Part shown: piece after piece, positions 1 through 64,000 of the stretch
Numbering within the stretch: position 1 is the first letter of the stretch
How the letters are laid out: each line of letters opens with the position of its first letter
From: Alphaproteobacteria bacterium
GTDB lineage: Bacteria; Pseudomonadota; Alphaproteobacteria; CAAHEQ01; UBA3637
Direction of reading: 5' to 3'
Assembly (NCBI GenBank): GCA_045638265.1
Contig: JAZUBA010000077.1
Coordinates: 4,655-68,654 of the forward strand
Length of the DNA stretch: 64,000 bases
The notes under the pieces: generated by a model
What the model was told of the DNA's origin: nothing
Databases searched by the model: none
Seen by the model: the letters and a program-made list of their open reading frames with translations, nothing else
Position numbers and translations under genes: made by a program

Positions 1-1185
1 AATAACTTTACCACCCATCGGTGTTTGTTGTTGAGCCATTTTGACAGCTTCTTGCATTGAGTTAGCTGAGTATGCTTGAATATCCGCTTGTTCAGCCATT
101 TGTGCAATGCGTGTACCCGTATCAGGGAGCGTAATAAACAAAATCCTGTTTTTTAGCGTTCTTGCATAGTCAATTAGAGGTTCATAAATCTGACCTCGGT
201 CATATCCTCCAACTAATAATGTTAAATATCCGCCGTTATCATAAGCTTTTAAAGCAGCAATTGCCGATTCAGGTGTTGTTGAAATACTATCATCAATAAA
301 AGTTAAACCATTAAAAGTTCCCACATTTTGTAACCGATGCGGTAATGCATTCATCGTTTGAAATGCAGATTGTATAACTTTATCTGTTATCGTTTGATTG
401 AATAATTTTAACACCGTTAAAACAGCACAGGCATTTAAAGCATTGTGTTCACCTTTTAAGTTTAAAAAATCTATGGCAAATAAAGCGGTATCATTATCAA
501 AAAACAGTCCTTTTTCTAAATGAATTGTATTGAATGTGTTGAATTGATGCAGATTTTGAACGTTTATTAATTCAGATAATATTGTTTCGTTTGAACCGTT
601 AATAACGGCTTGTTCAGATAATTGAATCAATTTACATTTATCTTGATAATAATTATGATGTGATAAATGCCATTGTAAATGTTCGGGATACAAATTCAGC
701 AAAACGGCAATATCACATCCTTTTGTTAAACCGGCACATTGATAACTGGATAATTCCGCAACAACAATATCCGGTTCATCAAACAGCATTTCAATTAACG
801 GAATACCGATATTACCCGCCAGTTTTACTGTGAACCCACATTGGACAAGTGTGTGATAAAGTAAAGAAGATGTTGTGCTTTTTCCTTTTGTTCCCGTAAC
901 ACCAATGACTTTTGTCTGTTCAGATTTATTATGCAAAAATAAATCTGTTCCCGTTGTAAAGATAATACCTTGTTTTTGAGCTTGTTGTATTTCGGGACGG
1001 TATAAACTGACACCAGGGGAGGTTATGACAATATCACAGTTATTTAACACCGTTAAATTGTTATCATCAAACGACAAAACCGTTGCGGAGGGAACAAAAC
1101 GGTTAACAGCTTGCACAACTGCCAGTCCTTCACGACCCATCCCCCAAATACCAACGGTTTTATTTTGTAAGTCTAGCCATTTCAT
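1..1185 (-). CDS. murD: UDP-N-acetylmuramoylalanine--D-glutamate ligase MurD; the C-terminal end runs off the window start
   Basis: Manual reverse-strand translation from the ATG (complement of 1183-1185): MKWLDLQNKTVGIWGMGREGLAVV...; Mur-ligase P-loop GVTGTKGKSTTSSL; C-terminal IDDSISTTPES motif; AAGGA RBS upstream. Not in the ORF track because it is open to the window edge. Confidence 0.8.
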   Translation of the reverse strand, partial: MKWLDLQNKTVGIWGMGREGLAVVQAVNRFVPSATVLSFDDNNLTVLNNCDIVITSPGVSLYRPEIQQAQKQGIIFTTGTDLFLHNKSEQTKVIGVTGTKGKSTTSSLLYHTLVQCGFTVKLAGNIGIPLIEMLFDEPDIVVAELSSYQCAGLTKGCDIAVLLNLYPEHLQWHLSHHNYYQDKCKLIQLSEQAVINGSNETILSELINVQNLHQFNTFNTIHLEKGLFFDNDTALFAIDFLNLKGEHNALNACAVLTVLKLFNQTITDKVIQSAFQTMNALPHRLQNVGTFNGLTFIDDSISTTPESAIAALKAYDNGGYLTLLVGGYDRGQIYEPLIDYARTLKNRILFITLPDTGTRIAQMAEQADIQAYSANSMQEAVKMAQQQTPMGGKVI

Positions 1186-1202
1186 TAGTTAAATATCCTT
1201 AT

Positions 1203-2585
1203 TTATGAGCGAAATTTTTGTATGACTTCGGGTTCAATTTCCGATGGAATCAAATGTTCTTCCGACGGAGTAAATAAATTCGGCAAGTCATTAAAATTCT
1301 GTACCTGACACACAGAATCAATTAACGCCTGAATAACGGTGTCATTTTGCCATTGCGGTTGTTCACTTAACATCATAAAAGCACAACGGCTTTCTTCAAT
1401 TTCACCAACACACTCAAATGGTTTATGACCGCTTAATCCTAATAATTCTTTAAAGCCTTCCGTTTGTGTGTCATCATTTAATGGATTGGTTCCAACGTAA
1501 CGCACTAAAATCTCTTTATCAACAAAAGGAGCTAATATTAAAAAAACAAAGCGACACTTATCACAATTACCGCACCAACGTTCAAGGCGTTTTGTTTCGT
1601 CTAATTTAAACGCTTTATTGCAACTGGTAAAGACTGGAAAATAGGCTTGACATTCACAGGCAAATAAACGGGCAATAGCTATTTCGGATAATGGTCGTAA
1701 TAGTGAAAAATATCTGAAATCAGGCGTAATGGCTCGTGTTATCTCATAAAAATTTTGTTCAAATTCAAATGATTTACTGTATTGATGGTTTACCATCAAA
1801 TCACCCTGCATTAGATTGCCGTTATTGGCAGAGCGTTCACACGAGAGAGCAACATATTGATAATTGTACAAAACGGCAGAAGCCCATAACACAAAAGCTA
1901 ACATCCCCGTAATCGGAACATGACCGTTTTTAACAGTGCCGGATTGATTTAATTCAATCAGATGCGGAGATATTTTTCTTGTCAAAGCAATTGAATCTAA
2001 ACCGGAAACGTGTATACACTCTTGAATGGGACGGGGTAATCCAACAGAAATTGCCTGACAATCTAAACCAATTTTTTTCAATATTTCCAACGTCAGACAC
2101 GAATCTTTTCCACCGCCGACAGGAACAAGATAACGATTTTTTAAATCAGTGTTATGTTTTTTTGTTGTGCTTGCACCGTAAGGGAATGATATTTTTCCTT
2201 GTAAATTCATATTGTTACGGACGGCAAACTCGCCTAAACCATTTACATAGAACCGATTAAAAAAATCTGCCTGTGTTTTTGAAAGAACTCCGCTTTCAAT
2301 GATAATTGTTTCGGGACAAAACGTTTTGTAATAACTGATACCGAAGGCAATATGGGTTAAAAAGAAAATATCATTTAAAATGAACCGTTGTGATTCGGTT
2401 AAAGAAAATGGGATTTGGGGAAAATAAAGATGTTCTTCAAACGTATGCAGAACGGTGTTTCCCTCTGAAACGGCATAATTTAAGACCAAATCACCCGTTT
2501 GTTCGTTAAAATCATAACTTTTGTAATAAAAAACCTTGCACAAAATATTTTTTCCTTTTAAAATAACGTTTATCTTGTTATACAT
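1203..2585 (-). CDS. PP-loop (SGGxDS) ATP-pyrophosphatase-fold protein of unknown function; candidate MurL-like ATP-dependent epimerase
   Basis: Track ORF 1203..2624. The track start is GTG; the first ATG (MYNKINVIL) is at 2585. Motif LVPVGGGKDSCLTLEIL (PP-loop) and a CGNCDKC cysteine cluster. The gene is co-directional with murD and ends 17 nt upstream of it. Confidence 0.55.
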   Translation of the reverse strand: MYNKINVILKGKNILCKVFYYKSYDFNEQTGDLVLNYAVSEGNTVLHTFEEHLYFPQIPFSLTESQRFILNDIFFLTHIAFGISYYKTFCPETIIIESGVLSKTQADFFNRFYVNGLGEFAVRNNMNLQGKISFPYGASTTKKHNTDLKNRYLVPVGGGKDSCLTLEILKKIGLDCQAISVGLPRPIQECIHVSGLDSIALTRKISPHLIELNQSGTVKNGHVPITGMLAFVLWASAVLYNYQYVALSCERSANNGNLMQGDLMVNHQYSKSFEFEQNFYEITRAITPDFRYFSLLRPLSEIAIARLFACECQAYFPVFTSCNKAFKLDETKRLERWCGNCDKCRFVFLILAPFVDKEILVRYVGTNPLNDDTQTEGFKELLGLSGHKPFECVGEIEESRCAFMMLSEQPQWQNDTVIQALIDSVCQVQNFNDLPNLFTPSEEHLIPSEIEPEVIQKFRS

Positions 2586-2617
2586 CAAATTCAAAAAAAA
2601 GCAAAGGGAATTTACAG

Positions 2618-3295
2618 ATGACACAAAGAAAAAAAAGAACGGCAGGTTCCCGTTTAATCTTTTTATTGATTGTTTTATCCGTTTTTGGCATTTGCCATGT
2701 GATTTTAAGAGATTTTAATATGACTCCGGCAGAGTTGTTTGAAACGGCACAAACGGCACAAAAAAACGGGTCATATCGCAAAGCGGAACGTTATTATCTA
2801 CGGGCAACAACGGCAGGGAATCCGAATGTAGCCTTAACAGCTTCATATTATTTGGGAAATCTTTATCGTACAGGAGGCGATGGATTTCCGATTAATGGGC
2901 AAAAAGCCGAAATGTTTTTAGAACAGGCAGCCTTAAAAAATATGCCACAGGCACAATACGATTTAGCTCTCATGTATGATACAGGGGATAAAATTAAAGC
3001 CAATCGTGAAAAAGCCATTAAATTAATGCAATCAGCTGTTGACAATAATTATCCGGATGCCTTTTATAGTATGGCGGTCTGGATTGAACGGGGTTATTTA
3101 GGAAAACCCGATATGCAACAAGCAATCGCTCTTTATGAAAAAGCCGCTATTCAAGGAAATGTTTATGCCATGACAAGTTTAATAACTTTATATGGTGGTT
3201 CGGCAGAAGGTGTTGAACCTAATCCCGAACGGGCTTCATTTTGGAAAACGGCATTGACAGAAATTAATAATGCATTGAAACCAAAAAAGAAATAA
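2618..3295 (+). CDS. Sel1-like repeat (SLR) protein with an N-terminal membrane anchor
   Basis: Several ~36-aa Sel1 repeats with A..G..A.Y.LG..Y.G periodicity (ASYYLGNLYRTG, AQYDLALMYDTG, AFYSMAVWIERG). Hydrophobic N-terminus LIFLLIVLSVFGI. Confidence 0.7.
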   Translation: MTQRKKRTAGSRLIFLLIVLSVFGICHVILRDFNMTPAELFETAQTAQKNGSYRKAERYYLRATTAGNPNVALTASYYLGNLYRTGGDGFPINGQKAEMFLEQAALKNMPQAQYDLALMYDTGDKIKANREKAIKLMQSAVDNNYPDAFYSMAVWIERGYLGKPDMQQAIALYEKAAIQGNVYAMTSLITLYGGSAEGVEPNPERASFWKTALTEINNALKPKKK

Positions 3296-3329
3296 TAATT
3301 ACAATATAACAAAAAAGGAAGGGGAAACT

Positions 3330-5840
3330 ATGGAATTAAAATATCGTAAAGACTATGTTGCACCACATTATCAATTACCGTTAACGGAACTTGATTTTAC
3401 ATTGCATCCGACTCAAACCATTGTTAAGGCTAAATTACATTTTAAAGATGTGGATACATCTAAACCGTTGGTTTTAAACGGACAATATATGACTTTAAAC
3501 AAAATTGCCATTGACGGTGTTGCTGTTGATAAGTCTGATTACGCTTTATCGGATAAAGACTTAATTTTAAATCCGCAAACAGCTGATTTTGTTTTGGAAA
3601 CGGAAGTTGAAATCAATCCGCAGGAAAATACACGTTTAATGGGTTTATATGTATCAAATGGTATATTCTGTACCCAATGTGAACCGGAAGGTTTTCGCAA
3701 TATCACTTACTATCCCGATCATTCGGATGTGCCGAGTAAATATATCGTAACCATCCATGCAGACCGAAAAAAATATCCTGTCTTATTGTCCAACGGAAAC
3801 GTAATTAAAGACGAAGGAGATACAATCGTTTTTGAAGACCCTTACAATAAGCCTTGTTATTTATTTGCTCTTGTTGCCGGTGATTTAGACAGTATTGAAG
3901 ATACATATACCACAGGTTCAGGTAAAAACGTTGATTTACGGTTATATTGCGAACGAGGTAAAGCCGACAGATTGACATTTGCCATGAGTGCTTTAAAACG
4001 CTCTATGGCCTGGGATGAAAAAGTATTTAATTTAGAGTATGATTTAAACCGTTTCAGTATTGTTGCCGTTTCTCATTTCAATGCCGGTGCGATGGAAAAC
4101 AAATCATTAAATATTTTCAATGATGCGGCCTTGCTTGCCTCTCCTGATACAGCAACGGATGCCAGTTATGAATATATTGAACATGTGATTGCACACGAAT
4201 ATTTCCATAATTACAGCGGAGACCGAGTAACAGTACGCAGTTGGTTTGAACTCTCTTTAAAAGAAGGTTTTACGGTCTTCCGTGATTCTGAATACGGTTA
4301 TGATACATTCTCACGTGCCGTCAGTCGTATTGATGACGTTGCTCAATTACGAGCTTATCAATTCCCCGAAGATGACGGACCGTTGGCACATCCTGTCAGA
4401 CCGGATTCTTATCATGAAATTGAAAACTTTTATACAACAACCATTTATGAAAAAGGTGCCGAAGTTATCCGTATGCAAAAAGCCTTACTGGGTGAGGAAA
4501 AATTTATGCGGGGCTGTGCTTTATATTTTAAACGTCATGACGGACAAGCCGTTACCATTGATGATTTTGTCAAAGCAATGGAAGATGTTTCCCGTAGTTC
4601 TTTAATTCAATTTAAGCATTGGTATTCTATTGCCGGTCGCCCGAAAGTTAAAGTTGTTACAAAATACGAAGACGGTATTTATACTATTCGTTTAACACAA
4701 AAACACCCGAAAACACGTCGTCCGTTTGTTATTCCGATGCATTACGGTTTAGTCGGTAAAAAGGGTGAAGATTTAAAATCAGGGACACTTGTTTTATCTC
4801 AAAAATCACAAACATTTTCTTTTAATGTCCCTTATGAACCGGCTTTATCTCTTAATCGTTTCTTTACATCACCGATTGATTTAGAAATTCATCATAAAAA
4901 AGCCATGCGGTTGCATTTGATGACTTATGATTCTGATTTGTTCAACAGATATGATGTCGGTCATCAATATGCATTAGACAGTATGGTCAATATGTATGAA
5001 AAAGGCACAACGGAAGCTGATATGGAAGTTATTCATGCTCTGGGCGCTTATTTATCACAAAAGAACTTGGATAAAGCCTTTTTGGCACGAGCCATTGTCT
5101 TGCCGACAGAAGAAGAGATTTTTGAACGAGTAGAGGTTGCCGATGTCAAGCGAATTAAACAAATTCGTAATGCGATGCGTTTAGCTTTTGCCAAATTATA
5201 TGAAGATAAGTTGTTAAAATTATATCAGGATAATCAAATCAAAGGACCTTATGTGCCGGATAATGAATCATTTGCTAAACGGGCAATTAAAAATGTTGCT
5301 TTGGGATATCTGGCTTTGCTTGGATATTCAGATTTGGTTAAAAAACAATATGATGAAGCAAATAATTTAACTGATAGATTAAGTGCTTTAAACATCTTGG
5401 TTAACAATGATTTGGCTGGTGTGGATGACGCATTGGCTGATTTCTATCAACGTTATGAAAATGACGATTTGGTCTTAAATAAATGGTTTGCCGTACAAGC
5501 TCGCAACAGTGCCAAAAATACGTTGCCGATTGTGCGTGAATTATTACAACATCCGAAATTTGATCTGAAAAATCCGAATAAAGTACGGGGTGTATTAGGT
5601 GCTTTCAGTGGCAATTTAGAATATTTCCATTGTGAAGAAGGTTATCGTTTCTTTGCGGAACAAACAATGGCTGTTGACAAAATCAATCCGAATTTGGCAG
5701 CTCGTTTATTTACGGCATTTTCAAAATATCGTAAATTAGATGAAGCAACCAAATCATCTGCTCAAGCGGTGTTAAAAGAATTGGCATCGGATAAAAATTT
5801 ATCCTCGATTTCCCGTGAAACGATTGAACGGATGATTTAA
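3330..5840 (+). CDS. pepN: Aminopeptidase N (M1 family zinc metallopeptidase)
   Basis: 836 aa. GAMEN motif (NAGAMENKSLN) and HEXXH-X18-E zinc site (VIAHEYFHNYSGD...LKEGFTVF). GGAAGGGG RBS. Confidence 0.92.
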   Translation: MELKYRKDYVAPHYQLPLTELDFTLHPTQTIVKAKLHFKDVDTSKPLVLNGQYMTLNKIAIDGVAVDKSDYALSDKDLILNPQTADFVLETEVEINPQENTRLMGLYVSNGIFCTQCEPEGFRNITYYPDHSDVPSKYIVTIHADRKKYPVLLSNGNVIKDEGDTIVFEDPYNKPCYLFALVAGDLDSIEDTYTTGSGKNVDLRLYCERGKADRLTFAMSALKRSMAWDEKVFNLEYDLNRFSIVAVSHFNAGAMENKSLNIFNDAALLASPDTATDASYEYIEHVIAHEYFHNYSGDRVTVRSWFELSLKEGFTVFRDSEYGYDTFSRAVSRIDDVAQLRAYQFPEDDGPLAHPVRPDSYHEIENFYTTTIYEKGAEVIRMQKALLGEEKFMRGCALYFKRHDGQAVTIDDFVKAMEDVSRSSLIQFKHWYSIAGRPKVKVVTKYEDGIYTIRLTQKHPKTRRPFVIPMHYGLVGKKGEDLKSGTLVLSQKSQTFSFNVPYEPALSLNRFFTSPIDLEIHHKKAMRLHLMTYDSDLFNRYDVGHQYALDSMVNMYEKGTTEADMEVIHALGAYLSQKNLDKAFLARAIVLPTEEEIFERVEVADVKRIKQIRNAMRLAFAKLYEDKLLKLYQDNQIKGPYVPDNESFAKRAIKNVALGYLALLGYSDLVKKQYDEANNLTDRLSALNILVNNDLAGVDDALADFYQRYENDDLVLNKWFAVQARNSAKNTLPIVRELLQHPKFDLKNPNKVRGVLGAFSGNLEYFHCEEGYRFFAEQTMAVDKINPNLAARLFTAFSKYRKLDEATKSSAQAVLKELASDKNLSSISRETIERMI

Positions 5841-5870
5841 TCGGTTTAAAGTTGGTTCAAAAAATATGAA

Positions 5871-5899
5871 AACGGCAGGTGTTACGACTTGCCGTTTTT
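5871..5899 (+). terminator. Rho-independent terminator after pepN
   Basis: Hairpin CGGCAGG-tgttacga-CTTGCCG followed by TTTTT. Confidence 0.6.
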
Positions 5900-5911
5900 C
5901 TGTATGACATA

Positions 5912-5940
5912 TTGACAAATTATTGATTTTTGTGTAATAT
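5912..5940 (+). promoter_or_regulatory. Sigma70-type promoter (TTGACA-17-TAATAT) upstream of an ankyrin gene
   Basis: Consensus -35 TTGACA at 5912-5917, a 17-nt spacer, and -10 TAATAT at 5935-5940; about 25 nt upstream of the ATG at 5965. Confidence 0.45.
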
Positions 5941-5964
5941 TCACAATACGACTAAGAGGGATAT

Positions 5965-7083
5965 ATGTTAAATCAGTTTAAAACCGCTTTAAATAACAAA
6001 TTAAAAGAAAGTGAACATATTTATACGATGTCTCGGATAGCCTTTATGACGTTTCTATCCGAAACGACCACACACTATTGTCGTCAAAAAATATATAATC
6101 CTGATGATAAGAACAAAATTATGGCATATGTTCGGCAAATTTTAAAACAATATTCTGTTCATGTAGAAAGAAAACCGATTGATGTGATACATCAATTAGA
6201 CAAAGAAACATCTTATTACCAAAATCATCATGCTTTGTTGAAAGCCATTCAAAATAAAGATGAGAATTATATTACAGAACTGTTGAAAAACAATAAAAAC
6301 AATCAAATTCATCATGCCTTACAATGTGCCGTTTATACTGAAAATCTAAAAGCTGTGTCATTGATTTTTGAATATGGATTAACAACTGAAAAACAAAAAG
6401 CCAAATTTGCTAAACGATGTTTAAGACATGTTGTTCGTGTTGGTAGTAAAAAGATGTTAAAAATATTTTTAAGGTACTTGCCCCTTCTTGCTGATGATAA
6501 TGGTACAACACGTCCTTTGGTGTTTGAATTAACACAAAATAGTGGAAGAAGCACACTTATTGAACTGCTTGTTAACCACGGGATGAATGTTCATGCACGT
6601 AACAAACAAGGTGATACGGTTTTACATGCAGCAGCAAAATCAGATTATGCCTCTGATTTATATTATGTTATATCAGACTTGGTATACAGATACAAAGTCA
6701 ATATCAATGCAACCAACAATAACAAAGAAACACCGATATATTGTGCGGCCAATGTATGTGAGGATAATTCGGATGTGATTACTTCCTTATTTTTAGCCGG
6801 TGCCGAAATAAATCCAACCACGACGTGTCCACCGTTGTTTGGCGCTATTAGAGCAGGATCGCTTGATAATATAAATATTTTGTTGAAGTATACAGCCAAT
6901 CCAAAAGCCAGTTATAAAGGAGAAACCACATTGGATTGTTTTAATCAATTACATGAAGATACTTTTTCACCGTATGTACGAGCACAAATAATTAAGCTAT
7001 TTACACCTGAACCGGCTAAACCGACATTAATTCAACGGGCGAAAGGTATATGTCAATCTATTCAGAAAATTTTTACCCGATAA
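5965..7083 (+). CDS. Ankyrin-repeat protein
   Basis: Repeated G(D/E)T(V/P)LH..A / N..N..G.TP(I/L) ankyrin signatures (QGDTVLHAAAK, KETPIYCAA). Confidence 0.6.
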   Translation: MLNQFKTALNNKLKESEHIYTMSRIAFMTFLSETTTHYCRQKIYNPDDKNKIMAYVRQILKQYSVHVERKPIDVIHQLDKETSYYQNHHALLKAIQNKDENYITELLKNNKNNQIHHALQCAVYTENLKAVSLIFEYGLTTEKQKAKFAKRCLRHVVRVGSKKMLKIFLRYLPLLADDNGTTRPLVFELTQNSGRSTLIELLVNHGMNVHARNKQGDTVLHAAAKSDYASDLYYVISDLVYRYKVNINATNNNKETPIYCAANVCEDNSDVITSLFLAGAEINPTTTCPPLFGAIRAGSLDNINILLKYTANPKASYKGETTLDCFNQLHEDTFSPYVRAQIIKLFTPEPAKPTLIQRAKGICQSIQKIFTR

Positions 7084-7093
7084 AAGAATAAAA

Positions 7094-7127
7094 AAAGAAA
7101 GAAACCTGACAGATTTCTTTCTTTTAT
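7094..7127. terminator. Bidirectional hairpin terminator between convergent genes
   Basis: AGAAAGAAA-cctgacaga-TTTCTTTCT flanked by A-run and T-run tracts. Confidence 0.55.
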
Positions 7128-7144
7128 CGTTTAATGTCCAACGG

Positions 7145-9478
7145 TTATTTCGGATAACATCGGCCATTTCTGTATTCACGGTTCATACATTTTTGGCAAT
7201 ATTCTTCCGTTGTTTCAACTGAAATGGCAGTATTACAAGGATAACAATTATTATCTTTACCTAAAATTTTGTTGTTATCAGAACAATATTCACGAACGCA
7301 GTAACCATCATTTCCGGTTGTTTTATTCATTTTGCGATTAGGGCAAATTTCATTGCATAAGTGATAATCTCTTGGTTCATATATCCAAACATTAGCCGTT
7401 TCATCACAATCATGACAAACACCCCATACATCAGGTAGAGGTTTTCCTTTTGTGCCGTTTTCTTCACTGTTGCACGTTGGATAACATACACTATGTCCAG
7501 TCATGGAACGATTTGGGCAAGAAGCACAATTTGTTTCAGTTGCAAGATTGTTTGAATCATGATGTTTTGGAGGATATGTGCAAGACATACACGAACCATT
7601 TTTATTCATAAATTTACCACTGGAACAACTATTTAAAATACATTTGTCGCCTGATTTTTTTCTGATGTTAGGACATAAATTTTCACATGTATCTGTCAGT
7701 GCAACATTATAAATAATCCCGTCATAATCACAAGGGTAACATTTGCCGTCCGTTGCTAACAATGGTTTTTCAGGGTCGGTACATGGTTTGCGACAATAAC
7801 CGTCTCCTCCAGATCTGTCCATCACTCTATCAGGACAAATTTCTTTACACAAATGGTAATCTCTCGTATCATATATCCAAATTCCAGCGTCTTCATCACA
7901 ATCATGACAAATACCCCATACATCCGCCAACTTTTTACCTTTTGTGCCGTTTTCTTCATTATCACACGTTGGATAACATACACTATAACTATTCATAGAA
8001 CGATTTGAACAAGAGGAACAATTTGTTGCAGTAGTAAGATTGTTTGAATCTTGATTTTTAGGAGGATATGTACAAGAAATACATTTACCGGAATTATTCA
8101 TAAATTTACCGCTTGGACATGCGTTTAAAAGACATTTATCTCCCGATGTTTTTCTGATGTTAGGACATAAATTTTCACATGTATCTGTGAGTGCAACATT
8201 ATAGATGATTCCATCATAATCACACGGATAACATTTACCGTCTGTTGCTAACAAAGGTTTTGCCGGATCAGTACATGGTTTGCGACAATATCCGTCTCCT
8301 CCCGGTCTATCCATAACACGATTAGGACAAATTTCTTTACATTTGTAATAATCTTTTGTCTCATACATCCAAATACCAGCATTCTCTTCGCATGAATAAC
8401 ATATGCCAAAAACATTTGCTAAAGGCTTACCTTTTGTTCCATTTTCTTCACTATCGCAAGTCGGATAACAAGCACCCCAATTATTACGGGTACGGTTTGG
8501 ACAAGAGGCACAATGTGTTGCTGTTGCCTTGTGATTTTCTGTGTTTGCTGTCGCTGGATATGTACAAGAACGGCAAATACCATGTATTGATGTAAACGTA
8601 CCTGTTCCGCATTCTAAATGGCAATATGATCCTTCTAAAATTCTATTTTCACATAAATCTGTGCATAATTTTGTGTTTGCCATAAGAAAACTGGATGTTT
8701 CATCGCAACTATGACAACCACCGTATTTGTCTACAATCGGTTTGTCTTCAGGACAACAGGTGCCGTTTTTATCACAACACTTACCTTCAGGTGATACAAA
8801 TGAACAACAGTATTGACCCGCAACATAATCTGTCGGACAACAAACTCTGTTACGTGGATTATTATAATCAATGGAGCATTTTTCTCCCACGGCACAATAT
8901 GTTTCACAAATTCCTGTTTCGGTATTACACGTTCCGCAGTAACAATCGTTGGTATGATTACACCGTTGTAATTCGTGACGGTCTTCTTCCGCCAAATCTG
9001 TTTCGCCCAACAAATCTTCATGAAATTCATAAGCAATCGTAACTGTTTCAGTATCATCACAAATAGAAACATCTCCCTCATATCGTTTAATATTAACAAA
9101 TGTTGAAAACGGCAAAGTCCAATTTGACTGTAAAATTTGTTTACAAACATCAGAGGGTACATCAGATACAAACATTTCAAAGAAATCAACATATTGCGGA
9201 TGTGTACGTGCTGTTATGGGATAACCCGAACGTGTTACATTGCCCATTTCCATATCTATTATGCCGACAAAATTACTTTCAATGATTTGATCCATTCGTT
9301 GTGAGATATCATGAGCCCGAATATTAAGTTCATTTATTGTTTCATTAGCATTGTATTTATTAAAAGCATAACGATAACCTTGAATTGCACCGATAGATAA
9401 CACACCAACAACAGCCAAAACACCCAGCATTTCAACCATTGATCTTCCCAATTCGTTGATTTTAAAAGCTTTTCTCAT
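7145..9478 (-). CDS. Giant cysteine-rich secreted or surface protein with a type IV pilin-like (class III) N-terminal leader and three internal tandem repeats
   Basis: N-terminus MRKAFKINELG|RSMVEMLGVLAVVGVLSIGAIQGY has the G(-1)/E(+5) prepilin-like pattern followed by a hydrophobic helix. About 100 Cys residues in CxxC/CC/CxC clusters and many NxS/T sites. Three ~195-aa repeats (YP..N..ATNC.SC.NR...CYPTC..EENGTKGK.L...). Confidence 0.6.
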   Translation of the reverse strand: MRKAFKINELGRSMVEMLGVLAVVGVLSIGAIQGYRYAFNKYNANETINELNIRAHDISQRMDQIIESNFVGIIDMEMGNVTRSGYPITARTHPQYVDFFEMFVSDVPSDVCKQILQSNWTLPFSTFVNIKRYEGDVSICDDTETVTIAYEFHEDLLGETDLAEEDRHELQRCNHTNDCYCGTCNTETGICETYCAVGEKCSIDYNNPRNRVCCPTDYVAGQYCCSFVSPEGKCCDKNGTCCPEDKPIVDKYGGCHSCDETSSFLMANTKLCTDLCENRILEGSYCHLECGTGTFTSIHGICRSCTYPATANTENHKATATHCASCPNRTRNNWGACYPTCDSEENGTKGKPLANVFGICYSCEENAGIWMYETKDYYKCKEICPNRVMDRPGGDGYCRKPCTDPAKPLLATDGKCYPCDYDGIIYNVALTDTCENLCPNIRKTSGDKCLLNACPSGKFMNNSGKCISCTYPPKNQDSNNLTTATNCSSCSNRSMNSYSVCYPTCDNEENGTKGKKLADVWGICHDCDEDAGIWIYDTRDYHLCKEICPDRVMDRSGGDGYCRKPCTDPEKPLLATDGKCYPCDYDGIIYNVALTDTCENLCPNIRKKSGDKCILNSCSSGKFMNKNGSCMSCTYPPKHHDSNNLATETNCASCPNRSMTGHSVCYPTCNSEENGTKGKPLPDVWGVCHDCDETANVWIYEPRDYHLCNEICPNRKMNKTTGNDGYCVREYCSDNNKILGKDNNCYPCNTAISVETTEEYCQKCMNREYRNGRCYPK
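7150..8600 (-). repeat. Three intragenic tandem repeats of ~585 bp (high DNA identity) inside the Cys-rich gene
   Basis: Near-identical DNA blocks, e.g. ~7670-7830 vs ~8150-8310 (tttctgatgttaggacataaattttcacatgtatctgt...ggtttgcgacaata...ccgtctcctcc). Confidence 0.7.
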
Positions 9479-9506
9479 TGATAACCCCCATTAAATATAT
9501 GAATAA

Positions 9507-29955: not shown

Positions 29956-30061
29956 GAGTAACCTCCTGTTTTTCTTTTGTATACGATAGGTTTTTTAGTG
30001 TTGTCAAGATTTATTTTGCAAATTTTACATATGATTATATGTAAAATCAGTCTTTTTTATT

Positions 30062-31042
30062 CTACTTTGTCAGTACACAGAAAATTTCAATATGATTTGT
30101 ATACATAAATTGGTCAACAGGAATTACTTTTTCCAATCTATACCCACCATTTATTAAATCTTTGATATCACGAGATGCTGTATTCGGATTACAGGAAATC
30201 ATCAAAATCCGTTGAACTTGACTTTGTGCCAATTGACGACATTGTTCTTTCCCGCCGGCACGAGGTGGGTCAATAACAACCGTATCAAACATATTTAATT
30301 CGTTTGGTAAAAGAGGATTGCGAAACAAATCTCGCTCAAAACCCATATTTCCCAAAGCTTTTAAACTGTCTCCGGCAATATCATAACCTTGAACGGATAA
30401 TCCCTTTTGTGCAATTGGTTTCGCAAACGTACCGCTTCCGCAAAATAAATCAGCAACTTTTTTGGCATCACCTAAATGGGTTAAAACCAAATTGACTAAT
30501 GCTTCTTCACCTTTGGCAGATGGTTGTAAAAATGAATCAGGAGGGAAGGGTAGTTGTATTTGTTGTACAATCGGTTCTTTATTATAAAGCAAACGGGCAA
30601 CGTTATTTTTAAGAGCAAAATCGGCTAATAATTCCCGTTGATTAAGTGTTAAATTTCCGACACCGCTTCGTTTAATATGCATATCAATACCAAAAGGTGT
30701 ATTTAAAACAGCAATTTCACCGCTACCTTTAAGTTCTCGTATCAATTCTTGTAAACGAGGTAAAAAATCACTCAACGGCTGAACAAGGGCCGGACAGGCA
30801 TTTAAGGCAATAATTTGATGACTTTTGAGGGCATTAAAACCGATTTTTCCTTTTTGAAAAGCAAAAGTTGCGCGTCTGCGTGTGCCAAAAGGAATAGTGA
30901 TAATCGGTTGAATATCACAATCAATCCCTTGATTTAAAAATGCCGTTTTCACAAAATTATGCTTGTTTTTAAGATAGTCTTCCAAGGGTAAATGCTGATA
31001 AAGACATCCGCCACATCGTTCAAAAGTGGGACATATTGTCAT
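30062..31042 (-). CDS. SAM-dependent RNA (uracil-5)-methyltransferase of the RlmD/RumA/TrmA family (short form without TRAM domain)
   Basis: N-terminal Cys cluster CPTFERCGGCLYQH; motif I DLFCGSGTF; motif IV VVIDPPRAG; catalytic-Cys region ILMISCNPNT. Confidence 0.7.
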   Translation of the reverse strand: MTICPTFERCGGCLYQHLPLEDYLKNKHNFVKTAFLNQGIDCDIQPIITIPFGTRRRATFAFQKGKIGFNALKSHQIIALNACPALVQPLSDFLPRLQELIRELKGSGEIAVLNTPFGIDMHIKRSGVGNLTLNQRELLADFALKNNVARLLYNKEPIVQQIQLPFPPDSFLQPSAKGEEALVNLVLTHLGDAKKVADLFCGSGTFAKPIAQKGLSVQGYDIAGDSLKALGNMGFERDLFRNPLLPNELNMFDTVVIDPPRAGGKEQCRQLAQSQVQRILMISCNPNTASRDIKDLINGGYRLEKVIPVDQFMYTNHIEIFCVLTK

Positions 31043-31198
31043 AAAAATACTTCCTTATTTAAAATAACTGTTTGATAAAATTGTTTTTTTATCTGATAAC
31101 ATTTTTTTGCGTTTCTGTCAATAAAATTATTTGACATTAACCTAAAAAAAAAGTAAATTGTATGAGAATTTATTGTTTTTAACCAAAGGATAAAGAAA

Positions 31199-32677
31199 AT
31201 GACTGAAAATCCCAATTTAGGACACGAACAACGTCAAGTTCGTTTAAGCAAATTAAAAGCATTGGAATCAAAAGGTATTAATGCCTATCCGCAAATTTAC
31301 AGACCGAATGCAACATCTGCCTCATTGGCAGAACGTTATGCCGAATTACCAAACGATACGCAAACGGAAGATAAAGTGATTGTTGCCGGGCGTATTCGTG
31401 CTATTCGTAATTCCGGTATGTTTATTGATGTTTATGATGCAACGGGTAAAGTTCAAATCTATACATCCAAAGAACATAGTTCGGCTGAATTGTTAGAAAT
31501 GTTGAGCTTTTTGGATATTGGCGATATTATTGGGGTTGAAGGTCTTGTTAAACGGACAAAACGAGGTGAATTATCTGTTTGTTCAGAAAAAATCACAATG
31601 TTGGCAAAAGCTTTGTTGCCATTGCCTGAAAAATATCACGGTTTGACGGATACAGATACAAAGTATAGACAACGTTACCTTGATATGATTATGAATCCTG
31701 AAACAACTCAAACACTTATTAAGCGTTCTAAAATTATTACTTCAATCCGTGAGTTGTTGTTAAAAGATGGTTTGTTGGAAGTTGAAACACCGATTTTACA
31801 CGTTATCAAAGGTGGGGCAACGGCAAAACCGTTTATTACGCATCATAATGCTTTGGATATGGATTTGTTTTTGCGTGTTGCACCTGAATTACACTTAAAA
31901 CGCTTAATTGTCGGTGGTTTAAACGGGGTATTTGAAATTGGACGTAACTTCCGTAATGAAGGTATTGATACTCGTCATAATCCGGAATTTACCATGATGG
32001 AAATCTATCGCCAATACAATGACTATACCGATATGATGACATTGTTTGAAAAAATGGTTGAAAACGCTGCTTTAACAGTCAATGGCACAACTGAAATTGA
32101 AATTGACGGCAATAAAATTGACTTAAAAGGTCCATATCCTCGTAAAACAATGGCTGAATTAGTTGAAGAATATACAGGTGTTGACTTTATTGCTATTGAA
32201 ACAGATGAAGAAGCTCGTGTTGCTTGTGACAAATTAGGCGTTTCCGTTGATGAAAGAGTCGATTGGGGTCATTGTTTGGCAACTGTGTTTGAAGAAAAAT
32301 GTGAACATCATTTGATTCAACCGACACACGTCATTGACCATCCGAAATCCATTTCACCGTTAACAAAAGAACATCGTGATAATCCACGTTTGGTTGAACG
32401 GTTTGAAACATTTATCAATACATGGGAAATTTGTAATGCCTATACAGAGTTAACAAATCCATTAGATCAACGGGCTCGTTTTGAAGAACAGGTTAAAGAA
32501 CGTGAAGCCGGGGATGATGAAGCCGATATGATGGATGAAGATTATGTAACAGCTTTGGAATACGGTTTACCGCCAACGGGTGGTTTGGGTGTCGGTTTAG
32601 ACCGATTGATTATGTTGTTGACATCTAATCCGTCAATCAGAGATATTATTGCTTTCCCGACAATGCGTAAAAAATAG
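31199..32677 (+). CDS. lysS: Lysyl-tRNA synthetase, class II
   Basis: Class II motifs (FRNEG, GGLGVGLDRLIMLLT) and an N-terminal OB anticodon-binding domain; 492 aa. Confidence 0.92.
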   Translation: MTENPNLGHEQRQVRLSKLKALESKGINAYPQIYRPNATSASLAERYAELPNDTQTEDKVIVAGRIRAIRNSGMFIDVYDATGKVQIYTSKEHSSAELLEMLSFLDIGDIIGVEGLVKRTKRGELSVCSEKITMLAKALLPLPEKYHGLTDTDTKYRQRYLDMIMNPETTQTLIKRSKIITSIRELLLKDGLLEVETPILHVIKGGATAKPFITHHNALDMDLFLRVAPELHLKRLIVGGLNGVFEIGRNFRNEGIDTRHNPEFTMMEIYRQYNDYTDMMTLFEKMVENAALTVNGTTEIEIDGNKIDLKGPYPRKTMAELVEEYTGVDFIAIETDEEARVACDKLGVSVDERVDWGHCLATVFEEKCEHHLIQPTHVIDHPKSISPLTKEHRDNPRLVERFETFINTWEICNAYTELTNPLDQRARFEEQVKEREAGDDEADMMDEDYVTALEYGLPPTGGLGVGLDRLIMLLTSNPSIRDIIAFPTMRKK

Positions 32678-32743
32678 CTTGCATTTTTTGGAAAAACAAT
32701 ATATTAAATATATGCAATATTAATTTAATAAAGGGAGAACGTT

Positions 32744-33118
32744 ATGGAAAACGAACAAGTACAAACACAAGAACAACCAACACAAACAGTTGAACAACCA
32801 AAATCAGAAGCCGCAAAAAAATTGATGGAAAATATTAAACCGATTTTGGAATTAAAAGAACCGATTTTCTTACCAAAATTAGCAGAAAAATTTGCAAAAC
32901 GTTTGTCATTGATTTATTTGATTGGTTTAATTGTTTTAACATGCTCATTATTAATGGCTATGGTAAGTGTGTTTTCTTCACCGGTCGCAGGATTGTTCAA
33001 TCTTGTTATGACTGCAGTCTGGTTTATTGTATTCCGTATGTTGTGTGAAACATTGTTAGCATACCAACCAGCTACTGAAACTCCGATTGAAGCACCGGAA
33101 GCTCCGGCTGAACAATAA
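32744..33118 (+). CDS. Small membrane protein of unknown function
   Basis: Two hydrophobic helices (LIYLIGLIVLTCSLLMAMVSVF, LFNLVMTAVWFIVF) flanked by Gln/Glu/Pro-rich termini. Confidence 0.4.
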   Translation: MENEQVQTQEQPTQTVEQPKSEAAKKLMENIKPILELKEPIFLPKLAEKFAKRLSLIYLIGLIVLTCSLLMAMVSVFSSPVAGLFNLVMTAVWFIVFRMLCETLLAYQPATETPIEAPEAPAEQ

Positions 33119-33136
33119 TGAAATAGCAGAGGTAAA

Positions 33137-33213
33137 GTTCCCGTAGCTCAGTAGGATAGAGCGTAGGATTCCTAATCCTAAGGCCGTGGGTTCGATTCCC
33201 TCCGGGAACGCCA
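33137..33213 (+). tRNA. tRNA-Arg (anticodon CCT)
   Basis: Hand fold: acceptor GTTCCCG/CGGGAAC; D-arm GCTC-AGTAGGATA-GAGC; anticodon arm TAGGA-TTCCTAA-TCCTA (U33, CCT, A37); T-loop TTCGATT; encoded CCA. There is one U-U mismatch in the T-stem. Confidence 0.7.
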
Positions 33214-33220
33214 TTTATCA

Positions 33221-33670
33221 ATGACAAAGGTACTACAAAATATTTATGCAACATGTGTTGTATATCAAGAGGTGGGTTTACTCATTTGTGGAAAAAGCGG
33301 ATGTGGAAAATCTTCATTGGCATTGTCATTGATAGAAAAAGGTGCTTATCTGGTTAGCGATGACCGAACGGATTTATTTGATAAAGACGGTGTTTTGTAT
33401 GCCAAAGCACCGTCTTTGTTATATGATTTAATGGAAGTGCGACATATCGGTTTGGTTTCAGGGTGGCCGACAAAACAAGAAACGCCCATTCATTGCATTA
33501 TACATTTGTGTGAAACAGAGCCTAATCGGTTACCCATAAATATTAAAGAAAATTTGTACGGTTATGAAATAATGTCGTTTTCATTAAATCAGTATGATTT
33601 TGCCTTGACAAGCAAAATAAATACTGTTATACAAATCATTAAAAAAAAATTGATTTTAAAGTCAATTTAA
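33221..33670 (+). CDS. hprK: HPr kinase/phosphorylase, short alphaproteobacterial form (C-terminal catalytic domain only)
   Basis: P-loop LICGKSGCGKSSLALSL and capping region LVSDDRTDL...MEVRHIGLV; 149 aa. Confidence 0.8.
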   Translation: MTKVLQNIYATCVVYQEVGLLICGKSGCGKSSLALSLIEKGAYLVSDDRTDLFDKDGVLYAKAPSLLYDLMEVRHIGLVSGWPTKQETPIHCIIHLCETEPNRLPINIKENLYGYEIMSFSLNQYDFALTSKINTVIQIIKKKLILKSI

Positions 33671-33693
33671 TCATTCAAAAATAAGGAGTTTAA

Positions 33694-34083
33694 ATGTTAG
33701 GGATTGTATTAGTTGGACATAATAATTTACCGGAAGCCATGTTGACAGTTGTTAAACATGTTGTCGGTCATACAGACGGTATGACATGTGTCTGTATTGA
33801 TATACATGATGATATGGAAGAAAAACGTCATGAAATTTTAGAAAAAACAATTTCTGTTGATACGGGTGACGGTGTTATTGTTGTAACGGATATGTTTGGC
33901 GGTACACCTTCTAATTTGGCTATTTCATTGATGGAAGAACGTAATATTGAAGTGATTTCAGGGATGAATGTGCCGATGTTGGTTAAATTGGCAGAACAAC
34001 GTTCTGAAACAATGCAAACAGCTGTTAAAAATGCACAGGAAGCAGGACGTAAATATATCAATATTGCCTCTAATTTGTTGTAA
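33694..34083 (+). CDS. PTS EIIA component, mannose/fructose family (regulatory)
   Basis: MLGIVLVGHNNLPEAM with the phosphorylatable His near position 9; 129 aa; AAGGAG RBS. Confidence 0.8.
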   Translation: MLGIVLVGHNNLPEAMLTVVKHVVGHTDGMTCVCIDIHDDMEEKRHEILEKTISVDTGDGVIVVTDMFGGTPSNLAISLMEERNIEVISGMNVPMLVKLAEQRSETMQTAVKNAQEAGRKYINIASNLL

Positions 34084-34092
34084 GGATTGCAA

Positions 34093-34374
34093 ATGTCGCA
34101 AATTATTACAAAAAAACTGCTCATTCAAAACTTAAAAGGATTACATGCACGGGCAACGGCTTCATTTGTTAAAGTTGCTTCTCAATTTCAATCCGATATA
34201 GAAATAGCAAAAAGTGAAGACGGAATGACAGTTTCCGGTAAGTCAATTATGGGTATTTTAATGCTTGCCGTGCCGTTAGGTACAGAAATTACCGTTACGG
34301 CAAAAGGTAGTGATGCACAAGAAGCGGTGAATGCTTTGGAAGAATTGGTTAATGCACGTTTTAATGAAGATTAA
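34093..34374 (+). CDS. ptsH: HPr/NPr phosphocarrier protein
   Basis: LKGLHARATASFV (His15-region motif) and GKSIMGILMLA (Ser46-region motif). The ATG at 34093 follows an AAGGA RBS; the track start 34087 is TTG. Confidence 0.8.
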   Translation: MSQIITKKLLIQNLKGLHARATASFVKVASQFQSDIEIAKSEDGMTVSGKSIMGILMLAVPLGTEITVTAKGSDAQEAVNALEELVNARFNED

Positions 34375-34401
34375 TTATTGATGAAATAACTATTTATTGA
34401 A

Positions 34402-34433
34402 CATCCGATATGATAATGTCGGATGTTTTTTTT
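34402..34433 (+). terminator. Rho-independent terminator after the PTS operon
   Basis: CATCCGA-tatgataatgt-CGGATG followed by TTTTTTTT. Confidence 0.65.
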
Positions 34434-34508
34434 GTATAAATATTGACAAATTATTCTTTTTAATGTATCTTATAACAATATATGAAATTCAAGCAAAAGG
34501 AAAACGAA

Positions 34509-35174
34509 ATGAATCAAACTGACAAAGTTATTGATATGCAAAATGAATTTGGAGAAACACGATTAATGAAAAGTGTTTTATCCGGTTGTATAGCCGGTGT
34601 TAAAATAGCTCTTGCACAAGGGGCATCTTTAAATATTCAGGATAAAATGGGACATACGGCTTTAGCACTCGCTTGTATTTATAATCATCCTGAGATTGAA
34701 AAATTGCTTATTCAGGCCGGCGCTGATGTTAACATTTCAGATATATCTCATACAACACCGCTTATTCACGCTTGTTATAATGGAAATACGGCACAAATTA
34801 AACGATTGATAAAAGCCGGCGCTGATGTTAACGCTAGTGATTATGATGATATGAGTCCGTTAACATATGCTGTTAAATCAAACGTTTTAAGTGCGGTGGA
34901 AGCTGTATTGGAAGCACAACCGAATGTAAATATACAAGATATGCACAAACGGACACCACTTATCTGGGCATCAACTCCTGATCGGATTGATATGTTTGAA
35001 GTTTTATTGAAAGCAGGGGCTTCAACGGAAATTTGTGATAAGAATGGGAAAACGGTACTTGATTATGCTATTAAAATGCAAAATCCGAAAGCTGTGAAAT
35101 TAATACAACAATATCAGCCCAAAATGCGGAAAATGGTTAATCAATATCTCAATCATGAAAAGCAAAACGGATAA
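34509..35174 (+). CDS. Ankyrin-repeat protein
   Basis: GETRLMKSV, GHTALALAC, HTTPLIHACYNG and SPLTYAVKS repeats. The track start is 34482, but AAAAGGAAA then ATG at 34509 is the better start. A TTGACA promoter box lies at 34443. Confidence 0.75.
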   Translation: MNQTDKVIDMQNEFGETRLMKSVLSGCIAGVKIALAQGASLNIQDKMGHTALALACIYNHPEIEKLLIQAGADVNISDISHTTPLIHACYNGNTAQIKRLIKAGADVNASDYDDMSPLTYAVKSNVLSAVEAVLEAQPNVNIQDMHKRTPLIWASTPDRIDMFEVLLKAGASTEICDKNGKTVLDYAIKMQNPKAVKLIQQYQPKMRKMVNQYLNHEKQNG

Positions 35175-35192
35175 TAGTGCGGAGAAACATTA

Positions 35193-35942
35193 ATGACAAA
35201 TTTAAATTATCGTGAACAGGAAAAAATATGGTTTCAATATATTGAAAAAAACGATATTGAAATGATAAAATCTTGTATTAAAGAAAATTTTGATATTAAT
35301 TTACAAAACAAAGATGGTGAAACAGCGTTGATGAAATTTGCACAACAAGGAAATAATGAAGTTGTTGAATTGTTAATCAACGCAGGGGCAAATTTAAATA
35401 TAACTGATGAATATGGTGATACGGCTTTAATTAAAGCGATTGAACATTTTCATTTAAACACATTAAAATTGTTAGTTGAACGTGGTGCAGATATTCATCA
35501 GGAAAATGAATCTCATGATTCGCCGTTGATGGTTGCCTGTGAAATCGGAAATGTAGAAGCCGGACGATATTTGCTAAATCAAGGAGCTAATCATCGGCAT
35601 ACAAATACTTGTGATGAAACAGCCGTTATTAAAGCAGCCCAACATGGGTCGTTGCCTAACTTAATGGATTTAATTTCTGTTGGCGCCGATATTAATGCAC
35701 AAGATACACGTGGTAAAACAGCATTAATGCATGCCATTGAACAAGGACATAATAAAGTTGTTGATGTTTTATTGTTACACAAAGCAAACACAGCCATTAA
35801 AAACAATCAATGCAAAACGGCCCGACAAATTGCCTATCAGTGTAAAAATAAAACAGCATTGTATTTATTTTCTATACATGAACCCGGTTTGAAAGATGTA
35901 TTTAAAATGTTGCTCTTTGGGTTTCAAAGGCAACGTGATTAA
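35193..35942 (+). CDS. Ankyrin-repeat protein
   Basis: GETALMKFAQQG, GDTALIKAIEH, DSPLMVACEIG and KTALMHAIEQG repeats. Confidence 0.8.
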   Translation: MTNLNYREQEKIWFQYIEKNDIEMIKSCIKENFDINLQNKDGETALMKFAQQGNNEVVELLINAGANLNITDEYGDTALIKAIEHFHLNTLKLLVERGADIHQENESHDSPLMVACEIGNVEAGRYLLNQGANHRHTNTCDETAVIKAAQHGSLPNLMDLISVGADINAQDTRGKTALMHAIEQGHNKVVDVLLLHKANTAIKNNQCKTARQIAYQCKNKTALYLFSIHEPGLKDVFKMLLFGFQRQRD

Positions 35943-35969
35943 ATGATGGATAATTTTTTATAAAAAAGT

Positions 35970-35999
35970 AGGGCGTACAATATTTTTATTTGTACGCCC
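35970..35999. terminator. Hairpin terminator between convergent genes (T-run on the minus strand)
   Basis: GGGCGTACAA-tatttttatt-TGTACGCCC. Confidence 0.5.
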
Positions 36000-36019
36000 A
36001 TTCATTTGTGGTTTTTAAA

Positions 36020-36931
36020 CTACCAACGATTAAAAGCTCCGTTTTCAACAAGTTTAAGAATATTTTGACTTGTTATATTTCGTTTTTCTTGACGGTTTTG
36101 AATGCGTTTGTATCTGTTTAATCCGATTTTGAGTTGTAAATCAGTGTTTTCAGGGTTGTTGCGTAATTGTTTTTCTTCATCATCAGACAAAAGTTCAAAT
36201 CGGTAATAAATTGGCTGAATACCTATTTTAGATGCACTATTAATATCTGAATATAAATTATCTCCGGTATGAACCCATTGTTTTATATTAACATTTTCCT
36301 TTTCTTGAACAATTTTATATAAATCACCTGAATATTTGGATTTTTGATGTTCACAAGAAATATACAAAGGCAAATCAGCCAATATTTTATCTGCTTTTTC
36401 AAGCAAAGAACGAATGACTTTTTCCGGTAAATACATATCTGAAATCAAGATGACTTTTTTGTTTTGTTCAATGCGTTTTTTTACCATTTTTATATTAATA
36501 TTAATCGGTAAAATTGAATCTAGTTCTGTTTGAATTTCAAGATTTTTTAACAATGTAATTTGTTTGGCTGATAATTTTTCTTCCTCAGCAATAATATCGT
36601 AAATTTGGTTTAATGTAATTTCTTGAATATCAGAAGAAACAAGCCGTTGACGAGCCGTTAATTCAGCTTTTTGGCGAATATTGAAAAAATGTTCCCGAAC
36701 GGATTTTGGAATAGAATGATAATGTTCATCCATAAGCATTGTTTTTGACATAACGGCAAAAATTCCGTCCGGTTGAGCGGTATTTCTGGTTATTAACGTA
36801 TCAAATATATCAAACGAATATACTGAATTAGGTATACGTTCTTTTTTTATATGTTCAGGTTTATTTTGTGGATATTGTTTAATAATATCAGCAAAAACAT
36901 CTGTCAAATAAGATATATCATTCATTACCAA
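36020..36931 (-). CDS. HAD-superfamily hydrolase
   Basis: Motif I FDIFDTLITR (DxDxT), motif II ILISDM, motif IV GDNLYSD; N- and C-terminal extensions. Confidence 0.55.
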   Translation of the reverse strand: MVMNDISYLTDVFADIIKQYPQNKPEHIKKERIPNSVYSFDIFDTLITRNTAQPDGIFAVMSKTMLMDEHYHSIPKSVREHFFNIRQKAELTARQRLVSSDIQEITLNQIYDIIAEEEKLSAKQITLLKNLEIQTELDSILPININIKMVKKRIEQNKKVILISDMYLPEKVIRSLLEKADKILADLPLYISCEHQKSKYSGDLYKIVQEKENVNIKQWVHTGDNLYSDINSASKIGIQPIYYRFELLSDDEEKQLRNNPENTDLQLKIGLNRYKRIQNRQEKRNITSQNILKLVENGAFNRW

Positions 36932-37227
36932 CTTCCCCTTTTTGTGATTAACTTTATTAAGTATATCACAAATTTAAAAATTAAGCAAGAATAATATTAT
37001 TTTTTTTACTATTTATTAATTTTTATACATAAAAAAATCAATAAAAGTAAAATATTTATTTAATTAAAAGTAATCAAAATAAAAATTTTATCTGTAAATT
37101 TTTACAAAAAAAATATATTCTTTAATTTTTTGAAAAAACAAATATTATGATGTGAATTATTAAAGGGTTTTTCTTTTTAATAAAATAGAATAATTTGATA
37201 AAATTTTTTAAAAAAACAAAAAAAAGA

Positions 37228-37256
37228 TTGACAGGAAAACCTCAAAATGTTATAGT
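37228..37256 (+). promoter_or_regulatory. Consensus sigma70 promoter (TTGACA-17-TATAGT) within a ~360-bp extremely AT-rich upstream region
   Basis: TTGACA at 37228-37233, a 17-nt spacer, TATAGT at 37251-37256; AAAAGGAG RBS; ATG at 37296. Confidence 0.5.
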
Positions 37257-37295
37257 TTATCAAATTAAGAGCAATAGGAAAAAGGAGTTTTTTTT

Positions 37296-38267
37296 ATGAG
37301 AGAATTGTCAGTAGATGAGTTGTGTCAAAATGTACATCGTCCGATTAAAGGGACTTTTCGCATATATAAAACTAAACCTAAAACCTCTGTTGAACAATCT
37401 GTTACGGAAATGATTGAAGAAGCAAAACAACAAAAGTGTATGATTGTTTCAGAATTTAAAGGTATTCCCATTATGGTTGATGAGCAATCAACCGTTTCTG
37501 GTATTGTGAAATCTTATGAATGTGAATCTAAAGCACGTTTGGCTGAAAATAAAGAAATGCGAAAGTTTGTGATTAATTTAAAACAAACATATTTGATGAA
37601 TTTGTCAATGGGAACAGATATTTATACTGCTACAGATAATATGATTAAGGTTGCTCAAGCTTTAAATGGGATTGTATTTGCAAAATTCAATACCGTTCCC
37701 TTTGCCGTTAATCAACATTCAACTCTTGACGGGGTTATTAACGGTTTTCAAACAGAAGTGAGTGAACGAAGTGAAGCATATAAAAATTCACCAGAGGGTC
37801 AAAAACGGGCATTAGAAGAAAAACGGCGAGAAATTGAAGATTATAAATTAGGGATTCAGGTTGATGAACTTATTAAAAATGAAGAATTGTCCATCACATC
37901 TCCAATTCATTTTAATAAATTAAAAACAAATGCTGAAAAAGAGGGGTTATCAGCCATTGTTGATGTTGCCAATCGTTGGGGTCGTTTAATGCAGATTGAA
38001 ATGAAAAATCAAAATACAAACAAATTAACGCAGAAAATGGTTGCTTCAACTTATAAAATGGCAACAGCCGGAAAGTCGGATTATAATCTGTCCGGTTCTC
38101 TGTATGGCTTTGTACGTAATATGTTGATTGTTTGTTGGGATAAGGGTCGTGATTTAGCACAAATTGAACGATTTAATATGACAGAAGTTGATACGGTTCG
38201 TCATGAAGTTCAATCAGCTGAGAAGAATATTAAAACGCCAATTAAAACAAATAATTATACACGATAA
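37296..38267 (+). CDS. Hypothetical protein
   Basis: 323-aa ORF with a strong promoter, RBS and terminator; no recognisable motif. Confidence 0.5.
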   Translation: MRELSVDELCQNVHRPIKGTFRIYKTKPKTSVEQSVTEMIEEAKQQKCMIVSEFKGIPIMVDEQSTVSGIVKSYECESKARLAENKEMRKFVINLKQTYLMNLSMGTDIYTATDNMIKVAQALNGIVFAKFNTVPFAVNQHSTLDGVINGFQTEVSERSEAYKNSPEGQKRALEEKRREIEDYKLGIQVDELIKNEELSITSPIHFNKLKTNAEKEGLSAIVDVANRWGRLMQIEMKNQNTNKLTQKMVASTYKMATAGKSDYNLSGSLYGFVRNMLIVCWDKGRDLAQIERFNMTEVDTVRHEVQSAEKNIKTPIKTNNYTR

Positions 38268-38274
38268 TTATTAA

Positions 38275-38302
38275 AAAGCCCTTAAACAGAGGGCTTTTTT
38301 TT
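38275..38302 (+). terminator. Rho-independent terminator
   Basis: AAAGCCC-ttaaacaga-GGGCTTT followed by TTTTTT. Confidence 0.65.
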
Positions 38303-38383
38303 GTATCAAATTTACACATAAAAATAATTGTATTTAACGAAAATTTAAGCAATCAGTGTGTATAGTATATACAGGAGAGCAAA

Positions 38384-39031
38384 ATGCAAAAAAGATTATA
38401 TTTTTTACGCCACGGTGAAACAGATTGGAATCTGGATGGTAAAATGCAAGGACAACAAGATATTCCGCTTAATTCTACCGGACGTGAGCAAGCATATATA
38501 ACAGGACAAATATTACAACATCAGCCGATAGGACGTATTGTTAGTGCAACTTTATGTCGAGCTTATGAAACGGCAAATATTGTTAATTCCTTTTTAAACG
38601 TTCCACTAACTCAAACAACAGATTTAAATGAATTATCAGCTGGTATATGTGAAGGGAAAAGTTTGCGTTTTATTTCTATGCAATATGCACCTCTCATTAA
38701 AGATATGTTGGATAAAACAAATCCGAATCGGTTTTCATTGTCGTTACCAATGGGTGAAAGTTGGCGAGATGCAGAAAGACGAGTGTTAGACTGTATTAAT
38801 GAAACGGCATTAACATATCCTGAACATCATATTCTGTTTGTATCGCATTATGGGATTATACAAAATTTATTAATAACGCAACTGGGAATAGATTTTGAGC
38901 AAAATAATTGTGCATGTGTTTCGTGTTTGTATGATACGCAAACACATCAATTCAGTCAATATGAATTGGTATATGCCGGTTGTGAAAATTTTGAAGACAA
39001 CGGAGCAAATGATAAACCTGTTTTATTTTAA
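38384..39031 (+). CDS. Histidine phosphatase family protein (phosphoglycerate mutase-like)
   Basis: LYFLRHGETDWN catalytic RHG motif; 215 aa. Confidence 0.75.
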   Translation: MQKRLYFLRHGETDWNLDGKMQGQQDIPLNSTGREQAYITGQILQHQPIGRIVSATLCRAYETANIVNSFLNVPLTQTTDLNELSAGICEGKSLRFISMQYAPLIKDMLDKTNPNRFSLSLPMGESWRDAERRVLDCINETALTYPEHHILFVSHYGIIQNLLITQLGIDFEQNNCACVSCLYDTQTHQFSQYELVYAGCENFEDNGANDKPVLF

Positions 39032-39043
39032 AAAGGAGATAAT

Positions 39044-39619
39044 ATGTCTAAATATAAACCATATTTTCCCGCACTGGCAAAATGTGCACCAGATAGTTCA
39101 TTTTTTAATGAAACAATCAGTTTGGCAAATAATAATGGCGAAACGGTTTGTTCGCATTGGCGAGCTTATCATCATCCGGATGGTATGTATCCTATCATCG
39201 GAGCAACTTTTATTTTAAATAGTGAAAACAAAATTATTTTACAAAAAAACTCACGCTATAAACGAACAGATGCATTAAAATGGACATTTTCGTCAGGCGG
39301 ACATATTGATGCAACGGAAACCCAAGAGCAGGGTGCTTTAAGGGAACTTTTGGAAGAAATGGGGATAAAGGGTGTACTTGATTGCAAAATAGGCGTTTAT
39401 CGTAATATGCGAAATGGTAAACCGGGTGCTTTTTATACGGTTTGGTTGGTACGACACGATGGTCCGTATCAAATTGATGAACAGGAAGCCGATTGTATTC
39501 GTGCTTTTACGCTGGATGAAGTTTATGGTATGGTTCAAAAAAATCCTAATGATTTTAAACAACCGTTTGTAACAGCTTTTCTTGATTTTTATAAGAGAAG
39601 AAATGAATTTGGTGTTTAA
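39044..39619 (+). CDS. NUDIX hydrolase
   Basis: Nudix box GGHIDATETQEQGALRELLEEMGI (Gx5Ex7REUxEExGU). Confidence 0.8.
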   Translation: MSKYKPYFPALAKCAPDSSFFNETISLANNNGETVCSHWRAYHHPDGMYPIIGATFILNSENKIILQKNSRYKRTDALKWTFSSGGHIDATETQEQGALRELLEEMGIKGVLDCKIGVYRNMRNGKPGAFYTVWLVRHDGPYQIDEQEADCIRAFTLDEVYGMVQKNPNDFKQPFVTAFLDFYKRRNEFGV

Positions 39620-39711
39620 ATATTAATCATAATATTCAAACAAAACAAACTGTATATCAAAATATAAACACAAACATATAGTTAAAACAATTTTTATTTC
39701 TTGGAAACACA

Positions 39712-42700
39712 ATGTTAAACATCAATAAAAAACAAAAATCAGAAACCAAACTCAAATTAGAAAAAAAGAGAAAAAAGTTAGGGAAACCAATACGTTTAAC
39801 ACATACTTTTGCAAAAGCAAAAAATAGTGCAGTTTTCAGAACTGCACGAAAATCATTGAAAGCAGTTCCTTATATGGGAACAGGCTTAGTATTTGGTGAT
39901 AGCGAATTAATACGATTAATTACAAAATTTGATTTAGCTAAAATAGCAACAAACAACATTGATGGCCTTTTGCATATAAAAGATGCTGCATCGTATATCA
40001 TAAATAATCCAAAAGAAGTTACCAATGAATTATTCGGAGAAGGATTAATTGCTGGCATTCGTGAAACAGCGGTAACCTTACATGATAACATTTCATTAAC
40101 AGGCCATGTCATTGATCCTTCACATAAAGCAAAAGCTTGGATTGCAGACAGTCTTGGTGCGCACAAAGTGTCCTACATAGATGAAAATGGAGAATCAAAA
40201 TTATCCATCGAGAAACAAGAGTATATCTACTCATATGTGCCTTATGGTCCCGACTCGGAAGCACGAGCCAGACTTTTTGTTTATCGACCAGCAGAAGGCT
40301 TAACAGATCAAACAGATGCTAATGGTGAAAAAATAAGAGAATTTTTAAGGGTTCCTGTTGCAGAATTTGACATTCAAAATGACCGCGTAACATATGAAGT
40401 TGAATACAATTCAGATGGGACAAAAACTATTCATTCATATAATGATGAAAATCCGCAATATCAACACTTACAAGAAAATTTTCTAAAAAATAAAATCATC
40501 AATACAAATGAAATTTTTGCTCGTTTCGGAATGCCTGAAACAAAAGTCGGCAACTATTTTGGACAAAAAACAGCAACAGATGTTTTAAAATCAATTAAAA
40601 TAGGTAAACGGATTAGTTCACAAACATACGGCAAAGGAGAAACATATACCGTAATTGATTGGGATAATAGTCAAGATGATAAACTTGTATTTGCAGAAAT
40701 ATACGAACAAATGAATACAAAAACATCTGCTAGATCTCAGTCAGCAGGTATCGTTATGAAAAATATAACAAAAGGAACTGAATATAATAGTGTTTCATAT
40801 GAAGATTTAAAAGAACTAGGTATCAATATCAATGGCGACAAAAATGATTTAAATGTAAGAACACGCATTTTAAAAGATATTTCAAAGAAACTTCATTATA
40901 TCAGAGCAACACAATCTTTTCAAATCATTCAACCTTACCAAGAAACAACTCAAACAAATTTTCAATATTACCGACAAACTGTTAATTATATAAAGAATAC
41001 TGAGGATGAACGTTCAGATTTTTTTAGCAAACATCCATTGTTTGGTCAACGCGACAACACATATATTTCTGAAATAATTGATTATAATATAAATGAAAAA
41101 TCTTTTTTTGACAAAGATGGAAATATAATTTTAAGTGTAACATTTGATAATCCTTCTCAATATAATCATTATCAATATATACCCAACAACATTTTCATTC
41201 CAACAAATACGGATGGGATTAATATGCAATTTGCTCCAACGGGAGAATTTTTAGGCTTTCAATCGGACGAACACACTGCCAATTTAGAAAAATTAAAGCG
41301 ATTACTTGCAGAAAAAGAATTATTACAAAATTTTGATTACTTAAAAAAAACTCTTGGTGTTAAAACATTACCTGAAATACGTAACAAACTAAATCAATTA
41401 TCTAAAACAGAAGATGTTTCTGCATGGGTTGAAATAGTTAATAGTATAGAACACTATGATTTAAAAAATTTTGATGCTCAAGTAATTGATGTGGAATTAG
41501 AAAAATTTACTGCAAAAAATGAACAATTTGAAAAACAGTTTACTGAACTTAAAAAGAAACATATTCAGCGGAATAAAGATGGAAATATTCGTATTTCAAC
41601 AAAATATCATCCGCTTATAATTGGTAAGGAAATTGTTGTAACAAATGAAAACAATAAAAAAGAAAAAATCATAAAAATCAATCAGCTTACGGGATATCCA
41701 CTTACCTTTGAAACATCAGAATATAAATCTCATCGTGATTTTCCGATAGAAGAAACCGATACACAAGAATTTTATTCTTACATGGGCAGAGAAGGGAATT
41801 TTGACTATTATAGAATTAATTACAATGGAACACCAAATACACAAAATTACGGTGGATATGTAAAAGAAGATGCTGTAACGGGAATTTGTCATACATTTAA
41901 TCGCCATGGAAATTGTATTTATATTGATGTCCCTAATGGAGATATAAACACAGATGAAAATTGGGCTTACAATTCAAACTCTGATAGGTATAAACGCATA
42001 TATGAAATGATTATCGAATCAGACAAAGGAGGTGTTTTTTCCAATAATGATGTTCTTGAAATGGCAAAAAAACATAAAGAAACTAACATTCCATTTGATT
42101 ACTTCTCCAAATTAGCAAAATACGAACATATGTTAAAGGAACCTCTGAGAATATCTGGTATAAAAAATCAATATATTCGCTTAAATACATATACGGCTGA
42201 ATTAATCAAAAAAGAGCTTATAACAGATACATATATTGATAACCAACTGAAATGCTTATCTGAATTGGAAACCATATTAAACGGGATTCCAAAACAAACA
42301 GCAGCAATTAAAACTCAAAAAGAAGCATTAAAAAAACAACGCAATATTTTAAAAGAAATGTATCAAAAACCAATAGATGAAAAGACACAAGATATCATCA
42401 AACAAGTTTTACTTTTTGATAATCAGGCAAAGCATTGTCTTTATATACCTTCACACGCTACCCAAATTGATACCAATCAATATATATCAAAAAATGATAA
42501 TTATACAAAAAACTCAGTTATAACAAAATGTTACAATCAAAAAAATCCAGCACAAACTGTATATCGCATTAATTCAAACAAGGGGGAATTTGCTGGATTA
42601 ATTATTGAAGATAAAAAAACAACAATTTGTCAAATATATGATAACAATGGATATTTAATTGAAGTAGACAAACCATTAGACACTTCTTCCGATGAAACAA

Positions 42701-43047
42701 ACTGGTATTCTTTGAATGATTTAAATAATCCTCGCTTATGTGATATGATAGACATTGTTGCAAAAAGAATGTCGTTATATCAATATGCATATGGTATAAA
42801 TAAAAATTGTCCAACATATGAAAATCGTTTAACAAAACAAATACGTTTTGATAAATTTAAGGAAAGGAAGAAACTTGAAATGACAATAGCAGAAACAGAT
42901 TTTTCTCCATTTTTTGATGATTCATATTCATATACGGATAATCTTATCAATGAGACATTGGTCAAAAATGCACAAAAATTTGACACAGATTCTAGGGATA
43001 TTAAAAATAAAAATTCATCTATTTCAAATAAAAATCAATCCAGATAA
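39712..43047 (+). CDS. Very large (1111 aa) orphan hypothetical protein with basic N- and C-termini (candidate secreted effector)
   Basis: Single long ORF, Asn/Lys/Tyr-rich, no recognisable catalytic motif; N-terminus KKQKSETKLKLEKKRKKLGK. Confidence 0.5.
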   Translation: MLNINKKQKSETKLKLEKKRKKLGKPIRLTHTFAKAKNSAVFRTARKSLKAVPYMGTGLVFGDSELIRLITKFDLAKIATNNIDGLLHIKDAASYIINNPKEVTNELFGEGLIAGIRETAVTLHDNISLTGHVIDPSHKAKAWIADSLGAHKVSYIDENGESKLSIEKQEYIYSYVPYGPDSEARARLFVYRPAEGLTDQTDANGEKIREFLRVPVAEFDIQNDRVTYEVEYNSDGTKTIHSYNDENPQYQHLQENFLKNKIINTNEIFARFGMPETKVGNYFGQKTATDVLKSIKIGKRISSQTYGKGETYTVIDWDNSQDDKLVFAEIYEQMNTKTSARSQSAGIVMKNITKGTEYNSVSYEDLKELGININGDKNDLNVRTRILKDISKKLHYIRATQSFQIIQPYQETTQTNFQYYRQTVNYIKNTEDERSDFFSKHPLFGQRDNTYISEIIDYNINEKSFFDKDGNIILSVTFDNPSQYNHYQYIPNNIFIPTNTDGINMQFAPTGEFLGFQSDEHTANLEKLKRLLAEKELLQNFDYLKKTLGVKTLPEIRNKLNQLSKTEDVSAWVEIVNSIEHYDLKNFDAQVIDVELEKFTAKNEQFEKQFTELKKKHIQRNKDGNIRISTKYHPLIIGKEIVVTNENNKKEKIIKINQLTGYPLTFETSEYKSHRDFPIEETDTQEFYSYMGREGNFDYYRINYNGTPNTQNYGGYVKEDAVTGICHTFNRHGNCIYIDVPNGDINTDENWAYNSNSDRYKRIYEMIIESDKGGVFSNNDVLEMAKKHKETNIPFDYFSKLAKYEHMLKEPLRISGIKNQYIRLNTYTAELIKKELITDTYIDNQLKCLSELETILNGIPKQTAAIKTQKEALKKQRNILKEMYQKPIDEKTQDIIKQVLLFDNQAKHCLYIPSHATQIDTNQYISKNDNYTKNSVITKCYNQKNPAQTVYRINSNKGEFAGLIIEDKKTTICQIYDNNGYLIEVDKPLDTSSDETNWYSLNDLNNPRLCDMIDIVAKRMSLYQYAYGINKNCPTYENRLTKQIRFDKFKERKKLEMTIAETDFSPFFDDSYSYTDNLINETLVKNAQKFDTDSRDIKNKNSSISNKNQSR

Positions 43048-43076
43048 TTTATTGGATTATATCAACCACAAAAAAA

Positions 43077-43115
43077 CAACCTCCTGAATTTTAGTTATAC
43101 TCAGGAGGTTGTTTA
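43077..43115. terminator. Bidirectional hairpin terminator between convergent genes
   Basis: CAACCTCCTGA-attttagttatac-TCAGGAGGTTG, an 11-bp perfect stem. Confidence 0.65.
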
Positions 43116-43134
43116 ATCGTAGAGTAGAGTGATT

Positions 43135-44007
43135 TTACTCTCTACAACCTCGTTCTTGGTGTGCTGCCAAAGATTTTTGTTGTGTTGTTACTTTTGATAT
43201 ACCTGTTTTTATTGTATCCATTTTTTGAATTAAATGTTTTAATTCAATAAATTGGATTGAACTCTTAATCATTGTGCTATCTTTAATAGCTTTATAAGCA
43301 TAATCACGAGCCGTTTCCCCAAATTCATTTTGAAGCGTTATATCTGCCCCGTTATTGATTAATGCTTCAGCAATATTATAACGCGCATTTTGAATGGCTA
43401 TCATTAATGCCGTTTCACCCCATCTGTTTTGTTTGTTTAAATTGGCATTTAATTGAATAATTTGTTCTACATCACTTGTTTTACCTGTATGAGCCAACAA
43501 CATTAAAGCAGTATTACCGTCTTTATTTTTTGCATTTATATCAGCACCGGCTTTGATTAACGATTCTGTCAAATATGTTTTCCCCGATGTAACAGCATAC
43601 ATCAAAGCAGTAAACCCATTTTTTTCTTTATCATTAACATTTGCCCCATTCTGAATTAATGTTTCTGCAATGTTTTTGTGACCTCTGCTTGCCGCCCACA
43701 TTAAAGGTGTTATACCATTCACATCTTTAACGTTTATATCTGCTTTGGCATGAATTAAAGCCTCTACAATTTGAGTTAAACCATGGTAAGCAGCCTCCAT
43801 TAAAGGTGTATTCCCAAGCATATCTTTTGTATGAATATCTTTGCCTTCATTGATTAATGCAATTGCTTTTTCTTCATGACCTTGTTGAATTGCCTCCATT
43901 AATAAAGATTTTTTTTCTGCTTGTGGGTAATATACGGCACAATCCATATTCAGGATAGGTTTAATGTCTATCATTTTTTTTCTCCATAAGTTGAAATTAC
44001 TATTCAA
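43135..44007 (-). CDS. Ankyrin-repeat protein
   Basis: Six or more canonical repeats (GNTPLMEAAYHG, GITPLMWAASRGH, GFTALMYAVTSG, GNTALMLLAHTG, GETALMIAIQNA). Confidence 0.85.
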   Translation of the reverse strand: MNSNFNLWRKKMIDIKPILNMDCAVYYPQAEKKSLLMEAIQQGHEEKAIALINEGKDIHTKDMLGNTPLMEAAYHGLTQIVEALIHAKADINVKDVNGITPLMWAASRGHKNIAETLIQNGANVNDKEKNGFTALMYAVTSGKTYLTESLIKAGADINAKNKDGNTALMLLAHTGKTSDVEQIIQLNANLNKQNRWGETALMIAIQNARYNIAEALINNGADITLQNEFGETARDYAYKAIKDSTMIKSSIQFIELKHLIQKMDTIKTGISKVTTQQKSLAAHQERGCRE

Positions 44008-44078
44008 TATATCATTTTCTCAAAACAAATGCAATAATTTTTGTTTAATTTTCTATAATTTTATATTTTTCTTAAAAT

Positions 44079-44109
44079 AAAACAGCAATAGAAATGCTAC
44101 TGCTGTTTT
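44079..44109 (-). terminator. Possible terminator hairpin downstream of valS
   Basis: AAAACAGCA-ataga aatgctac-TGCTGTTTT inverted repeat. Confidence 0.35.
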
Positions 44110-44136
44110 ATTAAATTATTTTAAGAAATCAAAAAA

Positions 44137-46746
44137 TTAGTTTGTTTTGACTTTCTTTTCATCTTCTCCAAAAACACAAGTTGTGATAGATAATTCATTA
44201 CCTGCATTATAAGAAATATTATTTTCTTTGATGTTTGCTGCATTAACAATATCTTCTTGTGAAGCTTGTAAGACGGGAATGTCTTTTTCAGGAGCAGATA
44301 CAACCAATTCTAAAACAGGTGTTTTAACAGAACGTTTTTCTTCTGCTTTTTGTTTGCGAATTAAGTTGATGAGTGCAACAGACATATCATAAACCGCTGG
44401 ATTTCCTTTAATGGATTCTAATTCAGCTACTTTGGGGAATGAGGCTTTGTGAATAGATTCATTACCTGTATGCCATGGGCGTGATTGCCAAATTTCTTCT
44501 GTTGTAAAGCTCATAAACGGAGCAAATAAACGCATTAAAACATCAATTGTCAACATCAATGTTGAAACAGCGGAAATTGGGTTTTCACTGTATGCACGAC
44601 CTTTGACTAATTCCAAATAGTTGTCGCAGAAGTCCCAGAAACATTTTTCCGTTACTTCAAGAGCAAAAGCGTAGTCGTTGTTTTCAAAAGATTTATTTGC
44701 TGTTGCAATGACTTCTGATAATTTAGCAACCCAAGCTTTGTCTTCCTCGCTTGTAATATTGTTTTGATAATCAGATGTCAATGAAATACCTGATTTTTCA
44801 ACCATCATAAATACGAATTTAGAGGCATTAAATATTTTCATACTTAATTTACGGCCTTGTTCCATAATTTGTTCTTCAAAGGCAGTATCAATACCTAATT
44901 TTGCACGACTTGCCCAATAACGAACGGCATCAGAAGAATGTTTGACCAGTAAATCCATCGGTGTAATAACATTTCCTTTTGATTTACTCATTTTCTTTCT
45001 ATCCGGATCCAAAATAAATCCACTGATTAAAGCTTCATGCCACGGTTCTTGTTTTTCATGTGCATAAGATTTCATAATTGTGTAGAATGCCCAAGTCCGA
45101 ATAATATCATGTGCTTGCGGACGGATATCAAACGGCATTGTAATATGATGACCTTCCGGTGCGTGAGCGATTGCAATTTGCGGTGTTAAAGAACTTGTTG
45201 CCCAAGTATCCATAATATCTTTATCGCCGACAAAACCGTTAGGTTGATTGCGTTGTTCTTCCGTATAACCGGTAGGAACGGCAATCATCGGATCAATCGG
45301 CAATTGGTCAACTGTCGGGTAAATTGGTGAATCATAATCAATAATGCCTTTTTCATTGATTTTGTACCAAACAGGGAAGGGAACGCCAAAAAAGCGTTGA
45401 CGGGAAATACACCAATCTTGATTTAAACCGTCCACCCAAGCTTCATAGCGAGATTGCATGTGAGCCGGTGTCCATTTGATTTTTCGACCCATTTCCAATA
45501 AGTCGTTTTTCAAACTTAAAATAGAAACAAACCATTGGCGGGAAGAAACGAATTCCAAAGGAACAGAGCCTTTTTCATAAAATTTAACCGGATGCATTAA
45601 CGGTTTCGGTTCGCCGACTAAATCACCGCTTTCACGTAAAAATTCTACAATTTTAGCACGAGCATCTTTGACTTTTAATCCTTTGATTTGTTCATAATAT
45701 GAACGAGCTTTTTCAGCGTTCAATGATACAAAATTACCTTGACCGTATTCAATATCCATTAAACGACCGTCTAAACCAATGATTTGTTTGATTGGCAAAC
45801 CCGATTTTTTCCACCAAGCGACGTCAGCGGCATCACCAAAAGTACAAACCATCATAATACCGGTTCCCTTATCCATTTCGGCATGTTCTGACGGAACAAT
45901 CGGAACAGGAATGTCAAAAATCGGTACAATGGCTTTTTTACCGAAAAACGGTTTGTAACGTTCATCATCAGGGTGTGCAACAACGGCAATACAAGCCGGT
46001 AAGAATTCCGGACGAGTTGTTGCAATTGTGAATTTGGCATCACTATCTTCAACACCGAAGTGAATGTCATGGAAGAAACCGGCTGTTTCTCTGTCTTCAA
46101 TTTCAGCTTGTGCAACGGCAGATTGGAATGTAACATCCCACATTGTCGGAGCTTCAACTGATTTTGCCAAACCGTTATGAACCAAGTCTAAAAATGATTT
46201 TTGAGCTTCTTTGCGTGATTTTTCATCAATAGTAGCGTATTTTAAACTCCAATCATAGGAATGACCGATATGGCGGAAAATATCTTCAAATACTTTTTCA
46301 TCATTTTCAACCAAAATATCACAGGCTTCAATAAAGTTTTGACGAGAGACTTCTTTTCTTGGTTCAGTTGATTTCGGATTATGTTCCGGTTTAAAATTCG
46401 GGTCATATGGCACGTTTGGATTACATGCAATATTAAAGTAATTTTGAACACGGCGTTCTGTCGGTAATCCGTTATCATCCCATCCAATCGGATAGAAAAT
46501 AGATTTACCGAGCATACGGTTGTAACGAACCATTACGTCTGTTTGAGTATAAGAAAAAATATGTCCGATATGCAAAGAACCGGAAACAGTCGGAGGAGGG
46601 GTATCAACAACAAATGTGTTTTCACGAGAAGCAGTTTTATCATATTGATAAACATTATTTTCTTCCCAAAAACGAATGGCCCGTTCTTCCATGGCTGGTG
46701 CATTAAATTTGTCATCTAATTTTTTAATTTCTTTGTATTGCGACAT
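44137..46746 (-). CDS. valS: Valyl-tRNA synthetase
   Basis: HIGH region PPPTVSGSLHIGH; KMSKS motif KMSKSKGNV; WCISRQRFFGVPFPVWY editing/connective region; 869 aa. Confidence 0.8.
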   Translation of the reverse strand: MSQYKEIKKLDDKFNAPAMEERAIRFWEENNVYQYDKTASRENTFVVDTPPPTVSGSLHIGHIFSYTQTDVMVRYNRMLGKSIFYPIGWDDNGLPTERRVQNYFNIACNPNVPYDPNFKPEHNPKSTEPRKEVSRQNFIEACDILVENDEKVFEDIFRHIGHSYDWSLKYATIDEKSRKEAQKSFLDLVHNGLAKSVEAPTMWDVTFQSAVAQAEIEDRETAGFFHDIHFGVEDSDAKFTIATTRPEFLPACIAVVAHPDDERYKPFFGKKAIVPIFDIPVPIVPSEHAEMDKGTGIMMVCTFGDAADVAWWKKSGLPIKQIIGLDGRLMDIEYGQGNFVSLNAEKARSYYEQIKGLKVKDARAKIVEFLRESGDLVGEPKPLMHPVKFYEKGSVPLEFVSSRQWFVSILSLKNDLLEMGRKIKWTPAHMQSRYEAWVDGLNQDWCISRQRFFGVPFPVWYKINEKGIIDYDSPIYPTVDQLPIDPMIAVPTGYTEEQRNQPNGFVGDKDIMDTWATSSLTPQIAIAHAPEGHHITMPFDIRPQAHDIIRTWAFYTIMKSYAHEKQEPWHEALISGFILDPDRKKMSKSKGNVITPMDLLVKHSSDAVRYWASRAKLGIDTAFEEQIMEQGRKLSMKIFNASKFVFMMVEKSGISLTSDYQNNITSEEDKAWVAKLSEVIATANKSFENNDYAFALEVTEKCFWDFCDNYLELVKGRAYSENPISAVSTLMLTIDVLMRLFAPFMSFTTEEIWQSRPWHTGNESIHKASFPKVAELESIKGNPAVYDMSVALINLIRKQKAEEKRSVKTPVLELVVSAPEKDIPVLQASQEDIVNAANIKENNISYNAGNELSITTCVFGEDEKKVKTN

Positions 46747-46925
46747 TTTTTCCTCACTGTTATATTAAATAAACACAAAACTTTGGACATATTAACGTAA
46801 AGTCATTTAAAAAGCAAGCAGAATTTCATGTAAAATGTTTTTTTTCAAAAACAGCAAATGTACCTTGATATAACACATATTTTATGGTATGATAAAACAA
46901 GTTATAAAAAAAACGGAACAAGCGT

Positions 46926-47888
46926 ATGACAGACGACAAACAAATTAAAATAGATTTTATAGCTGATAAAATACCGGCATTTTATATCTATTTATTAGAG
47001 AAGGGTTATTTTGCACAATTACCTATTGTTAAGGACAATGTTTTTTTTAAATCCTTAAAAAAATTACAGGAAAATTTAAATCAACGCAAAATTCAAACTC
47101 ATGAAGAACTATATCGTTTTGTTCATGATTCTTTTTTAAATAAAATTCAAGAGAAAACTACTCATATTAATGAATTTCAATCACATTTTCAGGCGTATAG
47201 TCAATTTTATGATAAAAACAAGATTTCCGTTGAAGCTTATGTTCAGGCATTAAATGATACTCAAAAATCTTATGCCGAACGATTAAAGCAAATGTATTCA
47301 TTTTTAAAAATTAAACCTGAATTTAAATGTAGTGGTATTGTAACACCTGTTCCGTTTAAAGATATTGACGGGGCAGGGAATCCACAAGGGTTTTATATCT
47401 TGTTTACGCCTGAAAAGAAAAAAGATGAAGTATATATCGGTGATTCATTGTTGCCGGAACGTAAACAATATACGCCATTACATGAAGCCGGACATGTGTT
47501 ATATGCTAATTCCGGTGTTCGTAGAGATTTAGCGGAACAAAAAGGATTAGGCGCCAGAAAGCTGATATTAACTTTAAGTAAGTACTTTTTTGAAAATCCG
47601 AATAAACGGCTCAACAAAAATATGATACCGGCTTGGAATGCATTGGCATGTGTTGATGAAGCCGTTGCCGTTTTTTCTGCCTCTATTTCATCTGATAAAG
47701 TTGGTTATTACGGGTGGGAAACCGCCGATACATTAAGCAAAGAATTTTATCCGATAGCTGCTCGGTATTTACAAGAAAACAAACCTATGGATGATAATTT
47801 ATATAAAGCATTGGCCGTTGCTTTTGAAAGGAAAGTTTATCAAAACAAAGTGCAAAAACCAATATCAAAACTTCAATCAGAAAGATAG
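46926..47888 (+). CDS. Hypothetical protein with an HExxH motif (possible zinc metallopeptidase)
   Basis: TPLHEAGHVLYA; 320 aa; no other recognisable domain. Confidence 0.45.
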   Translation: MTDDKQIKIDFIADKIPAFYIYLLEKGYFAQLPIVKDNVFFKSLKKLQENLNQRKIQTHEELYRFVHDSFLNKIQEKTTHINEFQSHFQAYSQFYDKNKISVEAYVQALNDTQKSYAERLKQMYSFLKIKPEFKCSGIVTPVPFKDIDGAGNPQGFYILFTPEKKKDEVYIGDSLLPERKQYTPLHEAGHVLYANSGVRRDLAEQKGLGARKLILTLSKYFFENPNKRLNKNMIPAWNALACVDEAVAVFSASISSDKVGYYGWETADTLSKEFYPIAARYLQENKPMDDNLYKALAVAFERKVYQNKVQKPISKLQSER

Positions 47889-47958
47889 TCAACAAAAATC
47901 CCCTGAAATTAATATTCAAGGGATTTTTGCTTGTTTGGTAGTTTTAATAATACAATTA

Positions 47959-48156
47959 TTAATTATCTTTAGCAACACAATCTGTTGAAGGTTTATATTC
48001 GATAATACCGTTTAATGGGTTTCCTTGTAAATCGTAAACCAAATTACTGCCTTTTTTTAATTGAACTTGATTATGTTTATATACTGTTTCAGAAAAAGCT
48101 GTTTGTGAGATTGCAATGCAACCAAATATAATAGTATGAAAAATTATTTTTTTCAT
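47959..48156 (-). CDS. Small secreted protein (signal peptide)
   Basis: MKKIIFHTIIFGCIAISQTAFS leader; 65 aa. Confidence 0.35.
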   Translation of the reverse strand: MKKIIFHTIIFGCIAISQTAFSETVYKHNQVQLKKGSNLVYDLQGNPLNGIIEYKPSTDCVAKDN

Positions 48157-48240
48157 TCATTAACCTCCTGTATATAATAACTATACAGAAAACAGATAAA
48201 TGATGCAATGATAATTTGTGAATTTTATTGTTTTTATATA

Positions 48241-48268
48241 AAAAAAACATCCTGTTGAGAGCAGGGTG
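48241..48268 (-). terminator. Rho-independent terminator (T-run on the minus strand) just outside the phage-like element
   Basis: CATCCTG-ttgagag-CAGGGTG hairpin preceded on the plus strand by AAAAAAAA (equivalent to a T-run after the hairpin on the minus strand). Confidence 0.5.
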
Positions 48269-48764
48269 CTTGTTTTAAAAATGCAATAAAAAATTATTTT
48301 GTTGCAATATTGATAAATGGTAACGGCGCAGAACCGTATATATTAACCGGTAATTTTCTATCCCATTCATTTAAAAGAAGCACAAATATTGTTTCTTTAA
48401 AAGATACTAAAATCAAAAAACATTTTAAAATAAACATAAAGCATTGATATTTTTAGTTTGTTTTTTATATTTAAAGTGATTAAGGACGTTTTAGAACGAT
48501 CAAATTAAATTCTGGTGTATAAATACTTAAAAATGTCTTTAAAAATTGAGTATTGAGAGCAGAGTTGTATTACGTAAGGTATTATATGAGATAGAGAATA
48601 GAAAAGTAGATTAATACTGTGATAATTGATGACAATATCAAATAGTATGATTTGTGATAAACGAACCAACATAGCATTCACAAGTAAAGTTATAAACAAA
48701 GTTATCCACAAATGTTATAAGAATATGATTTTAAAAGATTTTTACTTATTTCTTGTTTATCTGT

Positions 48765-48792
48765 TTGTCGCATAATTTTTATTATGTTAACT
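48765..48792. other. dif site (XerC/XerD chromosome-dimer resolution site), functioning as attL of an integrated element
   Basis: TTGTCGCATAA-TTTTTA-TTATGTTAACT versus E. coli dif GGTGCGCATAA-TGTATA-TTATGTTAAAT: 22/28 identical, XerD arm 10/11, with an internal CATAAT/ATTATG palindrome. Confidence 0.7.
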
Positions 48793-48923
48793 TGTAGTTA
48801 ACATGATGAAAGTTTTATCACTTAAAATTTAACATTTCTTATCTGAAAGCGAGGTGTTTATAAAATCAATGGTATAATTAAGGTATTATTTGTTTTAACT
48901 TTTTTTAAAAAAGGAGTCTAACC

Positions 48924-49379
48924 ATGAAAAACGAATCCCAAGTCTTTTTTGAAAATATTTTAAACCAATTAAAAGATATTCAAATCAAACATACGGCAAT
49001 TTTAAACGAAATAAACGCCGTACAACAACAATCACGTATTTTGGCTGAACTGGTAGCCTGTTTTTTAAATAACCCGCTGTACGTTAAAAAAAACGCCCTT
49101 ATTGTGCGTTCTATTAACTCATATCTGAAAACTGGTTTAAATTTAGACCAAGCCATGATTAAAACGTCCGAAAGATTGTGCGAATCGTTCAGACGTTGCC
49201 AAGTTGTTTATAACGTGGAAAAAAATCATGAAAATGTAATGAAACAGTATGCAATCCGGCACATGGTTTTGACGCTTGCAAAAAATGGATTTTCCAAGCG
49301 CCAAATTGCCAAAATATGCGGTTTTTCCGAAAAATATCTATACGATTTTATCAAGAAAAACAAGGAGAAACAACGTTAA
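48924..49379 (+). CDS. Hypothetical protein with a C-terminal HTH-like segment (phage regulator?)
   Basis: FSKRQIAKICGFSEKYLYDFIKK; 151 aa; GGAG RBS; first gene inside the dif-bounded element. Confidence 0.4.
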   Translation: MKNESQVFFENILNQLKDIQIKHTAILNEINAVQQQSRILAELVACFLNNPLYVKKNALIVRSINSYLKTGLNLDQAMIKTSERLCESFRRCQVVYNVEKNHENVMKQYAIRHMVLTLAKNGFSKRQIAKICGFSEKYLYDFIKKNKEKQR

Positions 49380-49522
49380 TTGAACCAACCAATAAACGTT
49401 GAAATGAAACTCATTAAATCACCCGTACCGGTTAAATATGAACCGATAGATGTAAAAATATATCCCCAAAACGATTTATTTTTGATTGTAGCCTTGATTT
49501 TATCTTTCATGCCCTACCCCCC

Positions 49523-49717
49523 TTAAAAAAATGTCATTTGTTGCTGTGAGCGTCTTTTTGTGCGTTTTTTGACCGTCTTTTTTTTCGGTTTAGCTGTCTT
49601 TTTTGTTTTTGACTTCATTTTGTTGTATATTTTCTTGCGTTCTTCTGCCGGCAATCCTTGCGTCATGCAAGCCCAATACGCCTTTTGGTATTTTCTATAT
49701 AATGCTGTTGTTGTCAT
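49523..49717 (-). CDS. Small highly basic protein (KKTAKPKKKTVKKRTKRR tail), possible DNA-binding/packaging protein
   Basis: 64-aa ORF at the end of the phage late block. Confidence 0.3.
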   Translation of the reverse strand: MTTTALYRKYQKAYWACMTQGLPAEERKKIYNKMKSKTKKTAKPKKKTVKKRTKRRSQQQMTFF

Positions 49718-49896
49718 TTGTGATATCCCTCCAATTTTTTTAGACGTTCATCGTACATGTTAATTTTAAATTCAATCTTTAAAATTCTTGTTTCAATGCG
49801 CATTACCTGAAACAAGATAATGATTGATATCCCGAAAGCCCCGTATGTTTCAATTAACGTTTCTATCATTTCAAATACTTCTTCCAAACATACCAA
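49714..49896 (-). CDS. Small hydrophobic phage protein
   Basis: 60 aa with one TM-like segment (AFGISIIILFQV). Confidence 0.3.
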   Translation of the reverse strand: MVCLEEVFEMIETLIETYGAFGISIIILFQVMRIETRILKIEFKINMYDERLKKLEGYHK

Positions 49897-50078
49897 CCAG
49901 CAATACCTAATACGCCGGCAATAACTAAATCTTGATTATCTAATTGCTTATTTTGTGTTATTACGCCATTTTCGGCATTAATAATTACATCTGGATTATC
50001 GGTTGCATTATTTATTACTGTTCCGATATATGCCCCACCAAAAAATGCTCCTACAACTCCCAAAACTACCGGTAACAT
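49866..50078 (-). CDS. Holin-like small membrane protein
   Basis: 70 aa with two glycine-zipper TM segments (LPVVLGVVGAFFGGAYIG, LVIAGVLGIAGWYVW); immediately downstream of the lysin. Confidence 0.4.
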   Translation of the reverse strand: MLPVVLGVVGAFFGGAYIGTVINNATDNPDVIINAENGVITQNKQLDNQDLVIAGVLGIAGWYVWKKYLK

Positions 50079-50089
50079 AAAAAGACCTC

Positions 50090-57512: not shown

Positions 57513-57540
57513 GAGTGATAAAATTTTTATTATGTTAACT
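57513..57540. other. Pseudo-dif site (attR): conserved spacer and XerD arm, degenerate XerC arm
   Basis: GAGTGATAAAA-TTTTTA-TTATGTTAACT. The last 19 nt are identical to the dif copy at 48774-48792; the XerC arm matches only 5/11. Confidence 0.6.
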
Positions 57541-57802
57541 AATATACAAGGTTTTAAACCCAAAACTTGAAGAAGTTTTTTCAAGCATTTGAATTGTCAT
57601 TATAATTATAAATCGTCAAAAAAATACAAATATTGTTGTTTTAATAAAGATGATTTTTAAAGCAAAATCTTATAGATAATCATACAAATCCATAACAAGA
57701 ACGCTGAAATTTGATGTAAATGTTTACATAAATTTTATCCTGTATGTCTTTTTTCTTGAAAAATCAATCATTTTTTGATATAATCCATTACATTGAGGTG
57801 TT

Positions 57803-59527
57803 ATGATGTCTTTACTTTATTCAATCCTTTCCAAAGAACAAAATTGGCAATTTGATGCTGAAAATAATCAAATGATTTTTCAATGTCCTGATGTGTATCA
57901 AGATTGGCAAAACAGTACTTTTGTTTTTTTGGATTTATTGCACTTAAAACCTTATACGTACCAAAATCGTTTGGCATTAACTCAAAATGAATACAATCAG
58001 TTTATCAAACAATCTAAACGGTTAAAGTTTTTACGCTCTTTACCAAACGAGTTACGTTATTTATATCAATTAAATTATTGGAAATCTGTTTCAAATCAAT
58101 CTTTTATGGCGATTAATCTGTCTGATTTAACCGATAAATCATTGCAAAAATTAAAAAATTACTTTGATGAACATCATATTGCTTATACACAAAAAAACAA
58201 ACAAATTCATATTTCTAAATATGATTATGTTCATCTTTATAAAAATTTAGATGGTTTTAAAGCTCTCATTCCTGCCATTTGTTATAAAACGGATACTATT
58301 ATCCCTTTTACAGCCAAAGAATGGCAACATCATTTTAAACAGACAAAATTATTCGGCCGTTTGTTTTCTGATTCAGCTTATTATAAACAAACATTATACC
58401 AAAGCACTGTTGATCATCCGATTAATATGTTTATTTTAAGAAACAATCAATTCTTAACTTTATTAAAGCAAGATGAACTCAAAACAACAAATATGTATGT
58501 TGATTCATCAACTGATACAAACAAACGTCTTGATGAAATTGACGCGTTGGGACTTTATTCTTGGCCAGGGGATTTTATTAATCTGCATACGAAAACACTT
58601 CATAGTTATAATTTTATATCTACCCTACTCCATGAAATCAATCATCGGACACAATTTTTGAGTGATTTGGAATATAAGTCTTTTGCTATTAATCAAGTGA
58701 TGGAAGCTTCTTCAACGGCTGTCAGTATTATTAACGAAATAAATCCGCCATACGATAAGATTTATGACGATTGTTTTGATTTTATTGAACAAAATTTAGA
58801 TAAAAACACTTATAAGAAATATCTTTTAAACACCTCTTTGCCGGAACAAAGACTGTATTCGTTAGATTATTTAATCAAAGCCGAAGCCGAATTAAAAATG
58901 CATCAATGTATTACGGAAATGTATTTAGCTAAAGATCGTTCCTCACTTTATGATGTTTTGATAAAACACAAAATTTCACTGGATAGTCATGATTTTAATG
59001 ATTTATGTGAGGATATAGATTATTGGAAAAATTATAATCTAAATCACTATCTGACATTGTCCAAAGAGGAAAAATATCCAAATGAAAACAATGCGATTTT
59101 ACAGGAAATATTCAATTTGAACATCCATACGTCTCCAACGGCGCTTTTTACCGTTGATGAGTTGAAGCAGCTTGGTTTTGATACAAAAGATACAGCCCCT
59201 ACTCCATTAAAACTTAAATATACCTATCAAGGTATCACTCCTGAATTGTTAGAAGAAGCAACGACTGATTTTAATCAGGGAAATGTTAATGCTTTAAATA
59301 AAAAATTAGTTGCTTTACAAAAGGTTAATCCCATCTTACAAGGCATTTATTGGGAACCTGGTGATTTTGAAGCTAAAGATATTTTAAATGTCTTTCAATC
59401 AATGGCAGAAAATAAACCAATTTCAAACATTCTTTCACAACTCAACTTTAATATGACAGATAAATCAAAGTCTATTCAGTCGGCACAAAATAAAGTTATT
59501 CAAATCAGAGGTCAGCGTCAAAGATAA
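57803..59527 (+). CDS. Large hypothetical protein with an HExxH motif (candidate metalloprotease-like effector)
   Basis: 574 aa; STLLHEINHRTQFLSD; no other recognisable domain. Confidence 0.45.
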   Translation: MMSLLYSILSKEQNWQFDAENNQMIFQCPDVYQDWQNSTFVFLDLLHLKPYTYQNRLALTQNEYNQFIKQSKRLKFLRSLPNELRYLYQLNYWKSVSNQSFMAINLSDLTDKSLQKLKNYFDEHHIAYTQKNKQIHISKYDYVHLYKNLDGFKALIPAICYKTDTIIPFTAKEWQHHFKQTKLFGRLFSDSAYYKQTLYQSTVDHPINMFILRNNQFLTLLKQDELKTTNMYVDSSTDTNKRLDEIDALGLYSWPGDFINLHTKTLHSYNFISTLLHEINHRTQFLSDLEYKSFAINQVMEASSTAVSIINEINPPYDKIYDDCFDFIEQNLDKNTYKKYLLNTSLPEQRLYSLDYLIKAEAELKMHQCITEMYLAKDRSSLYDVLIKHKISLDSHDFNDLCEDIDYWKNYNLNHYLTLSKEEKYPNENNAILQEIFNLNIHTSPTALFTVDELKQLGFDTKDTAPTPLKLKYTYQGITPELLEEATTDFNQGNVNALNKKLVALQKVNPILQGIYWEPGDFEAKDILNVFQSMAENKPISNILSQLNFNMTDKSKSIQSAQNKVIQIRGQRQR

Positions 59528-59529
59528 TT

Positions 59530-60297
59530 TTATTCTTCTGATATGATTTCCAATCCGTCATAACAAGGATAAACGTTTTTCGGTAATTCACGACATAAAT
59601 CATCGTAATCCATCATATTACCCATATGGGTCAAATATGTTTTTTGAGCGTTAATGTGTTTTATCCAATCCAAAGCAATATCCAAATGAATGTGTGTACG
59701 GCATTCAATACGAGAAACAACGCCCAAAATCCATAAAGATAAATTTTTTAAATAAGGAAAAGCTTTGTCATCTAACTCTGTCCAATCCGTTGTATATGCC
59801 ATATTATTGATTTTGTAACCGTATGAAATACCGTTTACGCCATGACTTTGTTTCAATGGTGTTATTGTATTCGTTCCGATAAAAAAAGCTTGATACGGCT
59901 CAATAATATGAATCTCAAACAAATCTTTATGAATATTATTGTCAAATAAATAATATAATAACCGTTGAAATTCTTTTAAATCATATTCGGAAATATAAAT
60001 CGGTAAATGTCCACCTTGTTTTTTGGAAATCATAACCAATTCATTTGCGCCACCCATATGGTCATAATGGTCATGCGTATACAAAACGGCATCAATTTTC
60101 GGAATGCCGACACTTAATAATTGTGTACGTATATCAGGACCTGTATCTATTAATATATTTTTTCCGTCATCGGTCAAAATAAGAGCTGAAGTTCTTAAAC
60201 GATGATTTTTAGGATTGTTTGGATTTACATTACCAAATCCGTAAGCCAAAGATGGTAAACCGCCGGAAGGACCACATCCTAATATTTTAACTTTCAT
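59530..60297 (-). CDS. Metallo-beta-lactamase-fold hydrolase
   Basis: HxHxDH motif VLYTHDHYDHMGG; 255 aa. Confidence 0.7.
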   Translation of the reverse strand: MKVKILGCGPSGGLPSLAYGFGNVNPNNPKNHRLRTSALILTDDGKNILIDTGPDIRTQLLSVGIPKIDAVLYTHDHYDHMGGANELVMISKKQGGHLPIYISEYDLKEFQRLLYYLFDNNIHKDLFEIHIIEPYQAFFIGTNTITPLKQSHGVNGISYGYKINNMAYTTDWTELDDKAFPYLKNLSLWILGVVSRIECRTHIHLDIALDWIKHINAQKTYLTHMGNMMDYDDLCRELPKNVYPCYDGLEIISEE

Positions 60298-60298
60298 T

Positions 60299-61078
60299 TT
60301 AACCTGGCTCCTTTAAAAACAATTGTTTAAAATTATCTGTTGTTGCTTTATCAATTTCTTCCAAAGTTACTTGTTTTAATTCTGCTAATTTTTGGGCTGT
60401 ATGAACGACATAAGCCGATTCATTGACTTTACCGCGGTACGGAATTGGCGCTAAATAAGGAGAATCCGTTTCAACCAACAATCTGTTTAACGGTATGGTT
60501 TTAAATATTTCTTGTAAATCAATGGCTTTTTTAAATGTAACAATGCCGGATGCAGAAACATACAATCCCAAATCCAATGCAAAATCAGCCATATTTTGAG
60601 AGGCTGTAAAACAATGCAATACACCCCCTGCTCTTAATAATCCACCGTTATAAGCTGATTTCAAAATGGCTTTTGTGTCTTCTTCTGCCTCTCTGGTATG
60701 AATAATAATCGGTAAATGTAAAAGAGAAGCCAACTCAATTTGTTTTTCAAAAGCCGATATTTGACTTTCTTTCATGTCTCCTCCGTAATAATAATCCAAC
60801 CCGATTTCACCCAGGGCAATCAATGACGGTAATTCAGCATAAACGGCTCGAGAGCGTTTTTCATTATATTTGGTTGCATTTTCAGGATGGATACCAAAAG
60901 CCCCATAAACATTTGGATATGACATCATCATTTTTAAATCCTGTACATCTTCGTAATCGCAAGCAACCGTTAAAACATCGGTTACATTCGCTTGTTTTGC
61001 CCGTTGCAAAACATCTTCAACAGCACTTTGTTCATCATTCAAAGCACCTATTCCTAAATGGCAATGACTGTCTATCAT
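60299..61078 (-). CDS. tatD: TatD-family metal-dependent hydrolase/DNase
   Basis: MIDSHCHLG N-terminal motif, a TIM-barrel His/Glu/Asp pattern, 259 aa; in the conserved tmk-holB-tatD arrangement. Confidence 0.85.
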   Translation of the reverse strand: MIDSHCHLGIGALNDEQSAVEDVLQRAKQANVTDVLTVACDYEDVQDLKMMMSYPNVYGAFGIHPENATKYNEKRSRAVYAELPSLIALGEIGLDYYYGGDMKESQISAFEKQIELASLLHLPIIIHTREAEEDTKAILKSAYNGGLLRAGGVLHCFTASQNMADFALDLGLYVSASGIVTFKKAIDLQEIFKTIPLNRLLVETDSPYLAPIPYRGKVNESAYVVHTAQKLAELKQVTLEEIDKATTDNFKQLFLKEPG

Positions 61079-62028
61079 TAATTTAATTCTCCGCCAATAC
61101 GTAATAATGTATTGATAATAATTTGTTTTTTATCTAAATATAAAGAATTGGTTTTTCCAAATAAAGCTTGTATATCAAAATATAAATCTGTTAATAATTC
61201 CCCTTTCGGATGACAGGAAACAGCATAACGACGGGTTTTGTCAAGTAAAATATGATTTAAAAAGCTTAAAAACAAATCGTATGTTACTTCATCTTTTGAC
61301 ACATCTTCGGCAAATTTATTCAGTTGTTCAATATTGACCTGTTGCAAGGGAACCAAAAAAGCATTTATTTTTTGATATAATTCAATACCGTTTTGCTGAT
61401 AAATCATATCAGCCATTCCAAAAGAACCATTTGACAATTCAGCCATCAATTCGGGTGCTTTGCAATTCGGATATGTTTTTTGAATATAAGCAACCGTATT
61501 TTCAAATGTTTCCAATGGAAAAATAATTTTCCGACAACGGGAACGAATGGTTGGTAATAATTTACCTGTATTTTCAGAAATCAAAATAATGACACTACGT
61601 TCATAAGGTTCTTCTAATACTTTCAACAATGCATTGGCAGCATTGATATTCATATCTTCTGCTAACGATACAATTAAAATCCGAAATTCCCCTGCTCCTG
61701 GTTTTAATGATAAGAATTGGATTCCCTCCCGAATATCATCAACCGTAATTTCTTTTTTACGAGCAACCGTTTTGGCATTTTCTTCAACTTCTTTACCGGC
61801 CAAAATCATTTTTTGGATTTCTTTTTTTGCTTCTTCCGTTAAACCGCATTCAATCCACTTAATTTGTGAATTATAAGCATAATCTTCTGCCCAATTGCCT
61901 GATGTTAAATAATGTGCCAAAGAAGAAACAAAGGCTTTCTTACCAACACCAAACGGACCACTAATCAGCCATGAACCACTGATTTTCCCTTTTTGAATAA
62001 CCCTTAAAATCTGTTCTTTGGGTGTCAT
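61078..62028 (-). CDS. holB: DNA polymerase III delta-prime subunit
   Basis: Degenerate AAA+ P-loop LISGPFGVGKKAFVSSLA; SRC region PTIRSRCRK; overlaps tmk (ATGA) and tatD. Confidence 0.8.
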   Translation of the reverse strand: MTPKEQILRVIQKGKISGSWLISGPFGVGKKAFVSSLAHYLTSGNWAEDYAYNSQIKWIECGLTEEAKKEIQKMILAGKEVEENAKTVARKKEITVDDIREGIQFLSLKPGAGEFRILIVSLAEDMNINAANALLKVLEEPYERSVIILISENTGKLLPTIRSRCRKIIFPLETFENTVAYIQKTYPNCKAPELMAELSNGSFGMADMIYQQNGIELYQKINAFLVPLQQVNIEQLNKFAEDVSKDEVTYDLFLSFLNHILLDKTRRYAVSCHPKGELLTDLYFDIQALFGKTNSLYLDKKQIIINTLLRIGGELN

Positions 62029-62666
62029 AATTCAAGCCGTTCCTTTATTGTTTGAATAATATCCTGATGCACTTTATCAACACTTTGATTGGCATTAATA
62101 ACAACGTATCTTTTTTTATCTTGTTCACTTAAATATAAAAATCCTTTGCGTAGATTTTTATGAAAAGAAAAATCCATATCTTCAAACCGTTGTTCCGTAT
62201 TACCGTTTCTGGTTCGACTGCGTGTTAATCCGATATGAGGATCAATATCAAGAATAATAGTTAAATTCGGATGAAATGTACCTGCAATTAAAGCATATAA
62301 ATCACTGGCCTGTTTATATACTGTTTCATCAAATCCATATCCGAAACATTGGTACGCAATTGTACTGTCTGCAAAGCGATCACAAATAACCACATCCCCT
62401 TGTTGAACGGCCGGTATGATTTTTTTGACTAAATGATCACGTCTTGCAGCCGAAAACAATAATAGTTCGGTTAATCTGTCCCATCTGTCTTTTGAACCGT
62501 TAACCAACAGATTGCGGATTTCTTCTGCTCCTGCACTACCTCCGGGTTCACGTGTTCGGACAACATTTTTACCTTGTTTACGCAACCAATCTTCCAATAA
62601 GGCTATTTGAGTGGTTTTGCCTGCCCCCTCACCGCCTTCAAACGTGATAAACAAACCTTGTGTCAT
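62025..62666 (-). CDS. tmk: Thymidylate kinase
   Basis: FITFEGGEGAGKTTQ P-loop, DRF motif (VICDRFADST), 213 aa. Confidence 0.9.
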   Translation of the reverse strand: MTQGLFITFEGGEGAGKTTQIALLEDWLRKQGKNVVRTREPGGSAGAEEIRNLLVNGSKDRWDRLTELLLFSAARRDHLVKKIIPAVQQGDVVICDRFADSTIAYQCFGYGFDETVYKQASDLYALIAGTFHPNLTIILDIDPHIGLTRSRTRNGNTEQRFEDMDFSFHKNLRKGFLYLSEQDKKRYVVINANQSVDKVHQDIIQTIKERLEL

Positions 62667-62679
62667 AGAAAATTGCTCC

Positions 62680-63813
62680 TTATTTGCTAAATAAAGATGT
62701 CAAAATATGTTTCATTTTTCCCCAATAACCAACCTTTTCAATTGATTTGGAAGCGATTAAATTAATCCGTTTAACACTCTCATCCGTTTCAATTTTCAGT
62801 TCACCGATTTTTTGACCCTCTTTAACAGGAGCTTGTACGGGTGTATCATAGCTTAACGTCATTTTTGGCTGTGCTTTCCGACCTTTTGGCGTTGTCATTG
62901 TATAAGATTGAGCAGAAACAGCCTGTACGGTTTTATCAACGCCTAACCAAACAGGAATTTCTTCAATGATTTGTCCTTTGGTTACAATTTCTTTGTTTTC
63001 AAAACTCATAATACCCCAGTTCATAATTTTTTTAGATTCACTGGTGCGATCTTTCATACTTTTTAAACCATTGATAACCATAATTAAACGCCGACCATCC
63101 GGTGTTTTGGCAGAAGCAGTCAAACCATAACCGGCCTCGCTGGTATGTCCTGTTTTTAAGCCGTCAGCCCCTGGTAAACTATAAAGTAACGGATTGCGGT
63201 TCCCTTGTTCAATATTGTTAAATTTAAAAGATTTTTCTGAATATATCGGATAATAATCAGGAAATTCATTGATTAATATTTTAGCCAATTTTGCCAAATC
63301 TTTTGCACTCATGGCATGTCCGTCAGCCGGCAAACCTGTTGCATTTTTGAAAGACGAATTTTTAAGACCGAGTTCTGTTGCTTTTTCCGTCATCATTTCA
63401 GCAAATGCTTCTTCCGAACCTGCCATATTTTCCGCAACGGTAATACAGGCATCATTACCGGATTGGACGATAATTCCTCTTAATAAATCACGAACTTTAA
63501 CCCGTTGATCAATGTTTAAAAACATAGTAGAACTACCGCTTTTGGCCCCACCTTTTCGCCATGCGTTTTCTGAAACAATAAATTCTGTATCCAGTGTGAT
63601 TTTGCCGTTTTCCAATGCATCAAAAATCATATAAGCCGTCATCAATTTACTCATTGAAGCAGGCGGCATTGGCTTGTCAGCATCTTTTTCAAACAAAACA
63701 TATCCCGTATTAGCATCCATAAGCAAAGCGTGTTTTGCCAACGTTTCAAAGGCATATCCGGACATTGAAAAAGCACATAATCCGATACTGGCTAAAATTG
63801 ATAATTTATTCAT
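62680..63813 (-). CDS. dacA: D-alanyl-D-alanine carboxypeptidase (PBP5/6-like, peptidase S11)
   Basis: Signal peptide; SxxK (PASMSKLMT), SGN (VQSGNDA) and KTG (LKTGHT) motifs; C-terminal beta-domain. Confidence 0.85.
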   Translation of the reverse strand: MNKLSILASIGLCAFSMSGYAFETLAKHALLMDANTGYVLFEKDADKPMPPASMSKLMTAYMIFDALENGKITLDTEFIVSENAWRKGGAKSGSSTMFLNIDQRVKVRDLLRGIIVQSGNDACITVAENMAGSEEAFAEMMTEKATELGLKNSSFKNATGLPADGHAMSAKDLAKLAKILINEFPDYYPIYSEKSFKFNNIEQGNRNPLLYSLPGADGLKTGHTSEAGYGLTASAKTPDGRRLIMVINGLKSMKDRTSESKKIMNWGIMSFENKEIVTKGQIIEEIPVWLGVDKTVQAVSAQSYTMTTPKGRKAQPKMTLSYDTPVQAPVKEGQKIGELKIETDESVKRINLIASKSIEKVGYWGKMKHILTSLFSK

Positions 63814-63827
63814 TATATTTCCTCGCT

Positions 63828-64000
63828 TATTCTAAAATAATTCTTGCGTCAGGATACCCTGACAAATGGATTTTGTCAAGTACATTTGCACTTTCGTTAT
63901 GTGTTTTAAACGGTCCAACTCTGACAGAATGTAAAATCAAATCATCTTTTACTTTATCTTTCACAATTAAGTTTTTGTAATTGCTTAATTTTTTCTTGAT
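63828..64000 (-). CDS. C-terminal fragment of a SPOR-domain protein (possibly RlpA-like); the N-terminus lies beyond the window end
   Basis: Manual translation ...IKKKLSNYKNLIVKDKVKDDLILHSVRVGPFKTHNESANVLDKIHLSGYPDARIILE* resembles a SPOR domain C-terminus; rlpA-dacA adjacency is common. Confidence 0.4.

What the first reader, a model, noticed from the sequence alone, without database searches (positions are those of the whole stretch)
1203..2585. PP-loop ATPase encoded immediately upstream of murD: a possible alternative D-Glu pathway (MurL-like)
The 461-aa protein has the SGGKDS adenylation motif and a CxxCxxC cluster. It is co-directional with murD, 17 nt apart. In Xanthomonas an alternative pathway is known: MurD2 adds L-Glu to UDP-MurNAc-L-Ala and an ATP-dependent epimerase, MurL, converts it to D-Glu. 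A PP-loop adenylating enzyme coupled to murD would fit that chemistry, which is my inference. If so, this genome may lack glutamate racemase.
Basis: inference. Interest (0 to 1): 0.6.

Follow-up and report, generated by a model that had tools for sequence, protein, structure and literature searches.

The report
MurL–MurD2 alternative D-glutamate cell-wall operon
The gene is a clear relative of MurL, the ATP-using enzyme that flips L-glutamate to D-glutamate on the cell-wall precursor, and it sits next to its partner ligase MurD2, so this is a new example of a pathway already described in Xanthomonas.

Summary
On the minus strand, 2585..1203 encodes a 460-aa protein. A 17-nt spacer separates it from a murD-type gene (1185..1, cut by the window edge).

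**MurL identity**
- This is below the Xanthomonadales-tuned cut-off of 700. A Micromonospora MurL, from a genus with assayed orthologues, scores only 397.
- A 96%-identical metagenomic copy carries Pfam MurL_N and MurL_epimerase_C.

**Partner ligase**
- In 77 of 83 loci (80 species genomes, two metagenome contigs and the window) a murD gene lies directly downstream on the same strand.
- MurL–MurD fusion proteins exist in both orders.
- The linked ligase carries the MurD2 (L-Glu) signature. In E. coli numbering: D182→E, K319→I, K348→R. In the 97%-identical full-length copy: A414→P and L416→Y.

**Fold**
- The motif is GGGKDS, not SGGKDS. A QueC-like Cys cluster is present.

**Limits**
- No murI or class-IV aminotransferase was found in the 64 kb. 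The rest of the genome could not be checked.

Verdict: a new member of a known kind, of modest interest.

The parts
1203..2585 (-). [quoted passage not shown] 460 aa from ATG 2585; probably 446 aa from TTG 2543. Stop TAA 1205-1203.
   Evidence: NF041275 E = 6.9e-125, profile 8-443/447. 37% identity and E = 8e-103 to Stenotrophomonas maltophilia MurL. Pfam MurL_N + MurL_epimerase_C on the 96%-identical P0001.
2541..2558 (-). Probable real translation start: Shine-Dalgarno AAAGGA (2558-2553), a 9-nt spacer, then TTG (2543-2541).
   Evidence: Many homologues start MCK[AV]FYYK at this position. The conserved in-frame 'KGK' upstream equals AAAGGAAAA. AF2 pLDDT is below 50 for residues 1-14.
2100..2117 (-). 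PP-loop, GGGKDS variant (residues 157-162): predicted ATP pyrophosphate-binding loop.
   Evidence: G158, G159, K160 and D161 are invariant; G157 and S162 are at least 90% conserved in 47 diverse homologues. The family profile aligns this loop to the TtuA PP-loop, E = 5e-5. In the model it follows strand 149-155 and leads into helix 160-171.
1554..1622 (-). Cys cluster C322-x15-C338-x2-C341-x2-C344 (SCN...WCGNCDKCRF): predicted structural metal (Zn) site of QueC type.
1410..1412 (-). Invariant Cys392 in the P-F-E-C-V-G-E motif: candidate acid/base for C-alpha inversion (speculative).
   Evidence: P389, C392, V393 and G394 are invariant. This motif was one of the two most conserved stretches picked for the genome scan.
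1186..1202 (-). 17-nt murL-murD2 spacer, with the end of the murD2 Shine-Dalgarno AAGGA (1200-1196).
   Evidence: Read directly from the sequence.
1..1185 (-). [quoted passage not shown] First 395 codons only; 426 aa in the 97%-identical copy L001:5002-6282.
   Evidence: TIGR01087 murD 259.9 bits, plus Mur_ligase_M, Mur_ligase_C and MurD-like_N. Full length and context from L001 and L002.
682..684 (-). MurD2 Glu168 = E. coli MurD Asp182 = X. oryzae MurD2 Glu197 (chirality determinant).
   Evidence: Alignments. E in 75 of 81 murL-linked MurDs. Mutagenesis reported in PMC8788868.
283..285 (-). MurD2 Ile301 = E. coli MurD Lys319 (the K319T mutant lets E. coli MurD accept L-Glu).
   Evidence: I or L in all 77 murL-linked MurDs that cover this position. 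K in the four canonical MurDs with structures. PMC8788868.
196..198 (-). MurD2 Arg330 = E. coli MurD Lys348 = X. oryzae MurD2 Arg358 (chirality determinant).
   Evidence: R in 74 of 76 that cover this position. PMC8788868.

Best explanation
The two genes form a bicistronic murL-murD2 operon for the alternative, racemase-independent route to the D-Glu residue of peptidoglycan.

Step 1. [quoted passage not shown]

Step 2. MurL (2585..1203) binds ATP at its GGGKDS PP-loop and adenylates the alpha-carboxylate of the terminal L-Glu, releasing PPi. The activated, more acidic C-alpha is inverted. [quoted passage not shown]

Shown experimentally, for orthologues only (X. oryzae; Micromonospora and Salinispora):
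- L-Glu ligation by MurD2.
- One ATP converted to AMP per turnover.
- Strictly L-to-D direction.

Shown here:
- Full-length homology to MurL.
- A PP-loop/QueC-like fold.
- Conserved operon linkage and fusion proteins.
- MurD2-type specificity residues.

Inferred:
- The adenylate sits on the alpha-carboxylate.
- Inversion may proceed via an oxazolone or an enzyme base, possibly Cys392 or an invariant His.
- The four-Cys cluster binds a structural Zn, as in QueC.
- This organism depends on the route.
For: - Family match: NF041275 MurL, E = 6.9e-125, covering 436 of 447 profile positions. The window protein (417 bits) scores above a Micromonospora MurL (397 bits), a genus where the pair was validated in vitro. 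S. maltophilia scores 826 bits (PMC8788868).
- Pfam: MurL_N + MurL_epimerase_C on the 96%-identical copy, in identical gene context.
- Direct comparison: 37% identity, E = 8e-103, to S. maltophilia MurL over 445 residues, with all motifs shared.
- Linkage: murD lies directly downstream and co-directional in 77 of 83 loci, across Alpha- and Gammaproteobacteria, Actinobacteria, CPR and Sericytochromatia. It is divergent but adjacent in Micromonospora. MurL-MurD fusions occur in both orders.
- MurD2 signature: E168, I301 and R330 in the window; P and Y at the A414 and L416 positions in the 97%-identical L001. The same holds in about 74 of 81 linked MurDs, including S. maltophilia. The determinants are from PMC8788868.
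- No murI or Aminotran_4 in the window.
Against: - No biochemistry exists for this protein or for any close relative. The nearest assayed orthologues are only about 37-38% identical.
- The score is below NCBIfam's equivalog cut-off (417 vs 700).
- The C-terminal 31 residues of MurD2, which hold the Pro and aromatic positions, lie outside the window and are read from a 97%-identical metagenomic copy.
- Absence of murI, dat or a second canonical murD was tested on 64 kb only.
- The site of adenylation, the inversion chemistry and metal binding are inferred. No MurL structure is in the PDB copy.
Confidence: 0.85

Rival explanations
1. The genes are a working MurL/MurD2 pair, but the route is redundant. 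The genome also encodes glutamate racemase (murI) or a D-amino-acid transaminase, and possibly a canonical MurD, so the reader's corollary 'may lack glutamate racemase' is wrong.
For: Only 64 kb was examined. The window holds other peptidoglycan genes away from any dcw cluster: a MurC/Mpl-like ligase, LdcA, SLT and PBP5. Wall genes are therefore scattered, and murI could be anywhere.
Against: The published MurL/MurD2-bearing genera lack D-Glu-forming genes (PMC8788868). A MurD2-type ligase is reported to use D-Glu very poorly, so free D-Glu would be of little use without a second MurD. No murI-like sequence was found in the window or within 8 kb of murL in 80 other genomes.
Confidence: 0.2
2. 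The protein is a MurL-family PP-loop enzyme with different chemistry in this lineage. One example would be ATP-dependent amidation of the Glu alpha-carboxylate to iso-glutamine, as many PP-loop enzymes amidate an adenylated carboxylate. Another would be epimerisation of a different substrate.
For: The closest folds (QueC, NAD synthetase, asparagine synthetase, GMP synthase) adenylate and then transfer nitrogen. Identity to assayed MurLs is only 37-38%.
Against: All 36 family-invariant positions, including the PP-loop, the His/Glu/Lys/Arg residues and the five Cys, are retained. The partner ligase has the L-Glu signature, which makes an epimerase necessary. No glutaminase or ammonia-channel partner is adjacent. 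The same operon occurs in the assayed lineages.
Confidence: 0.05
3. It is a PP-loop enzyme of another known family, such as tRNA thiolation/lysidine (TtuA, TilS, MnmA) or QueC/Cap9, and merely happens to lie next to murD.
Against: These matches cover only the nucleotide-binding core (35-41 residues by sequence, 160-173 by structure, 13-16% identity). The MurL model matches end to end at E = 7e-125. Neither NCBIfam nor the local Pfam copy lists QueC, TilS or MnmA. Adjacency to murD holds in 77 of 83 loci.
Confidence: 0.01

Closest known systems
[quoted passage not shown]
   Same: Collinear full-length homology: 37% identity to the S. maltophilia protein, E = 8e-103. Same invariant motifs (GGGKDS, NGHVP, NHQYSK, SCN, WCGxCxKC, PFECVGE). 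Same position immediately upstream of a murD2 gene. Similar length (446-460 vs about 450 aa).
   Different: It comes from an uncultured, low-GC (about 34%) lineage whose nearest relatives are gut and rumen Alphaproteobacteria MAGs (at most 62% identity among GTDB species genomes). That group is not named in the published distribution lists. It scores below the Xanthomonadales-tuned equivalog cut-off. It has not been assayed.
[quoted passage not shown]
   Same: MurD-type three-domain Mur ligase. It has Glu and Arg at the two positions whose double mutation converts MurD2 into a D-Glu ligase. It has Pro and an aromatic residue at the other two pocket positions, and a hydrophobic residue in place of E. 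coli Lys319.
   Different: Tyr instead of Phe at the L416/F435 position, as in 35 of the 74 linked MurDs that cover this position. It is shorter (426 aa vs 464 in S. maltophilia). Only 395 residues lie inside the window. About 33% identical to SmltD.
QueC (7-cyano-7-deazaguanine synthase) and the QueC-like Cap9 of CBASS
   Different: Only 13-16% identity. hhalign aligns only the PP-loop. MurL has an extra N-terminal domain (residues 17-123) and a helical C-terminal region with the PFECVGE motif. The Cys spacing is x15 rather than x8. There is no nitrogen-transfer step, and the substrate is a UDP-muramyl dipeptide.
Canonical D-Glu supply: MurI glutamate racemase (or Dat) plus D-Glu-specific MurD
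   Same: [quoted passage not shown]
   Different: In the canonical route, inversion acts on free glutamate, is cofactor-free and reversible, and happens before ligation. Here inversion follows ligation, costs an extra ATP and runs one way only.

Membership tests
[quoted passage not shown] | End-to-end sequence match to the MurL profile | tested here: met
   NF041275 E = 6.9e-125, 417 bits; residues 17-454 against profile 8-443/447.
[quoted passage not shown] | Score at or above NCBIfam's curated equivalog cut-off (700 bits) | tested here: not met
   417 bits is below 700. The model is built for Xanthomonadales: S. maltophilia scores 826, but a Micromonospora MurL, from a genus with assayed orthologues, scores only 397. 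A Peribacteria homologue and a gut alphaproteobacterial homologue each score 432. The cut-off therefore marks the order, not the function.
[quoted passage not shown] | Pfam MurL_N (PF26299) + MurL_epimerase_C (PF26298) architecture | tested here: met
   On record for the 96%-identical P0001 and for all 120 listed homologues. The local Pfam copy gave no hit to the window protein, so this test is indirect.
[quoted passage not shown] | Genomic coupling to a MurD2-type ligase gene | tested here: met
   17-nt spacer in the window. Same arrangement in 77 of 83 loci. Fusion proteins exist.
[quoted passage not shown] | ATP/Mg2+-dependent, AMP-forming, one-way L-to-D epimerisation of the terminal Glu | not testable with these tools
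   Known for X. oryzae, Micromonospora and Salinispora enzymes only (PMC8788868, PMC5808125).
[quoted passage not shown] | Host genome lacks murI and D-amino-acid transaminase | tested here: inconclusive
   None in the 64-kb window, by Pfam and NCBIfam scans of about 50 ORFs and by tblastn with E. coli MurI. The rest of the genome is not available.
MurD2 (L-Glu-adding MurD) | MurD-type Mur ligase architecture | tested here: met
   TIGR01087 259.9 bits (cut-off 211.95). MurD-like_N, Mur_ligase_M and Mur_ligase_C present.
MurD2 (L-Glu-adding MurD) | Glu and Arg at the positions of X. oryzae MurD2 E197 and R358 (E. coli D182 and K348) | tested here: met
   E168 and R330. Determinants from PMC8788868. 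Arg alone is not diagnostic, because the D-Glu MurD of Streptococcus agalactiae (3lk7) also has it.
MurD2 (L-Glu-adding MurD) | Pro and Phe at the positions of X. oryzae P433 and F435 (E. coli A414 and L416) | tested here: inconclusive
   These positions are outside the window. The 97%-identical L001 copy has Pro and Tyr. Tyr occurs in 35 and Phe in 39 of the linked MurDs.
MurD2 (L-Glu-adding MurD) | Loss of the Lys equivalent to E. coli K319 (K319T lets L-Glu in) | tested here: met
   I301 in the window. I or L in all 77 linked MurDs that cover this position. K in E. coli, S. agalactiae, T. maritima and A. baumannii MurD.
PP-loop ATP pyrophosphatase superfamily | SGGxDS-type loop after the first strand of a Rossmann-like core | tested here: met
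QueC | Sequence membership (QueC profile match) and the C-x8-C-x2-C-x2-C zinc site | tested here: not met
   No QueC hit in NCBIfam or Pfam. hhalign probability is 2.8%, over the PP-loop only. The Cys pattern is similar but spaced x15. This is fold-level kinship, not membership.
tRNA-modifying PP-loop enzymes (TtuA, TilS, MnmA) | Profile match beyond the PP-loop | tested here: not met
   TtuA E = 0.0095 over 35 residues only. PDB phmmer E = 0.017.

The most novel reading that the evidence does not exclude
MurL, described in the 2018 and 2021 reviews as lacking any known domain, is a QueC-like PP-loop adenylating enzyme. It has a four-Cys metal site and an invariant fifth Cys (C392, in PFECVGE) that serves as the acid/base, or a transient thioester, for C-alpha inversion. 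The MurL/MurD2 route is also far more widespread than the dozen or so genera listed in the literature. It occurs in gut and rumen Alphaproteobacteria, CPR lineages and Sericytochromatia, in 1151 clusters at 50% identity with E <= 1e-30. In this ankyrin-rich, probably host-associated lineage it would be the only source of wall D-Glu.
Probability: 0.3. Interest if true: 0.5.

Novelty: new member of a known kind. Interest (0 to 1): 0.3.

Why it matters
- **Annotation.** Automatic pipelines would call the ligase an ordinary D-Glu MurD, because it passes TIGR01087. NCBI names some MurL homologues 'hypothetical' or 'endonuclease domain-containing'. Recognising the pair corrects the predicted cell-wall pathway of an uncultured alphaproteobacterial lineage. 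It also predicts that glutamate-racemase inhibitors would not affect this lineage, while MurD2/MurL inhibitors would.
- **Enzyme family.** The PP-loop/QueC-like fold and the five invariant cysteines give a concrete structural frame for the proposed adenylation mechanism. They also give a short list of residues to mutate.
- **Scope.** None of this changes the known biology of the pathway.

Tried and rejected
- **Source contig.** An exact-sequence look-up of the window protein found nothing. The 96% relative P0001 gave two short metagenome contigs with the same context.
- **Local Pfam copy.** It gave no hit to the MurL-like protein, although the precomputed hits on its homologues are the Pfam families PF26298 and PF26299.
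- **PDB sequence searches.** They found no solved MurL, only PP-loop fragments of TtuA, MnmA and MJ0690.
- **AlphaFold-database fold search.** The library was unavailable, so no direct structural match to the UniProt MurL entry was obtained.
- **Promoter and terminator scan of 1-3400.** Nothing rose above shuffled expectation.
- **tblastn with E. coli MurI.** There were no hits at E <= 1e-5 in the window or in the 82 fetched MurL-bearing loci, and only noise at E <= 10 in the window.
- **Literature.** The held library has only the two Ogasawara/Dairi reviews on MurL, and no structural paper.
- **Rejected reading: tRNA-modifying or QueC function.** The reasons are given in the rival explanations.
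- **Rejected reading: GTG 2624 as the start.** It would overlap the divergent Sel1 gene, and no homologue supports it.

Full report
**Observation.**
It runs from ATG at 2585 to TAA at 1205-1203 and encodes 460 residues. Seventeen nucleotides downstream (1202-1186), after an AAGGA ribosome-binding site, a second ORF starts at ATG 1185. It runs off the window edge with 395 residues visible.

Two details need correcting.
- The nucleotide-binding loop reads V-GGGKDS (residues 157-162, nt 2117-2100), not SGGKDS.
- The real start is probably TTG 2543. AAAGGA lies 9 nt upstream, many homologues begin MCK[AV]FYYK exactly there, and the structure model is disordered for residues 1-14.

The CxxCxxC cluster is real (C338, C341, C344).

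**What the upstream protein is.**
- Against NCBIfam, the only substantial hit is NF041275, 'MurL_Xanthmoales', UDP-N-acetyl-alpha-D-muramoyl-L-alanyl-L-glutamate epimerase. E = 6.9e-125, 417 bits, covering profile positions 8-443 of 447.
- The next hit is a 35-residue PP-loop match to TtuA at E = 0.0095.
- The score is below the curated 700-bit cut-off, but that cut-off is tuned to Xanthomonadales. On the same model the S. maltophilia protein scores 826 bits. A Micromonospora protein scores 397 bits, a Peribacteria protein 432 and a gut alphaproteobacterial protein 432.
- Micromonospora and Salinispora orthologues have been assayed (PMC8788868). The window protein scores above the Micromonospora homologue.
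- Direct BLASTP against S. maltophilia MurL gives 37% identity over 445 residues, E = 8e-103, collinear with all motifs shared.
- The local Pfam copy gave no hit to the protein. The 96%-identical database protein P0001 and all 120 listed homologues carry PF26299 (MurL_N) and PF26298 (MurL_epimerase_C).

**What the downstream protein is.**
It is a MurD-type Mur ligase: TIGR01087 259.9 bits, with Mur_ligase_M, Mur_ligase_C and MurD-like_N. The 97%-identical copy on contig L001 is 426 aa long. It is followed by a convergent FMN-reductase gene, so the unit is bicistronic and not part of a dcw cluster.

The review PMC8788868 reports how X. oryzae MurD2 differs from E. coli MurD.
- The differences are E197, R358, P433 and F435 in MurD2, against D182, K348, A414 and L416 in E. 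coli.
- The E197D/R358K double mutation turns MurD2 into a D-Glu ligase.
- The K319T mutation lets E. coli MurD accept L-Glu.

I aligned E. coli MurD with the MurD genes next to murL in 78 of the genome loci, the two metagenome contigs and the window. Literature numbering was checked on K115, H183 and K198. The results at the five positions:

| E. coli position | E. coli residue | Window MurD | murL-linked MurDs |
|---|---|---|---|
| 182 | D | E168 | E in 75 of 81 |
| 319 | K | I301 | I or L in 77 of 77 |
| 348 | K | R330 | R in 74 of 76 |
| 414 | A | off-window (P in L001) | P in 73 of 74 |
| 416 | L | off-window (Y in L001) | F in 39, Y in 35 of 74 |

The last column counts only sequences that cover the position. 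S. maltophilia, whose MurD2 (SmltD) is characterised, has E, I, R, P and F. Four canonical MurDs with solved structures all keep K319. Three of them have D182 and K348. S. agalactiae has T and R. The ligase here is therefore of the L-Glu (MurD2) type.

**Linkage.**
A scan of one genome per GTDB species, using a 47-sequence family alignment, found 595 relatives. Together with the two metagenome contigs and the window, the best 80 make 83 loci.
- In 77 of the 83, murD lies directly downstream on the same strand.
- In two loci it is downstream but 0.6-1.4 kb away.
- In the two Micromonospora loci it is adjacent and divergent.
- In the last two loci the contig ends.

An exhaustive search of 1.84 billion cluster representatives found 2550 family members at E <= 1e-3 and 1151 at E <= 1e-30. 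Several are 800-914 aa long. Pfam shows these are MurL-MurD fusions, in both orders. This is independent evidence that the two activities work together.

**Fold and mechanism.**
- An AlphaFold2 model built on 54 sequences is confident: mean pLDDT 91.5, pTM 0.90.
- The family profile aligns its GGGKDS loop with the TtuA PP-loop at E = 5e-5.
- No MurL structure is in the PDB copy.
- The two reviews state that MurL 'lacks known conserved domains'.

Across 47 diverse members the invariant residues are:
- G158, G159, K160, D161
- G221, H222, P224
- E250
- N266, H267, Q268, S270, K271
- E276
- S294, R297, E301
- S321, C322, N323
- C338, C341, K343, C344
- P389, C392, V393, G394

The pattern SCN-x15-WCGxCxKC resembles the zinc site of QueC, which in E. 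coli reads TCY-x8-GCGHCAAC. That QueC binds zinc there and adenylates a carboxylate is textbook knowledge, not tested here.

The proposed mechanism has three steps.
1. ATP binds at the PP-loop, and the terminal L-Glu alpha-carboxylate is adenylated with release of PPi.
2. The acidified C-alpha is inverted. This could go through an oxazolone formed with the preceding amide, or through an enzyme base such as C392 or an invariant His.
3. Hydrolysis gives AMP and the D-Glu product.

The AMP stoichiometry and the one-way direction are experimental facts for the X. oryzae enzyme. The remaining steps are inference.

**The racemase question.**
About 50 ORFs of the window were scanned with Pfam or NCBIfam. 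None is a glutamate racemase or a class-IV aminotransferase. tblastn with E. coli MurI gives only noise. This covers only a small part of a genome. Absence of murI remains unproven, and I put about 0.2 on the genome having another D-Glu source. Because MurD2-type ligases use D-Glu very poorly, the epimerase would still be needed unless a second, canonical MurD exists.

**Organism and distribution.**
- The nearest relatives are uncultured Alphaproteobacteria from rabbit, horse, rumen and human gut metagenomes, at most 62% identity among GTDB species genomes.
- The window is 30-37% GC. It encodes seven ankyrin-repeat proteins and a Sel1 protein, which suggests association with a eukaryotic host.
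- The reviews list Alphaproteobacteria only as Devosia, Pelagibacterium and Parvularcula.
- The family also appears in Emcibacter, Stellaceae, Micavibrio, Solirubrobacterales, Acidimicrobiia, Sericytochromatia and several CPR lineages.

**Verdict.**
This is a murL-murD2 operon: a new member of a pathway described in 2017 and already captured by NCBIfam and Pfam models. The added value is modest. The ligase would otherwise be mis-annotated as a D-Glu MurD. The family's range is wider than the literature lists. MurL is assigned to a QueC-like PP-loop fold, with a defined set of candidate catalytic residues.

Noticed in passing
window 7145-9478 (-): A 777-aa cysteine-rich protein with a type-IV-pilin-like hydrophobic N-terminus (…MVEMLGVLAVVGVLS…). 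It has three 492-nt tandem repeats (7337-7636, 7829-8128, 8321-8620; 63-80% identical) and no Pfam hit.
   Followed up: partly
window 5965-7083, 13841-15472, 15491-16930, 24051-26810, 34482-35174, 35193-35942, 43135-44007; Sel1 at 2618-3295: Seven ankyrin-repeat proteins and a Sel1-repeat protein in 64 kb. Some give sub-threshold matches to Legionella Dot/Icm Ank effector models. This suggests a lifestyle associated with a eukaryotic host.
   Followed up: partly
window 16927-18693 (-), 19394-20767 (+), 20764-21633 (+): An SLT lytic transglycosylase lies next to a MurC/Mpl-type ligase (murC 267 bits, mpl 129 bits, both below cut-off). The ligase overlaps an LD-carboxypeptidase (LdcA-like) gene by 4 nt. 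This looks like a peptidoglycan-recycling module, which would salvage peptides that already contain D-Glu.
   Followed up: partly
P0121, P0126, P0128, P0145, P0164, P0236 (MurL then MurD); P0226 (MurD then MurL): Natural MurL-MurD fusion proteins of about 800-914 aa exist in both domain orders.
   Followed up: partly
L027, L050, L053, L057, L059, L065, L069 (CPR: Parcubacteria, Gracilibacteria, Peribacteria, Patescibacteria); L030 (Sericytochromatia); L034, L068, L077 (Solirubrobacterales); L084 (Acidimicrobiia): murL-murD pairs occur in lineages not named in the published distribution lists. Four CPR partners (L027, L050, L053, L059) and one Rhodanobacteraceae partner (L052) keep Asp at the D182 position, and those that extend far enough keep Ile, Arg and Pro at the other positions. 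The L020 partner is aberrant (C, I, V, A at positions 182, 319, 348, 414).
   Followed up: no
P0054, P0113; L010: NCBI names some MurL homologues 'endonuclease domain-containing protein' or 'hypothetical protein'. One MurL-bearing contig (50% identity) is binned as Holdemanella biformis, probably a binning contaminant.
   Followed up: no
window 50090-53283 (-), 54890-55570 (-), 37296-38267 (+): A phage-like remnant: a cell-wall hydrolase, a gp53-like/BppL tail-fibre protein and a HerA-like ATPase fragment. There is also an ORF with a weak match to the anti-Thoeris Tad4 domain. The surrounding region is low in GC (about 29-30%).
   Followed up: no
window 33137-33213 (+), 33221-34083 (+): tRNA-Arg(CCT), the only RNA gene found. 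It is followed by a short HPr-kinase C-terminal-domain protein and an EIIA-Man protein, a PTS-type regulatory pair.
   Followed up: no
window 39712-43047 (+), 26886-29374 (-), 57803-59527 (+): Large ORFs (1111, 400, 397 and 574 aa) with no significant Pfam or NCBIfam match.
   Followed up: no

Follow-up and report, generated by a model that had tools for sequence, protein, structure and literature searches.

Within the window, by which we mean the whole 64-kb stretch of DNA that was analysed, the open reading frame at positions 7145 to 9478 on the minus strand is a complete coding sequence of 777 aa plus a stop codon, as the earlier note had stated, and its composition and homologues lead us to annotate it as a putative modular type IVb-like pilin. 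A GGGGG run resembling a Shine-Dalgarno sequence lies ahead of the ATG. The promoter-like site at 9511..9539 on the minus strand (TTGCAA, a 17-nt spacer, and a TG-extended TACAAT), about 30 nt 5' of the start codon, is a consensus match only, promoter-like sites in the region being no more numerous than in shuffled sequence. About 20 nt past the stop codon, a terminator-like 15-bp hairpin followed by a T-run (7093..7125, minus strand) separates the pilin gene from a convergent ankyrin gene. With this gene on one side and a membrane-protein/DusA pair on the other, the pilin gene is monocistronic and stands alone among housekeeping and ankyrin genes, outside any type IVb assembly operon. Ankyrin and Sel1 repeat genes are abundant in the genome. 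Searches of the window with regular expressions, with HMMs built from alignments A2 and A3, and with Pfam on about 50 ORFs found no second pilin-like gene, pilus or T2SS component, or prepilin peptidase. For the full 777-aa protein, Pfam and NCBIfam yielded nothing usable: the only Pfam match at E ≤ 1 was DUF7805 (16.6 bits), and NCBIfam, with its prepilin models, gave no family at E ≤ 1. A search for homologues recovered 336 proteins, every one of them unnamed or hypothetical.

The protein begins with an 11-residue leader peptide (aa 1-11, MRKAFKINELG; 9446..9478, minus strand), for which the sequence and the family logo predict a prepilin-peptidase cut after Gly11. The N-terminus reads MRKAFKINELG/RSMVEMLGVLAVVGVLS, where the slash marks the predicted cut; Gly stands at -1, Arg at +1, and Glu at +5, and a hydrophobic helix follows (MRKAFKINELG/RSMVEMLGVLAVVGVLSIGAI). 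The elements of a class III signal, namely a short hydrophilic leader ending in Gly, about 20 hydrophobic residues, and Glu at +5, are all present (MRKAFKINELG/RSMVE(+5)MLGVLAVVGVLSIGAI). The prepilin-like pattern with its Arg at +1, which the earlier note had seen in this one protein, is near-invariant across the family: the logo [N/E]-E-x-G/R-S-M-V-E-M-L-G hardly varies, 239 of the 259 relatives fetched carry the motif G/RSMVEMLGVLA, the G, R, M, E, L, and G of the motif are invariant in alignment A1, and over 1,400 unannotated proteins in MAGs of gut Alphaproteobacteria show almost no variation in the leader, Arg+1 included. Gly at -1 and Glu at +5 occupy the sites known to be important for the processing and assembly of prepilins in characterised systems. 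The Pfam model N_methyl (PF07963) nevertheless scored the N-terminus below threshold (E 0.71; 10 bits versus 21.2), as it did the relatives (12.6-18.1 bits), and the departure from the N-methylation motif lies mainly in Arg+1 and the SMVEM sequence. We know of no characterised pilin with Arg at +1, so cleavage by an A24 peptidase remains a prediction here. A literature search with the leader string gave no match, and a paper on Rs-D84 gut bacteria with reduced genomes makes no mention of such pilins.

The leader is followed by the pilin module (aa 12-165; 8984..9445, minus strand), delimited by an AF2 model, Foldseek, and a profile search. It comprises a long alpha-1 helix, which carries Arg+1 and Glu+5, and a beta-sheet head holding Cys112 and Cys140, the sole cysteines of the N-domain. 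The model of residues 1-165 (pLDDT 91.1, pTM 0.79) has a helix at 10-67 and then four strands, that is, the extended N-terminal alpha-helix on an antiparallel beta-sheet head that is expected of a pilin. Searched against the PDB with Foldseek, the N-domain matched type IVb pilins at ranks 1 to 14 without exception, with probabilities of 0.54-1.00 and TM-scores, normalised to the query, of 0.31-0.55, indicating a predicted type IVb head domain. The matches include PilS 3fhu (E 5.8e-4), TcpA 8uhf, CofA 9iuf/3s0t/3vor, and TcpA 3hrv; BfpA also belongs to this class. TcpA was likewise best for the N-domain in a profile search against PDB sequences (E 0.0016), and alpha-1 resembles that of TcpA and CofA, with G/MTLLEVIIVLGIMGVVSAG here against what we take to be G/RSMVEMLGVLAVVGVLSIG in TcpA. 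The N-domain itself had no match at E ≤ 1 to Pfam PilS (PF08805) or Bundlin (PF05307). Short family members such as P0175 match it at E 1e-12 (P0204 and others at about the same level) and pass both PilS (56 bits, threshold 22) and Bundlin (33.5 bits, threshold 22.3), so that the homology of the N-domain to type IVb pilins is transitive. Type IVb pilins have a leader of about 13-30 aa, a residue other than Phe at +1, and a mature length of about 180-200 aa; here the leader is short at 11 residues, the +1 residue is Arg, and the mature module has about 150 aa against about 190. On the strength of the model, residues 1-165 are predicted to fold as a type IVb pilin.

Assembly machinery was found in related genomes. 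Three related MAGs (L073, L090, and L093) encode TcpQ, Secretin, PAP_PilO, T2SSE, and T2SSF in the R64 pil gene order, and this operon is chromosomal, located among the housekeeping genes SecA, TIM, and SecG. In L073 and L090, the gene right after T2SSF starts with the same leader and in L090 encodes a 398-aa modular pilin, whereas the L093 operon has no adjacent pilin gene. A Peptidase_A24 gene with the motifs LPD and GAGDVK is present in a further MAG, L071, some 14 kb away from a block that shares synteny with window positions 586-3442. The pilus ATPase retains 59-93% identity between many MAGs of this kind. In other family members, the N-domain is fused to different C-termini, including EGF_TEN-like and lectin-like ones.

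These data bear on whether the N-terminus could be an uncleaved Sec/SRP signal anchor that tethers a periplasmic protein to the inner membrane, its likeness to pilins being ancestral and no longer functional. Such a protein would fit a window without peptidase or machinery, an atypical Arg+1, and a leader that the standard N-methylation motif models miss. A membrane anchor alone, however, would not need the Gly-1 and Glu+5 that over 1,400 proteins share without variation; the lineage retains a highly conserved type IVb operon and an A24 peptidase, and the lectin-like or adhesin-like C-terminal modules of the paralogues make little sense in the periplasm. We therefore regard a signal anchor as improbable. 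The invariant G-1/R+1/E+5, the predicted type IVb pilin fold, the short members that pass PilS and Bundlin, and the same-leader genes after T2SSF all argue that the N-terminus reads as a prepilin-type leader rather than as a generic signal anchor, an explanation that the earlier note had kept open as one that might suit the leader better.

Behind the pilin module, an acidic linker and a cysteine-rich neck with CC pairs (aa 166-254, 89 aa; 8717..8983, minus strand), delimited by sequence and allele identity, lead into a three-fold internal repeat with a period of 492 bp, or 164 aa, as determined with TRF and an offset scan; TRF gave 79-82% identity over 2.1-2.4 copies. The three-fold organisation had been recognised before, with a period of about 195 aa (about 585 bp) that is too long. 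Each 164-aa unit comprises three modules, 47-58 aa long, whose six cysteines follow the pattern C-x2-C ... C-x2/3-C-(P)NR ... C-x3/4-C. All the following elements lie on the minus strand and were delimited by repeat alignment: super-repeat 1 (aa 255-415; 8234..8716) holds modules M1-M3, with six Cys each, super-repeat 2 (aa 416-579; 7742..8233), which was also delimited with an AF2 model, holds M4-M6, and super-repeat 3 (aa 580-744; 7247..7741) holds M7-M9. A truncated terminal module with five Cys, M10 (aa 745-777; 7148..7246), for which allele identity was used as well, brings the total to ten, nine of them with six Cys. Pilin module (12-165), linker and neck (166-254), and ten Cys modules (255-777) together have the layout of a modular pilin.

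The whole protein contains 76 cysteines, not the roughly 100 once estimated, and 74 of them lie after residue 170, where they make up 12% of 607 residues. The CxxC and CC clusters are real, with 15 CxxC motifs against 8.9 ± 2.7 in shuffles and four CC pairs. There are 16 NxS/T sequons in total, of which the 13 within residues 171-777 compare with 7.5 ± 2.5 in shuffles; the impression of many such sites holds as a mild excess only, in a sequence rich in Asn, Thr, and Ser.

The modules were previously likened to eukaryotic EGF, furin, and TNFR domains, and a relationship of this kind is not supported, since the repeat matches nothing in Pfam or the PDB. Super-repeat 2 was modelled with confidence (AF2, pLDDT 94.3, pTM 0.83), and a search of the model against PDB folds gave no match. 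In a Pfam search of 50 repeat units no family recurred; Furin-like and TNFR_c6 appeared as isolated, insignificant matches in one of the 50 members each (E 0.11-0.23), and EGF likewise had no significant Pfam or solved-structure match. The repeat profile found only spurious Cys-rich matches among PDB sequences, the best being a ferredoxin-like subunit at E 0.025. Acquisition from the host of a protein mimicking eukaryotic modules could account for the high cysteine content and CxxC spacing, would suit a genome with many ankyrin and Sel1 repeat genes, and could draw on those isolated Furin-like and TNFR_c6 matches and on sub-threshold Teneurin-EGF matches in a few paralogues (P0116, 33.9 bits versus a threshold of 65). 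Against it stand the single DUF7805 match of the full protein, the absence of a recurring Pfam family or PDB sequence match for the repeat, and the distribution of the Cys module, which occurs in only 613 representative clusters among 1.84 billion; the clusters inspected carry bacterial pilin or Sec signals, and the two with a source name are Alphaproteobacteria MAG proteins. A host origin is accordingly very unlikely.

Judged from the model, the cysteine-rich stalk most likely represents a previously undescribed fold, and its modules are presumably disulfide-bonded. The CxxC pairs could bind metal instead of forming disulfides, in which case the rod would be a metal-binding or redox structure with zinc-ribbon-like or Fe-S clusters. 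The CxxC ... CxxxC spacing does recall zinc knuckles, weak zinc-ribbon and Fer4 matches are scattered over single members, and the best PDB sequence match is the ferredoxin-like subunit mentioned above. All of these matches are insignificant and non-recurrent, however; pilin or Sec signals would export the protein to an oxidising compartment, and six strictly conserved Cys per module, with 17 invariant Cys columns in alignment A3, form the pattern of three-disulfide modules. We give a metal-binding rod hardly any credence.

The super-repeats had been described as almost identical in DNA and hence recently expanded, and neither description survives closer measurement. Codon-aligned DNA identity is 76.5% between super-repeats 2 and 3, 66.9% between 1 and 2, and 60.4% between 1 and 3 (protein identity 73%, 60%, and 50%, respectively), with dS of 1.0-1.5, near saturation, and dN/dS of 0.17-0.29. 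A recent expansion is ruled out by these dS values and by the three-unit architecture kept in 45%-identical homologues, both of which make the triplication old. An assembly artefact behind the repeats is likewise excluded: three further assemblies encode proteins of 775-777 aa, each with three units and exactly 76 Cys, so the collapse to one copy that had been raised as a possible outcome in independent assemblies was seen in none of the three.

Variation between strains is concentrated in particular modules. Between strain alleles, identity is 91-100% for the pilin module, the neck, and the terminal module (neck 97-99%, compared with 46-53% in homologues P0002-P0004; M10 97-100%), and the B-type modules share only 52-69% identity, with hypervariable loops in every third module. 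The alleles are mosaic, and some cassettes are found at different repeat positions: M2 of P0241 is closest to M5 of P0242, and M2 of P0243 to M5 of P0243. The suggestion of ongoing recombination is thus backed by mosaic alleles, while the repeat identity first cited for it lends no support.

The family is large within single genomes. One small MAG, SIG53, encodes at least 19 distinct leader-bearing Cys-rich genes, some in tandem arrays of four and most scattered away from the pilus operon. This number far exceeds that usual for minor pilins and could reflect a role in display or secretion other than classical tip incorporation. The class III signal could, for example, be an export or anchoring device without incorporation into a pilus, serving a short pseudopilus, a surface assembly like the T2SS pseudopilus or the archaeal bindosome, with its class III-signal sugar-binding proteins, or release after processing. 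More paralogues than a tip seems to need, lying mostly outside the pilus operon, would be in line with such a role, as would the L093 operon without an adjacent pilin gene. Among the top 150 representatives carrying the Cys module, 57 have an ordinary Sec-type signal and 58 a pilin leader, so that the function of the module does not intrinsically require a pilus. On the other hand, the operon encodes a secretin together with accessory proteins of the R64/Tcp type, as is typical for extended type IVb pili, and the family has short PilS/Bundlin-type members able to form a filament shaft. Despite the divergence of the C-terminal modules, the whole pilin head, and not the signal alone, moreover retains 62-98% identity, suggesting selection for filament packing. 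Export without a pilus remains an unlikely explanation in our view.

The prepilin leader, the pilin fold, the relatives that pass PilS and Bundlin, and the same-leader genes in pilus operons make a pilus-displayed adhesin, which the earlier note had considered plausible, the best reading of this gene from an uncultured gut alphaproteobacterium. We estimate a probability of roughly 0.6 that it encodes a modular pilin of the type IVb kind carrying a cysteine-rich adhesin stalk on a type IVb pilus, and the large unannotated family probably comprises interchangeable adhesins on such a pilus. The N-terminal hydrophobic helix would insert the protein into the inner membrane, where an A24 prepilin peptidase would act from the cytoplasmic side, cutting after Gly11 to release the 11-residue leader and expose Arg+1. 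The pilin module of about 150 aa would then enter an R64/Tcp-like type IVb machine made up of a TcpQ-like protein, secretin, PilO, T2SSE ATPase, and T2SSF platform. Given the bulk of the C-terminal 610 residues, the pilus tip would be the most likely site of incorporation, as with other modular or minor pilins. There, the ten six-cysteine modules, which are presumably held together by disulfide bonds, would be displayed as a rod acting as an adhesin or recognition stalk, and many paralogues with one pilin module could provide a set of different binding specificities towards surfaces of the host, mucus, or partner cells. A rod of about 610 residues would have to pass the secretin, which we count against incorporation into a pilus.

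The fusion is less unusual than was first thought, modular pilins being a recognised, widespread class with presumed tip display (Raynaud et al. 2021, PMC8179133). Like PilB and PilC of Streptococcus sanguinis, the protein joins a small class III-signal pilin module through a linker to a bulky non-pilin module presumed to mediate adhesion at the tip, one carrier serving many effector modules. It differs in having a type IVb-like module in a diderm alphaproteobacterium, an effector that is a ten-module Cys-rich rod without Pfam or PDB counterpart, and a family of at least 19 genes in one genome. Its leader, with the invariant Arg+1, is also missed by N_methyl, whose InterPro entry IPR012902 defined membership in the census (PMC8179133). 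The architecture is already known; the Arg+1 leader, the Cys-rich rod, and the large expansion set the gene apart. CofB of ETEC CFA/III and TcpB of Vibrio cholerae TCP are also large pilins with extra C-terminal domains and act at the tip (PMC8179133, PMC5207764, PMC6048534), but the stalk has no sequence or fold likeness to their beta-repeat and beta-sandwich domains, and the gene lies outside any pilus operon and has many paralogues, in contrast to a single minor pilin.

In the thin pili of IncI plasmids (R64, TP114), PilV combines a constant pilin N-terminus with shufflon-alternated C-termini that set binding specificity (PMC9045228, PMC5430464). The family described here shares the principle of a constant pilin N-terminus joined to alternative C-termini, and the operon of the related MAGs shares the R64 pil gene order and an R64-type PilO. 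Unlike in R64, that operon is chromosomal rather than plasmid-borne, no shufflon recombinase adjoins the gene, the C-terminal domains are unrelated, and diversity comes from many full-length genes and mosaic alleles, not from site-specific DNA inversion. A more far-reaching and still tentative proposal is that uncultured gut Alphaproteobacteria, possibly with small genomes, load one chromosomal type IVb machine from some 20 or more interchangeable Arg+1 modular pilins, many bearing the undescribed disulfide-rich repeat with hypervariable loops reshuffled between repeat positions and strains. If so, this would be a programmable system for adhesion or partner recognition, functionally like the PilV shufflon or pilin antigenic variation and built on whole-gene repertoires and cassette conversion. 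Giardia VSPs and ciliate surface antigens have about 10-12% cysteine, frequent CxxC, periodic modules, and strain-level hypervariability; the stalk resembles them in all these traits by analogy, not homology, as no sequence or profile relationship was detected and the signals here are bacterial.

Our findings point to a gap in how pilins are annotated: the invariant G/RSMVEML leader of more than 1,400 proteins is not recognised by standard prepilin models, and surveys built on those models would overlook these proteins. The six-cysteine module, with a confident model and no PDB or Pfam match, may be a new structural unit. If one conserved type IVb pilus presents many tip modules that vary between strains, this suggests a route by which these little-known, uncultured Alphaproteobacteria might attach to host mucus, protists, or partner bacteria. 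Arg+1 bears on the substrate range of A24 prepilin peptidases and, given the contact between Glu5 and the N-terminus, on the packing of alpha-1.

The product of the ORF at 7145-9478 (minus strand) is best read as a modular type IVb pilin. The ORF is real, encodes 777 aa, and begins MRKAFKINELG↓RSMVEMLGVLAVVGVLSIGAIQGYRYAFNKYNANE, where the arrow marks the predicted prepilin cleavage site after Gly11; the Gly-1, Arg+1 and Glu+5 that an earlier note had read at this N-terminus are exactly as it described them. Judging from its flanks, the gene looks like a single-gene unit: upstream of the ATG lie TTGCAA and TG-TACAAT in a promoter-like arrangement, 17 nt apart, as well as a ribosome-binding site rich in G, and the stop codon is followed by a 15-bp hairpin with a T-run, all on the minus strand.

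Residues 1-165 were modelled with AlphaFold2 from an 82-sequence alignment (pLDDT 91.1, pTM 0.79) and are predicted to form a helix spanning residues 10-67 and then a beta-sheet head. In a Foldseek search of this model against the PDB, the first 14 matches were type IVb pilins (PilS of S. Typhi, TcpA, CofA), and a profile of the domain searched against PDB sequences matched TcpA best (E 0.0016) and then other pilins. The domain alone stays below Pfam thresholds (N_methyl 10 bits; PilS and Bundlin no match), and NCBIfam gave no match for the N-terminus, but short relatives of 150-200 aa, which match the domain at E about 1e-12, pass Pfam PilS and Bundlin, so the homology is transitive, yet consistent. 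We take the N-terminal domain for a type IVb-like pilin module; a plain signal anchor is less well supported.

A search with the full-length protein yielded 336 homologues, all unnamed or "hypothetical protein", and those with a named source came from MAGs labelled Alphaproteobacteria bacterium. The N-domain alone retrieved 1,478 proteins, and a scan of species-representative genomes gave at least 591 stretches, nearly all of those listed lying in MAGs from the gut of ruminants, rabbits and humans. The leader [N/E]-E-x-G↓R-S-M-V-E-M-L-G-V-L-A is near-invariant in the family, Arg+1 included, with the variants G↓RSMLE, G↓RSFTE, G↓KSMME and G↓RTVLE in distant members. Behind the constant pilin module the C-termini are diverse, comprising six-Cys modules, EGF_TEN-like stretches or lectin-like domains. 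In the MAG SIG53, which is syntenic with the window (67-70% identity in DNA), the ten loci retrieved contain at least 19 different Cys-rich genes that start with the leader, including two tandem arrays of four successive genes (L021 7528-15024 and L032 3175-11863), every one with a G↓RSM(V/I)E(M/I)LG leader and each encoding 17-70 Cys. Stray occurrences in unrelated taxa, namely a family member on a 3.3-kb contig of a MAG labelled Acidaminococcaceae (L054) and an ATPase labelled Lactobacillales (P0477), probably reflect binning contamination rather than horizontal transfer.

Among about 50 ORFs of the 64-kb window, Pfam identified housekeeping genes, six ankyrin genes, a Sel1 gene and a decayed prophage but no pilus machinery, and scanning it with motifs and HMMs revealed neither a second pilin nor an ATPase or peptidase. 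Three loci from related MAGs (L090 3299-15086, L093 3422-13162 and L073 419-10198) share the same chromosomal pilus operon, in the order unannotated gene, TcpQ-like, Secretin, PAP_PilO, unannotated gene, T2SSE, T2SSF, which is how the genes of the R64 thin-pilus (pilL-pilS) cluster are arranged; the conserved locus also includes a two-component system and a divergent TrbC-like gene. The two unannotated genes, with products of about 372-405 and 313-337 aa, had no Pfam match and, from their position, may be the equivalents of PilL/PilM and PilP. In L073 and L090 the gene after T2SSF starts with ...G↓RSMVEMLG, and the one in L090 encodes a modular pilin of 398 aa whose end is lectin-like. The operon ATPase is 59-93% identical across many such MAGs, and a further locus, L071, encodes a 234-aa Peptidase_A24 that shows the LPD and GAGDVK motifs; some 14 kb away is a block in synteny with positions 586-3442 of the window. 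The lineage thus possesses the apparatus that a leader of this kind calls for. A reading in which the class III signal serves a surface or secretion assembly other than a pilus is less well supported.

A cluster at L006 5585-11361 contains two adjoining short pilins of 215 and 201 aa, both passing Pfam PilS and Bundlin. Its other genes encode unannotated proteins of 302, 352 and 453 aa, the largest of them with TPR repeats, and a further 203-aa protein without annotation. The two short pilins may be major pilins that build the shaft, in what is possibly an accessory cluster.

The remainder of the protein is Cys-rich, with 76 cysteines in total, 74 of them after residue 170, rather than the approximately 100 reported earlier. 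It repeats every 164 aa (492 bp) instead of every 195 aa (585 bp), and the three copies (aa 255-415, 416-579 and 580-744) follow an 89-aa Cys-rich neck. They had been taken for recent, near-identical duplications, but share only 50-73% identity in protein and 60-77% in DNA, with dS of 1.0-1.5 and dN/dS of 0.17-0.29, values that point to old repeats under purifying selection. Each copy consists of three six-Cys modules of 47-58 aa (types A, B and C) with the pattern C-x2-C ... C-x2/3-C-(P)NR ... C-x3/4-C, giving nine modules and a truncated tenth.

An alignment of 50 sliced repeat units has 17 invariant Cys columns, and AlphaFold2 modelled aa 416-579 from it with pLDDT 94.3 and pTM 0.83. Within the modules the cysteines would pair as disulfides; that the Cys clusters bind metal is less well supported. 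Eukaryotic mimicry, proposed from the EGF/furin-like look of these clusters, found no support and is likewise the weaker reading: Pfam gave no recurrent family for the repeat, PDB sequences no match, and Foldseek, queried against the PDB with the three-module unit, no known fold (best E only 0.74). A repeat profile searched against 1.84 billion representative proteins matched only 613 clusters. Among the best 150 of these, 58 have a pilin leader and 57, by a heuristic count, an ordinary Sec-like or lipoprotein-like N-terminus, and both source-named proteins among the top representatives come from Alphaproteobacteria MAGs. Since proteins such as P0260, P0275, P0280-P0282, P0291, P0309 (2262 aa) and others carry the module behind a Sec-type or lipoprotein-type signal without a pilin module, giants with 17 matched module stretches among them, the module has an independent existence outside pilins. 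The few clusters, mixed signals and alphaproteobacterial sources mark it as a lineage-restricted extracytoplasmic building block that became joined to the pilin carrier.

Three further full-length alleles from other assemblies (90%-identity cluster, 775-777 aa) agree in their 76 Cys and three super-repeats; the number of repeats is therefore stable, without collapse, and an assembly artefact is ruled out. The alleles are mosaic in sequence. Between them, identity is 91-100% in the pilin module, the neck and the terminal module, and single modules, chiefly the B-type M2, M5 and M8, fall to 52-69%, with variation densest in the C2-C3 and C4-C5 loops. Some cassettes are nearest to a module at a different repeat position: M2 of allele P0241 is 79% identical to M5 of P0242 but only 52% to its M2, and M2 and M5 of P0243 share 83%. 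Such a distribution suggests that cassettes are exchanged or genes converted, and fits a surface under diversifying pressure.

As a modular pilin, the protein would be cleaved and incorporated into a pilus through its pilin module, the carrier, and the ten-module rod, held by putative disulfides, would be a stalk for adhesion or recognition, most likely displayed at the tip of the pilus. The protein would belong to a large repertoire of this kind. The earlier note is confirmed in part in what it observed and supported in part in how it read this: the leader and the three-fold repeat hold; its Cys count, repeat period and near-identity of the copies do not, and mimicry found no support. Modular pilins are known, such as the S. 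sanguinis proteins PilB and PilC (PMC8179133), and PilV of IncI plasmids is varied by a shufflon (PMC9045228); these, with CofB and TcpB among the type IVb minor pilins, are the closest systems. Because such pilin-plus-module fusions are established, the protein is not categorically new. Unlike them, it has an invariant Arg+1 leader missed by standard models, a predicted Cys-rich fold that is undescribed, a stand-alone genomic position and a paralogue family of this size. It is relevant to pilus specialists and to researchers on uncultured gut Alphaproteobacteria.

Six ankyrin-repeat genes (5965-7083, 13841-15472, 15491-16930, 34482-35174 and 35193-35942 on the plus strand, 43135-44007 on the minus strand) and one Sel1-repeat gene (2618-3295, plus strand) lie within 64 kb of this alphaproteobacterial contig at 34% GC, a density of eukaryote-like repeat proteins that suggests a host- or protist-associated lifestyle. 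The prophage remnant (48924-55959) begins with a weakly matching piece of a DNA invertase (48924-49379) and also retains genes for an endolysin (50090-50611) and for a virion structural or tail-fibre-like protein (50978-52039), besides a terminase large subunit fragment (54890-55570) whose match is confined to positions 310-497 of 555. A 323-aa ORF at 37296-38267 (plus strand) matches Pfam Tad4, a type I Thoeris inhibitor, barely over threshold (28.2 against 25 bits), an anti-defence-like domain in a chromosomal context. Two plus-strand orphans with no Pfam match, one of 919 aa (24051-26810), in which a long low-complexity tract is rich in Pro, Thr and Gln and a transmembrane segment lies at the C-terminus, and one of 1111 aa (39712-43047), could be lineage-specific surface or effector proteins.

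Follow-up and report, generated by a model that had tools for sequence, protein, structure and literature searches.

The dif-type site and the element beside it

The window (the whole 64,000-nt, or 64-kb, stretch of DNA that was analysed) comes from an uncultured animal-gut alphaproteobacterium, whose best relatives are MAGs labelled Alphaproteobacteria or Candidatus Enterousia. At 48765-48792 it holds a 28-nt site of the dif type, followed directly by a phage element and, further to the right, by a block of housekeeping genes. The features are listed below in the order of their coordinates.

48793-57512, strand not applicable: integrated PM2-like (double jelly-roll, Vinavirales-type) temperate phage of 8.7 kb, recognized by homology to L081/L092/L093 and by gene content
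48796-48823, minus strand: inverted, diverged dif-like partner of attP, reading AAGTGATAAAA CTTTCA TCATGTTAACT on the minus strand
48924-49379, plus strand: 151-aa protein with a C-terminal HTH (Pfam HTH_23, E 6.6e-5), the first gene after attP
50090-50611, minus strand: cell-wall hydrolase for lysis (Pfam Hydrolase_2, E 1e-21)
50978-52039, minus strand: spike or receptor-binding protein (Pfam Gp53-like_C and BppL_N; 51-nt tandem repeats)
53812-54684, minus strand: double jelly-roll major capsid protein, PM2 P2-like, 290 aa (AlphaFold model and PDB match)
54890-55570, minus strand: FtsK/HerA-type packaging ATPase, 226 aa (Pfam DUF87/HerA; PHROG 2666, E 7e-21)
56587-56681, minus strand: DnaA-box cluster, two perfect TTATCCACA and one with 1 mismatch, beside the HTH_36 gene
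56710-57039, minus strand: HTH_36 replication-initiator-like protein (Pfam HTH_36, E 1.2e-15; PHROG replication initiation)
57175-57462, plus strand: Cro/CI-type repressor-like HTH protein, 95 aa, encoded by the gene that directly precedes attP in the circular form (PHROG regulator/repressor; Pfam HTH_19/HTH_3)
57513-57540, plus strand: attR, the phage-derived dif-like copy, reading GAGTGATAAAA TTTTTA TTATGTTAACT
59530-63813, minus strand: housekeeping block of Lactamase_B_2, TatD, DNA polymerase III delta', thymidylate kinase and PBP5, which also borders the dif/prophage locus in L082-L084

On the plus strand, 48765-48792 reads TTGTCGCATAA TTTTTA TTATGTTAACT, i.e., an XerC-type arm, a 6-nt centre and an XerD-type arm in the 11 + 6 + 11 layout of a dif site, with palindromic inner arms (CATAA/TTATG). 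Its G+C content is low (6/28), and it lies inside an intergenic gap (47889-48923), both as in known dif sites. It is identical to E. coli dif at 21 of 28 positions; seven or fewer mismatches were also reached in 15 of 300 windows simulated with a Markov-1 model (~5%), and a 3-mismatch dif core pattern was found in 9 of 100 shuffles. The resemblance to E. coli dif is therefore weak evidence alone in DNA of 35% GC, and the case for a working dif rests on other evidence. The XerC arm TTGTCGCATAA is that of Magnetospirillum magneticum dif in reverse complement (Table 1 in PMC2731167, the catalogue of proteobacterial, including alphaproteobacterial, dif sites by Carnoy & Roten, 2009). It is also common to the dif sites of the related loci L082/83/85 and L088/89 and matches at 10 of 11 positions in L103. 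Furthermore, the 28-mer acts as a recombination substrate, for it is here that the circular phage genome and the chromosome have crossed over. The lineage dif consensus is TTGTCGCATAA-N6-TTATGT(T/A)(A/T)A. Genes for xerC, xerD and ftsK were not found within the window.

A previous sequence-only reading had already recognized the site as dif, and the layout, the phage-chromosome junctions, the sites of relatives and the polarity switch described below all speak for this. Its assumption of a single dif is not quite accurate for the window, in which two degenerate copies accompany the one complete copy: a direct one at 57513-57540 and the inverted, diverged one at 48796-48823. That reading overlooked the main feature, namely that the site doubles as attL of a phage, probably integrated by Xer recombination, whose other end is a further dif-like copy at a distance of 8.7 kb.

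A perfect DnaA box (TTATCCACA) is present on the plus strand of the chromosomal flank (48702-48710), starting 63 nt before dif. A DnaA box stands at the identical 63-nt offset before dif in L082/L083/L085, within the conserved flank ATAAACA[A/G]AGTTATCCACA.

An integrase-less phage with a double jelly-roll capsid

Besides the listed genes, the element encodes small structural genes, and none of its ORFs matched an integrase or recombinase family in the Pfam and PHROG profiles. The combination of a P2-type capsid protein with a P9-type packaging ATPase identifies it as a double jelly-roll phage. The AlphaFold model of the capsid protein (pLDDT 93.5, pTM 0.90) had its best PDB match in 2vvf_A, the P2 protein of PM2 (E 2.6e-18, TM 0.76/0.81, rmsd 3.0 A), with further double jelly-roll capsids ranking behind it, and the capsid homologues match Pfam P2_C/P2_N. 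These homologues fall into at least 65 clusters, many of them on contigs of 8.0-9.1 kb. Neither the capsid nor the 151-aa protein matched any of 50,697 deposited phages in tblastn, and a capsid back-translation scan of IMG/VR gave no relative. Membership in the Corticoviridae was considered and rejected, given the lack of tblastn matches to deposited phages and a different replication module: only the fold and the gene order are common. PM2 has a rolling-circle nickase, in contrast to the HTH_36 initiator and DnaA boxes of the window element, and the DnaA-box cluster at 56587-56681 is possibly a DnaA-dependent phage origin.

The gene order around attP agrees with that of PM2, in which the HTH gene occupies 850-1128, attP 747-763 and the DUF3653 gene 77-550. 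Of the two terminal genes, the repressor-like HTH gene is present, and the gene in the PM2 P15/XafT position codes for the 151-aa HTH protein, for which no similarity to DUF3653/PM2 P15 was detected by Pfam (to E 10), BLASTP or PDB sequence search. Its AlphaFold model (pLDDT 64.7, pTM 0.34) was too poor for fold comparison. By analogy, this protein might, purely as a hypothesis, help integration as XafT does for TLCphi.

The spike gene contains six 51-nt (17-aa) tandem repeats at 51580-51972. The spike region (50626-51894) is also the only large segment that could not be aligned to the 90%-identical circular L081, which suggests that it may be a swapped host-range cassette.

Attachment junctions and free forms of the phage

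The last 19 nt of the right copy (57513-57540) are identical to those of 48765-48792 and have the same orientation, whereas its XerC arm is degenerate and matches the host-lineage consensus at only 5 of 11 positions. The same attR 28-mer is present exactly once, as attP, in the circular forms L081 and L093, where the attR element-side flank, GAGTGATAAAATTTTTATTATGTTAACT and the attL element-side flank follow one another and make up the attP junction. Homology to the free phage genome starts within the dif site, at 48774. The prophage is ~90-94% identical to the ~8.2-kb contig L081 (8,198 bp, with a capsid 97% identical to that of the prophage) and to the partial contigs L092/L093. L099, L102, L108, L109 and L111 end in terminal repeats whose length (141 or 87 nt) is that of the assembler k-mer, the usual mark of a circular genome. 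The attL junction was also seen in other samples (L094, L098), and L098 has the same dif with a chromosomal left flank that is nearly that of the window.

Thus, the attP, attL and attR junctions were each observed together with their flanks: attL and attR are hybrids, the free form carries a dif-like attP, and one dif is regenerated. The crossover can be located to the 19 shared bases, which is the finest resolution that the sequences allow. Contigs L092, L095, L096 and L097, which have an identical 151-aa gene, start 20-50 nt past attP, in or just beyond the hairpin described below; such starts at the att site are consistent with branching of the assembly graph where integrated and circular forms coexist.

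An empty attB, i.e., a phage-free dif, was not found by synteny, protein look-up or metagenome searches, which is a failed search and not evidence of absence. Among 80 loci of related genomes that surround the adjacent gene for a class-I aminoacyl-tRNA synthetase, none had a dif within 6 mismatches, and synteny with those loci stops at the synthetase gene. Exact-protein look-ups of both flank genes returned nothing on record, an exact 28-mer scan of JGI metagenomes gave 0 matches, and so did the attP scan of IMG/VR.

The same arrangement in related hosts

The same architecture was observed at the dif of relatives. In L082/83/85, dif reads TTGTCGCATAA TTTATA TTATGTATAGT and the other end GTGTTGTAAAG TTTATA TTATGTATAGT, with a related phage in between, the capsid of which is 84% identical to that in the window; the locus adjoins the same Lactamase_B-TatD-holB-tmk-PBP5 block. 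More distant phages, with capsids 34-42% identical to the window capsid, adjoin TTGTCGCATAA TGTATA TTATGTATAGT in L088/89 and ATGTCGCATAA TATATG TTATGTTAATT in L103, and these loci have a common ABC-transporter block next to the phage. The phage copy of the L088/L102 sub-lineage has a degenerate XerD arm instead (position 6763 of L088), and the attP of circular L102 reads TTGTCGCATAA TATATA TTATTTAGAAT. Comparison of the sites across hosts shows that the XerC arm is conserved while the centre and the outer XerD arm vary, and that each phage attP copies the centre and one arm of its own host's site.

Local signals of the probable replication terminus

The sequence-only reading had placed the replication terminus inside the window, and the local tests (the sign change of the skew, the polarity of GGGNAGGG and the switch of G-rich words between 47711 and 49512) agree with it. 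Cumulative GC skew climbs as far as ~41 kb, forms a shoulder at 48-49 kb and declines beyond it. The local maximum is ~7 kb away from 48765-48792, equal to the published median distance between dif and the skew peak (~7 kb; PMC2731167). When the skew of each gene was regressed on the coding strand plus a step, with the prophage excluded, the replication component was ~0.04-0.05 (0.10-0.12 at third codon positions) and changed sign in the window; the best step was at 40-41 kb and the second at 48-49 kb. This estimate is blurred by two low-GC orphan genes (39.7-44 kb), and the right arm has only six chromosomal genes.

The octamer GGGNAGGG occurs in 9 copies in the window against 0.82 expected, a number reached in 0 of 100 shuffles. 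Left of the site, all seven copies are on the plus strand, five of them within minus-strand genes, and to the right both copies are on the minus strand. When the octamers that contain six or more G are taken together, the switch of polarity has its maximum likelihood between 47711 and 49512 (log-likelihood -14.3 versus -29.8 without a switch), with 21 plus and 6 minus on the left and 0 plus and 16 minus on the right, where polarity is confounded with the coding strand and only 6.5 kb is chromosomal. Polarity also switches at dif in L082, L083 and L088, with GC skews of +0.15 to +0.23 versus -0.13 to -0.15, and L103, for which a single chromosomal flank is available, shows negative polarity there, as expected. 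In the related loci, control octamers of the same composition were about as polar as GGGNAGGG, and therefore only the polarity of G-rich words is claimed and a specific KOPS motif is not established. A de novo search for skewed 6- to 8-mers in the window gave none significant after multiple testing. Of the KOPS-like octamers that the sequence-only reading expected to converge on the site, it is thus the strand switch of G-rich words that was observed and not a defined motif.

Gene orientation had also been invoked. The minus-strand block at 59530-64000 is real and consists of 5 genes, but the minus-strand genes at 50.1-57.0 kb belong to the prophage. Left of the site, 23 genes are on the plus and 13 on the minus strand, mixed as described, but 64% are co-oriented and there is no evidence of the proposed rearrangement. 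A chromosomal oriC in the window was rejected, as the perfect DnaA boxes number only 4 and do not cluster on the chromosomal part. Overall, the location of the terminus at this locus is supported locally, and the site presumably lies opposite oriC.

The prophages themselves are polar as well. Their G-rich octamers are on the minus strand in the window prophage (11/11) and in L082 (11/12), and on the plus strand in the L088 and L103 prophages with the opposite attP arm (16/16 and 14/15), in each case matching the replichore and pointing to the complete dif; this replichore-matched polarity comes from two independent lineages only and is confounded with the coding strand.

A strand-specific hairpin around attP

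In the circular form, the inverted partner (48796-48823) lies 3 nt from attP, and the two form a 28-bp hairpin. Such a partner follows attP at 3, 13 or 14 nt in the window-, L082- and L110-type phages (the pair is at 2223-2281 in L081, ~15190-15262 in L082 and 4791-4969 in L110). The L099/L111-type phages lack the hairpin, and L108/109 have only part of it. In all, attP and partner differ at 22 points, made up of 19 transitions with G/T in attP and A/C in the partner, 0 in the reverse direction, and 3 transversions (composition-corrected direction bias, P 4e-4, or 7e-3 when each position is counted once). As a result of this bias, G.T/G.U pairing is kept on one strand only, which is the sense strand for each of the two flanking genes. 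The sense strand folds into uninterrupted 28-30-bp stems of -32.1, -37.7 and -30.3 kcal/mol (z -9.5 to -11.0), compared with -18.2, -16.3 and -9.2 kcal/mol for the antisense strand, and the non-dif outer arms of attP and partner co-vary between lineages.

On integration this hairpin is divided, one part going to attL and the other to attR. The folded attP of CTXphi is likewise made up of two inverted dif-like sequences that pair on one strand; an HUH or rolling-circle protein, as in CTXphi-type replication, was not found among the element ORFs. Whether as a CTXphi-like folded recombination substrate or as an RNA switch that senses the circular versus the integrated state, a function of the hairpin along these lines is a tentative and rather doubtful proposal. 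In the version of an RNA switch, it could act as a terminator or an RNase III site that separates the repressor gene from the gene next to attP and exists in the circular form only.

The surrounding chromosome

The window has a single tRNA gene, tRNA-Arg(CCT) at 33137-33213, which is unconnected with the prophage. Six ankyrin-repeat proteins are encoded (5965-7083, 13841-15472, 15491-16930, 34482-35174, 35193-35942 and 43135-44007), together with a Sel1-repeat protein (2618-3295); repeat proteins of these kinds are eukaryote-like and typical of host-associated bacteria. The ankyrin genes and the 35% GC had prompted the idea of Wolbachia or another endosymbiont, which was rejected in view of the related MAGs; there is no evidence for the endosymbiotic life style that the sequence-only reading had suggested.

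The chromosomal gene at 37296-38267 encodes a 323-aa protein matching Pfam Tad4, a Type I Thoeris inhibitor (E 2.4e-6; 28.2 bits versus a cut-off of 25). Low-GC (27-30%) orphan genes without a Pfam match are found near dif at 39712-43047, 46926-47888 and 57803-59527. The last of them, a 574-aa gene, is absent at the equivalent position in L082-L084, which shows the dif neighbourhood to be variable. In L072, the closest MAG (synthetase 90% identical), the region 5825-7031, compared with 38384-39619 and 44137-46746 of the window, has the His_Phos_1 and NUDIX homologues on the opposite side of the synthetase gene. This implies that close relatives differ by an inversion near the terminus region.

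Discussion

Comparison with known Xer-dependent elements

The window site shares with the chromosomal dif/XerCD systems (E. coli; PMC2731167) its 28-bp layout, palindromic inner arms, intergenic position, low G+C content and the location at a local switch of skew and polar words, while its centre TTTTTA and outer XerD arm are lineage-specific. Double jelly-roll prophages that integrate at dif are already known from Vibrio and Pseudoalteromonas, including PM2 (PMC12715192) and the NO16-like phages (PMC9966536). Like those in PMC12715192, the window element has no integrase, and its one-armed attP of the 17-bp type consists of the XerD arm and the centre, as in PM2. This attP is located between a repressor gene and a small regulator gene, both of which become the prophage termini. 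Further common points are the regeneration of dif at one junction, the P2-fold capsid, the P9-type ATPase and the occurrence of both 'left-armed' and 'right-armed' attP variants. As opposed to those prophages, the window element lives in a gut alphaproteobacterium and its regulator lacks homology to DUF3653/XafT; in three sub-lineages, attP lies in a strand-specific hairpin.

Jorvik-like phages of Rhodobacter and other Alphaproteobacteria (PMC10589892) are similar in their ~9-kb circular genomes of the membrane-phage type, the lack of an integrase, the dif-like attP/attB and the alphaproteobacterial hosts. However, the attB of Jorvik is in a RuBisCO operon, whereas the window site is at a polarity switch, and no sequence similarity was found in the phage collection, which may or may not include Jorvik. 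With TLCphi and the gonococcal genetic island (IMEXs; PMC9226527), the element has in common a double-stranded attP of which one arm is degenerate, a reaction that is intrinsically reversible, and a position between one good and one poor dif. In those elements the poor arm is that of XerD, in the window element that of XerC, although in the L088/L102 sub-lineage it is the XerD arm again, as in TLCphi; unlike TLCphi, no XafT homologue was found in the window element. The CTXphi attP likewise consists of two inverted, imperfect dif-like sequences that form a hairpin on one strand. Yet, CTXphi is a filamentous ssDNA phage with rolling-circle replication, as opposed to an element with a capsid, a packaging ATPase and a theta-type initiator. 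Moreover, the double-stranded attP of the window element already has the dif half that is used, and its hairpin leaves the degenerate arm unrepaired.

Interpretation of the site

The site is most probably both the chromosomal dif at the terminus and the attL of a PM2-like phage that was inserted by host Xer recombination. XerC and XerD of the host would resolve chromosome dimers at 48765-48792, where both replication arms meet. A circular, integrase-less phage genome of ~8.2-8.7 kb, whose attP is made up of the host dif centre, the XerD arm and a degenerate XerC arm, would recombine with dif through the host Xer system and thereby be inserted on the XerD-arm side. Such an insertion would regenerate the complete dif at the left junction (48765-48792) and leave the crippled phage copy at the right one (57513-57540); the phage-free junction is predicted to read ...CTGTTTGTCGCATAATTTTTATTATGTTAACTAATATACAAGG.... 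By analogy with the systems above, we infer that XerC and XerD are the catalysing enzymes, and the order of strand exchange is inferred likewise.

The most serious competitor, a secondary attB that attracts phages by its likeness to dif but neither resolves dimers nor marks the terminus, draws on the example of Jorvik, with its dif-like attB inside the RuBisCO operon and a location of attB that is called variable (PMC10589892). It seems unlikely here, since the polarity switch coincides exactly with the site in the window, L082, L083 and L088, and two phage sub-lineages with opposite attP arms use the same kind of site. The XerC arm, which is missing from the attP of this phage, is nevertheless conserved across hosts and equals a published alphaproteobacterial dif arm. 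There is even less to commend the idea that the functional dif is the right copy (57513-57540), or neither, and that the left copy is a mere scar of recombination. Both copies do possess the centre and the XerD arm, the better-conserved half of dif (PMC2731167), but the XerC arm of the right one is phage-derived, identical in the free forms and too far from the consensus (5/11), while the conserved XerC arm is carried by the left one. In addition, elements of this kind are described as regenerating, as a rule, one canonical dif (PMC12715192). We regard a functional right copy as very improbable.

Other Xer substrates could in principle look the same, as the cer/psi-like sites for plasmid multimer resolution and the pdif sites that bound Acinetobacter-type modules are XerCD-dependent, dif-like 28-mers, too. 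The chromosomal housekeeping genes of the window (two aminoacyl-tRNA synthetases, a Mur ligase, holB, tmk and PBP5) speak against a plasmid, and the full-length copies are direct repeats around a phage and not inverted pairs around a cargo gene, so that only a slight chance is left for either kind of site. Finally, an AT-rich palindrome that arose by chance and has no Xer function would explain the match to E. coli dif, which ~5% of the simulated windows equal. It would not explain an exact crossover point between phage and chromosome that is repeated with lineage-specific sequences in other hosts; being refuted by the junctions, a chance origin has a negligible probability.

Significance

As a probable dif and attL in one, the site provides a defensible terminus marker for an uncultured lineage of gut Alphaproteobacteria, plus the lineage dif consensus, and the minus-strand genes immediately to the right of it represent a prophage and not replichore structure. 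The range of Xer-exploiting PM2-like phages is extended from marine Gammaproteobacteria and Rhodobacter to animal-gut Alphaproteobacteria, with a phage family in which many complete circular genomes of ~8-9 kb are available and the free, integrated and junction forms have all been captured. The hairpin at attP and the replichore-matched polarity of the prophages are leads on the control of integration in minimal phages.
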